UHGV virus genome: UHGV-1374396
Direction: 5' to 3' (one strand)
Length of the DNA stretch: 64,000 nucleotides
Origin: a virus
Shown: piece by piece, positions 1 to 64,000 of the stretch
How the letters are laid out: each line of letters starts with the position of its first letter
Position numbering within the stretch: the stretch's first letter is position 1
The notes under the pieces: model-generated
Database searches by the model: none
Told to the model about the DNA's origin: nothing
The model's input: the letters and a program-made list of their open reading frames with translations, nothing else
Made by a program: the position numbers and the translations under genes

Positions 1-235
1 CCTCTTCGTCGTCTTCGTCGTCTTCCTCTTCGTCGTCGTCTTCCTCTTCGTCGTCGTCTTCCTCTTCGTCGTCTTCCTCTGAAGAGCCTCCTGTAAGGGT
101 TTCAACTACTGATGCAGGAATTACTGTAATGATTGCCCAAGTACCGTCATCGTATCTAACTAGTACGTTGCCATTACCTAATTCGATTCTTTCAATCTCC
201 TGTTTAGCTGGAGCAGCTTTCTTAGCTTTTGCCAT
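1..235 (-). CDS. Hypothetical protein with poly-Asp/Glu C-terminal tail; partial (C-terminus runs off window start)
   Basis: Reverse-strand ATG at 235-233 reads MAKAKKAAPAKQEIERIELGNGNVLVRYDDGTWAIITVIPASVVETLTGGSSEEDDEEDD... The nucleotide repeat (cgtcgtcttc)n at 1-100 encodes the acidic run. No stop within the window. Confidence 0.5.
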   Translation of the reverse strand, partial: MAKAKKAAPAKQEIERIELGNGNVLVRYDDGTWAIITVIPASVVETLTGGSSEEDDEEEDDDEEEDDDEEEDDEDDEE

Positions 236-369
236 GTTGTTTAAAATTAATGTTTGTTATTAATATGATTAACTAAATATCTTTGTTTGAGATTATATTG
301 AAATACCTCATCTAGAAAGAGTATTCTAATAATATGAGGTGTTGTTTAATTTGCATTATGATATAGATG

Positions 370-960
370 CTATTCATCAAATTCAGCTATATGTCTATTC
401 TTTTCTAGTATACCTTTAGCTATTAGGTCTTCTTCTACCAATTGCCTATAAAGCCTTCTTTTTACATTACGGTATTTACGATTTAACCATTTGGTAGAGA
501 ACCTTCTATACTGATTACCAATATTATATAACTTATAGGTATCATTGAACTTATTTTTTCCTCCTTTATTGAATGCTCTATTCATGATGGTTATATATTT
601 TCTTCTTCTATGTTTATCTGAACGGAATTCTATAGGGTATGCCCATTGCCTTAGGTGTCTAACTTGGTCTCTTAAAAAGAAAACCTCATCATATTTATAT
701 TTAGGGAAAGTAGTAATGCCTTGTTTGATAAGCCTTTTACCACTTATAATATGAATATATTTATTAGCTTTTCTACCATGATAGAATGTTGCAACATGTC
801 TAGCGTGAAGTCTAGAAAAGTAGGGTATTCGGCAATAGTTTTTAGCATACAGCCTTGCTTCAGATCTCTGGTGAATACTTTTTCGTATCTTTTCAGGGAA
901 GTATGACCATATATAATACCTATCTGGCCATACAAATCTCCTATCCCTTAGAACCCTCAT
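370..960 (-). CDS. Hypothetical basic protein, rich in Arg/Lys/Tyr
   Basis: 196-aa ORF colinear with neighbouring genes. No motif I can recognise confidently. Confidence 0.4.
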   Translation of the reverse strand: MRVLRDRRFVWPDRYYIWSYFPEKIRKSIHQRSEARLYAKNYCRIPYFSRLHARHVATFYHGRKANKYIHIISGKRLIKQGITTFPKYKYDEVFFLRDQVRHLRQWAYPIEFRSDKHRRRKYITIMNRAFNKGGKNKFNDTYKLYNIGNQYRRFSTKWLNRKYRNVKRRLYRQLVEEDLIAKGILEKNRHIAEFDE

Positions 961-1510
961 TTTTCTTCATATCTTTTTGAGCAGCTCTTGACCAGAGTTT
1001 AATTGACTTCTCATTAGCTTCTGGGAATTTCTTTTGTACTCTTCTAATGATTCTCTCCAAGTCATAGCCCTTTTTGGTTAATTCGAATGTATAAGACTTC
1101 TTAGTTCCTTTTAACAGATTGAATTCATCTCTTTCTCTTGGCTTACGGAATTTTGATTTTGAAATACCTGGTACTCTTTTCTTTTTAAGTATTTCTCCAT
1201 TCTCTCCCTCTTCACTTATAAACCCCAGTCTAAGTCTTGAATTACGTATTGGGTCATCTTTTGGAACTCCAGTTTCATCGAAGTGTTTAATAATCCACTT
1301 ATCATATTCATTGATTAATTCTGGGTTTGGTTCTGGATTATCTCTTCTACTGATATAATCCATTAATCCTCCAATTCCGCATCCACAAGCATCTGGGAAG
1401 GGCATTCCAAGTATGATAGCTTGTCTTTTTAGGTCTTTCCAAGTACCTCTTGTGAGATTATCTCTTCTGAGTACTTCTTTTTGCTTACTGAGAATTTTCT
1501 TTTTTGCCAT
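941..1510 (-). CDS. Hypothetical early protein
   Basis: 189-aa ORF directly downstream of a conserved TTTG...TAnnTTTG promoter module at 1548-1579. Confidence 0.45.
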   Translation of the reverse strand: MAKKKILSKQKEVLRRDNLTRGTWKDLKRQAIILGMPFPDACGCGIGGLMDYISRRDNPEPNPELINEYDKWIIKHFDETGVPKDDPIRNSRLRLGFISEEGENGEILKKKRVPGISKSKFRKPRERDEFNLLKGTKKSYTFELTKKGYDLERIIRRVQKKFPEANEKSIKLWSRAAQKDMKKNEGSKG

Positions 1511-1547
1511 AGTTGCTAATGATTTTTATTTATTTAATTTGATATTG

Positions 1548-1579
1548 CAAAATTAATCATATATTTTTAATTATGCAAA
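1548..1579 (-). promoter_or_regulatory. Bacteroidetes-type promoter: -33 TTTG, 20-nt spacer, -7 TAatTTTG, followed by GCAATATCAAATTAAATAA
   Basis: Minus-strand sequence aaaaTATTTGCATAATTAAAAAtatatgatTAATTTTGCAATATCAAATTAAATAAataaaaatcattagcaactATG. Nearly identical modules occur upstream of the plus-strand genes at 26783 and 63226. Confidence 0.5.
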
Positions 1580-1585
1580 TATTTT

Positions 1586-2614
1586 CTATTTTTCTATATA
1601 AAAAGCTGAGGAATCAGCTCTAGTAACTGGTAGAGATTCGATTGGTCTAGATTCATATTTGCCTTTTACTTTCTTTTTCTTAGCACGAGCCTTTTTGATA
1701 GAACCAGAAGGATCTCTTGCCATATCAAGGTTCTCCCTACTGAAATTAATATTATTCATCTCATTATAGTTTAAAGCTCTTTGTACTATCTCTCTATACT
1801 CTGGCCAAAATTTCTGACCTAATCTAACTCTAGAAGTTTGTATATAATAATTTGATATCTTGAAACCTAATGAGTCAGCATCATACTTGCTATCGAATAC
1901 ATACATGTAGAAACTAGTTATTTCTTTTATAACCTCTGGGTCTTTACGTATAGGCATTACCAAGTAACCTTCTTTAAATAATCTCTTTGATATTAGAGCT
2001 ACGTATGCCGTATTATCTGCCTTACGACCTCTGTAGTAAAATCTTTCCTTAATCTTCTTTAGCATCCAAAAAGGTGTCTTTACTGGGTCTAGTAGATATT
2101 TAATGTATATCTTATCTTTCTTATTTAACCTACGCTTATATGCAGAAGGTTGTTGCCACTCATGAGGCAAGATTCTAAAATTATTCCATCTGTCGAATTC
2201 TAATATCAAAGCCAGTGTATCCTTATCCCAAGGGTCATCAGATTCTTTTAACAGTTTAAGGTTATTTCGTATAGAAGCAGTACTTATCTTCTTTACTAAA
2301 TTAGCTGAATCACCAGAAAATAATGCTGCACTTTTACGTTTAACTCTACGACAGATAAAAGCATCTATTAAATCCTTGAAACTCTCTTGGCAAGGATTAC
2401 CAGGTCTGAAGATACTTGGCCATTTCTCTAAAAAGTTAGTGAATAGTTTGAAAAATACCTCTGCCCTTTCTTTAATCTCAAGGTATTTATAATGAGATAA
2501 ACCAAGCATTTCTCCGGCTTCCCACGAAGACTTGCCTTGCCCTAGTGTCAAAAAAAGGGAGTGCTGCTCTTTCTCAAGCAACCACTCCCAAGCTCTTTTT
2601 TGATTTTCGTTCAT
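1586..2614 (-). CDS. Hypothetical protein with N-terminal HTH resembling sigma-70 region 4 or LuxR
   Basis: N-terminal GKSSWEAGEMLGLSHYKYLEIKERAEVFF resembles a region-4-type helix-turn-helix. The rest is unassigned. Confidence 0.4.
   Translation of the reverse strand: MNENQKRAWEWLLEKEQHSLFLTLGQGKSSWEAGEMLGLSHYKYLEIKERAEVFFKLFTNFLEKWPSIFRPGNPCQESFKDLIDAFICRRVKRKSAALFSGDSANLVKKISTASIRNNLKLLKESDDPWDKDTLALILEFDRWNNFRILPHEWQQPSAYKRRLNKKDKIYIKYLLDPVKTPFWMLKKIKERFYYRGRKADNTAYVALISKRLFKEGYLVMPIRKDPEVIKEITSFYMYVFDSKYDADSLGFKISNYYIQTSRVRLGQKFWPEYREIVQRALNYNEMNNINFSRENLDMARDPSGSIKKARAKKKKVKGKYESRPIESLPVTRADSSAFYIEK
1604..1619 (-). terminator. Hairpin (agctga/tcagct stem) followed by a U-run on the minus-strand transcript; overlaps the last 12 codons of the 1586-2614 ORF
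   Basis: Inverted repeat agctgaggaatcagct. The minus-strand RNA continues UUUUUAUAUAG. Confidence 0.25.
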
Positions 2615-2615
2615 A

Positions 2616-3338
2616 CTAATATGTTCTTTTATTTAATATATTATCTATCTTCTCCTGAGTAATATCTTCTTCTTTCTTATCTAGATAACTAGCATATAAT
2701 ACGTCTGGGTCATAGTTTTGATACACAGAGTATAATACATTATCAAATGGTAGAGATAGTTTCATAGTTCCATAATTTACTACCATTTCTAAACCTACCA
2801 ATCTATTTTTTAAATCTACAGAAGTAACTGTTGCTTCAACACCTTCATAAGGGTAACCCTTTAAATGAACGAATTGTCCTACCTTGAGATTTACTAAATC
2901 ATCTAAAGAATATTTCTTATTATCTTTAGCAATTCTGATAAACCTCTTTACATCGTTTTTAGGGCATAATGCAATTAGAGAGAAGTCATCGAAATCTTCT
3001 GCATTATCAACCCTTGCTTTCTTTTTCCTTGGATGTATAGTTACTGTATCTTTTACCCAGTGATGTATACCGGGTATAGTCTTCTTTAATTTGTTAAGAA
3101 ATGTACGATTATGAGCTAGTTGGATATCCATTTTCATAAACCCATAATTAAAAAGTACGGGCTCTTTAGAATATACCATCTTACCTTTATGTGTTTTTTT
3201 AAGCACATTTACCATTGGTATTATTGGTTTTACTCCTTTAATACCGGCTTCTTCCAGTTGAGATTTTATATTACTAAAATATTTCTTATCGAGGTAGAAT
3301 ATACAGTATACTTTCTTTCTAGAGCCTGACTTTTTCAT
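2616..3338 (-). CDS. NusG-like transcription antitermination factor paralog (NGN + KOW domains)
   Basis: N-terminal KKVYCIFY...LFNYGFMKM matches the NusG NGN pattern (WYvv...FPGYVfV). C-terminal LKVGQFVHLKGYPYEGVEATVTSVDLKNRLVGLEMVVNYGTMKLSLPF aligns with the NusG KOW segment [45 protein letters not shown]. Confidence 0.5.
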   Translation of the reverse strand: MKKSGSRKKVYCIFYLDKKYFSNIKSQLEEAGIKGVKPIIPMVNVLKKTHKGKMVYSKEPVLFNYGFMKMDIQLAHNRTFLNKLKKTIPGIHHWVKDTVTIHPRKKKARVDNAEDFDDFSLIALCPKNDVKRFIRIAKDNKKYSLDDLVNLKVGQFVHLKGYPYEGVEATVTSVDLKNRLVGLEMVVNYGTMKLSLPFDNVLYSVYQNYDPDVLYASYLDKKEEDITQEKIDNILNKRTY

Positions 3339-3339
3339 A

Positions 3340-3864
3340 TTATTTAACTAGTAATTTTGCTTGTTTGTGTATACTTTTGTAATTCACATACTTTTGTACA
3401 GCAGAAGCCATGTAGATACATAAGGTATTCTCTGGGGTCACTATAGTCATGCTTCTTTCTCCCTTACCTTGAAGCTGAGTTTCTATTACACTACCTAAAC
3501 TTTGGTCTACAACAAAGAAGAATTCACCTTTTGGCATTGAATTATATCTCATAACCAAGATAGGTACCTTAGATGATCTTTCTGCATCACGTTTTGCTTG
3601 TTCCCAGAATTTCTCTATTACTGAGCCTTTTGTACCTAATAGAGTATGTTCGAAGTTTATATCCTTATAATTCTTACACTCTATTGATAATTTACAACGA
3701 TGGGCGTGTTTCTCATCAGTACACATAACGTCTGAGGATAGGTCTTTACTTTTATGGTAAGCTCCCGAGTATGGGGTTCTTCCAAATGTAAAGCCAGACC
3801 AATCAGTAAAGTATTTTGCAACTGATCTTTCGAACCTTGAACCTTTATTTTTTGAGTTTGTCAT
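3340..3864 (-). CDS. Holliday-junction resolvase, archaeal Hjc-like PD-(D/E)xK nuclease
   Basis: KGSRFERSVAKYF...DVMCTDEK...LSIECKNYKD follows the Hjc pattern GSxxERELVKxL...D...E-x-K. Confidence 0.5.
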   Translation of the reverse strand: MTNSKNKGSRFERSVAKYFTDWSGFTFGRTPYSGAYHKSKDLSSDVMCTDEKHAHRCKLSIECKNYKDINFEHTLLGTKGSVIEKFWEQAKRDAERSSKVPILVMRYNSMPKGEFFFVVDQSLGSVIETQLQGKGERSMTIVTPENTLCIYMASAVQKYVNYKSIHKQAKLLVK

Positions 3865-3896
3865 TTGTATTGTTGTTTAGTTTGTTATTTATAACC

Positions 3897-5612
3897 TTAT
3901 AGTATTCTAAACCGGCTTATACCATTAATACGTTCAACTTGCAAGGTCTTAAAATTAGATAAAGGTAAGGAATCTTGGTGTGTAATAAGGAATAGATTTT
4001 TTCCTTCAAATACATTATCCAATAATGATATAACGATATCTATGTTATCGGTAGATAATGATTCGAATACTTCATCTAAGAAAGCTATGTTAATATCTTT
4101 CGAAGAAGTTAGTGTTTCGTTCATTGCTAATGCCATAGCCACATTACACAACTGTTGTTGACCTCCTGATAATTCCTCGTAGTCATAATATTCACCATCC
4201 ATTTCGATAGTAGTTACAAAATCCTTCTTTGTAGAATCTAAATCTACTTCGAAAGCAATTCTAAAACCTAATACTCTTGAATAAGCTTCTAGCGTATTAT
4301 TTAACCTACCTAATGAAGAATCGAATAAGTATGCCTTTATACCTTTATTACTTAGAGGGTCAGATATTAACCAATTATAATTGTCTAGCTCTAGCTTGTA
4401 TTTATCTAAACTACCTTTTACATTATCAATATCTGTGTGTAGTTTGTGAGCTTTCTTTTTGTACTTAGGTGATAGTATTTCTAACTTTTGGCCCTTTAAC
4501 TTCGATAACTTGGTATTTAACTCTTCAAGAGATTCTTCTAAATCTTCGATATCCGATTCAATAGAATTGAACTTTCTTAATTTCTCTTTTATATCTGAGA
4601 TATCATCCCTTACGGCTTCACGTTTATCGTTTAAGTCTTCGATACTTAGATACGCCCTCTTAATTTCTTTAACTAAAGCCAAAGCCTTTGATACCTTATT
4701 TGCTTCCAATAGGTCTACAACATGAGTTATAACTTCTATTAAAGGTTGGTTAGAAATTGTCTTTGCCTTACTTATATCATTATTTAAGCTTGAATACGTT
4801 TCGTTTAGTGTATTAAGCTTTTTCTCTAGAGTACTAACTTTCTTTTTATTATAAGTTAATCTTGTACTTTCTATATCTTTCTCTAGATTTTTCTTATGTT
4901 TTAAGAGTTTGCTCTTCTCTTCCTTTAATTCGGATTTGAAATTCTTTTCCCTACTTCTGAAATCTTTATAGGCTTCTCTGGCAGTATTATATTCATTCTC
5001 CAATGACCTAAGCTTTGAAGATAATTCGGAAACCTTACTAGATACTTTGTTCTTATATTGCTTAGCCAAGGTAGTAGCTACATTCAAATAATTGAGATTG
5101 AATACCTCTTCAAACAGTTTCTTCTTATCAGTATTTGATTCTTGTATCAATTTCTTCATACCTTGACCAAACATGATAGAATTCATAAATAGGTTATAGG
5201 TTAAACCAAGTTCATTATTTAAGAACTCCTGTAATTTAACCTTACCTTTGATATCTTGAGGTACAGCATCTTTTACTACCAAAAGTCTATCTTTACCTTT
5301 TGCACCATCTTCAAGTGTACCAGTATAGTTTTGACAACGTGTAACTTTATAGAATGAATTATCTCGTTGAAAGTATACCTCTACCAAAGTACCTTGATAG
5401 TCTTTTGTTTGGTACTTCTTCTTGGTATTTACATCTGAAGTACCCTTTATAGATTTACCGTATAAACACCATACCAAAGCAGAGAATATAGAACTCTTGC
5501 CTGCACCGTTACTTGCTCGTATTACTACCGATGTACCCTGATTAAGGTCTAAGGTATTATCACCCTCGTATGAACAAAATCCTTTTATTCTTAATCTTAT
5601 AAATGTTATCAT
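3897..5612 (-). CDS. SbcC/Rad50-like recombination ATPase (T4 gp46-like)
   Basis: N-terminal Walker A ASNGAGKSSIFSAL, a long central coiled coil, and C-terminal ABC signature LSGGQQQ plus Walker B AFLDEVF. Confidence 0.8.
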   Translation of the reverse strand: MITFIRLRIKGFCSYEGDNTLDLNQGTSVVIRASNGAGKSSIFSALVWCLYGKSIKGTSDVNTKKKYQTKDYQGTLVEVYFQRDNSFYKVTRCQNYTGTLEDGAKGKDRLLVVKDAVPQDIKGKVKLQEFLNNELGLTYNLFMNSIMFGQGMKKLIQESNTDKKKLFEEVFNLNYLNVATTLAKQYKNKVSSKVSELSSKLRSLENEYNTAREAYKDFRSREKNFKSELKEEKSKLLKHKKNLEKDIESTRLTYNKKKVSTLEKKLNTLNETYSSLNNDISKAKTISNQPLIEVITHVVDLLEANKVSKALALVKEIKRAYLSIEDLNDKREAVRDDISDIKEKLRKFNSIESDIEDLEESLEELNTKLSKLKGQKLEILSPKYKKKAHKLHTDIDNVKGSLDKYKLELDNYNWLISDPLSNKGIKAYLFDSSLGRLNNTLEAYSRVLGFRIAFEVDLDSTKKDFVTTIEMDGEYYDYEELSGGQQQLCNVAMALAMNETLTSSKDINIAFLDEVFESLSTDNIDIVISLLDNVFEGKNLFLITHQDSLPLSNFKTLQVERINGISRFRIL

Positions 5613-6616
5613 TGTTCTGATTCTTTTAGTATTTTTACCAATAAATCTTCCTTACACTTATCTTTAATACCTTGTTGTTTCATGTACCTATGTGCCAATC
5701 TTTTCTTTGAAAGTTGTTTAGTGATTTTATGGTTCACTACATCGGGTAAGTTTATCTTACTTGGTAGTACGGTGTAATAGTTACCATCATCCTTTACATC
5801 GGTATCTTTTTCTACATCTATGAACCTTGGATATTTAGCTAGATGTATAAACTTCATACTTAAATCTGTATATACCTCCCAATAACCCATATCACAATTC
5901 TTATCGGTTCGTCGTTGATGTAAGGGAGCTCCAATCATATAAACCTTTTTACCAAGCTTTTGAGGTTTGTGTATATGACCACATAGAACTAAATCAAACC
6001 TTGATAGAGTATTTAAGTTTAGATTCTCTACCGAATCTATTCTTCTATCATCGGTATCTTTTGCACCGGGATAATCAGTATGTAGTAATAGTATATGTTT
6101 ATAATCTGAGTTCAACCTTCTATTCTTAAGGTACTCAGATAAACCAGTATTATGATCTATGTAAGGTATACCGTGTACTTGAAACTCTTTGAACGGTCCA
6201 ATGTTCAATAGTGTATCTGGTTCTAGGACATTTAATACTGTGTTTTGGAATAAACTAATCCAACCTTTGGTGATATTACCTAATGTATTTACTTTCTTCA
6301 GGTCATGGTTACCCTCTATACAGTAAATACGTTGTCTTGGAAACTTATTAACTAAATCATCAAAGAAACTCTTAGCCATTAAGGCAAGTTCCTGGTCTAT
6401 GTTTTCTGGTTTATGAAACATATCTCCACAAAATAGAATAGGTACATCACCTCGTTTCTTAGATTCAGCACATAAAGTTTCTATTACATCAAAACCGTTT
6501 TTAGTTCTAGTTTTATTATCATTAAACTTTGCCCACAGGTTTAGGTGTAAATCAGAAAAGGCAAGGGCTAATAACTCCTTGCCTTCCTTTTTCTTGTTTT
6601 TCTTAAATCTTGTCAT
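5609..6616 (-). CDS. SbcD/Mre11-like nuclease (T4 gp47-like), calcineurin-type phosphoesterase
   Basis: Phosphoesterase motifs LAFSDLHL, GDMFH, GNHD, GHIH. Coupled by overlap to the SbcC-like gene. Confidence 0.8.
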   Translation of the reverse strand: MTRFKKNKKKEGKELLALAFSDLHLNLWAKFNDNKTRTKNGFDVIETLCAESKKRGDVPILFCGDMFHKPENIDQELALMAKSFFDDLVNKFPRQRIYCIEGNHDLKKVNTLGNITKGWISLFQNTVLNVLEPDTLLNIGPFKEFQVHGIPYIDHNTGLSEYLKNRRLNSDYKHILLLHTDYPGAKDTDDRRIDSVENLNLNTLSRFDLVLCGHIHKPQKLGKKVYMIGAPLHQRRTDKNCDMGYWEVYTDLSMKFIHLAKYPRFIDVEKDTDVKDDGNYYTVLPSKINLPDVVNHKITKQLSKKRLAHRYMKQQGIKDKCKEDLLVKILKESEQ

Positions 6617-7316
6617 TTACAAACAAGTTTATAATTTCAACTCTTTTATCTAGCTCTAACTCTTTAAGTATCAGTACTCGGGTATTACCATATATGTTGT
6701 TTATGATACCTACTTCTGCACCATAATCTAAAGATTGTTTAGATTTGAATATACTAACATTAGGCATATCTTCAATGCTTTGTTGTTTTACGTAACCAAA
6801 TCTTTCTAGAGCCATAAACATGATTTGAGAGATTGTCCACTGAAAGTACTGGTTTAATATTCTCTTATCATTATTCTCTATTACCCAATTCTGGAATGTT
6901 TCAAAGGTGAATGGTAAGAATATCAGATGAGTACAATGTTTTGCTAAACACTGTCTGCACATACTTATAAATTGTTCTATCTCGCATTGTGGTAGTACAC
7001 TAGCCTGTTTATATAAGAAATATGCAGCATTATCTACAAAACTTCTATCACTTACTACGTTAACCAAACCAGATTCTGCTGCTTCCTTAAAAGCTTTATT
7101 CCTTAGATTCAACAGTTGGTAATCCTGCAAAGCTAACTCTTTAGAATCATGAGATAACATATCTCCATGTTTCTCATCTTTTGTAAGAGGTAATAGGTCT
7201 GACATACTTCCAGATATGAATGTAAAACCGTTATCTACTAATTTGTTAGCTAGAGTAGTTTTACCACTACCACTAAACCCAAGGAACATTACGTTTGTAT
7301 TATTCATCTTTTCCAT
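6603..7316 (-). CDS. P-loop nucleotide kinase, candidate dNMP kinase
   Basis: N-terminal Walker A FLGFSGSGKTTLANKL. Size and context (nucleotide metabolism, T4 gp1 analogy) suggest a deoxynucleotide kinase. Confidence 0.45.
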   Translation of the reverse strand: MEKMNNTNVMFLGFSGSGKTTLANKLVDNGFTFISGSMSDLLPLTKDEKHGDMLSHDSKELALQDYQLLNLRNKAFKEAAESGLVNVVSDRSFVDNAAYFLYKQASVLPQCEIEQFISMCRQCLAKHCTHLIFLPFTFETFQNWVIENNDKRILNQYFQWTISQIMFMALERFGYVKQQSIEDMPNVSIFKSKQSLDYGAEVGIINNIYGNTRVLILKELELDKRVEIINLFVNDKI

Positions 7317-8271
7317 AACTACGAATTATTTGTTCTTCCCAATTTTGTAAAAACATTTTGTTTAAGAATGAGCTTATCGAGTTAGATACTGCAAATTCTT
7401 TGAATTTTAGCATTTTAAGCTTCTTACTCTTATAGGTCTTAACGGGTAAATCTTCTGGTTTTAGTGGATACTGATTAACAAACCATTTCAAATCGATAAG
7501 AGCTCTATTTCTATCACGTACCTCTAACATCTTTTTATGACCTTCATCACCTTTAAGGAATTCATCACCATCAAGGTAACTCTGAATTGAGCCAAATTGT
7601 TCAAGGAATATCTTTGCTTTCTTATCACCTATACCTGGGTACCCTGGGATGTCATCAGAAGAATCCCCTACCAAAGTTAGGTAGTCTACGGTATCTTTTG
7701 ACTTATAACCAAATAGAGCCTCACAATTAAGTTCCATAACAATCTGATCTTTACGCATATTGTAGATCTTTACTGTTTGGCCCCTCAGTAACTGGTTGAA
7801 ATCCTTATCTGATGTAACTAAGGTAATCTTAGATTTACGAGGTAAGTATTTTAAAGTTAGGTATGCTAAGAAATCATCTCCTTCATAATTGCATAATTTA
7901 TGCTTATCATAGATATACTTAATTCTTAGATATCTAAGAAGTTGCATAATCTGCTTTTTTTGATTCTGCAATGATTCATAATCAATTGATATATTCTTTC
8001 TATGTGCTTTATAGGTTGGTAATATATCTTTTCTGTACTTAGAATGACCATTGTCGAATACTATATACATATCATCAGGTTTAAACCTGTACATGTAGTG
8101 ATGTAGACTTTTAAAGAAACCAAATACTGCTCCTGTGGGAGTTCCATCTGGTGCAGTAAATCTGTTGAACTTATGGAAGCTCTGATGTAATAGACCTTCT
8201 CCATCTACTAAAAGGTAAGACAGCCTTTTATCTGCTGTCTTACTAATATTATTTTTACTCTTCGTTGCCAT
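7300..8271 (-). CDS. 5'-3' exonuclease / flap endonuclease (RNase H-like, FEN family)
   Basis: LVDGEGLLHQSF, VFDNGHSKYRKDILPTYKAHRK, VTSDKDFNQLL and the H3TH element IPGYPGIGDKKA match the FEN/5'-3' exonuclease family. Confidence 0.75.
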   Translation of the reverse strand: MATKSKNNISKTADKRLSYLLVDGEGLLHQSFHKFNRFTAPDGTPTGAVFGFFKSLHHYMYRFKPDDMYIVFDNGHSKYRKDILPTYKAHRKNISIDYESLQNQKKQIMQLLRYLRIKYIYDKHKLCNYEGDDFLAYLTLKYLPRKSKITLVTSDKDFNQLLRGQTVKIYNMRKDQIVMELNCEALFGYKSKDTVDYLTLVGDSSDDIPGYPGIGDKKAKIFLEQFGSIQSYLDGDEFLKGDEGHKKMLEVRDRNRALIDLKWFVNQYPLKPEDLPVKTYKSKKLKMLKFKEFAVSNSISSFLNKMFLQNWEEQIIRSYGKDE

Positions 8272-8473
8272 ATTCAGTTTCGATTAATCGATTGATATAC
8301 CACCTTGCTTTTAATAGGTCTTCTTTACCGTTCTTTTTACGATGTCTAGTTACATACTTAACAACGTTACCTTCAGAGAAATTGAGGTTATTTGCCTCAA
8401 TATAATCAATAGGCTCTATGCCTTGTTGAGCATAGTGTTCTGGGTGTGTTTTATTCATCTTCTTCTCCTTCAT
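8255..8473 (-). CDS. Small conserved phage protein, possibly DUF3310-like
   Basis: 72 aa containing HPEHY...IEPIDYIEANNLNFSEGNVVKYVTRHRKK..EDLLKARWYINRLIE. The family assignment is from memory only. Confidence 0.35.
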   Translation of the reverse strand: MKEKKMNKTHPEHYAQQGIEPIDYIEANNLNFSEGNVVKYVTRHRKKNGKEDLLKARWYINRLIETEYGNEE

Positions 8474-9578
8474 AGTCGTCGTCTGATATACCCTCTACTG
8501 GGTAGAGGTTTTCTGTTAAACTTTCTAGTAATTTTTTGGTAGTTCCAAGGGTATTTATACCTGCTTTCTTAATCAACTTTCTACGGAGATCATCATCTTC
8601 CTCTAGAAGTTTAATAAATTTCTCTTGACCTCGGCATAAATTTTTACCCTTATAAGAATATGTACCACCTCCAGATTTTTCGATTATCTCTTCTTCCAGT
8701 AATATCTCATCTAAGAAGTGAAGTCTATCGAAACCGATGTTATCAACGTATTTAGGGTTATTATACAAAGGAGTTCCTTTCAAGGTTGGTCCTGGTGGAG
8801 CTACTTTGTTTTTAATCGTACGTATTGATGTTACTCTACCTATCTTACGTTCTTTGCCTTTTATTTTCTTTGTGATTTGTTTACCACCATACATACCTAT
8901 ACGTAATGAAGCATAAAAAGCTAATGCCTTACCTCCTGGAGTTACATCAGGATTCTCAAACATACCTGCTTTTAGATTCTTACGTAATTGATTGATATAT
9001 AACTGTGTAATACCAAGAGAATATAACATTTCATTTCGTATTCTGAAATATTTATATATTGCCTTTGCTCTATTACCCATATCAGCAGAAGCATTATCCA
9101 TTTCAGAATTAATATTAGCATCAGTATCTAGAGCAGACATCGAATCTAATACCAATAATATTGGTTCGTTATTAGTAAGTTGACTTCTCCAATATAAGGA
9201 CATAGAAGCTACCCAATCTGATATCTTTTCTATTGCAGTTTCTCTGTATACTACTACTCTAGATAAATCTAAACCATTTACTTCTGCCCATGAATTAGTA
9301 AAGGATTGTTCGGCATCTATCCATAATACTATACCACCAAGATATTGACAACAATAAGCAAAGTCGAATGCCATCAATGATTTACCAGAACTCTCTTCTC
9401 CGAATAGTTCTAATACTTTACCAAAAGGTATACCTCCACCAAGTACTTTATTGAAAGCTAAGAATCTTGAAGGTAACCAAGGTGTTTTACTCTCATCTAC
9501 CTCACTAGCAATATACTGAGTAGGGTACTTTTTCTGTAATTCCCTGAGAGTAGGGATTTTTATCTTCTTTCTTGCCAT
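8451..9578 (-). CDS. RecA/UvsX-family recombinase
   Basis: VLELFGEESSGKSLMAF (RecA Walker A EIYGPESSGKTTLAL), LWIDAEQSF (RecA IDAEHALD), Walker B LLVLDSMSAL. Acidic C-terminal tail DDDYEGEEDE. Confidence 0.7.
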   Translation of the reverse strand: MARKKIKIPTLRELQKKYPTQYIASEVDESKTPWLPSRFLAFNKVLGGGIPFGKVLELFGEESSGKSLMAFDFAYCCQYLGGIVLWIDAEQSFTNSWAEVNGLDLSRVVVYRETAIEKISDWVASMSLYWRSQLTNNEPILLVLDSMSALDTDANINSEMDNASADMGNRAKAIYKYFRIRNEMLYSLGITQLYINQLRKNLKAGMFENPDVTPGGKALAFYASLRIGMYGGKQITKKIKGKERKIGRVTSIRTIKNKVAPPGPTLKGTPLYNNPKYVDNIGFDRLHFLDEILLEEEIIEKSGGGTYSYKGKNLCRGQEKFIKLLEEDDDLRRKLIKKAGINTLGTTKKLLESLTENLYPVEGISDDDYEGEEDE

Positions 9579-9676
9579 ATTATAATATATTCAACAAAAT
9601 AGGGAGATAGCTAATAACTAACCACCTCCCTACATATATAACTAGTATGAAAAGTTATTTAGCTAGAGTACCTTTA

Positions 9677-10435
9677 TTAGATATCTCCGTGCTTCTTCTT
9701 CTTTTTCTTCTTTTTATCTTTCTTAGCCTTAGTATCTTCCTCTTCATCATCTGAAGGGTCTTCGTTTAAGAACTTATTAAGTTCTTCTTCAAGCTCTTCA
9801 TAAGATTTAATCTGAGAACGAACCATTGCTTCCAAATCTACTGTTTGAAGAAGTTTCTTATCGACCTTTGTTGGTTTACAGTTTCTTACTGAATAAGATG
9901 TATCGAATTGGCCTGTTCCAGTTCTATCAATCTTAATGTCATAACCATTTACTGGGTCTGTCATATCTCCAGCTTCATCTTCATCTAGATAAAGTTCGAT
10001 GATATCTTGATAAACTGATGCAGGTACTAATACGCAACGTGGTTTACCATCGTAGTCTAGTTCCTTACCCTTTTCATCAGCATATACCAAAGCAGCCAAT
10101 ACATAACGACGGCCTGGTACTAATTTCTTTGCCAAGATTTTATCGTCTTCATTCTTAGAAGATTTTAACTCTTGGTACTTCTCCATTATTGGACAAGGTT
10201 CATCGAATGTAGCTGGAGAATATACTGAATGACCTCCGAAATAGAATCTAACTATTTCACAACCAAGTTCTTCAGTTGGACCAGGGCTGAGTAGTCTAAC
10301 TCGTGTAGTACCATTCTTAGGGAATACAAAACCATTACCTGTACCCTTTTCAGCTAACTTCTTTTTTCTCTGTAACATCTTCTCTTTAGTAGACATACCA
10401 GATGAAGATAACTTCTTTTTCTTTTCTTTTGCCAT
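9677..10435 (-). CDS. Putative ssDNA-binding protein (gp32-like role) with Lys-rich N-terminus and acidic C-terminal tail
   Basis: Sits next to the recombinase. C-terminus EDPSDDEEEDTKAKKDKKKKKKKK. Possible Cys/His cluster (GCEIV...GGHS...EPCP). The assignment rests on context and composition only. Confidence 0.35.
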   Translation of the reverse strand: MAKEKKKKLSSSGMSTKEKMLQRKKKLAEKGTGNGFVFPKNGTTRVRLLSPGPTEELGCEIVRFYFGGHSVYSPATFDEPCPIMEKYQELKSSKNEDDKILAKKLVPGRRYVLAALVYADEKGKELDYDGKPRCVLVPASVYQDIIELYLDEDEAGDMTDPVNGYDIKIDRTGTGQFDTSYSVRNCKPTKVDKKLLQTVDLEAMVRSQIKSYEELEEELNKFLNEDPSDDEEEDTKAKKDKKKKKKKKHGDI

Positions 10436-10439
10436 GTTG

Positions 10440-10844
10440 TTATTTTTTATTTGATTCGGTGTAAATAATCTCCTGTATACTTAATATGGTGAATGTGTGA
10501 TCTTCAGGATTAAAGTTTTCTACTTCTTTAAAGAGATCTTCAGGAAAGTCTATTTCTTTACCAGCATACATACCGTAAGTAAGTATTCTACCCACTTTAA
10601 GTGAATCTCTGTAACATGTGTACTCTTCTGTTAGAATACCGCCTTGAACCATAACTCCTTTACGTGGTAGGTCTTTTTTATCTGTATTATCAGGTAAGAT
10701 AATACCTCCTACCTTTAAATCAGTATTCTTAGGTGTAAGTATCATTATTCGGTTCTGTGGTAATGAACCACCTAATTTACAAGCTAAGATATTCTTTATC
10801 TCAATTGCTTGTTCTTTACTAATGAAATTTTGTTCTACGTACAT
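10440..10844 (-). CDS. GroES-like co-chaperonin (T4 gp31 analog)
   Basis: ...RIMILTPKNTDLKVGGIILPDNTDKKDLPRKGVMVQGGILTEE...LKVGRILTYGMYAGKEIDF matches the GroES pattern (GGIVLP...G.VvavG...vkvGD.V.f..y.G.e). Length 134 aa. Confidence 0.55.
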   Translation of the reverse strand: MYVEQNFISKEQAIEIKNILACKLGGSLPQNRIMILTPKNTDLKVGGIILPDNTDKKDLPRKGVMVQGGILTEEYTCYRDSLKVGRILTYGMYAGKEIDFPEDLFKEVENFNPEDHTFTILSIQEIIYTESNKK

Positions 10845-10885
10845 TGTTTAATTATTTAATGATTTACATTATACTATAGTAACTA

Positions 10886-11302
10886 TCAAGACCTTCGTGA
10901 ATTAGCACTTAAAGTTCTAAGAACGCCTTCGCGTGCTTCATAGGCCTTACATAAGTCGATGAATTTTGCTGCCTTTTCTACTGATTTTAAATACCTATTA
11001 GAAATAGATATATACTTATGGTTACAAGTTGCTTTGTTTGTTACATAATCATTGCTCCAAGCTGGATTTGTATCTTTAATGAAGGTAAAAGCTTTGGCAT
11101 AAGCTTCATCTCTTTCTCTTGCTAGTATATCTCTTTTACGTATATATTGATTACGTATAGAACATAGTATGAAATAACTAGAAGGTGATTCTTTAAGCTG
11201 TGTTTCAAGCTTATTTCTATCTATGGATAGTTCTTTCTGTATATCTATTGTTATAGATTTACCTTGGTACTTAACTTTTATAGGTTTTATGTCTATGTTC
11301 AT
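10886..11302 (-). CDS. Hypothetical protein
   Basis: 138-aa ORF in the colinear block. Confidence 0.4.
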   Translation of the reverse strand: MNIDIKPIKVKYQGKSITIDIQKELSIDRNKLETQLKESPSSYFILCSIRNQYIRKRDILARERDEAYAKAFTFIKDTNPAWSNDYVTNKATCNHKYISISNRYLKSVEKAAKFIDLCKAYEAREGVLRTLSANSRRS

Positions 11303-11511
11303 AGTGATTCAGTTGTTAAATTAGAACTTACACTATCAATGTGAGCTAATTCTCTTTCGCAGCAAGGGCATGTTACTACCCTCATATTTGACATAAGATG
11401 TCTACTGAAAATACTTTTAACGTCTGATATTTCATATTCAAACTCCGTATCACAGTAGTTACACTTAGCTCGATATTTAACTCTTTCTACTCCTCTTAAA
11501 ATCTTCTTCAT
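11299..11511 (-). CDS. Small zinc-ribbon protein
   Basis: CNYC...(x25)...CPCC cysteine pairs in 70 aa. Confidence 0.4.
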   Translation of the reverse strand: MKKILRGVERVKYRAKCNYCDTEFEYEISDVKSIFSRHLMSNMRVVTCPCCERELAHIDSVSSNLTTESL

Positions 11512-13843
11512 AGGATCTCATTTCTTTTTTATACAATTTACCGAATACCTCAGGAGAAGCAGCAGTAAAGTTACCAACCTTTTTAGATTTGAATGTGTGG
11601 TACTCTTTCATATACTCTTCTACACTGAAGTCAGGTTCTAATAGTTTATTATAGTCATAACCTGGTATGAAAGGTAATTCTTCTGCCATAGACCTACCTA
11701 TAGTAAAGTCCATTGACATAGCTACATCATCTACCTGGAAACCAAAATATTTCTTAGTACTTGGATTACGTAGGGTTTCCCATATACTGTGTACTGTCCA
11801 GGTATTTATATTCTCTGGTTTAGAATACATATATACGGCATCGTGTACTGTACAAGCTTCTTTCATCATAGGTAATTTACCTTGACGCATTCTCCAATAA
11901 AGCAATATAGCTCCAAAGTTAGTCATATTAGCAGCAGCCCCTTGACATGGAAAGTTAAGTCCAAGACGTATTGCATAAGCTACATCTGCATTACTATCAG
12001 AGTATATTTGAGGTAATCTTCTCCTAGTACCGAATAATTGTGTATAATAACCATACTTCTTAATAAGTTTCTCCTGTTTAGCCTTAAACTTCTTAATCTT
12101 AGGGTGATCTGCAAAGAATTCATCCATCTCTTTCTGAGCTTCTTCTTTGGTTACTATAATACCTGCCTTAGGATCTGATAGTTTTACAGCTAGTAAAGCA
12201 GAACCAATACCGTAGATAAGTCCGAAAGCAATTTGTTTTGCTCCCTTTCTTCGTATCTTCCAAAGTTTATGATCTGGGTGATTCTCATCATCGTGTGCTT
12301 TTGTTGCTTCTTCAATTGGTACTCCATATTTCTTTGCAGCAATTGAAAGGTGAGGGTCTACTCCATCTCTGAAAGCCTTAAGATAGGTTTCATCACCCGA
12401 TAAATGAGCCATCATTCTTAACTCTGCCTGTGAGTAGTCGAAGGCAATGTATAAATAACCTGGTGGAGCTACTAATTGTTTCTTTATATTAGGGTCTACA
12501 GAGGTTTTAGGTATTTGTTGCATATTTGGTTCAGAACTACTAAACCTATTAGAATCTGTTCCATGAATATTATATCTACCATGTAACCTATTATCATCCT
12601 GTACTTTTTCACTCCAACCTACTATGTATGTTTTATACATTTTCTCTAAACCCCTAAGTTCTAATAGGTTATCGAGGAATACGGCTTTATCGCATTCTGG
12701 GTCTTTATATTGAAGTCTTAACTTAACTAAACTTTCTTCATCAGTTGAAGGTGAACCAGATTCAGTTTCTTTTAGAGGTGTCATTTTAAAACCATGTTTA
12801 CTAAACATTAACTCAGGTAAGTCTTTCTTACTGTTAAGGTTTATTGGTCTTACTAATTCTCTCTCTGTTTTATTTGAATATATACCAGCTCTAACGTTGG
12901 ATATTTTTTGCTCCCTAGAAGCTATCTTTCTAGCATCTTTAGGATCATTATAATCTAAATCTTCTAATTCCCTTTCTATACTTTCTAGATATGCACTTAT
13001 ACGTTGTTTTATGTAATACTTTTGGAATTTCTTAACTACTGGTAATTCCATAATAGTATTATAGGCTTTATCTATTTTAGGCTTATATTCTGCTAATAAT
13101 TTTTTATTAAATTCAACATCAACGTATAGGCCTTCTTTCTCTACTGATGTAAGAACCCTTGAATTACACATAAACAGGTTTCTGAATACTGAATAAAAAC
13201 CTAAATCAATAAGTTTTTTCTCAAAGAATATCATTAAACGAAATGTATAGTCAGTATCCTGACAACCATATTTACATAAGCTCTTAAGTGGTTTCTTATC
13301 CCAAGGTAATTTATCAAAACCTTTATCTGATTCATAGTCTGCCGATTCAGGTAAGTATAATCTTACCATATCTTTAAGACCGTGTGGACGTTCCTCATTA
13401 AGTACATACTTAGCTAACATACCATCTAATAATGTACCTCTATAGTATATGCCGTACTTCTGATTTATCTGGTCATCGAATTTAGCATTCCAAGCAACCT
13501 TAGTAATTTCTGGGTTTTCTATTACCTCTCTACCAAAGTGTCTAAGTTCTTTTTTCCAGTTCCAGTTGTTACCACAGTACTTTTTAGTTTCAGGGTGGTC
13601 TAGAGGTATAGAACAACCAAATCCTGGCATGAAACTTACTGAAAGTATAGTAGGTTTAAAATCATTATAATATATACCTCTAGCATTAGTTTCATAGTCG
13701 ATACAGGCATAACCAGTCTTCTTACAAGATTCTATAAGAGTATCTAGTTCCTGTCTGTTTTTAATAATGTGATATCTTGTTCTTCTCATACTTGTTACAG
13801 TTAAAAAGGAGATACCGATAGTTATACCGATACCTCCAATCAA
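11477..13843 (-). CDS. DNA polymerase, family A (Pol I-like)
   Basis: Motif A DYSQAELRMMAH, motif B RRKGAKQIAFGLIYGIG, motif C VHDAVYMY. The N-terminal region is exonuclease-like. The true start may be the internal Met at 13789 (MRRTRYHII...). Confidence 0.85.
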   Translation of the reverse strand: MIGGIGITIGISFLTVTSMRRTRYHIIKNRQELDTLIESCKKTGYACIDYETNARGIYYNDFKPTILSVSFMPGFGCSIPLDHPETKKYCGNNWNWKKELRHFGREVIENPEITKVAWNAKFDDQINQKYGIYYRGTLLDGMLAKYVLNEERPHGLKDMVRLYLPESADYESDKGFDKLPWDKKPLKSLCKYGCQDTDYTFRLMIFFEKKLIDLGFYSVFRNLFMCNSRVLTSVEKEGLYVDVEFNKKLLAEYKPKIDKAYNTIMELPVVKKFQKYYIKQRISAYLESIERELEDLDYNDPKDARKIASREQKISNVRAGIYSNKTERELVRPINLNSKKDLPELMFSKHGFKMTPLKETESGSPSTDEESLVKLRLQYKDPECDKAVFLDNLLELRGLEKMYKTYIVGWSEKVQDDNRLHGRYNIHGTDSNRFSSSEPNMQQIPKTSVDPNIKKQLVAPPGYLYIAFDYSQAELRMMAHLSGDETYLKAFRDGVDPHLSIAAKKYGVPIEEATKAHDDENHPDHKLWKIRRKGAKQIAFGLIYGIGSALLAVKLSDPKAGIIVTKEEAQKEMDEFFADHPKIKKFKAKQEKLIKKYGYYTQLFGTRRRLPQIYSDSNADVAYAIRLGLNFPCQGAAANMTNFGAILLYWRMRQGKLPMMKEACTVHDAVYMYSKPENINTWTVHSIWETLRNPSTKKYFGFQVDDVAMSMDFTIGRSMAEELPFIPGYDYNKLLEPDFSVEEYMKEYHTFKSKKVGNFTAASPEVFGKLYKKEMRSYEEDFKRSRKS

Positions 13844-13853
13844 TCATCAATAA

Positions 13854-14612
13854 TTAAATTAACTCGTCTATCGAAGTTTTTAATAAATGCCAATCTCTCT
13901 TATAACAGTGTAGAGAATCAATTGTATGGAATAAGAAACCTGGTTTTACACCAACTTCTTTTGCTATGTATTCCATCATACACCATGCTAGATATACATC
14001 ATCTCCAAAGTGTCCAACAAAGTCAGAGCTACGTTGGTGATATACTAGATTCAATTGTTTACCATTACCCAAATCTCTGATAAGTAAATCGTAATACATT
14101 GAACAAGGTATACGAGCATCACCACAGTAATGTTTAGTATCACTACCTGTGAATATAGGTATAATTGCCTTACGAGTATCTGGGTCATTCTTTAGTAATT
14201 CAATAACCTCTTCGATAACTGTACCTGAATTCTCAGAATTACCGTTTTTACGATTAAACCTTTCAGCATAGGTATAGTCGAATTTCATACCTTGGTCAGT
14301 TTTTACTAAAAACTCTTTCCACATACCAGGATTAAGTTCCCAAGCATTACCAGGATTAAGTTCCTTACCAGATATTCTCTCTTGAAACTCTTTTCTTGCC
14401 CATTCAAATGTTTTTGTATAGATGAATAGGAATTCTGGGTCTGGTAACTCTGTAAGACAGTACTGTTTACAAATCTCTTCTTTAGTTACCATGTTATCAT
14501 CTTTAGAGATGTCTTTATTCTGGTAAGTTTTAGGTTTATTTAATAAACCCATTTCCCATAAGTCTCTGCCCATTTCAGACATTAACTCTCTTGTGTTACT
14601 GTATATTCTCAT
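13854..14612 (-). CDS. Thymidylate-synthase-family pyrimidine C5-modifying enzyme with Asp at the specificity position (dCMP hydroxymethylase- or methylase-like)
   Basis: LLKNDPDTRKAIIPIF vs E. coli ThyA LKNDPDSRRIIVSAW. Catalytic IPCSMYYD vs APCHAFFQ. LVYHQRSSDFVGHFGDDVYLAWCMM vs [25 protein letters not shown], so the Asn177-equivalent residue is Asp, as in T4 dCMP hydroxymethylase. Confidence 0.75.
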   Translation of the reverse strand: MRIYSNTRELMSEMGRDLWEMGLLNKPKTYQNKDISKDDNMVTKEEICKQYCLTELPDPEFLFIYTKTFEWARKEFQERISGKELNPGNAWELNPGMWKEFLVKTDQGMKFDYTYAERFNRKNGNSENSGTVIEEVIELLKNDPDTRKAIIPIFTGSDTKHYCGDARIPCSMYYDLLIRDLGNGKQLNLVYHQRSSDFVGHFGDDVYLAWCMMEYIAKEVGVKPGFLFHTIDSLHCYKRDWHLLKTSIDELI

Positions 14613-14650
14613 ATTCTTATTATTTGTATTTTATATAATAAAGTTAATCA

Positions 14651-15571
14651 CTATGCTTTATGAGCTGATTTTCTTTTAAGAAGCTTCCTTTTATAGGATT
14701 TACGCTGAGAGAATGTGATACAACTTTCTGGGTATTCAATTGTATCATCTCCCAAGTTTAAATCTTTTGCTAACAAGGGTTTATATTCATACAGGTCTGG
14801 ACGTATCACCTTAAATGCTCTTAGATATACTTTAAACTTAGAGAACTCTTCAGGAGTACCGTCCATGAATTTATTATATACCTCTTTTACTCTCTTGTAC
14901 CAAGAAGATTTTTTATCATAACCTTTGAAAATATCTTTGAAAGGTTTATGAGCTACGTACATTAAGAGAGTTTCTACGTTACCATACATCTGTGTAGCAA
15001 ATACGTTTATTTGTACTGCCTGGTCTTTACCATATACATATTCTGCCATACGTTGAACCAGTAAGAAGTCGAATATAAGTCTCTTTGTAATTTCTGAAGC
15101 TCTAAGAACTACAGTTACTACTGGTATATCCTCCTGAAACCTTTTACTAAAGGTAGCTGCTAGAAGGCACTGTTTACCATTATTATGTGAATTATTAAAT
15201 AGGTAGCTTATATTATAATTCTGATTATAGGTTGTCTTCTTTACATTAAGCTGAGATTTAATCAAATCTAGTTGATTAAAGTCTATGTAATTGTTTAATA
15301 ATACTGTCCACTTAGCTTCAGTATAATTAAAGTGACGACCATAATCGAATTCAGGGTCTATCCAAGCTCTACGTATTTTTATAAATACATTATAGCATAC
15401 TGCTACTCCTGCATTTGCCACTGCTCCCTTTGAGAACAATAGAGGGTCTAAAGTTAGAAAACCCTCATTTAACTTTTCCCATGCCTCTTGTGAAGTAGCA
15501 AATTCCACGGCATGACAAGTTTCTTCTGAGTTTAACTTTAGACCTTCAAGGGGCTTATTCCAACCACCCAT
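14651..15571 (-). CDS. Hypothetical protein; possibly a highly diverged TS-fold paralog
   Basis: Weak, by-eye correspondence to ThyA core elements: QCLLAATF ~ PCHAFFQF, VVLRASE ~ LYQRSCD, IFDFLLVQRMA ~ [12 protein letters not shown]. Not reliable without profile search. Confidence 0.3.
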   Translation of the reverse strand: MGGWNKPLEGLKLNSEETCHAVEFATSQEAWEKLNEGFLTLDPLLFSKGAVANAGVAVCYNVFIKIRRAWIDPEFDYGRHFNYTEAKWTVLLNNYIDFNQLDLIKSQLNVKKTTYNQNYNISYLFNNSHNNGKQCLLAATFSKRFQEDIPVVTVVLRASEITKRLIFDFLLVQRMAEYVYGKDQAVQINVFATQMYGNVETLLMYVAHKPFKDIFKGYDKKSSWYKRVKEVYNKFMDGTPEEFSKFKVYLRAFKVIRPDLYEYKPLLAKDLNLGDDTIEYPESCITFSQRKSYKRKLLKRKSAHKA

Positions 15572-15697
15572 ATTACGAATTAGATTTTCTTAGGGCCTTA
15601 GCAGCCTGTTGTTCTTTACGCATAAGTTCTTCTAACTCTCTAGCTTCTGCTTTTCTTTTCTGTACTTTACCGAAATTCTTTTTCATATGTGTATATT

Positions 15698-16570
15698 TTA
15701 ATAATTACTGGCCTGTCTGAAACAATTTACCTTATGTTTCTTAAAGAAGAGTACATAAAAGGTTTCTGGTGTAAAACCCATAACACTTAAGTAACCGCAG
15801 TAAGCAATGAAAGCTCTTACTATCTGTTCCTGGTAACGTAAACCATCAGTTAATTCTTGAGTTTGTTTCCAAGTCTTATTCTTTAAGAAGTTTCTACCTA
15901 TGTTAAGATGATAGCATACTTTCCATAGCATATTATCTTCTTTTGAATGCAGTTCACGAGTTATACTTCTGAATCCAGGGATATAACTTAGTACATGTTC
16001 TACATCTTTGTTGTGGTCAACTAGTAATTGTTCAGTTACTAAGTTAAACAGTTGAAGTTTAGGTTCTACATAACCTTCAGTCTGTAATATAAAGTGTCCA
16101 AAACCAAATAAACCATTTAGATTATCTACTGAATGGTCTGTACCTTTTAGTATACGTTGGTTGATGTATTCATATATATCCTCTGGACCGATATTAGCAT
16201 ATATGAATAACTCTGTAAAGAAAGCAAAGGCATCTGCTTGTTCTTCGTTTGAGTTCTGCAAATGATTTATTACCATCTCGAACTGATCATGGGTTAATAG
16301 GTCCATATTCCAACCTACTGATTCAGCTATTCTGATAGCTTCTTCTGTTGATTCATAACCTTCTGCAGTCTCTTCTATAACTCTTGCAGAGAAATCTTTA
16401 AGTACCAACTGACCTTGTTCTGAGTTTATACTTATGGGGTACATTGGTAGATTCTTTTCAATCTTGCCAATGTAACCTTCCATAAGTCTCTTCTGTAACT
16501 CAAAAATCTTTTCTAAGAATAGGCCATCCTTTACCTCTTCGGGTGTTTCTTTTATTGTACGTATGTCCAT
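15698..16570 (-). CDS. Putative all-alpha NTP pyrophosphatase (MazG or dCTPase/dimeric-dUTPase-like)
   Basis: Acidic helical segments VIEETAEGYESTEEAIRIAE and EEQADAFAFFTELFIYANIG resemble the MazG EExxE / EELGD helices. Lies between the TS-like and dUTPase-family genes. Confidence 0.3.
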   Translation of the reverse strand: MDIRTIKETPEEVKDGLFLEKIFELQKRLMEGYIGKIEKNLPMYPISINSEQGQLVLKDFSARVIEETAEGYESTEEAIRIAESVGWNMDLLTHDQFEMVINHLQNSNEEQADAFAFFTELFIYANIGPEDIYEYINQRILKGTDHSVDNLNGLFGFGHFILQTEGYVEPKLQLFNLVTEQLLVDHNKDVEHVLSYIPGFRSITRELHSKEDNMLWKVCYHLNIGRNFLKNKTWKQTQELTDGLRYQEQIVRAFIAYCGYLSVMGFTPETFYVLFFKKHKVNCFRQASNY

Positions 16571-17136
16571 TACTTTTTAGGTTTATTATTACCAGATCCC
16601 ATACCTTTATCACCTCTTGTTCCCCAGTTCTTAGCTTCTTTATCGAACTCTTCCTGAGTAATCTCTTCTGGTTCAGTTAAATAAATTGGTGTATGAATCA
16701 ACTGTACCAAAGCTTCTCCAGCTTTTAGTTGAACTGGTCTGCATGATGTATTATATACACATAGGTTATATTCTCCAGTATAAGGTGAATCACCTACTTG
16801 AGCAGTGAATATTAAACCTTGTTTAGAACTTCTACCTGATTTATTTGCTACTATCAGAGCTGAATTAATAGGCTCTGCCAATATTCTAATACCACTTGGT
16901 AGATTGATTCTTGTGTTTGGTCCAAGGAAGATATCAGTAACATTACCTTCATTGTAAGCTAGACTTACTGTGTTTTCTGTATTTGCTACTTCTGATATTT
17001 CTAAATGAGGGTTACTCAATGCAATATCAGACAGTTTAAAATCCTCTGGTATGTAGAAATCCAAACCAGCATCACCAACATTATTTCTTGTTGGTTCATG
17101 TACTTTACGTACTTTTACGAATCTAATTCTTTCCAT
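16570..17136 (-). CDS. dUTPase / dCTP deaminase family protein
   Basis: Motifs NVGDAGLDFY (AGxDL), VANKSGRSSKQGLI (RSS), QVGDSPYTGEY (GxIDxDYRGE-like). Confidence 0.7.
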   Translation of the reverse strand: MERIRFVKVRKVHEPTRNNVGDAGLDFYIPEDFKLSDIALSNPHLEISEVANTENTVSLAYNEGNVTDIFLGPNTRINLPSGIRILAEPINSALIVANKSGRSSKQGLIFTAQVGDSPYTGEYNLCVYNTSCRPVQLKAGEALVQLIHTPIYLTEPEEITQEEFDKEAKNWGTRGDKGMGSGNNKPKK

Positions 17137-17401
17137 GTTGTAAACTTTTTATGTTTGAAAAATTATGAACTTTATCTATAAGGTCTCCATAGGTAATACC
17201 ATCATGGTATGTAAATTTCAAATCGAATACAGTCTTATCCAATTCATCATTTATACTTTTTATGATATGAACCATATCTTTCTTATTACCTATGATATCT
17301 TCTAATTTGCATTCTCTACCAACCCATTGATTTGGGTTGTTCATATACCTTGAAAGTATTCGTGTTATTATAGGGATAACAATTTCTGTAACTTTGTACA
17401 T
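17123..17401 (-). CDS. Hypothetical protein
   Basis: 92-aa ORF, colinear and overlapping its neighbours. Confidence 0.35.
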   Translation of the reverse strand: MYKVTEIVIPIITRILSRYMNNPNQWVGRECKLEDIIGNKKDMVHIIKSINDELDKTVFDLKFTYHDGITYGDLIDKVHNFSNIKSLQHGKN

Positions 17402-17781
17402 CAGCTTATCTCCTTATATATTTTACGTATTATCTTAGTTGGTACTTCAAACTTATTACTAGCTTTGCTTATACACTCTTTACGTGTATACCCTTTTCTT
17501 TTATATATTCGTAAGTATTTTTTAATACCTGTTACATCTTCTAATACGTCTAAATCCTTATACTGATTTTCTTCTTCTAACTCTTTACGAGTTTTATTAA
17601 GTAGTTGGCTCATTCTGTAAGCACATAATTCAGAATCACCACATAACTTACACTCTTTAGTACTTAAGTCATATGCTTTACCAAAGCAAGGGTCTCCATT
17701 ACCACCTATTGATGTTAGGTCTATAGGTACTAATGGGTCATGACTACTTAAATCTGGTAATTGTTTTTGTTTCTTTGCCAT
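17401..17781 (-). CDS. Hypothetical Cys-containing protein
   Basis: 126-aa ORF with CFGKAYDLSTKECKLCGDSELC. Confidence 0.35.
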   Translation of the reverse strand: MAKKQKQLPDLSSHDPLVPIDLTSIGGNGDPCFGKAYDLSTKECKLCGDSELCAYRMSQLLNKTRKELEEENQYKDLDVLEDVTGIKKYLRIYKRKGYTRKECISKASNKFEVPTKIIRKIYKEIS

Positions 17782-17823
17782 TGTATATGTTGTTATTTTA
17801 TTTACTTATTATATAATTGATAC

Positions 17824-19656
17824 CTAGTACTCCTTAACTGTAAGACCTAATTTCTTAGCTTTCAGCATTTTACTTGAGGTAGAGTTTATGTCTCCAGTAA
17901 ATATAATCTTGGCTTCACTAAAAGACGAGGTTTCCTTATATTCGGGATTAGCTTTTAAAAACTCAGCTTTAGTTTTATATTGTTTTGGACTACCAGTAAG
18001 TATACATAAAGTTTGATTTGATTCCTCTAGATGAAAATCTTCTATGCCCTTGTGCATTGATTTTAGTAACTTATTTAATTTTCTAAATTCTTTGGAATCC
18101 TTTGATAAAACCCATTCGGTTTTATAATTAGGTAGTTTACCCTCTCCGGTAAGTATTATACGTTCTAATATATTGCATACCTTTGGTCCGTGTGAATCAA
18201 GGCACATAGTTTGTATTATCTTAGCAAGAGTAATATCCTGGAGTATCTTCTTGAATTCAGTGTATATTTTCTTACCTAATAAAGTAGGTATAGCTCTTTT
18301 TATAACCTTAGGTTTTACTCTAAGTATATTTGAGACAACTTTGCCATTCTCTTTTAGGTATTCATATAATTGTTCTGATAATGCAGGACCTAACCCTGGT
18401 ACAGATAGTATATCACATGAATTTAAGAATTTATTCTTTATACCTTGGTCTTTTGATAGTACAGCATAAGCATGACAATCTTTAACTGTAAATTCTCTTT
18501 TTGGTAGAGGTAGATTCTCTCCAAAGGTTTTTACCTTATAAATAAAAGGTATAATATCTCCAGCTAATGAGATAACTATCTTTGAACCTATTCCAATGAC
18601 CTTATCTACTAAGAAACCATAGTTATGACCTGATACATTGGTTATAGTTTTACCATCAAGTACTACTGGTTTTACCTGCAGTGTTGGGTAGTATTCTCCA
18701 GTTTTACCAAGATTCCAGTTTATATTAACTACCGTAGTCTCGGCTACCATTGGTTCAAACTTGATAGCTATACAATCTGAAGGATATTCTGTTGGTACCT
18801 TATCTCTATGATTTGAACTTGGTTTTATTACGAACCCATCTAATGGGAATTTATACTCAGACCTGAAGTTTGATAGAGTGTAGTATACTTCCTTGAACGA
18901 AGATTTTAATAGTCCATCAGAGAAGATAAATGTTGCTGGATAAGGTATACCAGTTTTACCTACCCTAGATACTACATCTTTATCATCTAAGTCAACTAAG
19001 GTATTATCTTTGATGTATCTGTAATCATAAATAACGTACTCAAGGTCAGAAGCTTTCTTGAATTCTACTTCGTTAGAATCATCATAATCAGAGTTTACCA
19101 TACCCGATACGAAAGACCTTGGGTTCTTAAACTCCTCTGAGTATTTCTTTTCGAAGGTATCTTTACTTATTAATACCTCTCCTCTGAGAATAAAGCATTC
19201 ATAGTCTTTAAACGCATTAAAGTCAATTGGTTGTTTGATTAGCATAGTTCTCATCAAACTATAAATATCTTTTCCCCAATTACCATCACCTCGAGTTGAT
19301 ACCGAGAAGAGTTTTCCGTACTTTACTACCATTTCAAAAGAACACCCATCATACTTGGGTGTAACAATTACTGAGTGTTTCTTAATTACGTCTGGTAATT
19401 GTTTATACAGATCACCCCAATCTGATGTTTTATGTACCTGTATCTTATTTAATGAGCCCATAATAAATGGGTGAGGTACAGTATAATTATTACTGGTAGA
19501 AGGTGCACCAATCAATCTATTTTCCATGCCTAGCTTTTTCTCTAGAGCATCGAATTCAATATCGGGCATTATCTCTTCTCCATTATAGTAAGCTTCTCTG
19601 GCCTTTATATATAATTTAAGGTCTTTCTTTAAGTTTGACTTTGTCATAATATCCAC
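17824..19656 (-). CDS. NAD-dependent DNA ligase (LigA-like)
   Basis: N-terminal Ia-domain-like YYNGEEIMPDIEFDALEKKL, adenylation motif KYDGCSFEM (KxDG). Length 610 aa. Confidence 0.65.
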   Translation of the reverse strand: MDIMTKSNLKKDLKLYIKAREAYYNGEEIMPDIEFDALEKKLGMENRLIGAPSTSNNYTVPHPFIMGSLNKIQVHKTSDWGDLYKQLPDVIKKHSVIVTPKYDGCSFEMVVKYGKLFSVSTRGDGNWGKDIYSLMRTMLIKQPIDFNAFKDYECFILRGEVLISKDTFEKKYSEEFKNPRSFVSGMVNSDYDDSNEVEFKKASDLEYVIYDYRYIKDNTLVDLDDKDVVSRVGKTGIPYPATFIFSDGLLKSSFKEVYYTLSNFRSEYKFPLDGFVIKPSSNHRDKVPTEYPSDCIAIKFEPMVAETTVVNINWNLGKTGEYYPTLQVKPVVLDGKTITNVSGHNYGFLVDKVIGIGSKIVISLAGDIIPFIYKVKTFGENLPLPKREFTVKDCHAYAVLSKDQGIKNKFLNSCDILSVPGLGPALSEQLYEYLKENGKVVSNILRVKPKVIKRAIPTLLGKKIYTEFKKILQDITLAKIIQTMCLDSHGPKVCNILERIILTGEGKLPNYKTEWVLSKDSKEFRKLNKLLKSMHKGIEDFHLEESNQTLCILTGSPKQYKTKAEFLKANPEYKETSSFSEAKIIFTGDINSTSSKMLKAKKLGLTVKEY

Positions 19657-20146
19657 AGTTTATTAATTCATGACAACCATTACGGTATAAACAATCAGGT
19701 ACCATAACCTTAGCAACATGAGGGTCTACTAATTTTATGGCTTTCTTTAATAGATGAGTGAACTTTCTTGTTTCTGGTGAAGCATGAAAGCAAAGTCTCT
19801 TCCTACCTATAAAGATTAGAGCTTGAGCATTAATTAGGAAGCTCAGATTAACTGGGTCTGTTTGTCTACGTTCTTCTCGTTTAACTCCAGTACGGTCTTC
19901 TCTTGAGGTACCTACAAACCATTCAACCCCTAACTTATGTCTTACTAAGTGATTCTGAACATAATAAGGGATTCCTTCACATTGTACTAGAAAGGTTAAT
20001 GCTCTAATAGGAGAATGTTCTGCCTGGAGCATTTTATCTTTCCATACATCTGCAACTGTATTAGTTACTACTTTCTTGTTAACTGTTTGCAATGCAAGCT
20101 CTTTAACTACATCCCAACCAATTAACTGTCTAGCTGTTATTTTCAT
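19616..20146 (-). CDS. ThyX-fold (flavin-dependent thymidylate synthase-like) protein with a divergent signature
   Basis: EHSPIRALTFLVQCEGIPYYVQNHLVRHKLGVEWFVGTSRED aligns with ThyX [39 protein letters not shown]. RHR is replaced by RHK, the Ser of RHRxxS by Gly/Val, and SGRY by TSRE. Only 176 aa. Confidence 0.4.
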   Translation of the reverse strand: MKITARQLIGWDVVKELALQTVNKKVVTNTVADVWKDKMLQAEHSPIRALTFLVQCEGIPYYVQNHLVRHKLGVEWFVGTSREDRTGVKREERRQTDPVNLSFLINAQALIFIGRKRLCFHASPETRKFTHLLKKAIKLVDPHVAKVMVPDCLYRNGCHELINCGYYDKVKLKERP

Positions 20147-20385
20147 CTCTTCTTGTATATTAAACTTTTTAGATATAGTTCTAATTTATTCTTATCGTTA
20201 CTGAGTTGTTGTAACTTATCTAGCATATCATCCTCTAAAACTCTTTTAGTTACTGTATGTAATTTAAGGCTTTGTGATATATTCTGTGTTACAAAAGAGA
20301 ACCTCATCTGTGTAACAAATCCTGTATTAGTAACGGTATAGATAATAGGTACTCCATTAATCTCTATTTGAGTTGGTTTAGCCAT
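20143..20385 (-). CDS. Hypothetical protein
   Basis: 80-aa ORF coupled to its neighbours. Confidence 0.35.
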   Translation of the reverse strand: MAKPTQIEINGVPIIYTVTNTGFVTQMRFSFVTQNISQSLKLHTVTKRVLEDDMLDKLQQLSNDKNKLELYLKSLIYKKR

Positions 20386-21008
20386 TATTCGTATGATATA
20401 GATTTTAGTTGTTGCATAAATATTTTCACAGAAGTCTGTAGGTTGTTTCTCCAGTATTCTGGAATCTCATCTAGTGGACTACCTTCTCCTGGTATATATG
20501 CTAGCATTATAGCTCCGATAGCATCTAACATCTTATGATGAGGTGATACATGTCTTTCCCAATCTGGTAATCGTTGTTGGATTAGAGCATTCATGTCTCT
20601 GTTGTATTGCTTAGCAACTTGTATCATCATTATCGCTGTTAGAGCATTGTTGATTACCTCTAAGTATTCCTGAGATTCATATACCTTGAGTAGAGCATTG
20701 TTCATTGTGTAGAAGAGTTGAGTAAGGTGTATGTTCATTAGTCCTCTCCACTCTTCTGATTTAACCTTGATGTAATCGATGTTCTTTTGGTCTAGATTTA
20801 GACGTAGTTCATAGTACCAGTTAGCTTTGATATCGTTAAGCCTACGGCTTAGTTTGATGGTATCTGGTACTCTGTGATCTCTACACCAAGATTGAACCTT
20901 GTCTGAATAATATAGTACTGTATCGATTATCATGTTAGGTGTAAAACATATACGCATGTGTTCATCAAACGTAAATGAATCTAACATACTCTTTAAGTCT
21001 TTGTTCAT
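20385..21008 (-). CDS. Hypothetical protein
   Basis: 207-aa ORF. Confidence 0.4.
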   Translation of the reverse strand: MNKDLKSMLDSFTFDEHMRICFTPNMIIDTVLYYSDKVQSWCRDHRVPDTIKLSRRLNDIKANWYYELRLNLDQKNIDYIKVKSEEWRGLMNIHLTQLFYTMNNALLKVYESQEYLEVINNALTAIMMIQVAKQYNRDMNALIQQRLPDWERHVSPHHKMLDAIGAIMLAYIPGEGSPLDEIPEYWRNNLQTSVKIFMQQLKSISYE

Positions 21009-21011
21009 AGT

Positions 21012-21092
21012 CTATTTATTTGGGTTATTTAGTAGTGTTATTATACCTAACACTAATGTTATAAATATTAATACGTAGTGCATTATACACAT
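21012..21092 (-). CDS. Micro-ORF encoding a 26-aa single-pass membrane peptide
   Basis: MCIMHYVLIFITLVLGIITLLNNPNK. AAGGAGGA RBS 5 nt upstream. 3-nt spacers to neighbouring ORFs. Confidence 0.4.
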   Translation of the reverse strand: MCIMHYVLIFITLVLGIITLLNNPNK

Positions 21093-21095
21093 AAT

Positions 21096-21230
21096 CTAAT
21101 CCTCCTTATCTTTAGAGATACTATCTATGTATCCCTTGAATGCTAAAAATAAAATCAATGTACCCATTAAAGCCATTAACCCTAAGAGTACATATATTAA
21201 AGTTAATTCTAACGAAGTTGGTTGTTCCAT
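21096..21230 (-). CDS. Micro-ORF encoding a 44-aa single-pass membrane peptide
   Basis: MEQPTSLELTLIYVLLGLMALMGTLILFLAFKGYIDSISKDKED. Tightly packed between flanking micro-ORFs. Confidence 0.4.
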   Translation of the reverse strand: MEQPTSLELTLIYVLLGLMALMGTLILFLAFKGYIDSISKDKED

Positions 21231-21233
21231 ATC

Positions 21234-21317
21234 TTATCTATTAGAGTCGTCAATAATAATGATAAATAGTACAATGAATATAAGTGTTATTAGTAAACAT
21301 AGTAATACAGGTCCCAT
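21234..21317 (-). CDS. Micro-ORF encoding a 27-aa single-pass membrane peptide
   Basis: MGPVLLCLLITLIFIVLFIIIIDDSNR. Confidence 0.35.
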   Translation of the reverse strand: MGPVLLCLLITLIFIVLFIIIIDDSNR

Positions 21318-21319
21318 AG

Positions 21320-21436
21320 TTAATCCTTTCTTTTATAAATATCTCTTAATGTGCAAAATACTAATAAGCTAATCATTAAGCTTATGGTACCCATGAAACC
21401 GTAGACTAGTACGTAATCTAATGTTGTTGCTTTCAT
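21320..21436 (-). CDS. Micro-ORF encoding a 38-aa single-pass membrane peptide
   Basis: MKATTLDYVLVYGFMGTISLMISLLVFCTLRDIYKRKD. Confidence 0.35.
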   Translation of the reverse strand: MKATTLDYVLVYGFMGTISLMISLLVFCTLRDIYKRKD

Positions 21437-21543
21437 ATTTATTTAATTTAATGTTTATATATTCCTATAGAAATGAAAAGAACTACTTGAGTAGAGATTG
21501 TTACTCTATTCTTGTAGTCCTTAATATTTAACGTTATTGCTTA

Positions 21544-21585
21544 GTGCCTTATGCCTTGGCTTTAGCGATTAGCCCTTAGCCTTAC
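21544..21585. repeat. About six imperfect heptamer repeats (GCCTTA-like): tgcctta tgccttg gctttag cgattag cccttag ccttac
   Basis: Direct reading of the intergenic sequence between the helicase gene end (21636) and the micro-ORF cluster. Confidence 0.4.
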
Positions 21586-21635
21586 TTATTTATCTCCTAC
21601 GGAAATAAATATGTAATCATTTAGTCATCAAGAAT

Positions 21636-23123
21636 CTAGAACGGTAAGTAGAGATCTGAGTATCTTTTATATCTATTCCAGATCTTGCGTAGATTGATGA
21701 CTTTTAATTTTTCTCTTCTATAATATCGGGCTCTTCGTTTACTATGCCTTGATAAATAATTATTACCGTTATACTGTATATCATCTAGGTATACTTTATT
21801 CTTACCTTCGAATAAACGAACCAATCTACCTAATAACTGTATGGTTTTTTCTTCGGATGACATACCTGCAGCATTTACCATATAACGTAGTTTAGGGAAG
21901 TTTTTACCTCTTGATATAAGTGTAGTTGAAACCAATATGTCTATGTCTCCATCCCTAAACCTTTTCATTATTTGGTTTCTCTTTACTTTATTAGTATTTA
22001 CGTGTACATATTCTATCTTATATTTGCTTCCTAGTTCTTTATAAATATAATTATATAACTTCTCACAGTGTTTAATATGCTTGCATACTATGAGTGCTGG
22101 TAAATTGCCATATTTGATAGCTTTCTTTAATCTATCGTATACGCATTTATAACCATATACGTTATTGGTTATGTATTTATCGTATTCCTCCTTATAATCT
22201 CTAATGTACTCATTTGAAGGTAAGTACCAAGGTTCTGTATCTACTAATTTAACGATTACGTTAGTAGAATAACCTTTCTTTATTGAATCTTTTAATCTGA
22301 ATTCCGATATCTTCTGCCCGAAGTAAGCTTCCAGGTTCATATTCTTTAATAAGTCTCTCTTCAAGGCAGATACATAGATTGTACCTGATAAACCTAACCT
22401 TACTCTAGTGTTATACAAATGAGATAATACTGATTGATAAGATTTACTTCCTGCTAAATCTGCCTCGTCGACTAGTACCATATCTACCTTGGCTAATTCT
22501 CTCTGATAAACCTTTATGTTTCTAGATATGGATTGAACCATACCTATACTGAAGTTAGACCAGTTAGTAACCTTACTACCTTGAACGAAAGTTATATCTT
22601 CTCCAGGTAAGTATTCCTTAAATTCTGATTTAGCTTGTTGTAACCAATCGGAATCGTTAGTTATCAATAAAGTCCTAAGCTTCTTACCAAAACTGTAGTA
22701 TAGTGCTGACATTATTAGAGTTTTTCCAAAACCTACGTTCAAATCTAGAACACCAATATAATAAGGTACGTTATCTATTTTATTAGCTAATATTTGTTCC
22801 AATACTTTAAACTGTTCGGCTCTTAGTTTAAAGTCTCCTACAGTTTTTACTGCCTTAGCATTTGGGATAGGTAAACGTTTATCTATTACGTTTACTTTTA
22901 ATTTTTGCTCTTTACACCATTTATATATTCTTGGTAGTAGACCTATCTTGAACTTACCATATTTATTTAAGAAGTGAACTTTACCGTCCCATTCTTTTAT
23001 CTTACCTCTTAGATAAAAGGCATTAGGGTGTCTTACTGATAGTTCTTGATACAACTTTAGAGCATACTTCTGTGGTATGTCTAAGGTACACTCGTTACAG
23101 TTATTAATTATTATATTACTCAT
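21636..23123 (-). CDS. Superfamily-2 DNA helicase (DEAD/DEAH-like)
   Basis: Walker A NVGFGKTLIMSA, motif II LVDEADLAG, motif VI-like LISRGKNFPKL. Confidence 0.65.
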   Translation of the reverse strand: MSNIIINNCNECTLDIPQKYALKLYQELSVRHPNAFYLRGKIKEWDGKVHFLNKYGKFKIGLLPRIYKWCKEQKLKVNVIDKRLPIPNAKAVKTVGDFKLRAEQFKVLEQILANKIDNVPYYIGVLDLNVGFGKTLIMSALYYSFGKKLRTLLITNDSDWLQQAKSEFKEYLPGEDITFVQGSKVTNWSNFSIGMVQSISRNIKVYQRELAKVDMVLVDEADLAGSKSYQSVLSHLYNTRVRLGLSGTIYVSALKRDLLKNMNLEAYFGQKISEFRLKDSIKKGYSTNVIVKLVDTEPWYLPSNEYIRDYKEEYDKYITNNVYGYKCVYDRLKKAIKYGNLPALIVCKHIKHCEKLYNYIYKELGSKYKIEYVHVNTNKVKRNQIMKRFRDGDIDILVSTTLISRGKNFPKLRYMVNAAGMSSEEKTIQLLGRLVRLFEGKNKVYLDDIQYNGNNYLSRHSKRRARYYRREKLKVINLRKIWNRYKRYSDLYLPF

Positions 23124-23970
23124 CGTCTTTATTTATTAAGTTCCACAAACTGTCTTGGACCTTAGGTCCATCTACTTTCGATTTTTGTTTATATTTGAAT
23201 ATGTATTTTACATAATACTGTTTCATTTTATCTGTTAAGAATCTTGAAGGTTCAGGTAGACCATTGCACCAAGCCAAACCTTCAAACATTGCATCTATAT
23301 AATCCTTGTAGTCTATGTTGTTAGATAAGCAGTAGTCTTTTAATTGTACAAAGTGGGAGTACTCTGAGGGGTTGTTACGATAGTCTTCTCTTAACCCTGT
23401 TCTTTCTGCTATGACTGATACATAGTAATTATGTATCTTCTCTGTAAGATCTCTGTCTGTATCTGAGTGTAGATTATGTTTAGCTTCCTTGTAGTCTACT
23501 ATATCTTGATACATATTAGGTAATAGGTTTATAGCTCTCTTGGTATTCTTACCTAATAATATGAAACCCGTCTTAATGTAATCTATGAAACCTTCTCTTG
23601 GTTTCATATTGTACTCTTTACTATACTCATTACATATATCGGCTAATTTCTTACATTGAAGCCAAGCTCTTCCACTGTTCTGATTAGGTTTTCTAACACC
23701 TCTATGATTAAGAGATTTTCTTACAGTGTAATAGATGTCTGCTGCCAAGTAAGCATCTCCTGTAGTAGATTTAGTTAACCGTTCAGCTACCCTTTCAGAT
23801 ACTTTATTGGTTACTACCATTGCTCTTGAATTGTTGTTATATTTAACGGCTAATTCGAAGAATTTATTAATAGGAAACCTTTTCTTACCCAGTTCCATTA
23901 ACACAGAACGAAAGTCTTCACGGGTAAGATGAAGACTTGGTTCTCTTTCTATTTTCTGTTTCTTTGCCAT
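23116..23970 (-). CDS. Hypothetical replication-module protein
   Basis: 284-aa ORF between the helicase and primase genes. Confidence 0.4.
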   Translation of the reverse strand: MAKKQKIEREPSLHLTREDFRSVLMELGKKRFPINKFFELAVKYNNNSRAMVVTNKVSERVAERLTKSTTGDAYLAADIYYTVRKSLNHRGVRKPNQNSGRAWLQCKKLADICNEYSKEYNMKPREGFIDYIKTGFILLGKNTKRAINLLPNMYQDIVDYKEAKHNLHSDTDRDLTEKIHNYYVSVIAERTGLREDYRNNPSEYSHFVQLKDYCLSNNIDYKDYIDAMFEGLAWCNGLPEPSRFLTDKMKQYYVKYIFKYKQKSKVDGPKVQDSLWNLINKDDE

Positions 23971-23998
23971 ATTTAGTATATTATATAATTATATAAAA

Positions 23999-24949
23999 TC
24001 ATAGTTCATTTTTAAGCTTTTGTAGCTCTCTATATGATTGATACTTAGTATTATATATGTACTTAAGAGTTTTTTTCTTGCCTAAATCATTAACATCTTT
24101 ACCTTCTGGTAAGTATACTACCTTTACCGATTTATAATGAACTAATTTCATTGCTAATTCTATGGCATATTTCTTTGCATCGGGGTCTAGTAGTATTATT
24201 ATTCTTTCTACGGGAGATTTTATTATCTCATTTATTTGATAAGCCGATACAGCCTTACCCATAGTAGCTATACCTTGTTCTCCCATAGTTAAAGCATTTA
24301 TAGCTCCCTCGCATAGAAATACCTTCTTATACATACCAAGTGCATCATGATTAAATATGATAAACTCCTTTCCGAGACCCGTTATATCTTTGTTTGGGTT
24401 ATTGTATCTTGGACCATTACTCATTACAGCTCTGGCATTATAGTACCTTAGTTCTCCATTGTAATAAAAAGGTATAACCAAGTAACCATAAAGAGAACCA
24501 GTAGTACAATAACCAATACCAACTCTACTGGCATATTTAATATCAAATCCTCGTTTCTTAACATAACCTCTCATTGATTTAGCTAATTGTGATTTACCTA
24601 TTGCTATGTTCTTGAAACCTTCTGGTAGATATACAGGTTTCTTTTCCAATAGTTCAACCTTCTCTTCCTTGAAGGTTAGTTCAGTAAAATCACCGTTATT
24701 TAAAAATGCAGTTAACTCAGCCCAGGTATCAAAACCCTCTATATCCATTACGAGTTGTGCTGGTGATACGTGAGCATTACATCTGAAACAGTTAGTTCTA
24801 TACATAGTAAGGTTAACACCAAGCTTTTCATCTCTACCACAATAAGGGCAATGGTATAACCTTAACCAACCTTTCCTATATTCATGAGCTAACCCTCTCT
24901 TTATAAAATATGTATAAAGTTTAGATTTAAACTGATTGGTAATTTTCAT
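23999..24949 (-). CDS. DNA primase (zinc-ribbon + TOPRIM, DnaG-like)
   Basis: Zinc ribbon CPYCGRDEK...CFRC. TOPRIM acidic elements VFLCEGAINALTM (E) and IIILLDPDAKK (DxD). Confidence 0.65.
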   Translation of the reverse strand: MKITNQFKSKLYTYFIKRGLAHEYRKGWLRLYHCPYCGRDEKLGVNLTMYRTNCFRCNAHVSPAQLVMDIEGFDTWAELTAFLNNGDFTELTFKEEKVELLEKKPVYLPEGFKNIAIGKSQLAKSMRGYVKKRGFDIKYASRVGIGYCTTGSLYGYLVIPFYYNGELRYYNARAVMSNGPRYNNPNKDITGLGKEFIIFNHDALGMYKKVFLCEGAINALTMGEQGIATMGKAVSAYQINEIIKSPVERIIILLDPDAKKYAIELAMKLVHYKSVKVVYLPEGKDVNDLGKKKTLKYIYNTKYQSYRELQKLKNEL

Positions 24950-24952
24950 ATA

Positions 24953-25180
24953 TTATATCCTTTGATGTAATTCTTTTATACGTTTACGTACTACCTTTCT
25001 TAACTCTTTAAGATCACCTAACGTAAGATTATCTATAACTGAAATCTCTTTGTTATGTGTGAACTTTATATCAACAGATTTAACCTTTGCCTCATGTCTA
25101 CACTCATTGAAAGAGAACTTAATAATTTTACCTTTACCAGAAGAGGTTATCTTGTAATAATTTAGTTTATATGTCGCCAT
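24953..25180 (-). CDS. Hypothetical small protein
   Basis: 75-aa ORF. Confidence 0.35.
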   Translation of the reverse strand: MATYKLNYYKITSSGKGKIIKFSFNECRHEAKVKSVDIKFTHNKEISVIDNLTLGDLKELRKVVRKRIKELHQRI

Positions 25181-26603
25181 GTTTCAATTCATTAGCTTTG
25201 TTAGGGTCAGCATTAGGGTTTTTACCAGATTTATTAAATGATTCATCTAGTTTATTACCATATACTTCATCATATTTCTTACGTTGTTCTATGGTAAACT
25301 CTTTAGCTCTTTGCTTATCGATATCAACATGAAATAAAGCTCTACCCGTAGGTTGGCCATCACGTTGAACTACTAATTCTAGTCTTTGGATATTATCTTG
25401 CTCCTCTTGTTCTGTTGCATTCAAACCATATATTACTTGAGCATGTCTTACGATATCTACACATTTAGCAATATCGTTCTCATCGTATTTAGTAGTACGA
25501 TGTTTCTTACCTTCTCGAGTGATATGGTTAGCAGTCCAAATCATGTCTAAATTCTCTGATTCTGCAAGATTCTGTAAATCTATGAACACATTAGAGATTC
25601 TTTCAAAGTCATCTCTATCACCTGCAATAGATGCCAACTTTGCAGCATAGTCCACCATTACAATGTCTATATGAATATTACGTTCTGATAACTTCTTTAA
25701 AAGTCTAGATATGTAATTACAATCTGTTACCATAGCAGGAACTCTTTCAACTACTAGTTCAACACCAAAACGTTGTAGTTTACGTATATGAGATAATTCC
25801 TGTTTATCATATTCTCCAGTGTATAAATCCTTTTTAGATTTATTAATAGAAGACTGTACTATACGGTCCATTATCTGATCTTTACCATTCTCAGTATCTA
25901 TGTATAGTACCGATTTTTTCATTCTTAGATAACCTAATGCCATATTAACTAAGAAGAATGTCTTTCTAGCTTTAGGTTTATCAAGTAACACACCTATTGA
26001 ATGTACTGGAAACCCTCCTGCATTGGTTAACTTATTTAATTGTCTATAAGGTGAAGGTACTATAGCAGGGTCTGCCTGTCTCTTAAATTGTCGTTCTACT
26101 ACATCCCTAGTTAAGAATAAAGGCTCATCTTCTGATTTAGGTTTAGCCTGAGATATAATCTTATCCAGTTTCTTTTGGTATTCCTCATACTGATTGAAGT
26201 CATTTAAATCGAATGATTCATTTAAATTCTTCATCGATACGTATGTAGCAAACTGATATACCTTTTCATTTATATATTCACTATCCCTTAAAGGGTTGCC
26301 ATAAATATTATCTATTATATTATATATATTTGGTATATCATCTTTAGTTACCAAATCAACGTAATCCTTGCCTTCTAGTATATCCTTTATTACTTCTTTA
26401 AGAATATTCTTAGAAGGTACTTTACCGTTTTTCTTGTAATACTTATTTAAACCTTCAACTATTACCGAGTGTTCTATTAGAGTAAAGTAACTTGATTTTA
26501 CCTTACCTAAAGCTAAACCTCCTTTATTATCTTGTACGATAAACCGGATTATCTCAAGTTGGAAGTTTGGGTCAAATTCGAATTTGTGTTTATTATTCCT
26601 CAT
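25167..26603 (-). CDS. DnaB-like replicative helicase
   Basis: N-terminal DnaB-like helical domain. P-loop region GVLLDKPKARKTFFL. Walker B-like IVMVDYAAKL (DnaB LIVIDYLQLM). Confidence 0.55.
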   Translation of the reverse strand: MRNNKHKFEFDPNFQLEIIRFIVQDNKGGLALGKVKSSYFTLIEHSVIVEGLNKYYKKNGKVPSKNILKEVIKDILEGKDYVDLVTKDDIPNIYNIIDNIYGNPLRDSEYINEKVYQFATYVSMKNLNESFDLNDFNQYEEYQKKLDKIISQAKPKSEDEPLFLTRDVVERQFKRQADPAIVPSPYRQLNKLTNAGGFPVHSIGVLLDKPKARKTFFLVNMALGYLRMKKSVLYIDTENGKDQIMDRIVQSSINKSKKDLYTGEYDKQELSHIRKLQRFGVELVVERVPAMVTDCNYISRLLKKLSERNIHIDIVMVDYAAKLASIAGDRDDFERISNVFIDLQNLAESENLDMIWTANHITREGKKHRTTKYDENDIAKCVDIVRHAQVIYGLNATEQEEQDNIQRLELVVQRDGQPTGRALFHVDIDKQRAKEFTIEQRKKYDEVYGNKLDESFNKSGKNPNADPNKANELKHGDI

Positions 26604-26725
26604 ATATGTTTCGTTGTTTATATTTCTATAGTATATATAGTTATATAATAGATCACCAATATCTACACTACTATAGTACTACTAGTAGATTCCTCAGCTT
26701 CTTGGTGAATATTTCTATCAAATAT

Positions 26726-26756
26726 TTTGTAGAATTAAAAATAATAATTATATTTG
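26726..26756 (+). promoter_or_regulatory. Bacteroidetes-type promoter: -33 TTTG (26726-26729), 19-nt spacer, -7 TATATTTG (26749-26756), then GCAATATCAAATTAAATAAG
   Basis: ttTTGtagAATTAAAAAtaataatTATATTTGCAATATCAAATTAAATAAgaatagttATG. Same module as at 1548-1579 and 63159-63190. Confidence 0.5.
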
Positions 26757-26782
26757 CAATATCAAATTAAATAAGAATAGTT

Positions 26783-27433
26783 ATGATAGAATCAGAAAAG
26801 AACGGGTCAGAATTACACAGACTAAGACCTATGCAAGAAGGTTATGACGAAAACCTATTTAGGGAATTATACAAGGTTTGCCAACCTATAATAAGAAACT
26901 TAGTTCGTCAGATTGATTGTAAAAGATTTAACTTATCGCCAGATATTATAAAATCTCAATTCGATGATAAGTTATTATTTGTATTTAATAAATACTACGG
27001 GTCAGTTAGCAAAGACCAGTTAAAGTATACTATAATAAGAGCTTTAACTACTTATAAACTACACCTATTAAAATATGCTTATTCAGATAAGGCAAGTTTT
27101 TATCAACACCAAGTATCACTTGATACTTTATTCGATAATGATAAAGAGTTATTTGATGATTCTGAAGAACAGATTAAGAAAGAGAATTTAATTAAAGAAG
27201 TAGATAAGTATATGGAAGAACACTTATCTATGGATGCTTATCTAGTATGGGAAGCATTAAACCACCAGCCACCCTATATACGTAAAAGATTACACGGTGA
27301 AAGAGTTACTAACAGATTACTTGCAGAATTCTTCGATTTACCTAAGTCACGTAATTCAGTTAAGTATATTTCTAAACTAAGAGATGAAGTTCATCATTGG
27401 ATGAAACAAGCTTCGAAAGATATAAAGTTATAA
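26783..27433 (+). CDS. Putative ECF-type sigma-factor-like transcription regulator
   Basis: Region-2-like FRELYKVCQPIIRNLVRQI...DIIKSQFDDKLLFVFNKY. Region-4-like HTH ERVTNRLLAEFFDLPKSRNSVKYISKLRDEV. Lone plus-strand gene with its own early promoter. Confidence 0.4.
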   Translation: MIESEKNGSELHRLRPMQEGYDENLFRELYKVCQPIIRNLVRQIDCKRFNLSPDIIKSQFDDKLLFVFNKYYGSVSKDQLKYTIIRALTTYKLHLLKYAYSDKASFYQHQVSLDTLFDNDKELFDDSEEQIKKENLIKEVDKYMEEHLSMDAYLVWEALNHQPPYIRKRLHGERVTNRLLAEFFDLPKSRNSVKYISKLRDEVHHWMKQASKDIKL

Positions 27434-27439
27434 CACAGA

Positions 27440-27470
27440 AATAGGGGCCAGAATTAACTGAACCCCTATT
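27440..27470. terminator. Hairpin (aatagggg/cccctatt stem) between convergent genes
   Basis: Inverted repeat located between the 3' ends of 26783-27433 (+) and 27504-29039 (-). Confidence 0.3.
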
Positions 27471-27503
27471 AGTGAACATATTTAATGAAAGAACAAGAAA
27501 GCC

Positions 27504-29039
27504 TTATTCAACTTTTATAATATAATATAGAGTGTAGTAAGGTGGTCTATTCTCATGAGCTTGGCCATTACCCGTTTTACCTGTTAGGTAGATAGTTCCA
27601 TTACCTTCATTTTTAGCAGAAGAAGTTCTTAAACCTTCATACTGTCTGGTTGCTGTAAAATTACCTCCAGCTTCATTTATACCTTCTTCCTCCAAAGCTT
27701 TAGGTACTGGGAAAGAATTACCGTCAGCTTTAGTATCATCTGCATAGATGTGGCTGTGTGATGGGATCTCCTGAACATTTAACGTATGTTTCTCTTCTCC
27801 ACCTGTTGAACCAAGGTTGTAATCTGGTAAACTATCCTTAACTCCAACGATAAATCTACCTTTTAAATCTGGTAATCTGAAGTAACCCTCTGCAGTATTA
27901 TAAGGCTTTCCCTCGGAAGATACTGCTTCGTTATACTTATTACCTAATACTGCGTATAATTTAGGGTAATCTTTTATGGATAAATATCTTCCATCGCATA
28001 CCATATAACCGTTTGGAGTAGTTGAACCAGCATACATTGTTACTGAACCAATCGGTACACTTATGAGTGATTTAAGTGTTTCTTCGATATACTTATTTAA
28101 ATCATCTATACGATTATTTATTGCTTTTAAACTACTTCGAGTAAGCTCTTGTATTAGTTCACTAAGATTATGGTAGCTAGATTTAGTATTACTAATTCCG
28201 CTATATATAAAGTTCATTAATGACTTTATACTATTCTTGAATAGGTTATGGGTGAATAGTGTATAAGGTGCTTCACCCATAACGCTTCCTTGGTAGGGTA
28301 CTATAGCGAAAGGTTCTAATTTATTATTTACCTCATTTACTCCTGTACCATATATACCAACGAGTACCATAGAGTTTTTGTTCTTAGCAAATTCTGGGTA
28401 AGCTCTCATTACTGTATCCTCTAAACTACTGAATGAAACCTTATCCTTTACAACGGGTATGTTATCGTTGCTGCTAGTATTATACCATTTATATAAATCT
28501 CCTGTTGGATAGTATGGGTCTCTTGATTCTCTATATATAGAGTAGAAGTCATAGGGTGAGTTATTGAATATAGCTACTAGAGTTACTGGGTTATCTACCT
28601 TCTCTGGTATATGTTCATGATGTGCAAATAAGAATACCTCGTTACTCTCAGTACCTTCTATGGGTACTGTGATTGACCCTTGGCCAAGTCTTAGTATAGT
28701 TCCATCTCTAGCTATCAGAGATTGCATTGGTTCCTCACCAGTAGATGAAGATGTGGTTCTATGTGAGTTTATCTTACTACGTACTACATGACGTAGTTGG
28801 TCTACGTTTTCTTCTTTTGCAGATATTGAGTTCTCATCACCTGAGGCATAAGGGTAAACCACTAATTGTTTAATACCTCCACTATCTACAACTTTTGCAG
28901 AACCAAATCCCGATATAGGTCCTACACCGGAAGTAATTCCGAAAGTTTCGCATAACCTCTTAGATGATAAACTATCACCATAATTGAAAAATGTTTCTTG
29001 TGCTGCCATATTATTCTTCTTTGTTAGTTTCTTGTTCAA
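27504..29039 (-). CDS. Tail fiber protein with C-terminal phage tail-collar domain
   Basis: LPDLKGRFIVG...GSTGGEEKHTLNVQEIPSHSH...HENRPPYYTLYYIIK matches the tail-collar fibre domain pattern (LPDLRGRF...GG...HTLT..E.P.H.H...HNN.PPY..L.YIIK). Confidence 0.65.
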   Translation of the reverse strand: MNKKLTKKNNMAAQETFFNYGDSLSSKRLCETFGITSGVGPISGFGSAKVVDSGGIKQLVVYPYASGDENSISAKEENVDQLRHVVRSKINSHRTTSSSTGEEPMQSLIARDGTILRLGQGSITVPIEGTESNEVFLFAHHEHIPEKVDNPVTLVAIFNNSPYDFYSIYRESRDPYYPTGDLYKWYNTSSNDNIPVVKDKVSFSSLEDTVMRAYPEFAKNKNSMVLVGIYGTGVNEVNNKLEPFAIVPYQGSVMGEAPYTLFTHNLFKNSIKSLMNFIYSGISNTKSSYHNLSELIQELTRSSLKAINNRIDDLNKYIEETLKSLISVPIGSVTMYAGSTTPNGYMVCDGRYLSIKDYPKLYAVLGNKYNEAVSSEGKPYNTAEGYFRLPDLKGRFIVGVKDSLPDYNLGSTGGEEKHTLNVQEIPSHSHIYADDTKADGNSFPVPKALEEEGINEAGGNFTATRQYEGLRTSSAKNEGNGTIYLTGKTGNGQAHENRPPYYTLYYIIKVE

Positions 29040-29508
29040 ACTCTGAAATCATATCCCTTAAACTAGAGAACCTTAGTGTTATGATGTATACTAGTACTTT
29101 CCATACACTAAAACCTTTCTTAACACCGTGTAGTACACAGATGTGTGAATAGATGCTATCTATCTCAAAACCATAACATAGGATTAGTACTATTGAAGCT
29201 AGGGTTTTTGGTTCTATGCCCATTGGTTTACCAAAGGACATTCCTAGAAAAGAAGCAACTAAAATATAACATAAATAATCTACTGTCTTATTTAAAGTTC
29301 TTCTACATGCTCTAGAACGTCTTACTGGTTTATTTAAATGTATACTTTCTGATATGCCAAACCAAAAGTCTGCACCTATTAATACAAAAGCTAACATTAA
29401 CATCCAACGTAGTTCAAAAAATATATATTGAGCTTCTACACCAAGGGTTAAGGCTAATCCGCCTCGTACCCCTTGTGAAGTTAAGTGTTCTCCAATGTTG
29501 CTGTCCAT
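29011..29508 (-). CDS. Polytopic membrane protein (3-4 predicted TM helices)
   Basis: Hydrophobic segments LALTLGVEAQYIFF, WMLMLAFVLIGADFWFGI, LCYILVASFLGMSFG, LASIVLILCYGF. Confidence 0.45.
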   Translation of the reverse strand: MDSNIGEHLTSQGVRGGLALTLGVEAQYIFFELRWMLMLAFVLIGADFWFGISESIHLNKPVRRSRACRRTLNKTVDYLCYILVASFLGMSFGKPMGIEPKTLASIVLILCYGFEIDSIYSHICVLHGVKKGFSVWKVLVYIITLRFSSLRDMISEFEQETNKEE

Positions 29509-32213
29509 TCTTGATCTGTATTTATAAATAAGTTAATTATTATACCTCCTGTCTCAGGATCATATTGGTAATGGTCCTTATTTGTTCCATCAATAGACAT
29601 CGAATCTAATACACCGTTTGAGTTATTGAATATTGCCTTACTTGGTGTTGACTTAACTACTGGTTGTATATCATCTGGTAAGTGAGTAGAACCATCTCTA
29701 ATTTCTAGGGTATGTACTATATCACCTACTTTGAATATATACTTTCCAGGCTTGTTAAGTGTGTAAGATTCTTGATTAGAGCCCTCTTCTGTTATATCAT
29801 CAGGGTCTGTTAAGTATATGTCATATCTTTGTCTTAACAACTCTCTATCAATACCTAATACCTCTACTTGGAAGAACATACGGTCATCAAGGTTATTCAT
29901 AGTAATAGAACTATAACTATCACTTGTTGACCAGGTTGTGTTCTCTGCCGTTTCTGTACCAGGTATTGGTACTAATCTTAGGTAATAAGGTTCTGGTAAA
30001 GTAGGTTCTGGTATTAAAGGACGTTTCACTTCAAAGCTTAATACCTTAGAACCTTCTGTATCTTTAATAGATATAAACCATGAACCTATGTAACTAGTTG
30101 TAATAGCTACTACGTTAAAGTTTTCATCAACCTGTTCATATAGTATAGAATATTCTGGTATCTCGAATACACCTGGATTATCTGGGTTTAATGTTAATGT
30201 TTTCGTATCACCCTGCGGTGTTGTAACTTTTACAACTACATCTCTTAAATCAAAGGTTAAATCATTAGTCTCATCTACCCTTATCTTAGTAAAGAATTGA
30301 GCCTTTCCATTGCCCTCTGATATATACCTTGTATGTGTATCATAACCATAGAATTTTAGAATAGTTCTAGGAACTAAATTACATTGTACTGTAGCAGGGT
30401 TGATAATGGTTGGGTGAGTTTTTGACATTAGTGTAAATGTACCAAGGCTTGGTAATGTAACTGGTGCTGAATCACTGTTTTTCCAACTATCTCCTGTTAT
30501 AACCGTACCCGATATTAGCCACTTAGTGTCATTATTAATAATATCTTTCCAATCCGAGAAAGCTAATATATTATCTGGCCTTGAAGATATATGTTTACCG
30601 TTTATAGTGTTAGTACCGTAGGTTATACCCTTACCTTGTAATAACTTAATTACATCGTTAGGTGTTAGTTGAGTATCATCCTCAAATGATATAACTGGTA
30701 GGTTTGGATTTAATACTAGTATATCTATTTCTGGCATAGTTATACTATTTACAGAATCACCAGTCACATTGATAACTAAATTATCTGACCAGGGCAATTC
30801 TTTATTACGTTCTCTTACTAATATCTTACCAGGTTGTAACGGTTGTACTGATTTATCATTCTCAACATTTAATGTTACTGATTTACTCTTGTTTAGTGAA
30901 TGATAGAATATGTTGGTTGATTCTTTGAATATATGGAAAATAGATACATTTTCTAATTTCTCATAGGTACCAGAAACAGGTTTGGTGTATGATATCTTGC
31001 CATTTACTTTATCAAACCATACTGTGGTTGGCCATACAACTTCACCAGTATTAGAGTTAACTACACCTAAATACCTCTTTATACCATTACTGTATGTTCT
31101 TATAGCAGTTACTCCAACTACTGAAGTGTGATACCTTCCCTTAGTTATTGACCAAGTATTAGATGATAAAGGCTCTAATGTATCGAATAGTGATTTTATA
31201 GAGATATCGTCAGTATACTGTAGGCTATTATCGATTTTTATATATTCTACAGATACTTCAGTTCCGATATTTTCTCCAGATTGAGGTATAGTAGGTTCTG
31301 GTACAAAAGTTCTGGTCCAATTGTTTAATCCAATCGGTAGTGAATCAATTTCGTAATAGTAAGGGGTTACAAGAATATTACCCTTGTTTTCACCAGTAAA
31401 TTCTGATTTATTACCCTTGTATTTAGTAGTAAATCTAACTCCAGCTACCTCTTTATGTGTATTGTTATTATAGGCCACTACTCTAAAGTAATTAGTGTTC
31501 TGACCTACATTGAAAGTTGAACCACTAGTTTTCCAACGTTTATTTACTGTATCGAAATATTCGATGTATAATTGATAAGGTAAGTCTAACCTTGATTGGA
31601 ATTCACCTTTTATATATACTAAAGGTATCACATTGAAAGGTGAATATTCTGTTAACATGTCACATATAGTCTTATATACTGATTTCGGTATATTACCGTC
31701 TACCTTATATATAACCGTAGGCACATTCTGTAAAGTATAATCTACATCTAAGCAGGTACTGTCTGATTCTGTATCATAGTCCATTATACTTTCTTTCAAA
31801 GGGTTTTGATTTGATACGTTCTCAGTAATGCTTAGTGATAGATTGTTTTCTTTATTGTGTAATTTCTTAAACAGAGTAATGAAGAACTCTTTACTGCCCC
31901 GGTTCTTTATAAACCACGTAGACATAGATATTATCTCTCTACGTTGTCTATTTGTTAACTTAAGTGATTCAATTGAGTTACTTCCGGTAAAAGGTATACT
32001 GCCTAACTGTTTAGCCAGTAAATCTAAGTTCTTTTCATCTGTATTATCTATAGATATTACGTTTAAGAACTTATCAATATTTTCTTTTACTTTATACAAG
32101 GCATCGCCTATCAACTCAAGGAAGCTTTCGAGTAAACCTTTGCCTTTTACCTTATAAGAATCGAATTCCTTATAATAGCTTGGTAGTAGATTTATAAGTT
32201 GTTTTATATCCAT
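29481..32213 (-). CDS. Large tail fiber / baseplate structural protein
   Basis: 910-aa protein between the J-like baseplate gene and the collar-domain fibre. Ser/Thr/Asn-rich beta-type composition. Confidence 0.45.
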   Translation of the reverse strand: MDIKQLINLLPSYYKEFDSYKVKGKGLLESFLELIGDALYKVKENIDKFLNVISIDNTDEKNLDLLAKQLGSIPFTGSNSIESLKLTNRQRREIISMSTWFIKNRGSKEFFITLFKKLHNKENNLSLSITENVSNQNPLKESIMDYDTESDSTCLDVDYTLQNVPTVIYKVDGNIPKSVYKTICDMLTEYSPFNVIPLVYIKGEFQSRLDLPYQLYIEYFDTVNKRWKTSGSTFNVGQNTNYFRVVAYNNNTHKEVAGVRFTTKYKGNKSEFTGENKGNILVTPYYYEIDSLPIGLNNWTRTFVPEPTIPQSGENIGTEVSVEYIKIDNSLQYTDDISIKSLFDTLEPLSSNTWSITKGRYHTSVVGVTAIRTYSNGIKRYLGVVNSNTGEVVWPTTVWFDKVNGKISYTKPVSGTYEKLENVSIFHIFKESTNIFYHSLNKSKSVTLNVENDKSVQPLQPGKILVRERNKELPWSDNLVINVTGDSVNSITMPEIDILVLNPNLPVISFEDDTQLTPNDVIKLLQGKGITYGTNTINGKHISSRPDNILAFSDWKDIINNDTKWLISGTVITGDSWKNSDSAPVTLPSLGTFTLMSKTHPTIINPATVQCNLVPRTILKFYGYDTHTRYISEGNGKAQFFTKIRVDETNDLTFDLRDVVVKVTTPQGDTKTLTLNPDNPGVFEIPEYSILYEQVDENFNVVAITTSYIGSWFISIKDTEGSKVLSFEVKRPLIPEPTLPEPYYLRLVPIPGTETAENTTWSTSDSYSSITMNNLDDRMFFQVEVLGIDRELLRQRYDIYLTDPDDITEEGSNQESYTLNKPGKYIFKVGDIVHTLEIRDGSTHLPDDIQPVVKSTPSKAIFNNSNGVLDSMSIDGTNKDHYQYDPETGGIIINLFINTDQEWTATLENT

Positions 32214-32214
32214 A

Positions 32215-33927
32215 TTACATTACTTCTTTAATATCAAGATTAAGACCTTCTCCAGTAAATACTATAGATGAGAATTTATTAGCTTCAAAATCATGGCCAG
32301 GTTCATTTACTGTAAATTGGAACTTACTGCCATTAGGTATATCATGTATGTTATATAATTTAAGATTGAAACTAATATGGTTTTTAGTATCATCTATAGT
32401 TACCAATGTTTGATTTTTATCGAAATTTCCTGAACTATAACCTCCAGTTGTAGAGTATAATCTATAGCCTTCAGAGCTGAAAGTTATTAGGTAGGTTACT
32501 GATTTTGAATTCCTGATACTACCCGTACCAACTCTGGTATAGTCTAGATTCAAGTATGTATGTCCGTATATAGATTTAACATAAGGTGTTATATACATAT
32601 CCTTGATATATAAATAATCTACCTCTTTAAGGTTATCAATTAATGAATATATATCTGAAAGCCTTACAGAATTGCCTAAACCATAATTACTAGAGTTATA
32701 TTCATTATATAGAGCAGATAGTATAGCATTTTTAATACTTACTTCACTAGAACCAGGTTTACCAGTTACCTGCATATCTAATTTTAACTTGGTTATATTA
32801 GCAGGTAATACTGTAATAGAATCACCAATAGTTGACCTATCGGTTATATATTTCTTTACATTACTTATCAATTGAGAAGAAGGTGATACACCGGGAGTTA
32901 GTGAAGTTATATACAGCACTTTGTCCAATACATTGGTTGTATCTATTGCAGCATCTTTAACGCCAGGTACTTGTTTAGCCAGGTCTACGAAATCTTTATT
33001 TGTAATGGCTTTTCCTTGTGTTCTAGAGAATGAAGATATTACTTCTCGTAGTACTTCTATGTTGTCTTCTGTAAAACCATCTGCAGAAGCTTCTGGGTTA
33101 TTAACAGTTACGTTTTCACCTAATACCTTTATACTATCAGGTACTTTAGTTATACTACCTTGTTGAATGTTACCGTACTCTCCCAGGGTTATATAATAAT
33201 TTATCGTAATGTCTTTACCAGAGGGTAGCCTATGACCTAGTGGGAATTTTATATAAGTGCCTGTGTTGTTTGTATACAATCTGTATACTTTATCAGTTAG
33301 TGGATTGTAATTAGCAAAGGTATCAACCAAGGTATACTTATCAGTACCTACATACATTGTAAAACCTACAGTACTGATATGTTTAGTTGTATCTGAGTTT
33401 GGTACTCTTATATCTATACCATTAATTATATCTGTTGAAGGTATATTTATATTACTAACTAACTCTATCTGAGATAGTGACATCTTTAATTGTGTAGTAT
33501 ACTTAGGCCATACTATATCAGATAGAGTTTGCCAAGTGTTACCGTTACTATCATAGAAAATGGTACCTGAAGGTATATTATTATCTACCTGAGAAGTGTC
33601 TGGGTGTATACATCTAGTTAGTATAACGTTTACTGTAGCAGGGTTTGCTCCTCTTGGTAAGTAGTCTACTAAAGCTCCATGTGATAATACTGATGAGTAT
33701 AATCTTGCTGAATCTAAGAAAGATTCTCTTGCAGCATTATCTATGTAATAATGTAACATCTCTACTACAGCAGCTACTGCAGAGATTATGATAACCAAGA
33801 TATTACCTTCAGATATATCCGTTATTAGTTTACCTCCCGTCGGACTTGGTATAGATGTAAGAGCAGATATCATATCTCTCTTTATATCTTGGAAAGATCT
33901 GCTATAAGGGTTTGTCCATTTATTCAT
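32215..33927 (-). CDS. Baseplate protein, J-like (gp6/gpJ position)
   Basis: 570 aa immediately upstream of the gp25/W-like wedge gene in conserved V-W-J order. Assigned by synteny only. Confidence 0.4.
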   Translation of the reverse strand: MNKWTNPYSRSFQDIKRDMISALTSIPSPTGGKLITDISEGNILVIIISAVAAVVEMLHYYIDNAARESFLDSARLYSSVLSHGALVDYLPRGANPATVNVILTRCIHPDTSQVDNNIPSGTIFYDSNGNTWQTLSDIVWPKYTTQLKMSLSQIELVSNINIPSTDIINGIDIRVPNSDTTKHISTVGFTMYVGTDKYTLVDTFANYNPLTDKVYRLYTNNTGTYIKFPLGHRLPSGKDITINYYITLGEYGNIQQGSITKVPDSIKVLGENVTVNNPEASADGFTEDNIEVLREVISSFSRTQGKAITNKDFVDLAKQVPGVKDAAIDTTNVLDKVLYITSLTPGVSPSSQLISNVKKYITDRSTIGDSITVLPANITKLKLDMQVTGKPGSSEVSIKNAILSALYNEYNSSNYGLGNSVRLSDIYSLIDNLKEVDYLYIKDMYITPYVKSIYGHTYLNLDYTRVGTGSIRNSKSVTYLITFSSEGYRLYSTTGGYSSGNFDKNQTLVTIDDTKNHISFNLKLYNIHDIPNGSKFQFTVNEPGHDFEANKFSSIVFTGEGLNLDIKEVM

Positions 33928-33928
33928 A

Positions 33929-34318
33929 TTAATATAGGTTATAAGAAAGTCCTAAACTATGTTCACTACCGTTACTTATTAAATTATAGGTTATAACCAT
34001 GTTCACGGTACTACCATCTTTGATAGTGTTAATATCTTTTATTTTAATGCGTGGCTCGTATTTACTTATTGCTATACGTAGGTAAGTGTATACAGCACGG
34101 TCTAGTACTAAATTATTAGGTTCTTCTATTATACTAATTAATTTATTACCGAAATCTTCTTGTCTTATACGTTGACCTACTGTATATTGCAATATCGATA
34201 CGAGGTTATCTTGTATAAGTTGTATATCACCTTCTACTGGATATACACCTGAATGCCCTTTAAACTCTGTTACTTTTAAAGGGAATGTAACACCAACGCC
34301 TATGTTTATATCTTCCAT
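33929..34318 (-). CDS. Baseplate wedge protein, gp25 / GPW family
   Basis: IQLIQDNLVSILQYTVGQRIRQEDFGNKLISIIEEPNN matches the GPW/gp25 core (i.qsi..iL.T..GER...PdFGs.l..l.Fe). Confidence 0.55.
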   Translation of the reverse strand: MEDINIGVGVTFPLKVTEFKGHSGVYPVEGDIQLIQDNLVSILQYTVGQRIRQEDFGNKLISIIEEPNNLVLDRAVYTYLRIAISKYEPRIKIKDINTIKDGSTVNMVITYNLISNGSEHSLGLSYNLY

Positions 34319-34321
34319 AAT

Positions 34322-35035
34322 TTAATGTTTGAAATCGGGGTTTTCGAAGTCTGTTTTATTTATAGGTGATACCGGTTTCGTTACCTGCTGTGTAGTTGGT
34401 GATGTTAATCCTGGACCAGGAGTAATACCGGGGTGTGTATGAGTGTTAAAAGCTAATCTCAAACTATCTACCTCTTTCACTAATTTATTTAGTACACTCT
34501 CTAAATCCTCAGACCTTGGTACGCATTGTTTACCTTTATTAATTGATACCTTATCATTGGTAAGTATTTGTACACTAGAACCTGATACAATATTTATACC
34601 AGTTTTACCTTCTCCGTGTATAGTAATACCGTCTGGTGCTTCTATAAACATTGTACCTGTTTCATCATCAATCAATACTCTAGTACCTCTTGGTGTAATT
34701 ATACCGCATACTGATTTAGATTTAAAATCGTCTGGCATTTCGTCCTGAGCCCAACTATGCCAACCCCATAATGGTTTTCCAGGGTCACCGTTTTCAAATG
34801 AGACATATACTACATCGTTAAACTCGGGTAAAGGGTGAGATCTAAACCCACCCTTATTGTATCCGAAATTACATATTGGTAATGCCCAATCTATTATTTG
34901 TAATTCAGGTATATATACTTTTAACCTATCCATATTAACCTCGTCATCGTTTGAAACCACTATGCCTCGGTATACGGAGTAGTATCTACCTAGTGCTTCT
35001 AGGCCATTATCTACTATTTCTGAAATTGCTGACAT
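34322..35035 (-). CDS. Baseplate spike / assembly protein V-like (gpV OB-fold)
   Basis: YRGIVVSNDD..RLKVYIPELQIIDWALP...DVVYVSFENGDPGKPLWGW resembles the phage baseplate assembly protein V N-terminal domain. Confidence 0.55.
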   Translation of the reverse strand: MSAISEIVDNGLEALGRYYSVYRGIVVSNDDEVNMDRLKVYIPELQIIDWALPICNFGYNKGGFRSHPLPEFNDVVYVSFENGDPGKPLWGWHSWAQDEMPDDFKSKSVCGIITPRGTRVLIDDETGTMFIEAPDGITIHGEGKTGINIVSGSSVQILTNDKVSINKGKQCVPRSEDLESVLNKLVKEVDSLRLAFNTHTHPGITPGPGLTSPTTQQVTKPVSPINKTDFENPDFKH

Positions 35036-35045
35036 AATCTATGTT

Positions 35046-37076
35046 TTAATTACCTTTGTTTTTTGCCCAAGAATTTACGAACCGTTCAACATATTTCTTT
35101 ATATTACCGCTTCGTATTACTTGTTCTTTAAACTTATTATCCGATAACTTATTTCTACTATTCATAACAGCCACGTGGTCTTTACGTGTAGCTCCATGGC
35201 TATCAACACTAATAGGGCTTTTTCCAGTTGCAGTCTTAGTAACCTGTATATCGTATAGCTCTCTAGTTAATACCTGTTTAACATCATCAACGTTCTTTAA
35301 TGGTTTAGTGATATTTACTAACCAATCCACTTCGAAAGCGTCTAGATATAAGGTTTGTTTACCTCCTGATGTAGTTCCATTCTTTGGTTTACTACTATTA
35401 TCACCTTGCGGTGTTGGTTTAGGATATCTTGATTCTAGTTTGTTTTCTGAGTTTGTATTACTAGTTTCTTGTGTTGGTTGAGTAGACATCTCTGATGTAC
35501 CTTCCGTTTTCTTCTTAGGCATACTACGTATTAATAAACATTCGGTTGTATAACCTGAGGAAGGTTCTAGTTTGTGTATTGCTTTTGCAATATACCATAA
35601 GCCAGAGTAATCTTTACTTACATTACTTAGGTATACCTGTTGACAAGTTTCTAAGTGTGGGTTACCTACAACTAATAGATTACATTCAAGACGTTTCTCT
35701 TTTTTATGTCTACCTAAATTGTTCTTGGCATTATTGAGAAAGTTACCTACATTTATTGGAGTATAGGGAGTACTTCTTGGTATACCACCATTGATTACCT
35801 TTGATATGTCTTCATATACATCCATACCATAGTAACCTTTGAATTTTACTTTTACTACGGCCTTGTATTTCATATACATACCAGTTTCGAAGGCACTATA
35901 CCAATTACCGTTTGCTTGACGAGGTGTCATCCAACCTGTAACAGGTTTCCAAGTACCCGGGGTATAACCTACATATTCCCAACCTCTCGATATATTGGTT
36001 GCAAGTAACCTATTTACTGCTTCTCTAACCTTGGCATCCATTGCACCTTTACCGGGAGCTCCACTGTTTATAGCTTCTGCCGTTGGGCCAACTGTATTAG
36101 CTCCACTACTACCTGAATGTGCAAAATCATATATGGTTATGTACTTATAAAACTCTCCATATAATCCTCTTGATGTACCAGCTAATACTTTCTTACCATT
36201 GGCAACTTTGTATAGGAATTGTTTTGAAGCTTCTACTTCCCTTGGGTCAGCATTAGGGTTAGCTAATAATTGTTCATATCTCTTTAAGGCTTTATCTATT
36301 TCTGGGTTCTGTCTTCTAGCTAGATTAAGAGCTGCAGTTTTATCTATGTTATCTCTTACCTCTTTTTGTTTCAAAGCTATCTCTGCTGCTCTCTGTTCTT
36401 TACTAGAAAACTTATGTCTCAACCTAGCCTGTTTTACATCGTTTCTTTCTCTTGTTCCTTTTGCATTAGATGCCTCTATTTCAACGCCTTGTCTATCAAC
36501 TCTAGTCTTATCTGGTTGATGGGTTAAGTAGCCTTTAGTTTGGCTCTCTAATCTCTTCTTTGGTGCATTGTAATAGTTATCTAATTCCTTCCTCTCATCC
36601 ATTTGAACTCTTATCTGTTCTTGTATAGAGTTCTGAAGGTTACCAACGAAACTTTGTAGACCCTTGGTAAGGTTATCAACGAAAGATTTCACAGAACCTA
36701 AGCTTTTATATTGCTCTACTTCTCTGAAAGTTGCGGTTAATACCTCACCGTTTTCTGATTGATATGAATAATAACTTACTGGCTCACTTGTATATCTTCT
36801 GTTGTGTATGTGTATTACACCATTTATCAAATCTATATACCAAGGCCCTCCTTCTAATAGGGTGAGTTTCTGTTTAAGTTGTACTAATACGTTAGTACCT
36901 GCACTACCTATGGAACTATTTAGTATCTGTAATAATTCACCCGTAGGTTCTACTGGCGAAGTTGAAGCGAATCTGTTAGAGTATAAGATGGTACTCTTAA
37001 AGTCAGGCTCAATCCGAAGAGTAGCAGGTTGTACAGAACGAAATACTTCTTGGTTACTTACTAGTTTTTGATTCAT
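35046..37076 (-). CDS. Putative baseplate hub / tail structural protein
   Basis: 676 aa located between the gpX-like and gpV-like genes. Coiled-coil segment in the middle. Assigned by position only. Confidence 0.3.
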   Translation of the reverse strand: MNQKLVSNQEVFRSVQPATLRIEPDFKSTILYSNRFASTSPVEPTGELLQILNSSIGSAGTNVLVQLKQKLTLLEGGPWYIDLINGVIHIHNRRYTSEPVSYYSYQSENGEVLTATFREVEQYKSLGSVKSFVDNLTKGLQSFVGNLQNSIQEQIRVQMDERKELDNYYNAPKKRLESQTKGYLTHQPDKTRVDRQGVEIEASNAKGTRERNDVKQARLRHKFSSKEQRAAEIALKQKEVRDNIDKTAALNLARRQNPEIDKALKRYEQLLANPNADPREVEASKQFLYKVANGKKVLAGTSRGLYGEFYKYITIYDFAHSGSSGANTVGPTAEAINSGAPGKGAMDAKVREAVNRLLATNISRGWEYVGYTPGTWKPVTGWMTPRQANGNWYSAFETGMYMKYKAVVKVKFKGYYGMDVYEDISKVINGGIPRSTPYTPINVGNFLNNAKNNLGRHKKEKRLECNLLVVGNPHLETCQQVYLSNVSKDYSGLWYIAKAIHKLEPSSGYTTECLLIRSMPKKKTEGTSEMSTQPTQETSNTNSENKLESRYPKPTPQGDNSSKPKNGTTSGGKQTLYLDAFEVDWLVNITKPLKNVDDVKQVLTRELYDIQVTKTATGKSPISVDSHGATRKDHVAVMNSRNKLSDNKFKEQVIRSGNIKKYVERFVNSWAKNKGN

Positions 37077-37635
37077 CTATTGATACATTTACTGGTTCGT
37101 ATTTCTCTATAACTATTGGTTGACCTACCTCAAAACCGTCATCCATAAAGTTTTTAAACGTATAACCTTCTGAAGATAGTTTAAATGGGCTCATCTTTCT
37201 CAAGTCACTGGTTTTATCTTTTAATAAAACACTAACGTGTGTGCCGGTTTGGTCGAATGTTACTTCTTTACCTTTTACTTGTAAACTGTATGTTTTAGAT
37301 GATTCGAATGAACCATCTGCAAATACATATCCATATTGTATTAATACATCTTCTCCACTTTTAATACCTGAAACATCTACTGTATCTGGGTTGCCAGTAT
37401 CAATAGTGAACTTACATTCGTTCTCTTGTTCCTGGTCTAATTTATATGAAAATGTTGATATATATTCACTTAACGGTAGACCTGAATTTGTCTCTATTAT
37501 AGGTGTTTGGTCATCGTGGAATATAGCCAAATAAGGTGTACCTGTACCACTATAAAGTATATGACCTTGAGATCTAAATTCCCTATTAGATTGGTCGTTT
37601 CCTTTATTTGTAGTTTTATCCTTTACTTCTGCCAT
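37054..37635 (-). CDS. Hypothetical tail protein
   Basis: 193-aa ORF in the tail module. Confidence 0.35.
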   Translation of the reverse strand: MAEVKDKTTNKGNDQSNREFRSQGHILYSGTGTPYLAIFHDDQTPIIETNSGLPLSEYISTFSYKLDQEQENECKFTIDTGNPDTVDVSGIKSGEDVLIQYGYVFADGSFESSKTYSLQVKGKEVTFDQTGTHVSVLLKDKTSDLRKMSPFKLSSEGYTFKNFMDDGFEVGQPIVIEKYEPVNVSIDESKTSK

Positions 37636-37646
37636 AGAAATTTATA

Positions 37647-37901
37647 TTATATAGGTATAATAATACTAGAATTAACCTGTATATTGAAAGGGTCATGTAT
37701 ATTATTGATATCGGCAATATCTGCCCATCTACCGGAATCTCCAAAATATATAGCTGATATCTCTTGGAGAGTTTGACCTTCTAATACGGTATGTAAGATA
37801 CCAGAATCTTCTAGGTTTGATGGCCATCTTTCTAATGATACATCATTGTTCTGGTATCTTACTCTATAGCTATTGCTGTGATAAGGTGAAGTTTTACTCA
37901 T
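37647..37901 (-). CDS. LysM-like tail protein (P2 gpX-like)
   Basis: GQTLQEISAIYFGDSGRWADIADINNIHDPFNIQVNSSIIIP resembles a LysM fold. Small protein downstream of the tape measure, as gpX is in P2-like tails. Confidence 0.4.
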   Translation of the reverse strand: MSKTSPYHSNSYRVRYQNNDVSLERWPSNLEDSGILHTVLEGQTLQEISAIYFGDSGRWADIADINNIHDPFNIQVNSSIIIPI

Positions 37902-38928
37902 ACTTAATACCTTTCGTTAACTTTAGCATTTCCATAGATACTATCTCTGAATGCCTTAGGTTAGTTAAACTTACTCTCTTGAATATTAGTTCTTGTGTAG
38001 CTACTGAAGGTTGTAATCCAGGTTGTTTGCCAACCTCTTTGAGCTTCTTAGTATTCTTATCGTAAGCCCTAGAAGCTACTCTCCAGTTAGATAATTTATA
38101 ATCTGCTTTCACTAATATAAAGAACTGGTCCTTGAATACATCAGCTGAGCCCCATCGAATTTGTAATATCGGTGGAGCCTTAACATAACCATCAGCTTTA
38201 GACCAAGCTTCAAGTAATCTACATTTAGTTAATACATCGTCTGGGTTATTTCTATCATCAGAGTACCAACTTATACTGAATGTTATCGAAGTTTCTGAAC
38301 CAGTGTAATGGTACATAGGTAAGTTTCTACCCATAGAATTAATCACTGCCCAGGTATTTTCTGATGTGTGTTGTAATTCTGTTGGTATAGTTTGTAGTTC
38401 TATATACTGTAACTTTTCAGATGAGAAGTTAATTATCTGTATAGAGTTATCTTTACGTAATTGATTACCTAAGATACTTCTGTTGGTATGCTTTTCACTA
38501 TCCTGTGACCAAGATGTTACTAATGGGTCTGAATCTCCAAGTACCCACATACCCTGATGAGCTGTACGGTTTAACCTTGCTGAATTACGATTCAGTATGT
38601 TAACTACAGTACTTCTACTCTTCTTAGCAGCTATTAAATCATTCTTACTACTACCTTCTAGTGATTTAAATTGTTGACCGTACTTTACACTATTTCTCTT
38701 TGGGTCGAAAGACTTGGTAGATTGAGATGTAGTTACTCTGGCTAATGGTTTGGTAACTCTATCTAATAATATCTTGGCTCTCCATAATTTATTAAGAGGG
38801 CCTGATATAACTTCGCTAACGTTTTCATTAGCCAATATATCATTATACCCTTTTAATACTTTACCTACTGGAGTACCAATAGGGTGGTGTAACCCAGACC
38901 TACGTTCTTCTAATATATGTTTTGCCAT
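37894..38928 (-). CDS. Tail protein (gpD / DNA-circulation-like position)
   Basis: 344 aa immediately downstream of the tape measure gene. Assigned by synteny only. Confidence 0.3.
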   Translation of the reverse strand: MAKHILEERRSGLHHPIGTPVGKVLKGYNDILANENVSEVISGPLNKLWRAKILLDRVTKPLARVTTSQSTKSFDPKRNSVKYGQQFKSLEGSSKNDLIAAKKSRSTVVNILNRNSARLNRTAHQGMWVLGDSDPLVTSWSQDSEKHTNRSILGNQLRKDNSIQIINFSSEKLQYIELQTIPTELQHTSENTWAVINSMGRNLPMYHYTGSETSITFSISWYSDDRNNPDDVLTKCRLLEAWSKADGYVKAPPILQIRWGSADVFKDQFFILVKADYKLSNWRVASRAYDKNTKKLKEVGKQPGLQPSVATQELIFKRVSLTNLRHSEIVSMEMLKLTKGIKYE

Positions 38929-38939
38929 ATTACATATTT

Positions 38940-41000
38940 TTAAAATCCATATAATGAATCATCAGAACCTCCTGACATAGGTAAGTTAGTTGATACTGTA
39001 TCTCCATTGGTGAAAGTACCTAATGTCTGACCGTTTATATTAACTTGTATACGGGCTAAGGTACCATCTCTAACTGCTTTCTCTAATCTAGCCATTTCAC
39101 TAGCTTCCTGTGCTGCCCTCTTTTCTTCTTCTGACCTGTGGTCGCCTTGTAACCAATCAAATATCATGGGTAAGAAAGATATTCCTGCAGTAATAGCTAA
39201 TCCCCATGGACCACCTAAGAATCCCATTATACCTCTACCAACTGTACCAAGAACTCCGATACCAGCAGATACTCCTCTAATACCAGTTTGGATAGCTCTA
39301 CTTGATGTACCTATCATAGAAGCCATACGTATACTTCTAGCTCTGTTTACTACCTCTGCTCCGTGTGTCATATTCTTAACACCACTAGCAACTGATGCTG
39401 CCGAAGCTGCTGTATTACCACCATATATTGAACCTACTGGTACAACTCTACCCATTGCATTGGTATATCTTGGGTTACCGTTCTTATCTATTGAGTATCT
39501 GTAACCATTACCTAATGGTAAGAAAGGTTGACCATTCTTTGCTCTAGCTAGATTATTACCTACTACACCAGAATTAAATGCCATACGTTGTAACAATTCA
39601 TTACACATACGTAGGTGTAATTCTAGAGCAGTAGATGCTGCTCCTGTTCCTCTTACAGCGGTTAATGTTTTTGTTGCATTACTTGCAGTTGATAAGAAGT
39701 CTCCTCTTATCACTCTTAGGCTCATTTTTATAAAGCCTAAAGCTGCACGAGCAGTACCAAAGAATATACCTATACCAACTCCGGATATTAACCATTTACC
39801 AAAACCTGATTGGCTTATACTATCCATGATATTGGCTACATTGGACATTACCCTCATTATTGGTATAAATACGTTTGATAAAGCAGCTCCTATGTTTACT
39901 TTCAAGTTTTCAAATGCAGAGTTCAATGTATCTATTCTACCTTGGGGTGTATTTAGATAATCTTGCATTGATTTATCCAGGGTACCTGTAGAACCCTTTA
40001 TCTTATTTAATAATGATAGATATTCTTTGCTACCATTATTAACATCTTCGATAAGAATACTTGCAGCACGCAAACCTCTTGTACCAAATAAACCTTGTAG
40101 AGCAGAGAATCTATCTACAGAGTTAAGGTGATTAGTTGCACTGGCTACCTTCTGTAAAATCTCTTGTAGTGGTAAAGCATTACCTGCAGCATCAGTGAAA
40201 TCCTTCTTTGTAAGGCCCATGAGTTTCATGGCATTTCCACCAGTCTTAGTTTGTCCTGTGATACCTTTTAACATCTGGCTTATGGCTTGTGCAAAGTTAG
40301 TACCAGCCATTGAACCTTGAATACCTCGGTTACCAAGTACACCAATATAGGCAGATAGTTGTTGATAATCTACACCGGCTATCTTTGCAGTAGAAGCAGA
40401 GTATTTGATTGATTGAGCTAAGTCCTGTAATGACATATTAGCAGAAGTGGTAGCAGTAAACATACCATCTGCAATTTCGGTTGCTCTACTAGCTTCTATG
40501 TTAAAGGTAGACATGATATTAGTCATCAAGTCGGCAGTACCTCCTTTACCTCCGATATCCATATCGAAGATGGCTGCTAGTTGAGCTGCAGGTTCTGAAG
40601 CTTCTTTGATTTTATCAAATGTCATACCGGCCATAGCCATAAACTTCTGACCTGAGGTTATATCCTGAGCTGTTAGAGGGTTTCGTAAGTTTATCTCCTG
40701 AGCTGACTTCATCAAATCAGCTTGGTGATTCATACCATCATTTATCATGGTATTAGTTAGCCAGGTATTTTTCTGAACTTGGGCAGAGTACTCGAAAGCT
40801 TCTTTCATAGAGTTAATCATACCTATACCCATATTTAGGTTATTAGTATAGGCTCCGGTTAATCCTCTCTGATAAGTACCGATATCACCAAGCATTTTAT
40901 TCCAACTAGAGACAACATTGCCTGCCGGTCCAGAAAAATGATCCTGTAATACCATTGATACACCAACATTTATCAATGCTGAATTACTTGAACTAAACAT
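38940..41000 (-). CDS. Tail tape measure protein
   Basis: 686 aa, alpha-helical, with Gly/Ala-rich hydrophobic C-terminal segments (GVGIGIFFGTARAALG, GIGVLGTVGRGIMGFLGGPWGLAITAGISF). Positioned after the tube and chaperone genes. Confidence 0.65.
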   Translation of the reverse strand: MFSSSNSALINVGVSMVLQDHFSGPAGNVVSSWNKMLGDIGTYQRGLTGAYTNNLNMGIGMINSMKEAFEYSAQVQKNTWLTNTMINDGMNHQADLMKSAQEINLRNPLTAQDITSGQKFMAMAGMTFDKIKEASEPAAQLAAIFDMDIGGKGGTADLMTNIMSTFNIEASRATEIADGMFTATTSANMSLQDLAQSIKYSASTAKIAGVDYQQLSAYIGVLGNRGIQGSMAGTNFAQAISQMLKGITGQTKTGGNAMKLMGLTKKDFTDAAGNALPLQEILQKVASATNHLNSVDRFSALQGLFGTRGLRAASILIEDVNNGSKEYLSLLNKIKGSTGTLDKSMQDYLNTPQGRIDTLNSAFENLKVNIGAALSNVFIPIMRVMSNVANIMDSISQSGFGKWLISGVGIGIFFGTARAALGFIKMSLRVIRGDFLSTASNATKTLTAVRGTGAASTALELHLRMCNELLQRMAFNSGVVGNNLARAKNGQPFLPLGNGYRYSIDKNGNPRYTNAMGRVVPVGSIYGGNTAASAASVASGVKNMTHGAEVVNRARSIRMASMIGTSSRAIQTGIRGVSAGIGVLGTVGRGIMGFLGGPWGLAITAGISFLPMIFDWLQGDHRSEEEKRAAQEASEMARLEKAVRDGTLARIQVNINGQTLGTFTNGDTVSTNLPMSGGSDDSLYGF

Positions 41001-41001
41001 A

Positions 41002-41972
41002 TTATTTATGTGTTTTACTTAGTTTATCTCTATATTCATAATAAGCCTCTGCAGCTTTTCGGAATTGTTCTCTTACCCTCAACGGAAGACGCAAAAAGCA
41101 GAAATAGTCTCCGACAACTATTTCTGCTCTCTGTATGTATATAAATTGGGCTACGATTGAACTGTGTACATCTTTGCCATTGTCATCGTCTACTACGCTT
41201 CCGTCAGAAAGAAAAAACGAGGTGCTCCTATGATAGAATACTTAGCCTTTTCTCCTGTTCTTGGGTTTTCTATATCAGTTACACCGGTAAATACTGGGTC
41301 TATGGTTGATACTATTTCTCGTATCTCTGCCATATCTTTAATTGAGAATAGATTAAATCTTTCAACTCTTTCCCATTTTTCTCCTACCAATAGCATTAGA
41401 TTACGAGCTAATAGGTCTGAGTTTCTTGTTTGTTTCTCTAATGGCATAGTAACTAGATATTTCTCTGCATTACCATCCATTAGGTCAAACTTAATTTGTT
41501 TACCTGATTCTAGTGTAGCTGCATATCCTTTGAAACCTAATTCCAAGCAAGCTTCTCTAGCTGGGTAGAAAGGTATAGCATTGGGCTTTTCGTTAATCTC
41601 TTCTTCAGTGATGTCCTTTGAATAATCCAATAACATTTCTCTTAAATCTTGAGAGTAGTATGTAGGTACACTTTCACCTGGCCATACATATTGGAATTCA
41701 ACCTCTTCTCCTAAGGAGAATATTCTTGATTGGAACAAGATAGCGTATCTGTCCAATAAAGGCATATCCAAGGCATCTTGAATACTTAGTTTACGTCTAG
41801 TAGTATAATCTGTATCTACTACGATTGAGGCAATGAATTTAGTGATATTCATCAACCCTTTAGCATCAGCTGGGTTTGATAGAATTTCTTCGTCTTCACC
41901 ATTCTCCTCACGAATTGTGTAACTGTACCCAGATGGGGCAATAAATTGAAATGTTCTTAATTGTTCTTCCAT
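41002..41972 (-). CDS. Tail assembly chaperone: short form 41193-41972, and long form extended by a -1 programmed frameshift to 41002
   Basis: 0-frame ORF ends ...GAPRFFFLTEA* at 41193. The slippery heptamer T_TTT_TTC (plus-strand gaaaaaa, 41211-41217) opens a 63-codon -1 frame without stops that ends at TAA 41002-41004, 1 nt before the tape-measure ATG. This matches the conserved G/GT arrangement. Confidence 0.55.
41211..41217 (-). other. -1 ribosomal frameshift slippery site T_TTT_TTC
   Basis: Codons CGT TTT TTC in the 0 frame. The -1 frame reads FFLSDGSVVDDDNGKDVHSSIVAQFIYIQRAEIVVGDYFCFLRLPLRVREQFRKAAEAYYEYRDKLSKTHK*. Confidence 0.5.
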
Positions 41973-42049
41973 GTTTAATATGTCTGTTTGGTTGTTAATA
42001 ACAAGAAAAGGTAAGTCCTGGTTAATACCCAGAGCCTACCTTTAATATC

Positions 42050-42514
42050 TTAATACTGATCTACAGTTCCTACAGAGAACTCGATTCTTTCGATAGTATT
42101 TTCTGAAGCAGTTCTATCGAAGTTGATACCATCAACCTTAGTTGGCCAAACTTCTTCAAGGTGCCACGTATTAAGTACTGTAGTACCATCTTCTGCTAGT
42201 TCGTTAACTATTGCAGTTTCCCAGTAATCAGAAGGAACTAATCCACCTCCTAATATGGGATCTTGAGCAGAGAACAACCAGTCCCAAATCCAGGTATCAG
42301 AACCCGATGTTACTTTTAATTTCTCTACTTTCATATTGCCTACCTTAACTCGACCGGCAGTTTTAACATCTCTATTAATGTCTCCGTGTTCTACCTGGTC
42401 AACTGTAATATCTGGCAAATCACATTTCTGGCACAGATAAGTATTGATTGGGTGTTTTGGGAAACTAATTGAGAATAGAAACTTTTTACGAGGGTTTTTA
42501 ACTTTTGCTCCCAT
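42050..42514 (-). CDS. Tail tube protein
   Basis: 154 aa directly downstream of the sheath gene. Assigned by position. Confidence 0.5.
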   Translation of the reverse strand: MGAKVKNPRKKFLFSISFPKHPINTYLCQKCDLPDITVDQVEHGDINRDVKTAGRVKVGNMKVEKLKVTSGSDTWIWDWLFSAQDPILGGGLVPSDYWETAIVNELAEDGTTVLNTWHLEEVWPTKVDGINFDRTASENTIERIEFSVGTVDQY

Positions 42515-42525
42515 TCTAGTATATT

Positions 42526-44214
42526 TTATTTAGTTGTTGTTGAATTATTATTCACATCCATAGTAATTGATTTACTAGCTTTCTCAAGAACTACATCTAC
42601 GTTAATTTGTTGCATAGATACAATGTCCTTGAATGAGAAGATAATATGGTACTTACCTTGGCGTACATCTTCTTCGGTATTTACCTTTAAATCTTTCCAA
42701 GATGAAGCATGTTGGTCACCTTGCCATACTGGGTCAGTTAAAGCATTATTATCTACCCAAGAACTGATTAGTGGTTTAACTCTTGCATAGATGTCTGCCC
42801 AAGTGTTCCAGATATTAGGTTCTTCTATATAAGACTCTAATATAGGTCTTAGGGTCTTCTTTATATTAAGGATAAGTCCAGTGTTGCCTATGAAACGGAA
42901 TGAATCCTGTTTTACTTGTGATGTAAAGTTATGCCATAGGACTGTACGTTTTCCAAAGCTAGGTGTATCTTTTACTACGAAGATGTTGATGTAGTTGTTA
43001 GCTAATAACTCCAAATCATTAGTTCTAGCTGGAGAACCGAAGTTAGCAACCGCAGGACCTGCAGCATCACTAACAACTCCTCGGTTTACTCCGGCAAATG
43101 AATAGTTATATCCAAAACCAGTAGCAGATGAATCCGCTAAACCTAATACTGTACCGAGAACATCAGCATTCTGAGGTAGTCCGAAAGAGTTTGCATATTT
43201 TAATCCTCCTGCGAAGTAAGATATCCACTTTGAATGGCCTATTGCTGCTTGCAATTGTGAAGCTGCCTGAACTATTTTCTCTAAAGTTTTTGGTGTTACT
43301 TTATCAGAATCATACCAAGGTATCTCAATGTATGATCTGAACTCATTTACTTCATCAAGTAGTTGTCTCAACTTGATATACACTTTTAGAGATTCAGATG
43401 TTCCTAAGTGTTGGTCGATATGAGATAGTCCTACGTTGTAGCTATCAGTGTAGTCCTTTACAAACTCCAAAGCATTTATCCATTCTGCACTAGTAGCAGC
43501 TGAAGTTTCTGCTTTACCAATAGTACCAGCAGCAGTTGCAGCCTTGATAACTACAGCTATTGCAGTTGCAGTGTTATCTATTTTAGCTAATCTGTTAAGG
43601 AATGATTCTACAGATACAGCTTCAGCTTCAGCTTCGGCATTCATTTTAACCATACTTACCTTGAAGTAGTTATTGTTTTGAATCCAATTTGCCAAAGCAA
43701 GGTAATCTACTGATGTAAGGTTATTAGCATCCTTTGTTTTATATGTGAATATTGGTCCAGCTTCAACTGTGGTACCGTTGCCACCAATCACTTCATAATA
43801 TAAAGTGTTATTGTTTGTGGTAAATTTAACACTGAAGGTATCAGATGTACCAATAGGTTCTCCAGCTCTACGAGTAGTTAGTTTAACACCAACAGTAACA
43901 TTATCAGCTTGGATAGTGAAACAAGGTTTATTCAAGTTTACTGCACCTGGTTGTGAACCTGGTCCAACAACTCTAACGATTCTTAACTTTGAACCACCCA
44001 TTAGGGCAGCCTGTATATTAGACATAGAACCATCTGGTACTATTTCTTCACCAAACACTCTAGCAAAGTGAGTAGTTGAATTGATTAATACAGATGGGTC
44101 TAGTACTGGGCCTTTAGTAGTACGGGCCAGTACTGTTGATACTCCATTTACAGGAGTACTTACTTCAACGTTATTATTGATAAAGTTGAAGTTAATCTTT
44201 GGTGTACTAGACAT
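42526..44214 (-). CDS. Contractile tail sheath protein
   Basis: 562 aa followed by the tube, chaperone and tape measure genes in the usual myovirus order. Confidence 0.65.
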   Translation of the reverse strand: MSSTPKINFNFINNNVEVSTPVNGVSTVLARTTKGPVLDPSVLINSTTHFARVFGEEIVPDGSMSNIQAALMGGSKLRIVRVVGPGSQPGAVNLNKPCFTIQADNVTVGVKLTTRRAGEPIGTSDTFSVKFTTNNNTLYYEVIGGNGTTVEAGPIFTYKTKDANNLTSVDYLALANWIQNNNYFKVSMVKMNAEAEAEAVSVESFLNRLAKIDNTATAIAVVIKAATAAGTIGKAETSAATSAEWINALEFVKDYTDSYNVGLSHIDQHLGTSESLKVYIKLRQLLDEVNEFRSYIEIPWYDSDKVTPKTLEKIVQAASQLQAAIGHSKWISYFAGGLKYANSFGLPQNADVLGTVLGLADSSATGFGYNYSFAGVNRGVVSDAAGPAVANFGSPARTNDLELLANNYINIFVVKDTPSFGKRTVLWHNFTSQVKQDSFRFIGNTGLILNIKKTLRPILESYIEEPNIWNTWADIYARVKPLISSWVDNNALTDPVWQGDQHASSWKDLKVNTEEDVRQGKYHIIFSFKDIVSMQQINVDVVLEKASKSITMDVNNNSTTTK

Positions 44215-44260
44215 TTTTACTTATTTTTAAATGTTATTTAATAAATACATTTGAGTATCG

Positions 44261-44965
44261 TTATATACCCTTTACATCTAACTCTACACTGCTTATATTA
44301 CTGTTTAATAAGGTTGATATATCCTTTATAGGTTTTATGATATCTTGGTTTGACTTCTCTAGAAGTAAGCCATCTTTAACATGATAAGCATATACCTTTT
44401 CTAGCATACCATGTGTTAAGTCAGGCATATCATAATAATTACCTATCTCTATAAATAGATTACCGCTTGGTGATAGAGTTCCTTTTCTCCATTCTTTAAG
44501 GTCATTGAAATAAGGTTTTATGTAACCTACTGCAGGTAATGCTCTGTACATAATATCGTGTAGCACCCTCATTTGATTTTGAGTATCTGCCACTAGGTGT
44601 ACGTCTATTACTGTATCTTTACTAGTAAAATCATATTCTACAGTTTGGAAACCATCATTATCTCCCTCTAATTTCTCTAGTTCATATTTATTTAAGCCTA
44701 TATCTCCAGGATAGTAAGCTTTTAATTCTACTGTAATTCTAGGGTTATCTTTTATACCTCTAGATTGGTTATTACCTATACCAAATACGTATACGAACTT
44801 ATCACCTATTCGCTCCTTATCAGCTTTGTATTTGTCATATAACTCTTTAGTTGGTGCACCGTCTACTAAGTAATCTTCAGGGTTAATGGTTAAACCTTTG
44901 TTGATTGCCTCATGTAAAAGGGATACATAAAAAGTTCTTTCTATTATTTCTTCTGATGTTACCAT
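44261..44965 (-). CDS. Hypothetical structural protein (tail completion / neck region)
   Basis: 234-aa ORF upstream of the sheath gene. Confidence 0.35.
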   Translation of the reverse strand: MVTSEEIIERTFYVSLLHEAINKGLTINPEDYLVDGAPTKELYDKYKADKERIGDKFVYVFGIGNNQSRGIKDNPRITVELKAYYPGDIGLNKYELEKLEGDNDGFQTVEYDFTSKDTVIDVHLVADTQNQMRVLHDIMYRALPAVGYIKPYFNDLKEWRKGTLSPSGNLFIEIGNYYDMPDLTHGMLEKVYAYHVKDGLLLEKSNQDIIKPIKDISTLLNSNISSVELDVKGI

Positions 44966-44968
44966 AGG

Positions 44969-45238
44969 CTATCTTTTTGGTATGTACTCTACTGGGATAG
45001 TTAAAACAGTTTGACCTTTTACCTTTATAACTATCGTCTTCTTAACTTTTAAATTATTCGAAGTGATATCAGATTTGTTAGGGTATAAAGGTCCTGGACC
45101 TATACCTTCCAATAGTACTGATATACTTCCTTTACCTCTACCAGATTGATTAACAAGTGAAAACTTTATATCTCGAAATCTTGGTTGTCCTAGATTGTTT
45201 TCACTTATACCATTACCTGTAGTTGATTCTCCATTCAT
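44969..45238 (-). CDS. Hypothetical small structural protein
   Basis: 89-aa ORF. Confidence 0.3.
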   Translation of the reverse strand: MNGESTTGNGISENNLGQPRFRDIKFSLVNQSGRGKGSISVLLEGIGPGPLYPNKSDITSNNLKVKKTIVIKVKGQTVLTIPVEYIPKR

Positions 45239-45789
45239 TTTGTATACCTCCTTACTTTACTTCTTATTACTTTTATTAATTCTGATTTAAACTTCTCTTT
45301 ACCACCTACAGATTTAAATAGAGGTGCCCAGAGAGGTCTTGGTGGTATTCTACCTGAGTGATCACCATACTCTAAAACTTTGGCTACATTACTAAGACTA
45401 ATGCGGTATTTTGCATTATCAGGTCTAGTTTTAATTGTAGAACTTGGTACTCCCACATATATATTACGACCTCTTCTTCTAACAGCTATAGAGCGGTAGT
45501 ACTGAGAAGACCAATATAAAAGTGTGTGGGCCCCCAATTGTTTTATTGTAGATTCTGTGTGAGGTGGCCAAGATACACCTGAACCGCTTGGTGGCATACC
45601 TTGCCTCAGACATTTTTTAGCCATTCTTGATAAACGTTCACCAAACTTATAAGCTGCTTCTTCGTATGAACTTGTAAATATATGAGGTATATTCTTAAGT
45701 AAATTTGTAGCTTTAGCTTGTTGAGTAGGATTTACGTATATCTTTAAATCACCAACTGCAGTTGGTAGTGTAATACCTAATGATGGCAT
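45235..45789 (-). CDS. Hypothetical structural protein
   Basis: 184-aa ORF. Start codon lies 18 nt downstream of a 10-bp-stem hairpin. Confidence 0.35.
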   Translation of the reverse strand: MPSLGITLPTAVGDLKIYVNPTQQAKATNLLKNIPHIFTSSYEEAAYKFGERLSRMAKKCLRQGMPPSGSGVSWPPHTESTIKQLGAHTLLYWSSQYYRSIAVRRRGRNIYVGVPSSTIKTRPDNAKYRISLSNVAKVLEYGDHSGRIPPRPLWAPLFKSVGGKEKFKSELIKVIRSKVRRYTK

Positions 45790-45807
45790 ATGTTGAATTA
45801 CATACTA

Positions 45808-45843
45808 ATGAAGCCTACTAGATATTACACTAATAGGCTTCAT
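45808..45843 (-). promoter_or_regulatory. Perfect 10-bp-stem hairpin (atgaagccta / taggcttcat, 16-nt loop) in a 57-bp intergenic gap
   Basis: Inverted repeat read directly from the sequence. No U-run follows it on either strand. Confidence 0.35.
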
Positions 45844-45846
45844 GCG

Positions 45847-46308
45847 TTAATAATAAGTTAATAGGTTAAAATATATGATAGCCAGAACTAATACTTCTCC
45901 TACATACATTGATTTTTTACCTATTGTAAAGTGGTATATAATGTACGATGTTATTACCCAACCAGTTATGTATGGGTGAAATATTGCTGACCATATAACA
46001 GATGATATACAAGCTGTCCAAGCACCTATATTATGTGCAAGTTTACCGTGTGTTTTATAATGAGGTTCTGTTCCTACAAGTATCAAACCTATACAAGAAA
46101 AGAAAGCAAAACACCCATAATCCTCTGACATATTTACCATAGGTAAGAATAGTAAACCAGCAGTTATTACCATTACTACAGAGAAAAGCCATTTCTCTTT
46201 TGTGATGTAGTAATTATCCGAAATATACTCTCCGATACCATACCGTATAGCTGAATATGATAACCAACTACTCATGAGTAATAAGCTTATTAGTACTAGT
46301 GCTTGCAT
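45847..46308 (-). CDS. Polytopic membrane protein (4 predicted TM helices) embedded in the structural module
   Basis: Hydrophobic segments QALVLISLLLMSSWL, LFSVVMVITAGLLFLPMV, FFSCIGLILVGT, ISSVIWSAIF, VLVLAIIYFNLL. Confidence 0.45.
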   Translation of the reverse strand: MQALVLISLLLMSSWLSYSAIRYGIGEYISDNYYITKEKWLFSVVMVITAGLLFLPMVNMSEDYGCFAFFSCIGLILVGTEPHYKTHGKLAHNIGAWTACISSVIWSAIFHPYITGWVITSYIIYHFTIGKKSMYVGEVLVLAIIYFNLLTYY

Positions 46309-46314
46309 AACTTA

Positions 46315-46836
46315 CTAAGTTTTAAAATTTAACTTCTCTGGGTAGTTAACTCTGTAATCATATGCTCTAACCTCTTGTATATTAGTAAGAGCCTTTACGT
46401 TTGCCTTATGTTCTTCGGTTGTATCAAAACAGCTTAAGGCATACTCCTCTAATTTGGATAATATACCTATAACAATATCACAGTTTAGTGTTACCTTTTG
46501 TCCCATAACCCATAGGGTTGTATCTGTTTTACCGAGATACTTAAGTCTAGCCGTAGAGTGCATCAAACCAACTCTAGTTTCTCTGTCTAACCAGAGAGGT
46601 ATACCATTTAGGAAGAACTGATTAACTTCATTACTTTGGTCATATACCTCTATGTCTAATAGTTTTGCCTCTTTCTCTTCGTTGAGTAATTCTGCCTCAG
46701 TCTTCTCTAGTTTAACTTCTTCAACGAAGCCAGCTGCCTTTAATTGGTCAGCTGAAGGGTTGAATATTACCATATCATTTATGGTAATTCTATTTGTTGC
46801 GTAAACTTTTACGCCGTCTACTTCTTTATACCACAT
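46315..46836 (-). CDS. Hypothetical structural protein
   Basis: 173-aa ORF. Confidence 0.35.
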   Translation of the reverse strand: MWYKEVDGVKVYATNRITINDMVIFNPSADQLKAAGFVEEVKLEKTEAELLNEEKEAKLLDIEVYDQSNEVNQFFLNGIPLWLDRETRVGLMHSTARLKYLGKTDTTLWVMGQKVTLNCDIVIGILSKLEEYALSCFDTTEEHKANVKALTNIQEVRAYDYRVNYPEKLNFKT

Positions 46837-46838
46837 AG

Positions 46839-48023
46839 TTATCTTCTCTTCTTTAAAATTACTCTTTTATCTCTAGCAGCTCTACTTATTAAGTCACTTG
46901 GTATTCTGTTTACCAATGACTCTGCTAATATAACACTACAAGTTGAATTATCTGGTACTGCACTGTTATCTACCATATAGGTAATACTATCTATATCAAG
47001 TTCAGCACAAGGTTCTAAGTCTAATAAGGTTAGTTTAGCACCTAGATTCTGTAACTTTATAGACTTTAACTTACGGCACAAGAAACTCACCCACGTTACA
47101 TGGTTAATCATGAATATATTCATCTTATCAACGTAAGTTAAACGGTCACAGCCATAGAATGTACTGTATAAACTTGTACCATTACCTACTGGGTTCTCAC
47201 TTATACTGATACCATAACAAGATATTAACCTATTACATAGTTTAAATAAATCTTGTGGATCTCTTATCTTTACATTACCTAAGTCGGCCCATACTATCGG
47301 GTGCGACTTATTGTCTTTACTAACAGGAGTATTGAAAGTTAAGTACCTAATTTCTTCAGGTAAAGTTATTGTATTAAGTCCAGGTGTTAAAGGTATATCC
47401 TTATTCTCACCACTGTTAAGTCTTATCTTAAGTACTGAATCGTCTCCACTTACAAGTATACGAGCTGGTCTAAGATTATCATCCTTTATTATTGGTGGAA
47501 AAAACTCTTCCTTCAATACAAAGTTTCCAAACGTGAATGTAGGTGTTTGGTTATCGTTGATAGCAGTTAAAGGCATATGTAATATTATACTATCACTTTT
47601 AGTAATGAAATATAATATTACACTTTTCTTCTCTGGTTCAGTTGATATAGTATGATAAGCTAATGAATATTCTTCTCTTCTGCCGTATGACAGTATATCT
47701 CTAGAACTTTTTCCATCAAACACTATTATACCGAAAAGGTCTCCATACATAGTATAACTAGTTAACACTTCATAATCAAAGGTTAACTTATATAATGTGT
47801 TAGGTTTTACCTTTATTTTTTTCTCTAAAGCATCTACTCCAGGCACTAGACGTTTGATTTTCATAGTAGAGATATCGTCTTTCTTTACTATATCTATCAA
47901 TGTGTTATTCCAGCCTCTATAATTTTCCCAGGACAAAAGATTGTTGATAGAACTAAATTCGCCACTATCATTCATATAACGTCTTCTACTCATAATTAAT
48001 AGGATTATTAAGCTAATACCCAA
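46839..48023 (-). CDS. Hypothetical structural protein
   Basis: 394-aa ORF. Confidence 0.35.
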   Translation of the reverse strand: MGISLIILLIMSRRRYMNDSGEFSSINNLLSWENYRGWNNTLIDIVKKDDISTMKIKRLVPGVDALEKKIKVKPNTLYKLTFDYEVLTSYTMYGDLFGIIVFDGKSSRDILSYGRREEYSLAYHTISTEPEKKSVILYFITKSDSIILHMPLTAINDNQTPTFTFGNFVLKEEFFPPIIKDDNLRPARILVSGDDSVLKIRLNSGENKDIPLTPGLNTITLPEEIRYLTFNTPVSKDNKSHPIVWADLGNVKIRDPQDLFKLCNRLISCYGISISENPVGNGTSLYSTFYGCDRLTYVDKMNIFMINHVTWVSFLCRKLKSIKLQNLGAKLTLLDLEPCAELDIDSITYMVDNSAVPDNSTCSVILAESLVNRIPSDLISRAARDKRVILKKRR

Positions 48024-48934
48024 CTTGATATTAACACCGTATATTTGCCCATAATGGGGTTATACTTAAAGTGCATTTCATATACTCTGTTGATTTCTAT
48101 CACCATGTCCTTAGGTAGTAGAACTCCAGTGAAACTTATAGAGGGTGGTTGCATATTATCTGGGTACTTGTATAGATTATTACTTCTATAATCACAAGTA
48201 TGTAGATACAATAGTATATCTGCTACCTCATCTCTATTCTCAGGCTGAGCTATTTCTTTTATCAGAAGCTTTGGAGTAAAGGGTAATAGCTTATAAACCT
48301 TTCCTGGTTGTAGTGTAATTTCCTTGGTACCAGCATTTTCAACAGGTGTTATAATCTCTGCTAATACCTTTTTGTTTTTAATCTCTCTAATAGAATCGTT
48401 GATAGCATTGACTGCTCTTTCTCTAGTAGTAGTTTCAGTATTAATACTACCTCTTACTGTACCTAGTTCATTTCTTACAACTGATACCTTAGATTCTATT
48501 GCTGAGTTTAAACTTTCTGTCTTTACATAGCCAGATAAATCTACCTCTGGTGAGAAATTACCGAATACTTCCCACTTATTAGATTTGGGTAACCAGATAT
48601 ATTCCTTATGGTTTTGACCTTCTGTTCCTTCTGGTATAACAACGAATATCTTGTTTATATCAGCTTCTGAGGGTTTTGTTGGTAAGGCCAAAACTACCTT
48701 GAATAATGTAGTATCAAGTGTAACAGATAGTTCTCCTGTTGGAGAAAGTGTTAGACCTTTACCCATTATTAGGGCATCTTGTTTGGTGTTTATAGTAGAA
48801 GTTAGAGAAGCCCTTAGCTTCTCTATATTACTATTTACAAACTTCTTGATAATTCTAACTACTATTTGTAAACCAGTAGCACTTAGGAATTTGCCCTTTT
48901 CCTTAGATTCTTGAATAATTGTTTCTTTACTCAT
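48008..48934 (-). CDS. Hypothetical structural protein
   Basis: 308-aa ORF. Confidence 0.35.
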   Translation of the reverse strand: MSKETIIQESKEKGKFLSATGLQIVVRIIKKFVNSNIEKLRASLTSTINTKQDALIMGKGLTLSPTGELSVTLDTTLFKVVLALPTKPSEADINKIFVVIPEGTEGQNHKEYIWLPKSNKWEVFGNFSPEVDLSGYVKTESLNSAIESKVSVVRNELGTVRGSINTETTTRERAVNAINDSIREIKNKKVLAEIITPVENAGTKEITLQPGKVYKLLPFTPKLLIKEIAQPENRDEVADILLYLHTCDYRSNNLYKYPDNMQPPSISFTGVLLPKDMVIEINRVYEMHFKYNPIMGKYTVLISSWVLA

Positions 48935-48946
48935 ATGTGTAGTTTA

Positions 48947-51304
48947 TTATGATTCTAGAATATCATTAACTAATGTATCAACTTCTTCTTCAGTTAAAGA
49001 TTTTATTTTCTCTAGCCCAGAATTTAAGTCTGTGATACCTTGTTTGTTAGTATCAATCAACTGATTCATACGGGCCTCTACTGCTCTTGAAGTACTTGAT
49101 TCAGAAGCTAAGTCCTTAGTTAACTTATTAACCTGATTAGTTAGTGTTTGGTCCTTATTGGTAAATCCTTCAGAACGTCTCTCTTCTGCAGATAATCTAC
49201 TTTGTAAAGAAGATATTTCAGTATCCTGTTGTCTTACCTTCTCCTCAAGTGTATGTATAGTTTCAGTATATGCGGTTCTAAGACTATCTAAACCGTTTTT
49301 AATACTGTTTATCTTATCTGAGCTTTCTAATGTACTTAGTACGTACTGTTTTAAAGATCTATCAAGGTCTGTTAATCCTTGTGTATAACTATTTACTGCA
49401 CTAGTTAATTGTTCACGTAACTCAGCAGCAGTACTGTTTAAAGAAGTATTTACACCTTTTATCTTAGTGAGAATATCTTCTTTGGTATCATTAAGCTCTT
49501 TCTCCCAACGTTGTATTAATGTAAGGTTACGTTGGATAGCAGCTGTATTCTCTGTAACTTGAGGAGTATTATTTGTGTTACTCTGTAGTTGTTTATATAG
49601 ATCTCCTAACTTAGTTAAGATACCATTATTAACCTTCTCCTGGTCTAGTTTATTAGAAGATATAATTTGTTTTAAAACATTGTCTGCAGATATGTATCTA
49701 GATTCTAAGGCAGATATTTCTCTAAGTAGCTCTGTTTTAATTAGATTGGTATACTGTTTAGATACATCGTTAGAATTCTTTACATCTGATATTACACCAT
49801 CAATTGAAAGCTTATTCTGATTCAATTGTTCTGCTATTGCTGTAATACGTGAAATTATTGTAGCACTTGTGTTACTACCATCCTCAAGAGATTTTGATAA
49901 CTCTTTAAGTGTATTGATAGTATCAGGGGCTACGCCCATAACCTTTTGTATAGATGCTTCTACTTCTTCTAAAGTTTGGAAATTTAAATCGTTTTGAAGT
50001 TGAGATACTTTACTTACCTTATTAGCTAATGCTTCTATACCCTCTAATTTTGCTTTATGCGCATCTGTAAAATCATTAGATGATAATACCTTGCCTGCTT
50101 GTTTATCTACCTTACCATTCTTAAGCTCTGTATAAGCATTAGTTCTGGCAGTAGATTCTTCTGATATCTTGTCTGTTAGTTCGGTTTTAATACTTTCTAC
50201 CTTACCTTTTAAATCAGAAGTTGTTTTGGTATTCTCAGTATCAGCTGCAATTCTCTGTTTGGTTTCCTCAGCAATTTTCTTATCTAATTCAGAAAAGCTG
50301 GTTTTTCTATCTTGTATTTCCTTATCTACTTTGGCATTAGTAGCAGTATCTTTTGTGTTTAACTTATTAGTTAAGGAACTTTCAAGAGCAGTAATAGCTT
50401 GTCTACGTTCAGTTACTTCTGTTACTAAACGATTATCTAAATCCTTATCTGCAGCAGTACGTTTTGAAGTCTCAGAATCTAGTTTAGATGTTAACTCTGA
50501 ATCAGCTGCAATACGGTTAAGTTTCTCTTCTTGAATAGCTGAATCTATTCTTGAGTTATTGTTTTGTACAGTTGATTCTAACTGAGTTATCTTCTCCTTG
50601 TTTGTATTCTCAGCCTGTGTAGCTCTATTGGCTTCATTTGATACCAATTCAAGAGCTTGGTCTTTTAACTCCTGTACTTTTTCTGTTACAGTAGTACTCA
50701 ATGAAGATAGGGTCTTTTCATTTGAATCAATACGTTTATTTGATTCTTTCAATGACTGCTTTATCTCCTCAGTAGTTCTACGTAAGTTACCTGATACTTT
50801 TTCGTGATTAGTATCTACTTTGGCTGCAAGAGAATCTATACTTTTATCTAATCTATAACGGTCTTCTCTTGACTTATCTACTTCTTTGTCGATAGTTTTT
50901 TGTAGAGCTGTTAACTTGTTAACTGTCTCAGTAGCAAAATTAGGGTTACCTGCTAGAGTATCTGCCAACTCTTTTAGAGCTTCTAGTGCTCTTGGAGAAC
51001 CTTCTACTAATCTGTCTAAAGCTCTCTTTACATCATACTCTGTTTGGAAATTTAAATCGTTTTGAAGTTGAGATACTCGGTTAATTTCTTCTAACCGTTC
51101 TAGTTTACTTTTAAGTGTATCATTAAAGTCATTCTTTGAAAGTCCATAACCTTCTTTCTTAGATACTTTATCTGATACACTTATAACTGATTTCCAGAAT
51201 TCTACAATAGTACCGGTAAAACCGTTAGCTACTGCATCATCATAATAACCCTGAAGCAGTCTCTGGTCTATCTGCTCACCGGTATAGTGTTTACTAGTGT
51301 ACAT
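48947..51304 (-). CDS. Long coiled-coil fibre-like structural protein with an internally duplicated module
   Basis: 785 aa, predominantly heptad-like and Ser/Thr/Glu/Lys-rich. The module ...SQLQNDLNFQT... occurs twice (residues ~60 and ~430), encoded by an identical 36-bp DNA repeat. Confidence 0.45.
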   Translation of the reverse strand: MYTSKHYTGEQIDQRLLQGYYDDAVANGFTGTIVEFWKSVISVSDKVSKKEGYGLSKNDFNDTLKSKLERLEEINRVSQLQNDLNFQTEYDVKRALDRLVEGSPRALEALKELADTLAGNPNFATETVNKLTALQKTIDKEVDKSREDRYRLDKSIDSLAAKVDTNHEKVSGNLRRTTEEIKQSLKESNKRIDSNEKTLSSLSTTVTEKVQELKDQALELVSNEANRATQAENTNKEKITQLESTVQNNNSRIDSAIQEEKLNRIAADSELTSKLDSETSKRTAADKDLDNRLVTEVTERRQAITALESSLTNKLNTKDTATNAKVDKEIQDRKTSFSELDKKIAEETKQRIAADTENTKTTSDLKGKVESIKTELTDKISEESTARTNAYTELKNGKVDKQAGKVLSSNDFTDAHKAKLEGIEALANKVSKVSQLQNDLNFQTLEEVEASIQKVMGVAPDTINTLKELSKSLEDGSNTSATIISRITAIAEQLNQNKLSIDGVISDVKNSNDVSKQYTNLIKTELLREISALESRYISADNVLKQIISSNKLDQEKVNNGILTKLGDLYKQLQSNTNNTPQVTENTAAIQRNLTLIQRWEKELNDTKEDILTKIKGVNTSLNSTAAELREQLTSAVNSYTQGLTDLDRSLKQYVLSTLESSDKINSIKNGLDSLRTAYTETIHTLEEKVRQQDTEISSLQSRLSAEERRSEGFTNKDQTLTNQVNKLTKDLASESSTSRAVEARMNQLIDTNKQGITDLNSGLEKIKSLTEEEVDTLVNDILES
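49974..50009. repeat. 36-bp direct repeat, copy 1 (gtttggaaatttaaatcgttttgaagttgagatact)
   Basis: Identical to 51042-51077, with both copies inside the same gene. Confidence 0.6.
51042..51077. repeat. 36-bp direct repeat, copy 2
   Basis: Identical to 49974-50009. Confidence 0.6.
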
Positions 51305-51320
51305 ATATTAAAATGTTTTA

Positions 51321-51737
51321 TTAGTTTTTACCTGCAAATATTTCACCATCTCTACTTAGGAAGTATGTACCTTCACTACCAGCAAAACCATTTTGAATAC
51401 TTTCAGGATTATCTGGGTTAGTATCTCCAGCATCTTGTAACTCTTCACCAATTATAGTACCACGTATTGGTAATTTATTTATTCTAAACTTTACTATCTG
51501 ACCCACACCTAAGAAAGGTTCAGGTGTTATGTGAAGCTTACCAAAATAATCTTGATAAAAAGAATCGAATTTCTCTCCTGTTAAACTTCTTAGATAGCTG
51601 ATATCTATACCAACATCTTCAGAAGCATCGATTTGTAGTAATGTAGGTCCAGTTACTTTCACTAAGTTACTTTCATAGTAAAACTTATCATTGTTAGCTT
51701 TAACTTTTGTCCACCTTAGTGTAAGGAACTTTGCCAT
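51321..51737 (-). CDS. Hypothetical structural protein
   Basis: 138-aa ORF. Confidence 0.35.
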   Translation of the reverse strand: MAKFLTLRWTKVKANNDKFYYESNLVKVTGPTLLQIDASEDVGIDISYLRSLTGEKFDSFYQDYFGKLHITPEPFLGVGQIVKFRINKLPIRGTIIGEELQDAGDTNPDNPESIQNGFAGSEGTYFLSRDGEIFAGKN

Positions 51738-52234
51738 TATTTTAAAAATTTAATAACTGAATTACTATCCACTTTTAGGATAATCATATATACTATCGCT
51801 TCGTCTTTAGCTTGTGCAACTTGAGTATCACCTGAAGGCCTATAGACTTTACCATTGATTAGGAATCTATCTTCTGCCCAGTTTAAATCAAGTTTATAAG
51901 AACCATCACCTAAATCTACATAATACTTACCACCTTGTAATTCTCTTAAATAATCCTGTGATATTAAGATAGATAAGTTTTCTTGGTTATTTTCTCCAGC
52001 TACAGTACTTTCGTTGATTGGCCAGTTTCTAAAATAGTTATAGAAACATAATGCCTCTATATCAATCTTCTCATAGTATGGTGTAAAGTCTTCACCATGT
52101 GAAAGCATCTGGTCTACGTGTCTTGCCCATACTATAGATTGCCTTCCAGCGTCTAGGTCTAAAAAAGCTTTAATGTGTTTTTTATACCTATCCCAAGATT
52201 TATTACTAACTAGATGTCTACCGCTTTTAGTCAT
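51737..52234 (-). CDS. Hypothetical structural protein
   Basis: 165-aa ORF. Confidence 0.35.
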   Translation of the reverse strand: MTKSGRHLVSNKSWDRYKKHIKAFLDLDAGRQSIVWARHVDQMLSHGEDFTPYYEKIDIEALCFYNYFRNWPINESTVAGENNQENLSILISQDYLRELQGGKYYVDLGDGSYKLDLNWAEDRFLINGKVYRPSGDTQVAQAKDEAIVYMIILKVDSNSVIKFLK

Positions 52235-52236
52235 AA

Positions 52237-53136
52237 TTAACCTTTTGATACTATGTTGAATTCTTCACTACCTGATGATATAGGGTATGTTGGGTTTGGT
52301 CCACTTAACTTAGTAGGTACTCTACGATTTACTACTCTTGGTACTACTGGTATAAGTGGTTTATTACATATAGGTAAGAATATTTCTAATCTTGAAGCCA
52401 ACATACATAAGTTCTGCCTAAGCAGATCTATAACCCCACCAGGTTTAAGAGCTGTAAGATAATGGTTAATCAAACCATCTGTTGATTCGGTTACTGTATC
52501 ATAATACTCTATCTCAGTAGGTCCAGTAGTAATATGTTTAATACGGTCTCCTCTAGCTGAATCTTCTTCGCCTGATTCGTTTGTCTTTGTTGAGATTACT
52601 TCCTTTATATAATGACCAGTTCCCATTAATAAATTTAATATCTTTACATATAGATAATCAAACGCAGCCAATTCCATTATTAGTTGGTTCTCTAGACCTT
52701 CATAATATAATTCATTGTTGTATTGCTCTAGCGGTATTTCATTTTCACTAGAACGTACAACTAATGGTTGGATATATAATTGCCATTTGTTGATATATAA
52801 AGATTTATCAGCCTGTGTCATACCCTTAACTAATTCCTCTGGTATATATGAATCTATCAAATTATATATACTATCAGATAGATGTGTTTTTACTACATCA
52901 GATATTAAGAGTGTTTTAGTTACCTCTCCAACTACACCATCAGTTGAATTCTCTAATTTTAGATTTATATGATATATACCTGGTCTACTGTAAGTATGTG
53001 AAGGAGTTCTTTTATTGTATTCCCCACCCGTATCATCACCAAAGTCCCAACTAGGTATTAAACTAGCAGGGACTTTTGATAATAATTGGAAATTTGCAGT
53101 TAGACCTTCGGTTATAATCTGAAAGTCTATGCTCAT
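52237..53136 (-). CDS. Hypothetical structural protein
   Basis: 299-aa ORF. Confidence 0.35.
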   Translation of the reverse strand: MSIDFQIITEGLTANFQLLSKVPASLIPSWDFGDDTGGEYNKRTPSHTYSRPGIYHINLKLENSTDGVVGEVTKTLLISDVVKTHLSDSIYNLIDSYIPEELVKGMTQADKSLYINKWQLYIQPLVVRSSENEIPLEQYNNELYYEGLENQLIMELAAFDYLYVKILNLLMGTGHYIKEVISTKTNESGEEDSARGDRIKHITTGPTEIEYYDTVTESTDGLINHYLTALKPGGVIDLLRQNLCMLASRLEIFLPICNKPLIPVVPRVVNRRVPTKLSGPNPTYPISSGSEEFNIVSKG

Positions 53137-53141
53137 AATTG

Positions 53142-53570
53142 TTATTTATTAGATTCCATCTCTTCAATTACAGCAGTAAGTAGAGTGTCTACTGTATCAC
53201 CTTCTTCAGCTTCTATTCCGTATACTTCAGAAGCAATTAGTGATAACTCCTCTAAAGTGAAGGCTTTAGCAATCTTTTTAATCTCCATTCCTTCTGAATG
53301 TAATTTATGAAGTTTAGCGTTCAAAGTGTTTGCTCTGTCTTCATCGATAGTGTTTTGAGTTTCTTCCTCAGTCACATATTCCAAGTGACCTGAGGTTAGA
53401 GCTCTTCTTACTTTTATTGAGTTAATTTGGTTTGGTTTTAATTCCTTAACCTCACCTCTTGATACTTGTAAGCCTAATGAAGCATCATAGAAACTGTAAG
53501 CTTCTGAACCTAATTTTACTTTACGTAAGTTTGTTTTTGCCATATTCTTTATATTTGTTATGTTATACAA
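53142..53570 (-). CDS. Hypothetical head-associated protein
   Basis: 142-aa ORF immediately downstream of the capsid gene. Confidence 0.3.
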   Translation of the reverse strand: MYNITNIKNMAKTNLRKVKLGSEAYSFYDASLGLQVSRGEVKELKPNQINSIKVRRALTSGHLEYVTEEETQNTIDEDRANTLNAKLHKLHSEGMEIKKIAKAFTLEELSLIASEVYGIEAEEGDTVDTLLTAVIEEMESNK

Positions 53571-53590
53571 CTTGATTAAAGTTAAATAGT

Positions 53591-54709
53591 CTAATCAAGA
53601 TTAACTGACAAGAATGGGTCGATGTTCATGAAGCTTGGGAAGCTATGAGCTGTAAACATCTTACTTGAATCAAGTAACAAAGCAGCATCTTGGTACATCT
53701 TACAGAATCCAGTTGTAAGAGAAGCATATGTTGCTTGTGTTTGGTTAGATACGATTCTTTCAGATTCAAGCATAAGCTCCTTAGCTGTAAGCTTAATAAG
53801 AGCAGCAGATCTGTCTACCAATAGTAATTGGTTATCTGGTGTATTTGGGTGAATCCAGAAGTTAGCTTGGTTTGGTACTGGGCTCTTAACGTTAAGAGTT
53901 GCATCAGTAGTACCGCTCTTACGTTCTTTGAATTCCTTCAAATCCAACATCTCAATTGCTTGGTCTTCGCCACCGATTAAGTTTTGGTAGTTACGGCCAA
54001 GTCGAGAACCTCTTACCCAGATGTGTAATAGGTCTTTATATTGAATACCCTTGGTAGTATCATATACACCAATTACTGGAGCAGATTCAGCACCGTTAGC
54101 CATGTTACCGTTCATTAGTACATCCATTGCCAATGAATCAAGAGCATAACCTAATTGGATACCGAAATCACGAAGGTAGATACCCAATACGTCGATTGAA
54201 ACGTAGTTACGAACTTCGTCGGTTAGTTTGAAACCCTTACCAATCTTAAAGATTGATACTGACTTCTCGCCATAGCTGATGTCTCCCAATGGGATAGTTT
54301 CAGCTTCGTTAACTTTAGCTGGAGCAGCATCAGACATGTTGATGTGTGGCATTGTAACTTTAAGGTTACTTACCTTCTCATCATGTGCAATAAGATTTGG
54401 ATAGAATGGAGCCTTTCTGATACCTGATACGATAGCAGTACGGATGATTTCTGGAACCAACCAACGTACTGAAGAATCTGGCATAGTGAATAGGTTCTCC
54501 ATAGTAGTCATTCTAGGGTTGATACCTAACTTGTCGTAGTAGTCTTCAACTGAAAGACCATACTTTTCCTTTACCATCTCTTCTAGAGAGATATCGCAGC
54601 ATACGTTATCTTTAGTACCTGTACGAGCAGAATCCATGAACTTAACCAACTCTGGAAGTTCTTTGATAAAATCACCTGCTTTATAATTTTCGATATTTAC
54701 TTTTGACAT
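53591..54709 (-). CDS. Putative major capsid protein
   Basis: 372 aa located downstream of the portal and scaffold-like genes. Its codon choice appears characteristic of highly expressed genes. Assigned mainly by position and size. Confidence 0.45.
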   Translation of the reverse strand: MSKVNIENYKAGDFIKELPELVKFMDSARTGTKDNVCCDISLEEMVKEKYGLSVEDYYDKLGINPRMTTMENLFTMPDSSVRWLVPEIIRTAIVSGIRKAPFYPNLIAHDEKVSNLKVTMPHINMSDAAPAKVNEAETIPLGDISYGEKSVSIFKIGKGFKLTDEVRNYVSIDVLGIYLRDFGIQLGYALDSLAMDVLMNGNMANGAESAPVIGVYDTTKGIQYKDLLHIWVRGSRLGRNYQNLIGGEDQAIEMLDLKEFKERKSGTTDATLNVKSPVPNQANFWIHPNTPDNQLLLVDRSAALIKLTAKELMLESERIVSNQTQATYASLTTGFCKMYQDAALLLDSSKMFTAHSFPSFMNIDPFLSVNLD

Positions 54710-54738
54710 AATTCTTTTCTTTTGTTGTGTTACTTTAC

Positions 54739-55191
54739 TTATCGGATTAATACTCGTACAACCTCATTAGCATCAGTTGCTTCTGTAATAGCAATGAAGT
54801 TGGTTTTGTCAGTAGACTTAGTTACTTCTACAAAGTGACCAGACTTAATCTGACCTGTTGGTTTAACGTAGCCTGGTTTAAGAGCAGCATCTGATACATA
54901 GTTACATGTAGCAAAAGCTTCTACCATTACAGTTACTTCAATTGGGAAATTACGTTGACCTGGGTAAGCAGGGTGTTCACTATTTGTTACAGCAATTCCA
55001 AGGTATACTTGGTTTGCTGCTCCAGTATATGGAGTAATTTCACCTGCATCAGTAATAGCTACTGGCATACCTTTGTAGATCTTTTCACCTTGTTTTACAC
55101 AGAATGCTTCGTGTAGTTTGTGAGATTCACTCTTATAGATAACTACTCTGGGAGTTTTTTCACCCATAAGGGTTAATGGTTTTTGTTCCAT
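54739..55191 (-). CDS. Hypothetical head protein (decoration or maturation-associated)
   Basis: 150-aa ORF between the scaffold-like and capsid genes. Confidence 0.3.
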   Translation of the reverse strand: MEQKPLTLMGEKTPRVVIYKSESHKLHEAFCVKQGEKIYKGMPVAITDAGEITPYTGAANQVYLGIAVTNSEHPAYPGQRNFPIEVTVMVEAFATCNYVSDAALKPGYVKPTGQIKSGHFVEVTKSTDKTNFIAITEATDANEVVRVLIR

Positions 55192-55228
55192 AATTTAGAT
55201 ATATTATTTAATTAATATTACTTGTTTG

Positions 55229-56773
55229 TTACTCAGCCTTATAACGCTGTTTGTTACGCATAATTGAAGAGACAGCTTCCTTGGTGTCCTTTACATCACC
55301 GCTGTTTTCTTCGTTCTTGGTAGTTTCTGGGTCTGGGTCTGAAACTGAAGATGCTCTACTAACGTCTTTAGAACCGCAGCTAGAGCAGTGCAATGGGAAT
55401 AGCTCTTCCAATCTTGCTTCATAAGATTTGTTTAATGCTTCCAATTGAGCAGCTCCTGTTGTTTCACTGTTGAGCATTGTAAGGATAGGGTCATTCTCAT
55501 CGAATTTATCACCTTGCATCTTACGGTAGTTTGCTACAGATGTTTCACGAAGTTTAGTGATGTAAGTTGTTCCAAGTTCTGCCTTAGCAGAAAGAGATAC
55601 TTTCTCAGCTTCAAGGTTTGTTACTTTCTCAGTTAGAGAAGCCTTTTCAGCTTCAAGGTTTGTTACTTTCTCTGATAAGCTTGCCTTCTCAGAGACCATG
55701 TTAGAAATAAGAGAAAGGGCTTCATCTACTGAAGCTTCTTTGCCCTCCGAAAGGACAAGCATATCTTTTCCGAAAAGCTTATCCAAGAATTCTTGAAGTT
55801 CTTTGTTCATTTGTGAATTACTTGTTGTTTGTGTATTAATATTATTATTATTATTATTAACTGGAGTATCGTTGTTTTTCTCTTGATAATAATCAGTATC
55901 TTGCTTCATATCAAAGAAAAAATAATCCTTTGCCTTATTATCAGAATACTCACTGAATGAGTTCCAGGTCTTATGAGCAAAGCCTGGGTTTACTATCTGT
56001 CCGTCTTCTCCAACCTTTTGAGCAAAACTATCTGCTCCATGTGATACTAGGGATGTTTCTAGATATCTTACGATGTCAGTAGCTATACGACATATTAAGT
56101 TACCTTTTTCATCATAGGTACCTAATCTGTTATAGAATTCAGCATCACTAAGTTGTGGGTGAGATTTTTCCCATCTAAACTGTACAGTTACTGAATTACT
56201 ATGAATTGATGGTGGGTCCATTAGTATACCTCTTGCTATACGAGGATTAGCCTTACCATCGATTTTAAGTACTCCATTTATACCGGCAGGAATTTTAAAA
56301 CCGTCATTGGTTTCATAGGCTTCTTGCCATAATACTTTAGATACAGCTCCGATAGCATTACCAACATCTGTACTGTGGTCACAGTTAACTGTTTGGCCAA
56401 GTAACATTTTCATTGAGTTGCGTAGTACACCGTTCTTACTAAAGTCTGTAGGGTTGTAATTCTTAGATACTACCGTAGCAGATAGTAATCTAAACATTGG
56501 TGTAATAAACTCCTTATCCTGAGGAGTAAGATCTTTTACATCTAAGTCAGGATAATAAGTATGGTAATTGAGTGAATTACCGAATAAACCAAATGATTGA
56601 ACCGATTCTTTGCTGGCTTCTCTCCAAGAAAAGAGGTTCTCATTTAGTTTTAGTAGGTTCTCATCGTCATTATTAACATTATCAGGTATATCACCTAACA
56701 TGATTGTATGACCTTGGCCAATCACCATCTGAGATAGATGACTGGTGTTTTTACTAGTTATTGGCTTTGTCAT
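55229..56773 (-). CDS. Putative scaffold protein, possibly fused to a prohead protease
   Basis: The C-terminal half is a coiled coil with tandem 14-aa repeats EKASLSEKVTNLEA / EKASLTEKVTNLEA / EKVSLSAKAE and a poly-Asn tract. The N-terminal ~300-aa globular domain is unassigned. Confidence 0.4.
   Translation of the reverse strand: MTKPITSKNTSHLSQMVIGQGHTIMLGDIPDNVNNDDENLLKLNENLFSWREASKESVQSFGLFGNSLNYHTYYPDLDVKDLTPQDKEFITPMFRLLSATVVSKNYNPTDFSKNGVLRNSMKMLLGQTVNCDHSTDVGNAIGAVSKVLWQEAYETNDGFKIPAGINGVLKIDGKANPRIARGILMDPPSIHSNSVTVQFRWEKSHPQLSDAEFYNRLGTYDEKGNLICRIATDIVRYLETSLVSHGADSFAQKVGEDGQIVNPGFAHKTWNSFSEYSDNKAKDYFFFDMKQDTDYYQEKNNDTPVNNNNNNINTQTTSNSQMNKELQEFLDKLFGKDMLVLSEGKEASVDEALSLISNMVSEKASLSEKVTNLEAEKASLTEKVTNLEAEKVSLSAKAELGTTYITKLRETSVANYRKMQGDKFDENDPILTMLNSETTGAAQLEALNKSYEARLEELFPLHCSSCGSKDVSRASSVSDPDPETTKNEENSGDVKDTKEAVSSIMRNKQRYKAE
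55590..55690. repeat. 42-bp tandem repeat, ~2.5 copies (ctttctcagcttcaaggtttgttactttctcag)
   Basis: Copies begin near 55601 and 55643. Encodes the 14-aa scaffold repeats. Confidence 0.55.
55841..55858. repeat. (att)6 trinucleotide microsatellite encoding poly-Asn on the minus strand
   Basis: attattattattattatt, in-frame within 55229-56773. Confidence 0.55.
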
Positions 56774-58239
56774 CTTGTTTTTATATTTTGGTCACCTCTT
56801 TTAGGGTTGATTTTTGACTTATCTCTTTGTCTACGAGCAGATTTGTTTTTGGTATCCTTATCACTATCTTCATCTATGCCTTGTTTAGTACCAGCCTGTT
56901 GGTCTATTGGAACTCGAGGTTCATCTTGGTCTGGTGTATCATAACCCATAGCTTGGGCATACTGTTGAAGTGAAATAATACCATCTCTGTATAGAGCATT
57001 AAGATTCTGTACCTTATATTGGTTCGCTTGTTGAATCTTTACATCATCTGATACAGTGGCAGGATACCATATAATAGATATGCCTTTTGGATTAAATCCA
57101 GCCAAAGTAAGTTCTAAATTATATAAGAATTCAAGTACATAACCAATAGTTCTCTGGATATTCTTTAATTGAGCCAGTAGAGTTGATAAACTTACACCAG
57201 CTCCACCTTCTGTATTTGCAGAAGTAACCCCGATAAGTGAACTGTTAATACCTAAACCATTAGCAACTGATTGTTGGTTCATAGTCCAGGGTACATCTAA
57301 GTTAGCCATATCCTTAGTAGTAGAGTTTAGCTTAAACTCATGGTCATCTTTGTAACCAACTACTAAACCATCTTTCATACCTTCTTTTAGACGTAACTTC
57401 ATTTTCTTAAGTTCTCTATCTAATCTGGCCTGATATCTGGGGATATTCTCATTTGGTTGAATGTCTGGTTTTTCCATCAAAGCTTCCATGAAACCTAACA
57501 TACCCGCATTTTCCATGATATGTTTCATGTTCACTTTCATATCTGATTGGGTCTTAAGAGAATCTAAAGCAGACATGAAAGGTGGTATACCGTAAGGTTC
57601 ATCCGTATCATTAATATAACCAACATACTTGTAAGTACGGGTATTTAATTTTATAAAAGCTTTATCAGGGTCTGTTTGACCAATATTTCTTTGATATGGT
57701 TGGTATACACCATCATTTTCTCTTTTGAAAACAATGTTATCAGGGTTTACAAATACTATGGTAGATAAGCCATCTAAATTAGAATTAGGTACACCTTCTA
57801 CTGATAGTGAACCACTTACCATTAGTTGTACTGCCATCTTATTTACATAACCATCTATACCTGCCATACAGTTTGACCATCTTTTAGTTTTATCTGAAAG
57901 ATGATCTCTCATTAAATCTGCTTCTCTATCCGTATTGTTTGGAAACTGTACTCTATGTCCAGTATTGGTTAACTGGAACATATCTTGTAAAGCTTTTCCA
58001 ACATCAGGGTTAACCTTATAGAGATCTCTGATAAGTTTTATTATCTCAACTCTAAAAGAAGGTTTAACAGTTTTAACAAAGTCTGTTAGCATTAGATTAT
58101 TACTACTAACAGAATCATCTGGTACTGATACTCTACCAGGCTCCACACTAGTAATAGAGGGTTTCTTCACAGGCCTTTCCTTTTGGATTGGAGGAGTACG
58201 CCCTCTATTTACCGTTATGTTATAACCGAATATATTCAT
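56770..58239 (-). CDS. Putative portal protein
   Basis: 489 aa immediately downstream of the large terminase gene. Assigned by position and size. Confidence 0.45.
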   Translation of the reverse strand: MNIFGYNITVNRGRTPPIQKERPVKKPSITSVEPGRVSVPDDSVSSNNLMLTDFVKTVKPSFRVEIIKLIRDLYKVNPDVGKALQDMFQLTNTGHRVQFPNNTDREADLMRDHLSDKTKRWSNCMAGIDGYVNKMAVQLMVSGSLSVEGVPNSNLDGLSTIVFVNPDNIVFKRENDGVYQPYQRNIGQTDPDKAFIKLNTRTYKYVGYINDTDEPYGIPPFMSALDSLKTQSDMKVNMKHIMENAGMLGFMEALMEKPDIQPNENIPRYQARLDRELKKMKLRLKEGMKDGLVVGYKDDHEFKLNSTTKDMANLDVPWTMNQQSVANGLGINSSLIGVTSANTEGGAGVSLSTLLAQLKNIQRTIGYVLEFLYNLELTLAGFNPKGISIIWYPATVSDDVKIQQANQYKVQNLNALYRDGIISLQQYAQAMGYDTPDQDEPRVPIDQQAGTKQGIDEDSDKDTKNKSARRQRDKSKINPKRGDQNIKTR

Positions 58240-58290
58240 ATCTTTAACTAATTATATTATTCTATAGTGATTTAACTACATCGTTTTGCA

Positions 58291-59793
58291 TTATATTGGT
58301 GATATGACAGTGTTACTTTTACCTTTACGAATGTGGTTAGTTATAGCTTTACCCATAATATCATCATCAGCAAATACATCTTCTGATAAGGCATCTTCTC
58401 CTTCAGAGTTAGATTTATGTTTACCCATAGCTACCGGTCTATTGAAACTATCATAGATGAAGGTTTTGGATTCGTATATAAAGAAAGGGTCTTTTACGAT
58501 TATGTTATCATTTCTTATATCTTCCTCTAAACCATTTATAATAACAGATCTGTTTTTTGCAGTAGTAAGCCAACCTGGAGCCTTATCAACTTCGGGTCTG
58601 GTTTTACCCTTTTTCTTAATCATTTTCTGATAGTAGTACAACCTTGGGTAACCTTCAGTCTGTAACATTGATGTTACAGCTAAACCTACGTCATTAGATT
58701 CTGGTGCTAGAGTAGCCCAGTTAAATAATTGACCAGTATCACCTAATAGTCTAGCATATTTTTCAATTGGCATTCTACCTTTATATACTGCATTCTCTTC
58801 ACCATCTTTATCCATACAGGTAAATGATGAGTAGTCGGAAGCTCTACCAGTTGCAACGTCTGCTCCTATAAAATAAGATTTAGTTTCGTCTGGTAAATTG
58901 AATTGTAAATACTGACCGTTATATCTACGTTTTATTACTGGGTATTCTGATAGACAATCTTCGATAGCTTTGATATCCATCAAATCAAATACTGAGTTAC
59001 CAGAACTAAGGAAGTCTCCATCAATCTCTTGGGCAGTACGTTTTGGTCCAAGGTTTTTTGACATAACATTATACCATTCCTGGTCACGTTCTGGGTGCAT
59101 TTCCCAGAAAAGACGTATAGCATTAAAGTTATTACCTCCAGATATTGCATCTTGCCAAGTCTTATAATAGAAGCCTTGAGAACCGTATGGTGTACTGTTA
59201 ACAATAGCACTACCTCCAGTAGATAGTGTTGGTAGAGCTGCTGCCCAAATTTGACCTGCCCATCTTACAATAGCGGCTTCGTCTATAACCAATAGAGATA
59301 GTGATTCAGAACGACCTGCTTCAGAAGATGTTGGAATTGATTCTATAAATGAACCATTCGCAAATTCAATCATTGAAGAACTACCATACTCACCTGGACG
59401 ACCGTTTGTAATGGGTACCTGCATATACCAAGGTAAGTTCTTGTACATGAACTTGATCTTCTTAAGTACTTTCTTAGCAGTAGTATCTTTAATAGATATA
59501 ATATTTACCTTCTTATTGGGATGGTACATTGTTAACCAAAGACAATATGCCGATATAAGCTCAGTAATACCAGCCTGTCTAAACTTGAGTATGATGTTGA
59601 ATCTCTGTAAGACAAACTGGTATAAAACTGATTTTTGATAAGGGTATAGGTCGAATCTAACCTTACCTCTTACCGGGTGTATAAGCCATAAGAATTGTGT
59701 AAAATAGAATACATCTTTACTAACTTTAGCTAAGTTTGATATCTCATCTTTGGTAAGACCTTGTGTTGAAGTATCAATTTTTATTTTAGCCAT
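58291..59793 (-). CDS. Terminase large subunit
   Basis: ATPase Walker B SLLVIDEAAIV. C-terminal nuclease-domain acidic residues (YFIGADVATGRASDYSSFTCMD, DVGLAV). 500 aa. Confidence 0.7.
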   Translation of the reverse strand: MAKIKIDTSTQGLTKDEISNLAKVSKDVFYFTQFLWLIHPVRGKVRFDLYPYQKSVLYQFVLQRFNIILKFRQAGITELISAYCLWLTMYHPNKKVNIISIKDTTAKKVLKKIKFMYKNLPWYMQVPITNGRPGEYGSSSMIEFANGSFIESIPTSSEAGRSESLSLLVIDEAAIVRWAGQIWAAALPTLSTGGSAIVNSTPYGSQGFYYKTWQDAISGGNNFNAIRLFWEMHPERDQEWYNVMSKNLGPKRTAQEIDGDFLSSGNSVFDLMDIKAIEDCLSEYPVIKRRYNGQYLQFNLPDETKSYFIGADVATGRASDYSSFTCMDKDGEENAVYKGRMPIEKYARLLGDTGQLFNWATLAPESNDVGLAVTSMLQTEGYPRLYYYQKMIKKKGKTRPEVDKAPGWLTTAKNRSVIINGLEEDIRNDNIIVKDPFFIYESKTFIYDSFNRPVAMGKHKSNSEGEDALSEDVFADDDIMGKAITNHIRKGKSNTVISPI

Positions 59794-60647
59794 TTGTTGA
59801 ATTTATAAGTAACTTCTACTTGTATATCTGTATAAATATTTTTCTCTAATCGAGGATCTCTGTTTAATGAAATACCCAGGTTATAATCTAACCGCCTAGT
59901 CTTGAAGGAAATTCCCGGTGTTATAGATAATGATTTCGAAAATACATTATACCGTACTGAAGTAAAAGGTTGTACATATAGGTAGCTAGATTTATTTCTA
60001 GTTAAACCGTTTGGAGTCCAATTGTATTTATAACGTTCAAAATCAACTGAGTAATCTTTGGTTTGATATACATCAGCTGATTTGTTATAACTAGTGAATT
60101 GTATGTTATTCCGATTTAATAGTACCTGAACTAAAGAATCCTTTGTGGGGCTAAAGTTACCAAAATCTGTAGATGTAAAATCTCTGAAGTAATAATCCTG
60201 TGGAAAATCTCTATTGACCTGTTTACTATGAATGTTACTATCTACGACTTTAAAGCTATTACTTGAAGATGGCAAATCAGAATTACTACTTCCAGATTTG
60301 ATATCTTTAGTACCCCAATAAAGGATCTTTGTTGGCATCATCGTTTGACTGTACTTAGGGATCTCTTTAAAACTATCTTCTGTGGTATGTATCTTAGTTT
60401 CCTGTTCTACAACTTTGGAAGAATTGTTTTCCTTAGTTTTAGTTACAACGACTACTGAAGTAGGATTTAACTTCGGTTGATAAGCTGTTAACTGTTTGCT
60501 AAGTGAATAATTCCTGAAGCAAAGATATATAGTTACTCCAAGTAAAATCATGATGATAGAATTCTTGAGAAAATCTCTTAAATTTGAACCAACATATCTT
60601 CCCTCATCTGAGTAGTATCTATGTATGTACTTTTTTAGTTTCTTCAT
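59781..60647 (-). CDS. Hypothetical protein with N-terminal transmembrane anchor and Ser/Asn/Thr-rich body
   Basis: TM segment SIIMILLGVTIYLCF near the N-terminus. Ends in an aromatic-rich beta-like C-terminus ...VEVTYKFNKWLK. Confidence 0.4.
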   Translation of the reverse strand: MKKLKKYIHRYYSDEGRYVGSNLRDFLKNSIIMILLGVTIYLCFRNYSLSKQLTAYQPKLNPTSVVVVTKTKENNSSKVVEQETKIHTTEDSFKEIPKYSQTMMPTKILYWGTKDIKSGSSNSDLPSSSNSFKVVDSNIHSKQVNRDFPQDYYFRDFTSTDFGNFSPTKDSLVQVLLNRNNIQFTSYNKSADVYQTKDYSVDFERYKYNWTPNGLTRNKSSYLYVQPFTSVRYNVFSKSLSITPGISFKTRRLDYNLGISLNRDPRLEKNIYTDIQVEVTYKFNKWLK

Positions 60648-60667
60648 ATTATTTCAATTACTGTTCA

Positions 60668-60716
60668 CTAAAACAGCCTGGCTGTTTTAGTCTAAACGAG
60701 GCGTAGCCGAGTTTAG
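60668..60716. promoter_or_regulatory. Two adjacent hairpins: ctaaaacagc-ctg-gctgttttag (perfect 10-bp stem) and ctaaac-(14 nt)-gtttag
   Basis: Inverted repeats read directly in the 74-bp intergenic gap 60648-60721. Confidence 0.35.
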
Positions 60717-60721
60717 AAACC

Positions 60722-61000
60722 TTAAACTGTTCTTTTCAAAAGTTCTTTAACTACTGCAGAATCTTCTTGACTAAGATCACTCTTAAGAATGTATATCTTG
60801 ATACTGAATGTATGTCTAGATTCTACAGTTTCAAACTTAACCTTAAAACCATCAACCAATAGTTTCATGGTTTTATACAACTTCTTAAGTGTTTCAGTTG
60901 TTAAGTAACTTTTAGAGAATATCTCTCTTGTAAATTCTGATTTATCCATATTCTTGTTCTTTGTTTGTAAACATATAGTTCCTTGGTAGCTAGAAGGCAA
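60722..61000 (-). CDS. Hypothetical small protein
   Basis: 92-aa ORF with no TM segment. It is the first minus-strand gene after the 370-bp non-coding region. Confidence 0.35.
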   Translation of the reverse strand: MPSSYQGTICLQTKNKNMDKSEFTREIFSKSYLTTETLKKLYKTMKLLVDGFKVKFETVESRHTFSIKIYILKSDLSQEDSAVVKELLKRTV

Positions 61001-61059
61001 CCTTAATAACTCTAGGTACCTTTCAAAAGTTGAAAGTTAGTACTAGTTTTAAAGCTACG

Positions 61060-61076
61060 TAGTTCAGTTTTTAAGC
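61060..61076. promoter_or_regulatory. Perfect hairpin ctttcaa-aag-ttgaaag
   Basis: 7-bp stem with a 3-nt loop. The motif TTTCAAAAGTTG recurs as TTTCAAAAAGTTG at 61137-61149. Confidence 0.35.
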
Positions 61077-61090
61077 TAAAATACTACACG

Positions 61091-61139
61091 TAGCTTTTTC
61101 AAAAAGTTGTAAAAAAGGCTACTTTTTGCCAAGAGCTAG
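61091..61139. promoter_or_regulatory. Hairpin aaagctacgtag...ctacacgtagcttttt (about 10-bp stem, ~25-nt loop) followed by a T5 run on the plus strand
   Basis: Inverted repeat agctacgtag / ctac(ac)gtagct. Confidence 0.3.
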
Positions 61140-61286
61140 GCATACATAACTAGTTCATTATCAATTAGTTACGAAGAAAACGGAGCGGCAAGCGAATTAA
61201 GACTTGAATTACTTTAGTAATTCTAAGTCTTATAACCTATACCTTATACGTTATTAGTTACCAGATAACGTTATTATGCTATATAT

Positions 61287-61342
61287 AAAAAAAGAAAAAA
61301 AGGTATATATTTATATATATATACCCAAAAAAAGAAAAAAAA
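61287..61342 (-). terminator. Intrinsic terminator for the MTase/endolysin transcript: A7GA7 - ggtatatat/atatatacc hairpin - A7GA8
   Basis: The minus-strand RNA would read U-run, hairpin GGUAUAUAU...AUAUAUACC, U-run. A direct 15-nt A-rich repeat flanks the palindrome. Lies 30 nt downstream of the 61371 stop. Confidence 0.45.
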
Positions 61343-61370
61343 TACAATACCCGGCTCTAGAGACGAAAGG

Positions 61371-62402
61371 CTAACGATTAAGGCAATTGATGAACCATAA
61401 ACCCACTTCGTACACAGAGCCCTTTGCTAAGGCATACCTTGCCTTATTGAGGTAGTAATTGTAATTCGATGTATTCATGTAAACCTTAAACTCATTCGGA
61501 AAGCCCATTATGTTTTTGAAGTCCTTAATCCCAATAGGCCAACCATCAGGTCTAAATTGCCTATCTGCAGGTCTTAAGGTTAATGGAGCCTTATCCCATT
61601 CCAATCTGTAAACTCCAGGTAATGTTGACATCTTAGCTGTTTTGATTGGCCACTTCTTTTCATGTTTGAAATCATTAACCCAAAGGTCATGTATCTGACC
61701 TACACTGAGATTAATCTTCTTTGGGAGTTTACGGTAGTCATACATTGCAAGTACTTTATCTGACTTCGGTATCCAGTTACAGGACTCATTGATGTTAGAA
61801 CATAAGTCTAAGTCCATAACTAGAGGTTCTAATACACCTTTGGTATCTTTCAAACTATTAACTTTAAACAACGTATCAAATTTGTTCAACAGCTTTGCTT
61901 TCTTCTTAAGCACTCCAACTATTACTAAACGTTTTCTAGATAGTTGAGAATTACCAAACTCGGATACTGAACAACAATGATAGATTAGTTTATACTCAGG
62001 TAATGATTCTTCAAAGTAAGTCTTAGGTAGTAGACTTAATAATCTGGGTAGATTCTCTAAAAGAAACATCTTAGGTTTGAAATGATTGATAGCTTCTAAT
62101 ACTAGATTCAAACTCTTATTCTTCTCGGGTTTACCAAGTTGTTTAACCTTTGAAAGTCTCATAATAGAAGATGCTCCACAGTCTGGAGAACTAACTATTA
62201 CATCAACTTTCTTATCAATCACATCTTCTAAGTTTCTTGTAAACAATGAACTACCAAAGTTACCTTTCCATTGTTCTTCTTTCTTAGTATGAAATACTGC
62301 TCTTGGTTCTACGTTACCAATGATATTATGTTTAGCCAGTTTCCAAGGGAATAATAAAGCTCCCTGACCAGCTGATACACCTAAAACGTTATACTTTCTC
62401 AT
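61371..62402 (-). CDS. DNA (cytosine-5) methyltransferase homolog with atypical motifs I and IV
   Basis: Aligns with M.HhaI across the catalytic domain: VLGVSAGQGALLF (motif I FAGLGGF), NFG, DVIVSSPDCGASS (motif IV DILCAGFPCQAFS), KPKMFLLENLPRL (motif VI KPKVVFMENVKNF), C-terminal IMGFPNEFKV (motif IX MGYPDSYKV). Pro-Cys is replaced by Asp-Cys. Confidence 0.6.
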   Translation of the reverse strand: MRKYNVLGVSAGQGALLFPWKLAKHNIIGNVEPRAVFHTKKEEQWKGNFGSSLFTRNLEDVIDKKVDVIVSSPDCGASSIMRLSKVKQLGKPEKNKSLNLVLEAINHFKPKMFLLENLPRLLSLLPKTYFEESLPEYKLIYHCCSVSEFGNSQLSRKRLVIVGVLKKKAKLLNKFDTLFKVNSLKDTKGVLEPLVMDLDLCSNINESCNWIPKSDKVLAMYDYRKLPKKINLSVGQIHDLWVNDFKHEKKWPIKTAKMSTLPGVYRLEWDKAPLTLRPADRQFRPDGWPIGIKDFKNIMGFPNEFKVYMNTSNYNYYLNKARYALAKGSVYEVGLWFINCLNR

Positions 62403-62995
62403 CCTGGAAATTGTTTTACGAACTGATTATAAGCTGCCTGTAATTTAGTATCATAACTATTTTGTTTATAACCCGGTCCATTATATCTTCTAGCAAATTC
62501 TGACCACTGTCTAGTGTTCAAATACTTAATAATACCAGTAGTATTAAGAAAATTAATCAATAACTCTAGCTGGTTATCTTCTGATTGGGTGTTTAGGTTT
62601 ACAAACTCATCAACGTTTTTACATTTACAAGCGGCATAATTTAGGCCCATTATTTGGAATAATCCCCAACTAGCAGATTTTAATGCTGCCTCCCTATCAA
62701 TAACCATAGCTCTTTTAAGACGTGTCCATTCTAATTCTCCGCCTTTGTACTTAGCTTTATTCCATGTAGGATACACTATATCGGGTTCGGTTTTTAACAG
62801 TCTTTGTAAGTCTTTATTACCTTTCTTCTTCAACTCTGCATAAAACACATGGCCTTCAAATAGTATTTTACAACGTTTTGAGGGTAAAAATCCACCTCCA
62901 ACTCCTGATTCTACCAGTTTTACAGCTAGCAATGATGCTGGATGTATACCGTGTTGTCTAGCAATTTCTGCTATTCGATTATTAGTTAAACTCAT
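62399..62995 (-). CDS. Endolysin, DUF3380-type N-acetylmuramidase
   Basis: LLAVKLVESGVGGGFLPSKRCKILFEGHVF and C-terminal RRYNGPGYKQNSYDTKLQAAY match the DUF3380 phage muramidase pattern. Confidence 0.55.
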   Translation of the reverse strand: MSLTNNRIAEIARQHGIHPASLLAVKLVESGVGGGFLPSKRCKILFEGHVFYAELKKKGNKDLQRLLKTEPDIVYPTWNKAKYKGGELEWTRLKRAMVIDREAALKSASWGLFQIMGLNYAACKCKNVDEFVNLNTQSEDNQLELLINFLNTTGIIKYLNTRQWSEFARRYNGPGYKQNSYDTKLQAAYNQFVKQFPG

Positions 62996-63158
62996 ATACT
63001 ATAATTTTATGTTAATTAATATGTAGAATACAAGGGAGTATTGCTATAAGGCCTGTCTGTTACAGATTTATAGGTAATATTTTCAACGCATTTAGTTAAT
63101 AAACTGTTAAATAGGCTTACAGTAAAGCTACCTCAAGCCGGAGAAAGGTATTTCAAGA

Positions 63159-63190
63159 TTTGCATAATTAAAAAAATATTAGTATATTTG
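63159..63190 (+). promoter_or_regulatory. Bacteroidetes-type promoter: -33 TTTG (63159-63162), 20-nt spacer, -7 TATATTTG (63183-63190), then GCAATAT
   Basis: gaTTTGCATAATTAAAAAaatattagTATATTTGCAATATaaaataaaac...ATG(63226). The TTTGCATAATTAAAAA half is identical to the 1560-1580 copy. Confidence 0.5.
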
Positions 63191-63225
63191 CAATATAAAA
63201 TAAAACAATAATAATTTTATAATTT

Positions 63226-63627
63226 ATGGAGAAAATAAAACTAACAAGTAGAGATCAAGTACTATTCTACGATGGTAAATCAATCATTGAATTAGTATCA
63301 GTAAAGAGTTTAATCAAGGACAGTGATGAAATACTGCTTTCCAATGGGGTTAAAATAAAGATGGAATCCAATAAAACTGGTGATTTCAGAAGAACCGATT
63401 ATAAGAGAACTGAATTTAGAAAAGAAGGTTATCTTGGTTTCATTAGAAAATACGAAGAAGGTTCAACTGATAAATACCATCAGTTTTATAATGCTATCTT
63501 AGCTAAGATAGGGTTAAAGGTAAAGCTTAATAAGATAATGAATTTATTAACTTCAACTCCAAATGAGCTTATATTAGATACAGAAAGCCAGGAATATTTA
63601 ATCAAACTTAATAAAAAGATAAAGTAA
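63226..63627 (+). CDS. Hypothetical early protein
   Basis: 133-aa ORF downstream of the conserved promoter module. Confidence 0.45.
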   Translation: MEKIKLTSRDQVLFYDGKSIIELVSVKSLIKDSDEILLSNGVKIKMESNKTGDFRRTDYKRTEFRKEGYLGFIRKYEEGSTDKYHQFYNAILAKIGLKVKLNKIMNLLTSTPNELILDTESQEYLIKLNKKIK

Positions 63628-63804
63628 ATGTACATCATTTTAATAATATACGTAATGTGTTTGCCTATCAGTTTAATGTTACTGGCAAATAGGGATTCAC
63701 TCCAAGCAGTAGATAAAAGAGAAAACTCTTTACTGTTATTCTTCAAAATATGGTTAATATCACCATTCTTTATACTCAGAATGATAATCAATAAATTCTT
63801 CTAA
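63628..63804 (+). CDS. Small two-TM membrane protein (58 aa); start overlaps the upstream stop (TAAATG)
   Basis: MYIILIIYVMCLPISLMLLANRDSLQAVDKRENSLLLFFKIWLISPFFILRMIINKFF. Not in the supplied ORF track because it is shorter than 60 aa. Confidence 0.4.
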   Translation: MYIILIIYVMCLPISLMLLANRDSLQAVDKRENSLLLFFKIWLISPFFILRMIINKFF

Positions 63805-63805
63805 T

Positions 63806-64000
63806 ATGTATTTACACTTTAATCACAAAGGTCAGTTTAAGGGTTACTCTCAAAAGGTACCCTTCTGGCTATTCTGGCCAGTTTGGATTTATATAATAGC
63901 CTTTCCTTTATTCCTATTTATAGGAGGTCACTTATTACCATTCATAATATTCTATGCCTGGAATCATATTATAATTCCTTGGGAACCCTGGATAAAGAAA
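63806..64000 (+). CDS. Membrane protein, partial (runs off the window end)
   Basis: MYLHFNHKGQFKGYSQKVPFWLFWPVWIYIIAFPLFLFIGGHLLPFIIFYAWNHIIIPWEPWIKK... with no stop in the window. Confidence 0.4.
   Translation, partial: MYLHFNHKGQFKGYSQKVPFWLFWPVWIYIIAFPLFLFIGGHLLPFIIFYAWNHIIIPWEPWIKK

Follow-up and report, generated by a model that had tools for sequence, protein, structure and literature searches.

Thymidylate synthase (TS) homologs with an Asp at the position of ThyA Asn177 are an established entry to modified cytosines in phage DNA. This Asp turns the enzyme toward dCMP, and the corresponding genes, here named TS(Asp), are overrepresented on metagenomic contigs with modified cytosine (PMC8670742). 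Whether phage DNA is sensitive to CRISPR, to restriction enzymes or to a given sequencing chemistry is decided by such modifications.

The T4 hmC pathway comprises gp42, gp56 and gp1. Phages with XP12-type 5mC are marked by neighbourhoods of TS(Asp), PRA-PH/MazG and PolA, and 5mdCMP was made by five of seven TS(Asp) enzymes tested (bioRxiv 10.1101/2024.12.05.627091). Further described enzymes are the 5-hydroxy-dCMP synthases RB69 gp48, DLP3 gp80 and HY126 AfhB (9iqu/9iqc), which are short TS-fold dCMP enzymes with Asp177, and the CMP 5-hydroxymethylase MilA (5b6d/5jnh), which acts on a ribonucleotide in an antibiotic pathway. Product signatures have been published as well (PMC13326640): dCMP hydroxymethylases carry Asp or Glu at the ThyA L143 position, dCMP methylases carry a bulky hydrophobic residue there that keeps water out, and a D169N substitution is diagnostic for the validated 5-hydroxy-dCMP synthases.

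The window analyzed here comprises 64,000 nucleotides of the gut phage genome UHGV-1374396. The ORFs of a first-pass annotation, four of them forming a block on the minus strand and one encoding a P-loop protein, were all recovered at their positions (Table 1). We consider the block to be probably (probability roughly 0.6) a pre-replicative, mononucleotide-level deoxycytidylate-modification module, similar to those of T4 and XP12 with a different enzyme set.

Table 1. Features of the window considered in the analysis of the putative modification module
Feature	Position	Strand	Basis of assignment
DNA polymerase I (PolA)	11477-13843	-	ORF; matching stretch of MT121960 annotated 'DNA polymerase 1'
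TS-family enzyme TS(Asp), 252 aa	13854-14612	-	Pfam PF00303, PHROG 160
TS-fold partner, 306 aa	14651-15571	-	divergent TS fold, without Pfam family
All-alpha NTP-pyrophosphatase-like protein, 290 aa	15698-16570	-	Pfam dUTPase_2 (marginal), PHROG, motifs
Trimeric dUTPase-family protein, 188 aa	16570-17136	-	Pfam PF00692
P-loop NTPase / NMP-kinase-like protein, 237 aa	6603-7316	-	Pfam AAA_28, weak dNK, PHROG
Possible divergent ThyX-like protein, 176 aa	19616-20146	-	Pfam Thy1 below cut-off; assignment uncertain
C5-cytosine DNA methylase homolog	61371-62402		Pfam PF00145 at 6e-12

The 252-aa protein is related to ThyA, as had been proposed from the sequence (Pfam Thymidylat_synt: E 9.3e-16, 58.2 bits with a cut-off of 24.3; PHROG 'thymidylate synthase': 1.3e-29), and the peptides LLKNDPDTRKAII, PCS, HQRSSDF and HFGDDVYLAW quoted in the first-pass annotation were all found in its translation. 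Its scores against the NCBIfam ThyA equivalogs were far under the cut-offs, e.g. 43 versus 327 bits. The best PDB sequence matches were 9iqu/9iqc, the dCMP hydroxylase of phage HY126 (3e-7), and MilA 5b6d (1.8e-6).

The claimed Asp at the ThyA Asn177 position is Asp205, the second Asp of GDDVY, and its placement was the same in three independent alignments. In the phmmer alignment with the C. elegans TS (4iqb) it stands opposite the N of PFNLASY. MAFFT alignment with T4 gp42, E. coli ThyA and the SP8 dUMP hydroxymethylase, which retains Asn here, placed it on T4 D179 and ThyA N177, and a second MAFFT set with canonical phage ThyA added gave the same result. The comparison with gp42 and ThyA thus gave Asp and not Asn at the specificity position. 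Since the same holds for all 120 close homologs, the 252-aa protein was rejected as a canonical dUMP-methylating ThyA. Furthermore, TS(Asp) is not the dTMP synthase, because in some relatives the cluster additionally contains a canonical ThyA (Pfam 6.6e-89) or ThyX (1.6e-47).

Besides Asp205, the residues Cys170, Arg194 and Asp197 correspond to ThyA C146, R166 and D169, whereas Arg167, Ser171 and His201 occupy the positions of L143, H147 and G173. Cys170, Arg194 and Ser195 (ThyA C146 and the phosphate-binding Arg166/Ser167) were invariant in the alignments, and the equivalents of the catalytic Cys and of Arg166, Asp169, Tyr94, His207 and Tyr209 were conserved. The motif RIPCS was present in 117/120 close homologs. 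The protein ends 15 residues past the H-x-Y motif and therefore lacks the ThyA C-terminal segment.

As in T4 gp42, to which TS(Asp) has an identity of ~21-22%, an Asp is found at position 177, but the acidic residue at the L143 position is replaced by Arg167 ('ARIPC'). This Arg was found in 117 of 120 homologs and also in the phages Muddy, CPD4, Zuko and Shrew. For the same reason the XP12-type methylase signature was rejected, as judged against the published residue rule. MilA shares the TS fold and the cytosine-nucleotide specificity and was the second-best match in sequence and structure; unlike TS(Asp), it has an Asp at L143. The signature of the 5-hydroxy-dCMP synthases is absent too, because the ThyA D169 position is kept as Asp197 ('RSSDF'), with Asp in 118/120 TS(Asp) homologs. 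Judged by its residues, TS(Asp) fits none of the three product signatures (methyl, hydroxymethyl, hydroxy), and its product is not predictable from them.

The 306-aa protein was rightly placed in the block by the first-pass annotation but is not, as stated there, an unknown protein. It is a second, highly divergent and previously unrecognised TS-fold protein with a Cys/Arg/Asp triad of its own, here referred to as the partner. No Pfam or NCBIfam match was obtained at E <= 0.1, and the relation to TS was detected by profile-profile comparison only (77% probability, E 2.1e-5). The structural similarity to TS-family structures was far above that to other folds, and for both TS-fold proteins the nearest structures in the PDB were those of the 5-hydroxy-dCMP synthases. 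No other gene of the block is as conserved as the partner. Throughout its family Y83, K87, W88, L91, Y95, C135, R157, R164 and D168 are invariant, of which C135, R157 and D168 align with ThyA C146, R166 and N177; E160 aligns with D169. Because the partner belongs to no Pfam family, it is invisible to domain-based surveys.

That the 252-aa protein had its top PDB sequence hit in the HY126 dCMP hydroxylase (E 3e-7) raises the question of a 5-hydroxycytosine route, in which one or both TS-fold proteins would be flavin-dependent dCMP hydroxylases like RB69 gp48 and HY126 AfhB and produce 5-hydroxy-dCMP. We regard this as improbable, since D169N is absent from both proteins, the partner having Glu at this position. 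Additionally, the Pfam scans of the window revealed no glycosyltransferase or NDP-sugar gene, and in contrast to the described 5-hydroxy-dCMP systems no arabinose or glycosyl-transfer genes were recognized.

The 290-aa protein is a candidate dCTPase/dUTPase of the dimeric-dUTPase / T4 gp56 / MazG superfamily, judging from family matches and motifs. The match to Pfam dUTPase_2 (PF08761) was restricted to the C-terminal 65 residues (7.6e-5, 23.5 bits, cut-off 22.9), and PHROG nucleotide-pyrophosphohydrolase families were matched at 2e-16 (12184) and 1.4e-7 (173). E66-E67-x-x-E70 and E109-E110-x-x-D113 are invariant in the family. A C-terminal K..N.FRQ..Y motif aligned with the C-terminus of T4 gp56 (hhalign, E 7.8e-5); the same region gave a weak, non-significant match to the C. 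jejuni dUTPase 1w2y (E 0.1). The AF2 model was all-helical with a pLDDT of 91. For the gp56 role assumed before, the sequence motifs thus speak in favour, but a Foldseek search of the PDB with this confident model gave nothing under E 0.1.

The 188-aa protein matched the dUTPase family (Pfam PF00692: 1.6e-11, 44.5 bits, cut-off 22), and its substrate may be dUTP or dCTP. The Pfam DCD score of 22.9 was under the cut-off of 27, and the NCBIfam dut score (1.4e-11, 44 bits) was under the equivalog cut-off of 103. PDB dUTPases matched from 2.4e-7. Inspection by eye found the dUTPase motifs I, III and V canonical, with Arg replaced by Lys in motif II and by Ala in motif IV.

The 237-aa P-loop protein is no more than a candidate kinase for the modified dNMP. 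It matched Pfam AAA_28 at 2.3e-8, dNK weakly at 0.0049 and PHROG 761 'thymidylate kinase' at 1.2e-5. The PDB search returned nothing beyond the Walker A motif, and no homolog was found among cultured phages. The gene was located less than 8 kb from the TS gene in 32/80 IMG/VR loci, a count limited by the length of the flanks. Apart from the Walker A motif and some weak matches to kinase families, the gp1 role assigned in the first-pass annotation is therefore unsupported.

The possible ThyX-like protein of 176 aa matched Pfam Thy1 at residues 25-74 only (3.6e-5, 24.1 bits, cut-off 24.8) and had no PDB match. In BLASTP against canonical phage ThyX only 11 residues matched, around the R-H-(R/K) motif.

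In the window, PolA is located directly downstream of the module. The proposed block of TS(Asp), all-alpha NTP-pyrophosphatase-like and trimeric dUTPase-family proteins proved to be conserved and to adjoin PolA. The order dUTPase, NTP-pyrophosphatase, partner, TS(Asp), PolA did not vary among 77-80 of the 80 IMG/VR relatives; the dUTPase-family gene was present at 77 loci and PolA followed TS(Asp) at all 80. The adjacency of TS(Asp) and PolA was also found in Muddy, CPD4, Zuko and Shrew. In Zuko and Shrew the order is kinase (a thymidylate or adenylate kinase gene), MazG/dUTPase, partner, TS(R143/H173/D177), dCMP deaminase, PolA.

The locus shares with T4 the TS-family enzyme with Asp at ThyA-177, a putative all-alpha pyrophosphatase with the gp56 C-terminal motif and the mononucleotide-level logic beside replication genes. 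It differs by the additional TS-fold partner, the trimeric dUTPase-family gene and the DNA C5-methylase homolog, by the missing glucosyltransferase and by a P-loop protein without detectable homology to known dNMP kinases. This supports the earlier view that the gene set matches T4 only in part. With the XP12-type module, which also includes a 5mdCTP deaminase, it has in common that TS(Asp), PolA and a putative pyrophosphatase of the MazG superfamily are neighbours; the actinophage versions in Zuko and Shrew carry a dCMP-deaminase gene as well. Unlike the XP12-type module, the window has no recognizable Zn deaminase, carries the partner and encodes Arg instead of a hydrophobic residue at L143. 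In agreement with the first-pass annotation, scanning all window ORFs of at least 120 aa with Pfam, many of which had no Pfam match, revealed neither a Zn-dependent dCMP deaminase nor a glycosyltransferase. No other tailoring enzyme came up in these scans.

It is conceivable that the block acts on the nucleotide pool only and leaves the DNA unaltered, e.g. by depleting dCTP/dCMP or by countering host nucleotide-based defences, with the partner as a non-catalytic or regulatory TS-fold subunit. The presence of two NTP-pyrophosphatase-type genes, the weak kinase assignment and the absence of ThyA R126/R127 loop equivalents from the partner in the hhalign alignment would fit. Nevertheless, we assign this explanation a low probability, as the Cys, Arg and Asp of the partner do not vary between gut phages, Clostridium phages and actinophages, an invariance that speaks for a catalytic or at the minimum a nucleotide-binding role, and the constant adjacency to PolA fits precursor supply for replication.

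A deoxycytidylate-modification module, the reading we prefer, would work as follows; all enzyme activities in this flow we infer. The 290-aa pyrophosphatase and/or the 188-aa dUTPase-family enzyme would cleave dCTP and dUTP to yield dCMP and dUMP, which would feed dCMP into the pathway and lower the competing dCTP. Cys170 of TS(Asp) would then attack C6 of dCMP, with Asp205 picking cytosine, and a one-carbon substituent would be added at C5. Methylene-tetrahydrofolate is the most likely donor because the equivalents of Glu58, Trp80, Tyr94, Arg166 and Asp169 are kept. The partner would either form a hetero-oligomer with TS(Asp) or catalyse a further step, be it on the same nucleotide or on the modified one. 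Finally, the phage P-loop kinase and the host NDP kinase would convert the product, some C5-substituted dC, to the triphosphate, and the adjacent PolA, its presumed user, would incorporate it. Points against this reading are the C5-cytosine DNA methylase homolog and the depletion of C-containing sites described below, the poor fit of TS(Asp) to any validated product signature, the marginal pyrophosphatase and weak kinase assignments, and the failure to detect a tailoring enzyme.

The same chemistry could also serve thymidylate supply for canonical DNA. Here TS(Asp) would make 5-methyl-dCMP and a second activity, the partner in this locus and the Zn deaminase in the actinophages, would deaminate it to dTMP/dTTP, so that the dC pool is merely turned into dT to supply an AT-rich genome. 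Covalent addition of the Cys at C6 is known to promote C4 deamination in C5-methyltransferases. The window genome has a GC content of 33%, and in Zuko and Shrew the TS(Asp) gene has the dCMP-deaminase gene as its neighbour. The operon of the Gordonia CT-cluster phages has been described as thymine synthesis (PMC10353413), and XP12-type phages deaminate 5mdCTP to dTTP; in the latter, however, this chemistry goes along with full 5mC replacement (bioRxiv 10.1101/2024.12.05.627091). The co-occurrence of partner and Zn deaminase in Zuko and Shrew indicates that the partner is not simply a deaminase substitute. Moreover, relatives whose clusters combine a canonical ThyA or ThyX with TS(Asp) and two partner paralogs would have no need of another way to dTMP. 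In total, we consider thymidylate supply unlikely.

The extent of the modification is a separate matter. The catalytic motifs of the C5-cytosine DNA methylase homolog are invariant, and its dN/dS of 0.07-0.15 in four relatives indicates purifying selection. Because it depends on cytosines that are unsubstituted at C5, an enzyme of this kind weighs against full modification. GATC is four-fold depleted (52 observed vs 202 expected, z = -10.6), and GCGC and CGCG occur once each where ~51 are expected by composition. This scarcity suggests that C-containing sites are still under restriction or methylation pressure. The selected methylase homolog and the strong GATC avoidance make the fully substituted 5-modified cytosine of the first-pass annotation doubtful; both would fit the unmodified cytosines of thymidylate supply and of action on the nucleotide pool as well. 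For the preferred modification module, replacement of cytosine in the virion DNA may be partial.

The pair of partner and TS(Asp) is widely distributed. It was found in thousands of gut-metagenome sequences, with single homolog clusters of up to ~7,900 members, and both genes are adjacent in the C. perfringens phage CPD4 (hhalign 99%) and in Muddy (hhalign 92%). Approximately 85 actinophage records, Muddy included, carry the partner, and tblastn detected none outside gut-phage, Clostridium and actinophage records. The entry enzyme here belongs to a subfamily whose product current signatures do not predict, and a second TS-fold protein invariably accompanies it. A more far-reaching and rather unlikely possibility is that the partner and the Arg143/His173/Asp177 TS subfamily produce a cytosine derivative other than 5mC, 5hmC and 5hoC, i.e. 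an undescribed DNA modification. If true, it would be common to a very abundant clade of human-gut phages of ~75-88 kb, to C. perfringens phages and to actinophages, the therapeutic phage Muddy among them. The identity of the base, known or new, would bear on phage therapy and on the interpretation of the gut virome. Cultured and tractable carriers of the pair are Muddy, the Gordonia CT-cluster phages and C. perfringens CPD4; Gordonia GTE2 and Azira are cultured carriers too. In these phages the current annotation of the operon reads 'thymidylate synthase / hypothetical protein / thymine synthesis'.

We read the block around the TS-like gene as a module for pre-replicative modification of dCMP, with a probability of about 60%. 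The four ORFs of the block and the P-loop ORF were located as proposed by the first-pass annotation, and the peptides quoted there were found in the translations.

Features of the window and of related loci (L, retrieved locus; positions are those of the respective sequence)
Feature	Position	Strand	Remarks
TS-like protein, 252 aa	13854-14612	-	Asp205 at ThyA position 177
Partner, 306 aa	14651-15571	-	TS fold
Pyrophosphatase-like protein, 290 aa	15698-16570	-	
dUTPase-family protein, 188 aa	16570-17136	-	
PolA	11477-13843	-	
P-loop protein	6603-7316	-	
DUF3310 protein	8255-8473	-	72-80 aa in window and relatives; close to RecA-like gene
Cys-rich ORF, 126 aa	17401-17781	-	CFGK...C..C....C; just upstream of dUTPase-family gene; PHROG 13400 (unknown function) only
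'ThyX-like' ORF, 176 aa	19616-20146	-	Overlaps end of ligase gene; sub-threshold Thy1/ThyX match
C5-cytosine DNA methylase homolog, 343 aa	61371-62402	-	PF00145, 6e-12
N-acetylmuramidase gene	62399-62995		Adjoins methylase homolog
Two-paralog loci	L026:2667-5397; L027:4944-7921; L041/L042:5162-7783; L043; L049; L034; L007		
DUF3310 gene in relatives	L042:6820-7059; L027:6931-7173		Between ThyA/ThyX and second paralog
HNH/NUMOD3 homing-endonuclease-like gene	L049:5306-6001		Between pyrophosphatase and partner genes
TS homologs of phage BF486P3	L003:2889-3650; L003:5722-6402		Both Asp177

The 252-aa protein belongs to the TS family (Pfam PF00303, 9.3e-16; PHROG 160, 1.3e-29). Three alignments upheld the assignment of Asp to the position of E. 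coli ThyA Asn177: Asp205, the second D of HFGDDVY, corresponds to this residue and to Asp179 of T4 gp42. Asp205 fell on the 177-equivalent position in a phmmer alignment with the C. elegans TS, in a MAFFT alignment with T4 gp42, E. coli ThyA and the SP8 dUMP hydroxymethylase, where SP8 kept Asn, and in a second MAFFT set including canonical phage ThyA. All 120 listed homologs carried Asp here. According to published signatures N177D denotes dCMP as substrate (PMC13326640; PMC8670742), and Asp177 TS homologs are established markers of cytosine modification (PMC8670742; bioRxiv 10.1101/2024.12.05.627091).

In the alignments the 252-aa family kept the residues that correspond to the catalytic Cys, Arg166/Ser167, Asp169, Tyr94, His207 and Tyr209. 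One-carbon transfer from folate would be the most likely reaction, given that catalytic and folate residues alike are kept. Position 143 was Arg in 117 and position 169 Asp in 118 of the 120 members. In the published signatures residue 143 tracks the product, a hydrophobic residue going with methyl and Asp/Glu with hydroxymethyl, and D169N marks the flavin-dependent 5-hydroxy-dCMP synthases (PMC13326640; PMC8670742). Arg143 and the retained Asp169 match none of these, so the family is not assignable to a product class. Position H147, which showed the second strongest association with modification in MetaGPA, was occupied by Ser. The protein ended 15 residues past the H-x-Y motif and thus was without the ThyA C-terminal segment. 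Its best solved relatives by sequence were the HY126 dCMP hydroxylase and MilA. A route via 5-hydroxy-dCMP is nevertheless improbable, as Asp169 is retained and Pfam scans of window ORFs of at least 120 aa gave no glycosyltransferase.

The 306-aa protein had been listed as unknown. This still holds for Pfam and NCBIfam, where no match was found, nor was there one in PDB sequence searches; it is, however, a second TS-fold protein. Its profile matched a TS alignment with 77% probability (E 2.1e-5), pairing C135, R157, E160 and D168 with C146, R166, D169 and N177 of ThyA, respectively. A full-library HMMER search gave homologs in 139 cluster representatives, with identities down to approximately 20%. 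Y83, K87, W88, L91, Y95, C135, R157, R164 and D168 were invariant in an alignment of 68 sequences, and the Cys/Arg/Asp triad was kept in the phages Muddy and Zuko.

The TS-like alignment served to retrieve 80 IMG/VR loci that each code for a relative of the 252-aa protein, and the window proteins were used to search them. In every locus the partner gene was located directly upstream and PolA downstream of the TS-like gene. The genes for the 290-aa and 188-aa proteins were present upstream in 77/80 loci; the contigs of the other three ended there. Within the main ~85-kb clade the partner was best conserved (~70% identity), followed by the TS-like (~58%), dUTPase-family (~50%) and pyrophosphatase (~39%) proteins. 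The Cys-rich ORF was kept in 74/80 loci (47-100% identity) and may be part of the same block. An HNH/NUMOD3 gene was inserted in locus L049, and in other loci the PolA matches were split or shifted by 1-2 kb, which suggests more mobile insertions around the module.

Well beyond the gut phages, the pair was also found in cultured phages. In C. perfringens phage CPD4 (gp74-79) the partner homolog gp74 (hhalign 99%) lies directly upstream of the TS(Asp) gp75. Muddy shows the order dUTPase gp48, partner gp47 (hhalign 92%), TS(Asp) gp46, gp45 and PolA gp44; a gp47 homolog was present in 85 actinophage records, adjoining a 'thymidylate synthase' annotation in most of the records listed. Streptomyces phage Zuko (gp73-78) and Curtobacterium phage Shrew (gp72-79) carry genes for a kinase, MazG or dUTPase, partner, TS, dCMP deaminase and PolA in this order. 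The TS proteins of these four phages have Arg143, His173 and Asp177 in common and, following the Asp177 rule, should act on dCMP.

The pair adjoins PolA in these cultured phages, among them Muddy, a mycobacteriophage used in therapy, and is annotated as 'hypothetical protein' (the partner) and 'thymidylate synthase'. Searches of the literature turned up no account of modified DNA for Muddy or for CPD4-like or GTE2-like phages, and no paper on the partner or on the DNA chemistry of any carrier. The only published description of the operon is as 'thymine synthesis' (PMC10353413).

The block might instead convert dC to dT and leave the DNA canonical. A sub-clade of gut phages bears on this point. 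Here each cluster contained two partner paralogs of ~330 aa and ~250 aa, the larger bearing an acidic tail and a C-terminal extension that includes Cys. Between the paralogs a canonical ThyA (Pfam 6.6e-89; Asn177, Leu143) was present in L026 and L027 and a canonical ThyX (Pfam 1.6e-47) in L041 and L042. ThyA and ThyX thus interchange at one locus, accompanied by a DUF3310 gene. The presence of a genuine dTMP synthase beside them speaks for a different function of TS(Asp) and the partners. Partner and deaminase also occur together in Zuko and Shrew, which led us to reject the partner as a stand-in for the missing Zn deaminase. On both grounds the dC-to-dT route is considered unlikely. The identity of the 176-aa ORF of the window as ThyX was not confirmed: the weak match was restricted to the R-H-(R/K) region, and homologs within the 8-kb flank were found in only 11/80 related loci.

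The 188-aa protein is a probable member of the trimeric dUTPase family (Pfam 1.6e-11; PDB dUTPases from 2.4e-7), with canonical motifs I, III and V but substitutions of the Arg in motifs II and IV. With dUTPase-type motifs III and V and a DCD score under the cut-off, a dCTP deaminase was rejected. By eye, the catalytic Glu of the deaminase E. coli Dcd seems to be absent as well.

For the 290-aa protein the role of T4 gp56 had been proposed, and such a role is plausible. The EExxE and EExxD superfamily motifs were invariant, the model was all-helical (pLDDT 91), and a C-terminal K..N.FRQ..Y motif was common to T4 gp56 (hhalign E 7.8e-5). Less favourable were a marginal Pfam match and a Foldseek search of the model against the PDB with nothing below E 0.1. 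In profile and sequence searches of the PDB the one match, C-terminal and below significance, was to the C. jejuni dimeric dUTPase (E 0.1 for the K..N.FRQ..Y motif), and only the last 29 residues matched the MazG-like gp74 of Zuko (hhalign). The P-loop protein showed generic kinase/NTPase similarity only and no informative PDB or cultured-phage homolog; a gp1-like role would follow by analogy and from the kinase genes heading the Zuko and Shrew modules.

In the proposed modification of dCMP, the pyrophosphatase would lower dCTP and supply dCMP, the TS(Asp) enzyme would modify C5, and the partner would act as obligate subunit or second-step enzyme. Kinase and host NDK would bring the product to the triphosphate, which PolA would incorporate. 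That the block of pyrophosphatase, dUTPase-family and TS-fold genes acts on the nucleotide pool only, or has a regulatory role, was given little weight.

Complete replacement of cytosine, as initially suggested, has lost ground. The window encodes a C5-cytosine DNA methylase homolog with motifs IV (an unusual S-P-D-C-G, not P-C-Q), VI (E-N-L) and VIII (Q-x-x-R-x-R). It was found in four related IMG/VR genomes (62-98% identity); a pairwise dN/dS of 0.07-0.15 and invariant catalytic motifs indicate that it is maintained by selection. Because a C5 methylase requires an unsubstituted C5, its presence conflicts with full C5 substitution. Over the whole window (1-64000) GATC was observed 52 times against 202 expected (second-order Markov, z = -10.6). 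GCGC and CGCG occurred once each (at 50059 and 10930, respectively) against ~51 expected from composition. Observed/expected ratios were 0.50 for CpG, 0.13 for GCG and 0.20 for CGC; GGCC and CCGG were close to expectation. Such bias may stem from codon usage, from decay caused by methylation or from avoidance of restriction. Avoidance this strong is expected if the sites face restriction or methylation, not if all C carry a protective group. Both observations are compatible with some modified cytosine and leave full substitution at roughly one in three.

The logic of the proposed module is the same as in T4 and XP12. Unlike these, it has the TS subfamily signature R143/S147/H173/D177, an obligate TS-fold partner (at times two paralogs) without a Pfam family, and a trimeric dUTPase-family gene combined, in the window genome, with a selected DNA C5-methylase homolog. 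Paired TS-fold genes occur also in the cultured Bacteroides fragilis phage BF486P3, sequence-unrelated to the partner family: both its TS homologs carry the annotation deoxycytidylate 5-hydroxymethyltransferase, and a dUTPase gene separates the two.

The window, a fragment of a phage genome, has a GC content of 31-38% and nearly all its genes on the minus strand. For replication and recombination it encodes Rad50/Mre11-like proteins, a 5'-3' exonuclease, a RecA/UvsX-like protein, a gp32-like SSB, PolA, NAD-dependent ligase and DnaB-type and Toprim proteins. It also encodes myovirus-type structural proteins (gp19 tail tube, gp25, baseplate J, tape measure). The nearest deposited DNA, uncultured 'Phage DP SC_6_H4_2017', matched one third of a 7-kb query at ~68% identity. 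Contigs of 75-88 kb from metagenomes encode identical or near-identical proteins, and the module order of the candidate family 'Flandersviridae' resembles that of the window.

Follow-up and report, generated by a model that had tools for sequence, protein, structure and literature searches.

Does the short stretch directly 3' of a UvsW-like SF2 helicase gene in the phage genome UHGV-1374396 encode proteins and, if it does, what could proteins of so few residues contribute within a replication module? The window analysed here is a 64-kb stretch of this genome, and the genes that surround the locus encode a DnaB-like helicase, a primase, the UvsW-like helicase, a ThyX-like protein, an NAD ligase, a dUTPase, a MazG-like protein, PolA and SSB. 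Four consecutive minus-strand ORFs of 26-44 aa, only 2-3 nt apart, had been described there in a first-pass annotation; their coordinates proved exact, and we refer to them as micro-genes A to D and to their position as the slot. The related loci with which they are compared (L003, L006 and so on) were gathered via the UvsW-like helicase. The features of the region are as follows.

20385..21008, minus strand: gene for a 207-aa, all-helical protein, directly 3' of micro-gene D
21012..21092, minus strand: micro-gene D, 26 aa, ATG start, MCIMHYVLIFITLVLGIITLLNNPNK; single hydrophobic helix
21096..21230, minus strand: micro-gene C, 44 aa, ATG start, MEQPTSLELTLIYVLLGLMALMGTLILFLAFKGYIDSISKDKED; predicted single-pass membrane micro-protein
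21127..21372, plus strand: opposite-strand ORF, 81 aa; by-product of the sense genes, not a gene
21234..21317, minus strand: micro-gene B, 27 aa, ATG start, MGPVLLCLLITLIFIVLFIIIIDDSNR; very hydrophobic single helix, acidic tail
21320..21436, minus strand: micro-gene A, 38 aa, ATG start, MKATTLDYVLVYGFMGTISLMISLLVFCTLRDIYKRKD; acidic/neutral N-tail, basic C-tail (+2)
21437..21635, minus strand: leader of ~200 nt, from the helicase stop codon to the first gene of the slot; conserved and structured
21454-21471: A/T-rich promoter-like box of the leader, TCTATAGGAATATATAAA
about 21480-21520: leader hairpin 2
21582-21616: leader hairpin 1
21636..23123, minus strand: UvsW-like helicase gene (Pfam ResIII, Helicase_C, UvsW_N; PHROG 16); conserved upstream anchor of the slot

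Coding potential of the array

ORFs A-D cover 98% of the 425 nt between positions 21012 and 21436, with spacers of 2, 3, 3 and 3 nt at the A/B, B/C, C/D and D/207-aa gene junctions. This tiling is far above the shuffle expectation: coverage of at least 90% by ATG-initiated ORFs of at least 25 aa was reached in 0 of 20,000 dinucleotide-preserving shuffles (shuffle maximum, 85%), at least four such ORFs occurred in 5 of the 20,000, and at least three hydrophobic ones in none. Moreover, A-D are the only small hydrophobic ORFs in the gaps between large ORFs across the whole window. In the window, B, C and D lie in the same frame as the 207-aa gene, and a read-through fusion of the four was considered and rejected; L007 and L035 do not preserve this common frame, and the genome otherwise reads well in the standard code. 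A tRNA scan found none, so that there is no sign of a stop-codon recoding that would fuse them.

The substitutions found among ~25 related loci point to selection on the encoded proteins. Pooled over 10 independent close pairs, 49.7 synonymous changes in 207.5 sites and 46.3 non-synonymous changes in 782.5 sites give a pN/pS of 0.25 (binomial p = 1.8e-11), with values of 0.05-0.3 in close pairs. The synonymous and non-synonymous changes number 3 and 1 for A (window and L044), 9.5 and 4.5 for C (L007 and L008; omega 0.09), 4 and 0 for family E and 4 and 1 for family F, the last two being families found in other loci. At larger distances some families reach 0.7-0.9 (A against the A' subgroup, D against D'), which may reflect saturation, misalignment or relaxed constraint. 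DNA-aligned indels within the array remove whole genes or stay in frame (an 84-nt indel of D, a B-C fusion in L043), in contrast to the 13-nt indel seen in the flanking leader. Judged by conservation, purifying selection and synteny, A and C make a strong case for conserved small genes, B a moderate and D a weak one, the comparative basis being thin for B (three alleles) and for D (two identical copies), the latter having the least of the four. Taken together, the comparative sequence evidence indicates that the four ORFs are real, selected protein-coding micro-genes.

There is hardly any chance, in our estimate, that this is non-coding DNA of a regulatory or origin kind, or that the 81-aa antisense ORF is the real gene and the minus-strand ORFs are accidental. 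This ORF appears in the automatic ORF track and in one public gene call (L048), the public calls leaving out B and D, and the adjoining leader is structured and carries short repeats; an Rfam scan of the window and the locus, however, gave no match, and the tiling and the strong purifying selection on the sense frames both speak against this reading. The antisense ORF is not hydrophobic, matches no family and exists only in the near-identical loci of the window, L003, L044 and L048, with no more than 31 aa left of it in L043 and nothing at the other loci. For the same substitutions between the window and L003, pN/pS is 1.51 in the antisense ORF versus 0.32 in the sense frames. Indels that break the sense frames while preserving the antisense ORF were looked for in the relatives, and the opposite was seen: whole genes are inserted or deleted, the sense frames are kept, and the antisense ORF is lost where A and C are retained. 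The antisense and non-coding readings are thus effectively refuted, and the view of the first-pass annotation that the micro-ORFs, rather than the 81-aa ORF, are the true genes is borne out.

A strong ribosome-binding site had also been assigned to AAGGAGGA. The motif is present, but Shine-Dalgarno-like motifs precede only 1 of the 59 large genes in the window, which is below the random-position background. Shine-Dalgarno sites being unused in this genome, a ribosome-binding function of AAGGAGGA is improbable; the motif is better explained as the end of the ORF C coding sequence (KDKED*). The missing Shine-Dalgarno motifs, the sole clue used here, would fit a Bacteroidota host.

Leader, operon context and variation of the slot

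The micro-genes are the first in a co-directional string that continues with the 207-aa, 80-aa, ThyX-like and NAD-ligase genes. The leader that precedes them is alignable in 13 of 13 loci, regardless of which gene leads the array and even at the empty slot of L006, and folds as RNA with -45 kcal/mol (z = -4.3); it also holds a variable stretch of AAGGC-type short repeats, and no other copies of its motifs were found in the window. It may act as a promoter or a terminator, as its sequence suggests; scans for sigma-70 promoters and terminators and for the Bacteroides -7 motif TAnnTTTG gave no enrichment, the consensus of the host itself possibly being different. On the 3' side, the 207-aa protein (AF2 pLDDT 83) matches nothing in Pfam or PHROG, its structural relatives are uncharacterised gut-phage proteins only, with no informative PDB match, and its gene is missing from L007, L008, L035, L036 and L042.

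It is the hypervariability of this cassette slot, beyond what had been described before, that is the main feature of the locus. Among phages whose helicase is ~83-99% identical to that of the window, the slot directly 3' of the helicase gene takes ~13 array states, the empty one included, each with zero to four micro-genes, and built from at least eight micro-protein families (A-H). The same junction spacer stands ahead of different cassettes, cassettes shift as units to other array positions, breakpoints fall at or beside stop/start junctions, and one locus (L042) carries an A/G chimera. The four-gene array of the window was found identically in an independent assembly. Judging from these alignments, the slot is a hyperplastic accessory locus in which whole micro-genes are gained, lost, duplicated (A, C), re-ordered, allele-swapped and fused. 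Because the slot can be empty (L006), no micro-gene is essential, and an accessory role in host or phage interaction fits such turnover among near-identical phages. Between cassettes (spacers of 2-20 nt) no attC-like, inverted-repeat or repeated structured elements were found; the array does not qualify as integron-like, lacking inverted repeats at its junctions and an integrase among the neighbours scanned. When cultured and deposited phages were searched for near-identical DNA, none matched, and the closest deposited records by protein are uncultured human-faecal phages with a helicase identity of 46% and a different neighbourhood.

The families differ in how widely they are conserved. A is the most widespread, with homologues at the same slot in L025 and L033, whose helicase shares only ~66% identity over the aligned C-terminal half, and also in L007, L035, L036 and L045; an exhaustive profile search with this family returned 4 cluster representatives among 1.84 billion, all of this lineage. 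C has members in seven other loci, with conserved residues E8, I12, Y13, L16, G17, L18, L21, G23, T24, I26, L29, I35 and D36. B occurs as divergent alleles among otherwise near-identical phages: the B' allele of L003 differs at 20 nucleotides of the 84-nt gene and keeps length, frame and hydrophobicity (pN/pS ~0.4), B'' of L043 forms an in-frame fusion with the C-derived tail KED*, and in L044 the start codon reads AGG and may have been lost, in a contig of only 3.7x coverage. D, present in the window, L044, L048 and L049 and missing from L003 by an exact 84-nt indel (ORF plus 3-nt spacer) with TATG on its flanks, is the cassette most recently gained or lost. The four peptides had been called unrelated, which is wrong for A and C: hhalign aligns them with a probability of 96% and a score of 39, against 9.3 +/- 2.2 for column shuffles, and by this profile comparison they are paralogues. 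D bears a weak likeness to the D' ORFs (25-31 aa) found in L007, L008 and L042, the D-D' and B-D' relationships being borderline (z ~4), and families F, G, H and E appear from their sequences to be unrelated.

Membrane character and possible action of the products

The Kyte-Doolittle 19-residue maxima of A-D lie between 2.2 and 3.7 (B, 3.7), the classical threshold for a membrane span being 1.6, and their uncharged cores comprise 22-25 residues (residues 8-30 in A). For C, AlphaFold2 returns one unbroken helix, residues 6-43, with a pLDDT of 89.5. The earlier description of each ORF as a single hydrophobic helix thus holds, and the predicted products are of the transmembrane type, essentially a single helix between very short tails. 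A and C are predicted to lie N-out/C-in in the cytoplasmic membrane of the host, because in both an acidic N-tail is combined with basic residues right after the helix. A specific packing face on these helices is suggested by small residues that are conserved (G16 of A; G17, G23 and T24 of C) and by a Tyr found in both paralogues (Y12 of A, Y13 of C). Searches of Pfam, PHROG, NCBIfam and PADLOC with A-D and E-H gave nothing above cut-off, matches to ComI (E = 0.054, 13 bits, cut-off 55) and YldA (E = 0.005, 17 bits, cut-off 45) falling far below threshold; none of the eight families matched a known superinfection-exclusion or anti-defence family in PHROGs and PADLOC.

We give somewhat better than an even chance to the proposal, built on sequence, that A-D are genuine genes for accessory transmembrane micro-proteins that are made together with the replication genes and bind membrane proteins of the host or of rival phages. 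Expression together with the replication and nucleotide-metabolism genes, and not with lysis genes, seems most likely, since the micro-genes come first in the operon after a promoter-like leader and the string runs on from the 207-aa gene to the NAD-ligase gene. Each micro-protein would insert into the membrane and engage, by helix-helix contacts, a larger membrane protein that belongs to the host or to a rival phage; topology, expression timing and molecular targets are what we infer here. Possibly, this would serve host takeover, for example by a block of cell-wall synthesis or division; superinfection exclusion or the neutralisation of membrane-bound defence effectors are other possible uses, and an arms race over such targets would account for the fast combinatorial turnover. 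Bacterial small membrane proteins commonly work by binding larger membrane proteins (PMC12648545), and PhiNM1 Gp11, a 53-aa early membrane protein, binds MurG and DivIC (PMC11237401). We also considered a membrane anchoring of replication and rejected it, the peptides being devoid of a soluble domain. Such an anchor is exemplified by phi29 p16.7.

In place of specific protein partners, the peptides could damage the membrane itself, forming oligomers in the manner of type I toxins, viroporins or holins that dissipate the proton-motive force, with the result that host metabolism is shut down, competitors are aborted or lysis is timed. The shape of A-D (26-44 aa, single helix, short charged tails) is that of type I toxins (PMC8309996), many of which are prophage-borne (PMC12648545); B is extremely hydrophobic, and individual members are dispensable. 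We nonetheless regard this as unlikely. No toxin or holin family was matched in Pfam, NCBIfam or PHROGs by A-D or E-H, the helices of A-D lack the charged or strongly polar side expected of a pore lining, and the genes stand 2-3 nt apart in an operon, which is not the stand-alone design of a long 5' UTR with antisense RNA; the opposite strand shows no excess of promoter-like sites (7 versus a shuffled expectation of 9.3, for a promoter type that may not be that of the host). Several tandem toxins opening a replication operon would also be hard to square with productive replication. The holin/antiholin role that had been suggested before is disfavoured by the operon-first place in a replication module, by the size of the peptides and by the lack of a holin family match, and no lysin was found among the scanned neighbours; a lysis role is unlikely. 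Selection for hydrophobicity alone, as in a generic membrane perturbant, would lower pN/pS too, and the helix-binding and membrane-damage models are therefore not separated by this ratio.

A further alternative, which we hold to be quite improbable, is that the ORFs are translated and conserved while their products do nothing by themselves, the ORFs acting in cis as a leader or uORFs that couple or tune translation of the downstream 207-aa and 80-aa genes in a genome lacking Shine-Dalgarno sites, or being weakly selected young proto-genes. T-rich DNA readily gives rise to hydrophobic ORFs, a point that counts for proto-genes, as does the confinement of the families to this phage lineage. The constant position, after the conserved leader and before the first larger gene, the stop/start spacing of 2-3 nt, which favours translational coupling, the frame shared by B, C, D and the 207-aa gene in the window, and the dispensability implied by the empty slot would also suit this reading. 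A pure cis role, however, leaves the amino acids unconstrained, and this is not what the close pairs show; specific residues (Tyr, Gly and Thr) and an acidic N-terminus do not vary across families A and C, two paralogues retained over considerable divergence. Moreover, A persists in L025 and L033 with an entirely different downstream gene, and cassettes relocate as units within the array.

Comparison with known systems and significance

The slot resembles the hyperplastic regions of T4-type phages (PMC2839356, PMC4122927), in which small, non-essential, lineage-restricted ORFs lie between conserved replication blocks and close phages differ by insertion, deletion or replacement of whole small genes. 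As in PeSL shuffling (PMC2839356, PMC4122927), a stem-loop and a promoter-like element stand at the border. Unlike in PeSL, the slot has a single such element, at its 5' edge only, with no further copies between the cassettes or in the rest of the window; with cassettes 2-20 nt apart, exchange must therefore run through short junction sequences. Unlike the mixed ORFans of T4, every cassette of the slot encodes a single-helix micro-protein of 25-45 aa.

Among small membrane proteins, PhiNM1 Gp11 (PMC11237401) is, like A-D, very small, predicted to be membrane-located, accessory and, by inference, expressed before the late genes; it is a single gene with two predicted helices and no sequence similarity to A-D, whereas the latter form a combinatorial array of one-helix products. 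The type I toxins Hok, Fst/Ldr, TisB, Ibs and BsrG (PMC8309996, PMC12648545) share with A-D a length of 20-60 aa and one hydrophobic helix with a short charged tail. They are often found on mobile elements or prophages, whereas this phage is apparently lytic, and they differ from A-D, which are tandem and operonic, have no individual promoters or UTRs and show neither a family match nor a polar pore-lining face. AcrZ, MgtS, KdpF, YohP and the plasmid protein ComI (PMC12648545, PMC7549839) are likewise single helices of fewer than 50 aa that gene finders miss; some bind larger membrane proteins, and their N-out/C-in design resembles that of A-D. Unlike A-D, they are chromosomal or plasmid-borne, single and usually stress-regulated.

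In a rather improbable extension of the preferred reading, the slot would be a dedicated diversification locus, a "micro-protein magazine" close to the promoter. One-helix membrane binders would there undergo duplication, recombination at the start/stop junctions and chimera formation, and some might arise de novo out of T-rich DNA, so that each phage would carry its own cocktail against different membrane proteins of hosts or rival phages. Small phage inhibitors of host division are known, among them SPO1 gp56, lambda Kil and T7 gp0.4. Fremin et al. are said to have found in 2022 (Cell Rep 39:110984), by comparative genomics, conserved phage genes of fewer than 50 codons, many predicted to be transmembrane and most unannotated; to our knowledge, a tandem shuffled array at a fixed slot was not described there.

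The finding would be of modest interest if the peptides turned out to perturb membranes in a general way or to serve as translational leaders. If they bind specific membrane proteins, the slot offers at least eight families of inhibitors or probes of 25-45 residues, short enough for synthesis and screening; and if the magazine reading is true, it would be a cassette-based combinatorial system that evolves transmembrane-helix inhibitors, a natural inhibitor library for Bacteroidota-type hosts. In any event, standard gene callers skip or mis-call the micro-genes, so that a whole class of selected phage genes is invisible in gut-virome annotation, and the locus is a compact natural example of tiny membrane proteins duplicating, shuffling and fusing.

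Tandem micro-genes and their coding status

Four consecutive minus-strand ORFs lie between the gene for the UvsW-like SF2 helicase, whose stop codon is about 200 nt upstream of A, and the gene for a 207-aa protein; the spacers A-B, B-C and C-D measure 2, 3 and 3 nt, and D is 3 nt from the 207-aa gene.

Features of the region
21437-21635, minus: leader
21436..21320, minus: ORF A, 38 aa, ATG start
21317..21234, minus: ORF B, 27 aa, ATG start
21230..21096, minus: ORF C, 44 aa, ATG start
21092..21012, minus: ORF D, 26 aa, ATG start
21127-21372, plus: 81-aa antisense ORF, proposed by the ORF track
20385-21008, minus: 207-aa gene

A to D tile 98% of 425 nt. When the region was shuffled 20,000 times with its dinucleotides preserved, ATG-ORFs of 25 aa or longer never covered as much as 90% of it, and no shuffle held three hydrophobic ORFs or more. 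The uncharged core of each product spans 22-25 residues (Kyte-Doolittle 19-residue maximum 2.2-3.7), C is modelled by AlphaFold2 as one helix (pLDDT 89.5), and hydrophobic small ORFs besides A-D were not found in the gaps between large ORFs of the 64-kb window. Thus, the four tandem hydrophobic micro-ORFs seen in the first-pass annotation are confirmed. B, C, D and the 207-aa gene share one reading frame (21008-21317), with a stop codon and one codon between each (TAA GAT, TAG ATT, TAG ACT); since this relation is absent in two related loci, L007 and L035, it probably arose incidentally from cassette indels that kept the frame and is not a sign of read-through.

We gathered about 25 related loci (numbered here with the prefix L) from IMG/VR, metagenome contigs and exact-protein look-ups. 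In L003, a nearly identical phage (helicase protein 99% identical), A is identical to that of the window, C carries two synonymous changes and one non-synonymous change, the B allele differs at 20 nucleotide positions with length, frame and hydrophobicity kept, and D is missing through an exact 84-nt indel (ORF plus spacer) flanked by TATG. Family A also occupies the same slot in L025 and L033, phages with only about 66% identity over the aligned C-terminal helicase half and with different genes downstream. Nei-Gojobori counts for close pairs gave 4 synonymous and 0 non-synonymous changes in family E, 4 and 1 in F, 9.5 and 4.5 in C (L007-L008), 3 and 1 in A (window-L044), and 4 and 2 in G; pooled over ten pairs, pN/pS is 0.25 (binomial p = 1.8e-11). 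Moreover, the identical substitutions between the window and L003 give a pN/pS of 0.32 in the sense frames versus 1.51 in the antisense ORF, which argues that the micro-ORFs, and not the antisense ORF, are the genes, as had been suspected. The first-pass annotation had named, as evidence that would refute it, indels in relatives that break the micro-ORF frames and preserve the antisense ORF; the opposite was found, the antisense ORF being confined to near-identical loci and truncated or absent where the array differs, though A and C are kept.

On this comparative evidence, A and C are strongly supported as coding, B moderately (three alleles) and D least. B begins with AGG in place of ATG in L044 (~620-710; a low-coverage contig, 3.7x), and D is represented by two identical copies and a clean presence/absence pattern, its similarity to the variant D' ORFs being weak. 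The public gene calls for L048 (2565-2810) list the spurious 81-aa antisense ORF and omit B, C and D, and the nr record for a C-family micro-protein (P0008) bears the clearly spurious name 'SMR Proline-rich submaxillary gland androgen-regulated family'.

A hyperplastic cassette slot

The main feature of the region is that the slot is a hyperplastic cassette locus. The arrays that follow the helicase gene, up to the next larger gene, fall into some 13 states, built from at least eight families of one-helix proteins of 25-45 aa.

Order of micro-genes in the slot (A-H, families; primes, variants)
Empty slot: L005, L006
E: L023
C-E: L038, L039, L040
A-B'': L043
A-B'-C: L003
A-B-C-D: window, L048, L049
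A-B-C-D, B start codon AGG: L044
F-A-D'-C: L007
F-A-C-G: L035, L036, L037
C-D'-G: L008, L024
C-D''-(A/G chimera): L042
F-H-A: L045, L046, L047
A alone: L025, L033 (more distant phages)

The same junction spacers precede different cassettes: aaatttttacaacaATG stands before C in L007 and G in L008, aacttcaaaacatataaatATG before G in L035/L036 and D' in L008/L042, and gtaacacaATGgaa before A in L007/L035/L036 and H in L045. In addition, families A and G are joined in frame as a chimera in L042 (MGTTILNHILAYIFLIFMSIIWVGEFRK, ~3225-3311), and in L043 (~3119-3199) B is fused to the last codons of C (KED and stop). Cassette exchange therefore takes place at or next to stop/start junctions; no repeated structured elements of the attC or PeSL type were found between cassettes. 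The L042, L043 and L044 variants either capture cassettes in the course of recombination and decay or, in the case of L044, result from misassembly.

By profile comparison (hhalign probability 96%, score 39 against 9.3 +/- 2.2 for column shuffles, with 0 of 200 core-only shuffles reaching the real score), A and C are paralogues; no relationship to them is apparent in the other families. The family-A member of L033 (3001-3204, P0006) has 67 aa, with the N-terminus and helix of A and a long acidic/polar C-terminal extension overlapping the start of the next gene, which shows that the predicted cytoplasmic tail is free to grow. In a more distant relative (L009, 6100-6231), an ORF encoding 43 aa with a single helix and an acidic tail (MVLVQLITTKDMTMLITLLIALWILYILFSDSDNDEDNNLKLS) lies elsewhere, after the dUTPase-like gene, so this phage group may carry such micro-genes at further slots.

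Genome setting, translation signals and leader

The source phage, a myovirus with a genome of roughly 80 kb, is uncultured; its contig is JGI 3300045988 Ga0495776_017316 (80,758 bp). No close relative was found among deposited phages, the nearest being human-faecal contigs with 46% helicase identity. The window is AT-rich (~33% G+C), with nearly every gene on the minus strand, and encodes tail sheath, baseplate and tape-measure proteins, a PolA-type polymerase, a DnaB-like helicase, primase, the UvsW-like helicase, SSB and NAD-dependent ligase, as well as dUTPase, a MazG-like protein and thymidylate-synthase-like proteins; no tRNA genes were found in it. A dense cluster of nucleotide-metabolism genes at 13854-20146, comprising a thymidylate-synthase-like 252-aa protein, a MazG-like pyrophosphohydrolase, dUTPase, NAD ligase and a short 176-aa ThyX-like protein (24.1 bits, just below the Pfam cut-off of 24.8), may form a pathway for modified nucleotides. 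An all-helical bundle is modelled for the 207-aa protein (AF2 pLDDT 83); neither Pfam nor PHROG has a family for it, no PDB fold matches, and its structure is similar solely to those of uncharacterised gut-phage proteins, including one of a crAss-like virus (TM 0.71). Its gene is missing in one sub-lineage (L007, L008, L035, L036, L042), split in L046 and truncated in L038.

Shine-Dalgarno-like motifs precede just 1 of the 59 large genes (minus-strand ORFs), more rarely than at random positions, and sequence upstream of large genes is A/T-rich throughout the window. The strong ribosome-binding site that AAGGAGGA upstream of D had been taken for is therefore unlikely; the motif codes for the KDKED tail of C, and its nucleotides adjoin the 207-aa gene in L003 and L043. 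Bacteroidota lack Shine-Dalgarno use, and the near absence of such motifs in this gut phage thus suggests a Bacteroidota-type host.

The leader, about 200 nt from the helicase stop codon to the first gene of the slot, is conserved in every locus whichever gene comes first, the empty slot included. It carries a hairpin (ATTTATTTCC-GTA-GGAGATAAAT), short AAGGC-like repeats of variable copy number (a 13-nt indel relative to L003), a second hairpin and, about 25 nt before the first ATG, the conserved box TCTATAG(G/C)AATATATAAA (TCTATAGnAATATATAAA box). Folded as RNA, it is far more stable than shuffled sequence (z = -4.3), and Rfam has no family that matches it; promoter scans verified no promoter. 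We infer that the leader joins the end of the helicase transcription unit to the start of the next, which would make the micro-genes promoter-proximal in an operon running into the 207-aa, 80-aa, ThyX-like and ligase genes. Candidate roles for the leader are those of a terminator/promoter unit, a site bound by a regulator, or an origin-like element.

Possible action of the micro-proteins

A to D are coding and their products have one helix, at a locus whose position and turnover are shown; we are highly confident that they are genuine genes, that they encode membrane micro-proteins with a single helix, and that the slot they occupy is accessory and hypervariable. The products would insert into the host cytoplasmic membrane, A and C probably N-out/C-in in view of their acidic N-tails and the basic residues after the helix, and would be made together with replication genes. 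They may act by binding, helix to helix, larger membrane proteins that belong to the host or to competing phages. Binding is preferred to bulk membrane damage because the helix keeps certain small residues and a tyrosine (G17, G23, T24 and Y13 in C; G16 and Y12 in A), because a charged pore-lining face is absent, because several different members together head a replication-gene operon, and because there are precedents in PhiNM1 Gp11, an early membrane protein of 53 aa that binds MurG and DivIC (PMC11237401), and in bacterial small membrane proteins (PMC12648545). For accessory genes in host-specific or phage-phage conflicts, rapid combinatorial turnover between nearly identical flanks would be expected. 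This specific binder mechanism is tentative, and we place it somewhat short of even; the explanation as a whole (genes, slot and binder) seems modestly probable.

Membrane damage of a type-I-toxin-like or viroporin-like kind is unlikely: the general design is identical to that of type I toxins, but no family match was found, the tandem layout does not look like that of stand-alone transcripts, promoter-like sites on the opposite strand are not enriched and the operon position is awkward. Still more doubtful is the idea that the micro-ORFs are translated without function in trans, as coupling leaders or proto-genes, since their position and dispensability would fit, yet constraint at the amino-acid level and the persistence of A beside unrelated downstream genes would be left unexplained. 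Non-coding DNA, or the antisense ORF as the gene, is effectively refuted and retains a negligible probability. A holin/antiholin role is disfavoured by location, size and the absence of any holin family match. The initial interpretation is partly supported: the micro-genes are real, and the ribosome-binding site and the holin/antiholin idea are not supported.

Closest in architecture to the slot are the T4-type hyperplastic regions and their PeSL-mediated shuffling, which likewise hold small non-essential ORFans differing between close relatives (PMC2839356, PMC4122927). In contrast to these, the slot is without repeated PeSL elements, just a few nucleotides separate its cassettes, and it is made solely of one-helix micro-proteins. 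The nearest functional models for the binder reading are phage early small membrane proteins and bacterial regulatory small membrane proteins, type I toxins being look-alikes; the peptides belong to no family of any of the three. Fremin and colleagues reportedly catalogued conserved small phage genes in bulk in 2022, many of them transmembrane, so the kind is known; what seems new is that diverse families stand in tandem and are shuffled at one fixed slot, close to the putative promoter. The four ORFs are a real and tidy case of overlooked micro-genes, with interesting locus dynamics.

Follow-up and report, generated by a model that had tools for sequence, protein, structure and literature searches.

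A clade of phage cytosine-C5 methyltransferase homologs with an apparently rebuilt group-transfer pocket and genomic linkage to a dCMP-type thymidylate synthase homolog

Introduction

Among the described systems that bear on the locus analysed here, CmoX of Synechococcus phage S-B43 (SpCmoX, PDB 8YF3) is a DNA cytosine-C5 carboxymethyltransferase (Yang et al. 2025, PMC12783734). CmoX is defined by the motif SPPC (S95, P96, P97, C98) together with Arg350, which binds the carboxylate of carboxy-S-adenosylmethionine (Cx-SAM); it is this natural Asn-to-Arg replacement that leads to carboxymethyl transfer (PMC12783734). The Cx-SAM synthase CmoA is encoded in 76% of the contigs that carry CmoX, and the host CmoA alone was sufficient for the activity of SpCmoX in E. 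coli (PMC12783734). Related changes have been engineered in cytosine-C5 methyltransferases (C5-MTases). In M.HhaI, Gln82 and Asn304 adjoin the transferred group; the Q82A replacement lowers methylation ~16-fold, changes of Asn304 weaken the binding of AdoMet, and removal of the Gln82 and Asn304 side chains favours the transfer of extended groups (PMC3526304). An engineered Asn-to-Lys replacement switches C5-MTases to carboxymethyl transfer, with an increase in kcat/KM of ~360-fold at most, and one such mutant, M.MedI N377K, still methylates with AdoMet (>99% protection; PMC12015181). Mutants in motifs IV and X are thus shifted from methyl transfer to that of carboxymethyl or extended groups (PMC12015181, PMC3526304).

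The second type of system relevant for this locus is the T4- or MetaGPA-type module that consists of a dCTPase, a dCMP hydroxymethylase homologous to thymidylate synthase (TS) and a glucosyl- or carbamoyltransferase acting at the DNA level. Asp at the position of Asn177 of E. coli TS is a determinant of dCMP specificity (PMC13326640, PMC8670742), and the products can be read from two further positions, with L143 corresponding to methyl, L143D/E to hydroxymethyl and D169N to 5-hydroxy (PMC13326640). Five of the seven TS homologs tested from modules with PRA-PH (MazG-family pyrophosphohydrolase), TS, deaminase and PolA genes produced 5-methyl-dCMP (bioRxiv 10.1101/2024.12.05.627091). Most known phage pyrimidine hypermodifications are group transfers onto a pre-installed hydroxyl that take place late, before packaging (PMC13326640).

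A first-pass annotation of the virus genome UHGV-1374396, made from the sequence alone, had pointed to a C5-MTase homolog with an unusual Asp-Cys dipeptide in the window, that is, the entire stretch of 64,000 nucleotides that was analysed. Here, this protein (hereinafter, the window MTase), the clade to which it belongs and the TS homolog to which the clade is linked (the linked TS) are compared with the systems outlined above.

Results

Homology and fold

The window MTase is a C5-MTase homolog, with a similarity that is far above chance. The gene starts with an ATG codon (Table 1), and its product matches the Pfam profile PF00145 (DNA_methylase) over residues 60-312 (E 6.1e-12; 46.1 bits, above the curated cut-off of 22) as well as PHROG 116 (DNA methyltransferase; E 1.5e-10), and the profile of its own family finds M.HaeIII (E 4e-10) along with M.HhaI, DNMT1 and Dnmt2. 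The scores with the NCBIfam dcm model (TIGR00675), 37.5 bits for the window MTase and 62.1 bits for a distant clade member (P0186), are below the cut-off of 100.65, which sets these proteins apart from the canonical enzymes. The AlphaFold2 model (mean pLDDT 89.8, pTM 0.89) has the two-domain fold of C5-MTases, and the best Foldseek matches are all proteins of this fold (E ~1e-13, TM 0.6-0.67), with a probability of 1.00 for 3G7U, 8YF3, M.HhaI, DNMT1 and M.HaeIII; 8YF3, that is, SpCmoX, is the second-best match. The target-recognition region is of normal size and is accompanied by motif IX, and the motifs follow the order I, II, IV, VI, VIII, IX and X that is typical of M.HhaI, M.HaeIII and Dcm.

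Table 1. Features of the window discussed in the text (positions refer to the whole 64,000-nucleotide stretch)
Feature	Coordinates	Strand	Evidence or remark
MTase gene, 343-aa cytosine-C5 MTase-fold protein, P-x-C-G / lysine-pocket clade	61371..62402	(-)	ORF, PF00145, AlphaFold2, Foldseek
Motif I, GVSAGQGAL, residues 8-16	62355..62381	(-)	G-x-G core kept; aromatic residue equivalent to HhaI Phe18 lost
Motif IV, SPDCGASS, residues 72-79	62166..62189	(-)	aligned to DNMT1 GPPCQ
Motif VI, LENLP, residues 115-119, counterpart of ENV	62046..62060	(-)	conservation
Motif VIII, GNSQLSRKR, residues 150-158	61929..61955	(-)	conservation
Predicted motif X equivalent, residues 319-332, NKARYALAKGSVYE	61407..61448	(-)	motif comparison, model loop, covariation
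Endolysin, N-acetylmuramidase	62399..62995	(-)	PF11860, E 8e-61
Large terminase	58291..59793	(-)	tblastn to gp17-type terminases
Linked TS, dCMP-type thymidylate synthase homolog	13854..14612	(-)	PF00303, PDB alignment, residue signature
X, 306 aa, encoded between the MazG-like and linked TS genes	14651..15571	(-)	blastp, AlphaFold2/Foldseek, motif spacing
MazG-like (all-alpha) NTP pyrophosphohydrolase, candidate dCTPase	15698..16570	(-)	PF08761, PHROG 12184
dUTPase / dCTP-deaminase-like protein	16570..17136	(-)	PF00692, PF22769; NCBIfam dut and dCTP_deam both below cut-off
P-loop dNMP-kinase-like protein	6603..7316	(-)	AAA_28 and dNK matches; PHROG thymidylate kinase

Catalytic motifs and the AdoMet site

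The first-pass annotation recognised the full MTase architecture, and all the motifs that it quoted are indeed found in the protein; besides SPDCGASS, these are SAGQGA (residues 10-15), NFG (48-50), ENL (116-118) and MGFPNEFKV (299-307). HMMER aligns SPDCG column for column with GPPCQ of DNMT1, so that Asp74 takes the position of Pro in the Pro-Cys dipeptide. The reported replacement of Pro by Asp is thus borne out, and it is a property of the clade rather than of a single gene. Under this alignment, Cys75 is the predicted nucleophile, whereas Asp74 and Gly76 would occupy the positions of HhaI Pro80 and Gln82, respectively. In a family alignment of 50 sequences, P73, C75 and S79 of motif IV, G12 and G14 of motif I and the ribose-binding Glu32 of motif II show no variation, and the conservation of G76 is at least 90%. 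The E116-N117-L118 triad does not vary within the close and mid groups of the clade and has the form DNL in the far group; Q153, R156 and R158 (Q-x-R-x-R in motif VIII) are invariant clade-wide. The catalytic motifs are retained despite a sequence identity of only 20-40%.

Compared with canonical C5-MTases, the clade keeps the Cys nucleophile, the acidic residue of motif VI, the Arg pair of motif VIII, the G-x-G and the ribose-binding Glu, but has x-Cys-Gly instead of Pro-Cys-Gln and (Ala/Gly)-Lys instead of the Gly-Asn of motif X. The canonical Phe of motif I is lost, being replaced by Ser, Cys or Gly, and the Asp of motif III is not conserved. The AdoMet motif had been considered degenerate; the glycine-rich loop is altered as claimed, including the loss of the aromatic residue, but with the glycines and Glu32 invariant, the site appears to be largely intact, that is, altered rather than degenerate. 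Structure prediction, which had been proposed as a check of the AdoMet pocket, yielded the C5-MTase fold with high confidence; the pocket itself is judged here from conservation.

Composition and distribution of the clade

Homologs of the window MTase form 1,137 clusters at 90% identity. More than 1,100 of these relatives contain the P-x-C-G signature, and all are encoded on phage-like contigs. SPDCGAS is present in 118 of the 120 closest homologs and P-x-C-G in almost every one of the 239 distant representatives, which indicates that the Asp-Cys dipeptide reflects a hallmark of the entire clade rather than a lesion in one gene. The close group alone accounts for 577 loci in IMG/VR, and the clade is found in a widespread human-gut phage lineage with genomes of about 75-87 kb. 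In three distant members, an intein is inserted exactly at the catalytic Cys, and N6/N4 DNA methyltransferase domains are fused to several of the distant proteins. No characterised relative was detected among cultured phages by tblastn of 50,697 phage records with the window MTase, a mid-group member and a far-group member as queries; this search matched no more than two uncultured gut records and, weakly, one haloarchaeal virus. The literature searched on gut phage families with methyltransferases and on follow-ups of CmoX yielded nothing on the P-x-C-G clade, and a restriction endonuclease partner was never seen in the examined loci. Unlike canonical C5-MTases, the clade is, so far, virus-only, being seen solely on phage contigs, and is linked to a dCMP-type TS homolog.

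Group-transfer pocket and lysine covariation

Three residues that, in M.HhaI, surround the transferred group are changed in the clade: Pro80 is replaced by a variable residue, Gln82 by Gly, and Asn304 by Lys (predicted to be K327 in the window MTase). The residue preceding the equivalent of Cys75 can be D, E, N, S, K, A or T, whereas Gly directly follows the catalytic Cys in 335 of the 338 clade members. Asp74 was considered as a new catalytic residue, a role that is unlikely given the variability of this position. The residues in positions 80 and 304 are not independent (Fisher p = 2e-14 for 155 clusters). Where position 80 is not Lys, position 304 is Lys in 122 of 134 clusters; where position 80 is Lys, it is Lys in only 2 of 21 clusters, with Asn, Ser or Gln in 15 and Arg in 3. 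Altogether, Lys or Arg is found at one or the other position in 148 of the 155 clusters. A purely structural latch would explain this covariation no less well than a lysine that binds a ligand; each of the pairs Asp-Lys, Glu-Lys, Lys-Asn and Lys-Gln is complementary.

The motif X of the far group, (K/R)QTGKxMPxQF, can be compared with RVGRMVPP in SpCmoX and with the canonical GN(A/S)VP, and in the model of the window MTase the corresponding loop (residues 327-330) lies between two helices. Lys327 is accordingly placed by motif alignment and covariation, not by coordinates, at the position of HhaI Asn304 and SpCmoX Arg350. Another candidate for the Asn304 equivalent was the invariant Lys320 in an N-K-A-R stretch, which was suggested by an ungapped alignment extended from MGFP and which HMMER placed one residue off; it was dropped in favour of Lys327 because QTGK of the far group matches the canonical QxGN, because of the loop at 327-330 and because of the covariation with motif IV.

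The comparison with MTase-like enzymes of phage hypermodification that had been suggested brings out a resemblance to CmoX. Both are phage C5-MTase homologs with a cationic residue at the position of HhaI Asn304 (Arg350 in SpCmoX; Arg in some clade members and, in the window MTase, the inferred Lys327) and a small residue at that of Gln82 (Ser in SpCmoX, Gly in the window MTase). The differences are equally clear. CmoX keeps SPPC and the Arg, whereas the clade has P-x-C-G and a Lys that is able to move to position 80; the window MTase itself has S-P-D-C in place of SPPC. The sequence similarity of SpCmoX to the window is marginal (tblastn E 0.88). The mutants M.MpeI N374K, M.MedI N377K and M.HhaI Q82A/Y254S/N304A are altered in the same motif IV Gln and motif X Asn positions as the clade; these, however, are engineered point mutants that retain Pro-Cys, whereas the changes in the clade are natural, fixed and coupled to a changed Pro80. 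The clade can thus be regarded as a natural version of pocket changes (Gln82, Asn304) that so far have been achieved mainly by engineering, and in this version they come together with a change of the supposedly universal Pro of Pro-Cys. The exchange of a lysine between motifs IV and X amounts to a testable structure-function rule.

Gene neighbourhood

The endolysin gene is located upstream of the MTase gene, and its stop codon overlaps the MTase start as ATGA. The coupling to the lysis gene noted in the first-pass annotation is therefore real in this phage, but it is specific to UHGV-1374396; in the relatives, one or two genes are inserted between the two. What is conserved in the context is instead the placement of the MTase gene immediately upstream of the large terminase gene, which holds throughout the close and mid groups. 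The MTase-TerL-portal synteny is found in at least 70 IMG/VR loci, and the synteny of the MTase gene is kept in hundreds of phage genomes. This position fits a pattern of late, pre-packaging modification. A scan for promoters and terminators around the MTase gene revealed nothing beyond chance. GATC is strongly avoided in the phage (observed/expected 0.25).

The linked TS and the cytosine-nucleotide pathway

The proposal that the phage modifies cytosine at the nucleotide level agrees with the gene content of the window, which encodes a TS homolog with Asp177, the MazG-like protein, the dUTPase/dCTP-deaminase-like protein and the P-loop kinase. In E. coli TS numbering, Cys146 and Asp169 are retained in the linked TS, and the replacements N177D, L143R and H147S are present; Cys146, N177D and L143R are common to all 62 sequences, from the loci and MT121964, that were aligned to E. 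coli ThyA. The combination of Arg143 and Asp169 corresponds to none of the three described product states, and the 5-methyl-dCMP synthase of Xp12 has Asn143. No characterised TS homolog with Arg at the L143 position was found, and in this position the linked TS differs from those of the characterised hypermodification modules.

Protein X is probably a second, very divergent TS-fold paralogue, judging from a low-confidence AlphaFold2 model (pLDDT 62) and from Foldseek, in which the best matches are the dCMP hydroxylase 9iqu, MilA and the T4 dCMP hydroxymethylase. The motif spacing C135...R157ASE...D168 matches that of TS. There is no Pfam match for X, hhalign with TS gives a probability of 0.3%, and X shows no similarity to the HAD-like gene that adjoins the TS gene of Xp12. 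By blastp, X is connected to the proteins encoded at the same place in Clostridium phage CPAS-15 and Streptomyces phage KimJongPhill; a protein of Pseudomonas phage PMBT14 joins this set only via CPAS-15, with no direct blastp match.

Linkage of the clade to the TS, MazG and a ligase

A homolog of the linked TS is encoded within 10 kb of the clade MTase in 60 of the 73 far-group loci from IMG/VR, usually in the order MazG-MTase-TS, with the TS gene directly downstream of the MTase gene and often overlapping it. MazG-like homologs were found directly upstream of the MTase in 24 of the far-group loci by tblastn and in 26 by phmmer. The 60 of the 73 loci are not independent and may trace back to a small number of lineages in which the gene order was inherited. 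All three genes are encoded in the window and in the complete, collinear 75.5-kb relative MT121964. The cultured phages and the window have the order MazG, X, TS, whereas the far-group loci lack X and have the MTase in its slot. Proteins similar to the linked TS were detected in only 194 of the 50,697 phage records, almost never together with a clade MTase; given that the TS mostly occurs there without the MTase, the dependence appears to run from the MTase to the TS.

This arrangement follows the same logic as the T4- and MetaGPA-type modules, and in the far-group loci the gene order is the same as well, with a pyrophosphohydrolase and a dCMP-specific TS homolog on either side of an enzyme that would act on the installed base; the difference is in the DNA-level enzyme, which has a C5-MTase fold in the clade as opposed to the glycosyl- or carbamoyltransferase fold in those modules. 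The far-group loci also carry a dCMP-family deaminase beside the module. In 49 of the 73, the module is adjoined by an asparagine-synthetase-type ligase, which suggests that the product can bear a carboxylate. A ligase of this family, the AMP-forming CmoY, often adjoins CmoX; in the clade, this association is confined to the far group, and a CmoY/AsnB-like ligase is absent from the window and MT121964. CmoX is mostly partnered with CmoA, whereas the clade is partnered with the linked TS and MazG: no CmoA was found in the window, MT121964 or the 73 far-group loci (1.13 Mb) by tblastn and phmmer with SpCmoA and EcCmoA, nor in 74 mid-group loci by phmmer.

Discussion

The invariant residues, the inteins at the catalytic Cys and the confident model indicate that the catalytic machinery of the clade is under selection. 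The window MTase does not look like an ordinary Dcm-type methylase, considering that the alignments point to a pocket rebuilt clade-wide. Tentatively, and with somewhat less than even confidence, we favour the possibility that it joins the TS pathway late and at the DNA level, with the modified cytosine as its substrate. Starting from the observed fold, conserved catalytic residues, covarying pocket positions and genomic linkage, a substrate, a cofactor and a product can be proposed. A 5-substituted dCMP, with 5-hydroxymethyl-dCMP as the most plausible candidate, would come from the linked TS, in this phage together with X, and would replace C in replication. The MTase, translationally coupled to the endolysin, encoded just upstream of the terminase and presumably made late, would then act on replicated DNA shortly before packaging. 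As a catalytically competent AdoMet-type enzyme, it would flip a cytosine-type base out of the phage DNA, with Cys75 attacking C6. The Gly of motif IV could make room for the substituted cytosine, and a lysine, located at the Asn304 position (Lys327 in the window MTase) or else at position 80, might handle the substituent together with the Asp. The reaction could then proceed either by transfer of a group from an AdoMet-type cofactor onto the substituent hydroxyl or by Cys-driven loss of the hydroxyl followed by the capture of a nucleophile.

Several considerations weigh against this favoured scheme. If the linked TS makes 5-methyl-dCMP, like most of the TS homologs tested from related modules, the base is simply 5mC, which would leave a C5-MTase fold without obvious 5mC chemistry; simple O-alkylation does not need an invariant nucleophilic Cys; and the avoidance of GATC is an argument against protection of the genome by a bulky cytosine adduct. 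As for the earlier suggestion of a different cofactor or substrate, it gains comparative support from the three pocket changes and the TS linkage, even if Asp74 itself is an unlikely source of new chemistry.

In a broader formulation, the chances appear about evenly balanced that the clade is a new DNA-base-modifying class derived from C5-MTases that goes beyond simple methylation, either by derivatising a cytosine installed through the linked TS or by transferring a carboxylated group to C5 without a phage CmoA. One conceivable variant is O-alkylation of 5-hydroxymethylcytosine or substitution of its hydroxyl; in many lineages, the asparagine-synthetase-type ligase would amidate the product. 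If this is correct, a very abundant group of human-gut phages of about 80 kb and many environmental phages carry a so far undescribed cytosine derivative. Given the large clade and the widespread lineage, the base made by the clade is probably frequent in gut viromes and could affect restriction, CRISPR targeting, the chemistry of bisulfite, EM-seq and nanopore sequencing, and virome quantification. Together with a TS of the R143 type, X and the amide ligase seen in many phages, the MTase forms a compact, defined gene set.

Only somewhat less likely than the favoured scheme is that the clade MTases are conventional AdoMet-dependent enzymes that make 5mC, with the linked TS being a 5-methyl-dCMP synthase that yields the same base. 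The late MTase would then polish leftover C before packaging or protect particular sites, and motifs IV and X would form a lineage-specific latch, for which the complementary pairs at positions 80 and 304 are what is required. Every residue of the classical mechanism is conserved, the PF00145 threshold is passed, the N6/N4 methyltransferase fusions of several distant members resemble anti-restriction methylases, M.MedI N377K still methylates, and a small modification such as 5mC would agree with the avoidance of GATC. Furthermore, modules with PRA-PH, a D177 TS, deaminase and PolA mostly yield 5-methyl-dCMP, and the far-group loci have the same module including a dCMP-family deaminase. On the other hand, the Q82A change alone is costly for methylation by HhaI and Asn304 changes weaken AdoMet binding, yet Gly82 and Lys304 typify the clade; motif I has lost its adenine-stacking aromatic residue; and the score with the dcm model is far below the cut-off. 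The ligase that adjoins most of the far-group modules is left without an explanation. In tblastn, clade members matched only three phage records, and Xp12, the classic phage with fully 5mC DNA, is not one of them; the TS of Xp12, with N143, belongs to a different subfamily. Should the clade make only 5mC, it would follow that Pro-Cys-Gln and Gly-Asn are dispensable for 5mC chemistry.

A CmoX-like activity, in which Cx-SAM made by the host CmoA would be used to produce 5-carboxymethylcytosine that is amidated where the ligase is present, seems improbable. The cationic residue at the Asn304 position, where Lys can boost carboxymethyl transfer in engineered enzymes, the small residue in place of Gln82, the CmoY-like placement of the ligase in most far-group loci, the rank of 8YF3 among the structural matches and the sufficiency of host CmoA for SpCmoX in E. 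coli all speak for it. Set against these are the lack of CmoA in the window, MT121964 and the 73 far-group loci, as compared with its presence in most CmoX contigs, the absence of the ligase from the window's own lineage and the departure of the clade from the published combination of SPPC and Arg350. The tight linkage to the TS would also remain unexplained, and if the TS replaces C, there would be no free C5 to carboxymethylate.

Finally, an inactive or non-DNA-directed relic, such as a DNA-binding or regulatory protein or a Dnmt2-like RNA methyltransferase, is very improbable: several phage C5-MTase clades with disturbed motifs were inactive in E. coli (PMC8256090), Dnmt2 proteins are among the weak profile matches and the motif III Asp is not conserved, but the nucleophile and all catalytic motifs have stayed invariant at such low identity, inteins occupy the active-site Cys, a target-recognition region of normal size and motif IX are present, and the synteny has been conserved in hundreds of phage genomes.

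Family, fold and gene neighborhood of the MTase homolog

The 343-aa C5-MTase homolog matches PF00145 (DNA_methylase; E 6.1e-12, residues 60-312), passing the Pfam threshold, as well as PHROG 116, but scores 37.5 against a threshold of 100.65 bits with the NCBIfam dcm model. In the HMMER alignment, its S-P-D-C-G motif pairs residue by residue with G-P-P-C-Q of DNMT1, so that Asp74 takes the place of the Pro in the Pro-Cys dipeptide and Gly76 that of the Gln after the Cys. The AlphaFold2 model, built on 50 homologs (pLDDT 89.8, pTM 0.89), is uncertain only in the mobile catalytic loop (residues 78-87), and its top Foldseek matches all have the C5-MTase fold (3G7U, 8YF3, DNMT1 and M.HhaI; TM 0.6-0.67). 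The first-pass annotation had read the gene as an MTase homolog with an altered Pro-Cys and proposed structure prediction as a check; the profile matches and the predicted fold bear this out, and all the motifs it named are present.

A word-indexed search brought up homologs in 1,137 clusters; the top 120 show 61-92% identity, come from 60-97 kb contigs and, in 118 cases, contain SPDCGAS. HMMER, run exhaustively against 1.84 billion representatives, produced 239 matches in three groups: the close and mid groups (330-350 aa, 33-66% identity to the query) and the far group (about 380-820 aa, 25-33%). Virtually all 239 contain (G/S)(H/A/S)-P-x-C-G, where x is the residue at the position of HhaI Pro80; the top 150 include a single canonical PPCQ/ENV protein. 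Residues R34, C75, G76, Q153, R156 and R158 are invariant over the whole clade, and G12, G14, E32, R34, N48, P73, C75, S79, E116-N117-L118, Q153, R156, R158 and K320 within the close and mid groups. The AdoMet site, previously described as degenerate, thus appears mostly intact, and Asp74 is not the crux it had been taken for: x varies across the clade, and it is the pocket that is rebuilt. Three far-group members (P0217, P0236 and P0195) carry an intein that splits motif IV precisely between HPE and CG, making the catalytic Cys the +1 extein residue. Judging from the sequences, the active site of the clade is clearly under selection. In several far-group members, the protein also includes fused N6/N4 DNA methyltransferase domains. 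TerL ORFs in several mid-group loci are 2.4-3.5 kb long (e.g., L168, L172 and L208), a length suggestive of inteins or other insertions in these genes as well.

Among 50,697 phage records, no clade member was detected in a cultured phage; the only matches are two uncultured gut records and a weak one in a haloarchaeal virus. The MTase homolog represents a distinct, apparently uncharacterized clade of the C5-MTase superfamily, so far found on phage contigs only.

The proposed coupling to the endolysin gene holds in the window to the extent that the muramidase stop and MTase start codons share the sequence ATGA (62399-62402). It is incidental, because relatives at ~64% identity have a 116-aa gene and an opposite-strand HNH endonuclease gene between the two (L004:9163-9980) and the overlap is not conserved. 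A simple scan revealed no promoter or terminator signals above chance around the MTase gene. The 370-nt gap to the next downstream ORF (61001-61370) contains no ORF of at least 40 aa and no terminator-like site; in two relatives (L002 and L004), the corresponding gap is also ~280-620 nt. The only recognizable holin is not part of a lysis cassette: it lies beside a tail-collar and fibre gene, ~33 kb away from the endolysin.

Features of the window and positions of protein X equivalents in other loci
Feature	Coordinates	Strand	Remarks
P-loop kinase	6603-7316	-	apart from TS gene run
Co-chaperonin, Cpn10/GroES-like	10440-10844	-	weak match
PolA	11477-13843		
TS homolog	13854-14612	-	
Protein X	14651-15571	-	306 aa
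MazG-like	15698-16570	-	
dUTPase/dCTP-deaminase-like	16570-17136	-	
NAD-dependent DNA ligase	17824-19656	-	
ThyX-like ORF	19616-20146	-	176 aa
Holin	29011-29508	-	Phage_holin_4_1
MTase homolog	61371-62402	-	343 aa
Endolysin (muramidase)	62399-62995	-	PF11860; upstream of MTase gene
X equivalent	L241:4208-4957		
X equivalent	L242:2901-3962		
X equivalent	L243:3153-3941		

The pocket around the transferred group

Motif X of the far group, (K/R)-Q-T-G-K-x-M-P-x-(Q/E)-F, superposes on (K/R)-Q-x-G-N-(A/S)-V-P of canonical C5-MTases and on R-V-G-R-M-V-P-P of SpCmoX, a phage DNA cytosine-C5 carboxymethyltransferase. The mid and close groups have T-V-(A/T)-K-x-P-P-Y-E and the query A-L-A-K-G-S-V-Y-E, a comparison that would place Lys327 at the position of HhaI Asn304 and SpCmoX Arg350; in the AlphaFold2 model, Lys327 lies in the loop (327-330) separating the last two helices. 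When 338 clade sequences were reduced to 161 clusters at 60% identity, the Asn304 position was Lys in 58 of 60 cases with x = D, 43 of 44 with x = E and 8 of 8 with x = N; with x = K, it was N (7), S (5), Q (3), R (3), A (1) or K (2). The 2x2 table of Lys at x versus Lys at 304 gives a Fisher p of 2e-14, uncorrected for phylogeny, and Lys or Arg occupies position 80 or 304 in 148 of 155 clusters. The two positions thus behave as neighbors, in support of the motif X alignment, and this covariation shows the conserved trait of the predicted pocket to be one lysine. The pairs D-K, E-K, N-K, K-N, K-Q and K-S would be equally expected if side chains simply latched the catalytic loop to motif X. Gly directly follows the catalytic Cys in 335 of the 338 sequences.

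In M.HhaI, Gln82 and Asn304 flank the transferred group; methylation drops about 16-fold with Q82A, and Y254S/N304A weakens AdoMet binding, slows methylation and favors extended groups, an effect that transfers to other C5-MTases (PMC3526304). M.MpeI N374K and M.MedI N377K acquire the ability to transfer carboxymethyl groups from carboxy-AdoMet (Cx-SAM), with kcat/KM rising from 0.04 to 14.5 in the latter, which can still methylate (PMC12015181), and the natural phage CmoX, with Arg350 at the Asn304 position, accepts Cx-SAM as its sole cofactor (PMC12783734). The Gln82 equivalent is Ser in SpCmoX and Gly76 in the MTase homolog.

Linkage to a dCMP-type TS homolog

As a genome fragment, the window is T4-like in its replication and structural genes, and nearly all of its genes lie on one strand. 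Its TS homolog retains the catalytic Cys146 and Asp169 but has Asp at Asn177 and Arg at Leu143 (E. coli TS positions). In TS homologs, N177D denotes a dCMP substrate, and the product is methyl with L143, hydroxymethyl with L143D/E and 5-hydroxy with D169N (PMC13326640, PMC8670742). Arg143 fits none of these signatures and differs from Asn143 of the Xp12 5-methyl-dCMP synthase. The earlier proposal of nucleotide-level cytosine modification is supported by the retained Cys146 and N177D, which are indicative of a cytosine-nucleotide enzyme. The subfamily, in the window and in 62 far-group homologs, also has H147S/T and recurs widely among cultured Gordonia, Clostridium, Streptomyces and Pseudomonas phages.

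Among 73 far-group IMG/VR loci (L014-L086; 1.13 Mb), a TS homolog with 28-38% identity to that of the window is encoded within 10 kb of the MTase gene in 60, usually immediately downstream and often overlapping it; most of the others are cut off at a contig end. N177D and L143R occur in 62 of 62 TS sequences. Of the 73 loci, 24-29 have a MazG-like gene immediately upstream and 49 an AsnB-type glutamine amidotransferase/ligase directly upstream (Pfam Asn_synthase, E 2e-43); 44 encode a dCMP-family deaminase and 34 PolA. Homologs of CmoA (Cx-SAM synthase) and CmoY (the amide ligase of the CmoX system) were absent from this sample. Many environmental phages carry the AsnB-like ligase, MazG, MTase, TS, deaminase and PolA as a module (e.g., L045:2084-3421). 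The ligase may indicate that the base bears a carboxylate, which is amidated in a later step.

In the close and mid groups (577 and 88 IMG/VR relatives), the MTase gene is always just upstream of TerL and portal genes homologous to those of the window, indicating one broad phage lineage; TS is found within 10 kb in three of these loci. TS-like matches occur in 194 of the 50,697 phage records, nearly all without the MTase. The association is therefore asymmetric: the MTase comes with TS, and TS needs no MTase.

The 75.5-kb relative MT121964 is collinear with the window (27-67% protein identity) and encodes the MTase, TS, protein X, MazG, dUTPase-like gene and kinase. Neither MT121964 nor the window yielded a canonical ThyA or a zinc dCMP deaminase, and MT121964 yielded no CmoA, CmoY or AsnB-like ligase. 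A 176-aa ORF in the window shows weak, partial likeness to ThyX (PF02511, E 4e-5, below threshold).

Protein X, which has no Pfam match, is encoded between the MazG-like gene and TS. Clostridium phage CPAS-15, Streptomyces phage KimJongPhill and Pseudomonas phage PMBT14, all cultured, encode R143/D177 TS homologs in the order kinase, pyrophosphohydrolase, X, TS, deaminase, PolA; in these phages and the window, X always lies between the MazG/dUTPase gene and TS. Window X matches CPAS-15 (4e-9) and KimJongPhill (3e-5) in blastp, and CPAS-15 matches PMBT14 (7e-7). The best matches of the low-confidence model of X (pLDDT 62) are dCMP hydroxylase 9iqu (E 7e-4), MilA and T4 dCMP hydroxymethylase; together with the TS-like spacing of Cys135, R157-A-S-E and D168, these suggest that X is probably a second, very divergent TS-fold paralog. 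If so, these modules hold a tandem of two TS-like enzymes. X is absent from the far-group loci, where its slot is occupied by the MTase.

Possible role of the MTase homolog

The MTase homolog combines an intact C5-MTase catalytic apparatus and a rebuilt transfer pocket with linkage to a dCMP-specific TS pathway and a late-gene position; its substrate, cofactor and product we infer. If TS, MazG and the kinase replace C in DNA, as in T4 or Xp12, C5 would already be occupied and simple C5 methyl or carboxymethyl transfer would have little to act on. Considering this, the one-way dependence of the MTase on TS, the slot it shares with X, the larger pocket with its lysine and the frequent amide ligase, we tentatively favor a role downstream of TS, on substituted cytosine. 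A hydroxyl might accept the transferred group, or the Cys might drive a substitution; C5-MTases reportedly show both reactions as side activities (Liutkeviciute and colleagues).

The main alternative is a conventional 5mC methylase in a module that turns all cytosine into 5mC. Five of seven tested TS homologs from modules of PRA-PH (a MazG-family pyrophosphohydrolase), TS, deaminase and PolA, comparable by module type, yield 5-methyl-dCMP (bioRxiv 10.1101/2024.12.05.627091), the lysine pairs could be a latch, and Asn-to-Lys mutants still methylate; we consider this option somewhat less likely than a role downstream of TS. A CmoX-like carboxymethylase using host Cx-SAM is unlikely: there are three parallels with CmoX, but CmoA is absent from the window, MT121964 and the far-group loci, and the TS linkage would go unexplained. 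An inactive relic is highly improbable, and a small remainder of probability is assigned to none of these readings. The original interpretation is partly supported: it was right to suspect something other than a standard methylase in a standard genome.

GATC is strongly avoided in the window (52 observed versus 207 expected, z = -13; observed/expected 0.58 in MT121964), and CATG mildly so (0.65); CpG is depleted (rho 0.50 and 0.41, respectively) without an excess of TpG or CpA. By this measure, the genome is not indifferent to GATC-specific restriction, whatever the cytosine modification may be, and the avoidance weighs somewhat against a bulky adduct. The window also encodes a Cpn10/GroES-like co-chaperonin (a weak match; compare T4 gp31), an NAD-dependent DNA ligase and gp32-, UvsX-, UvsW- and gp46/47-like proteins. 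Together these form a small replication set of the T4 type, here paired with a family A polymerase.
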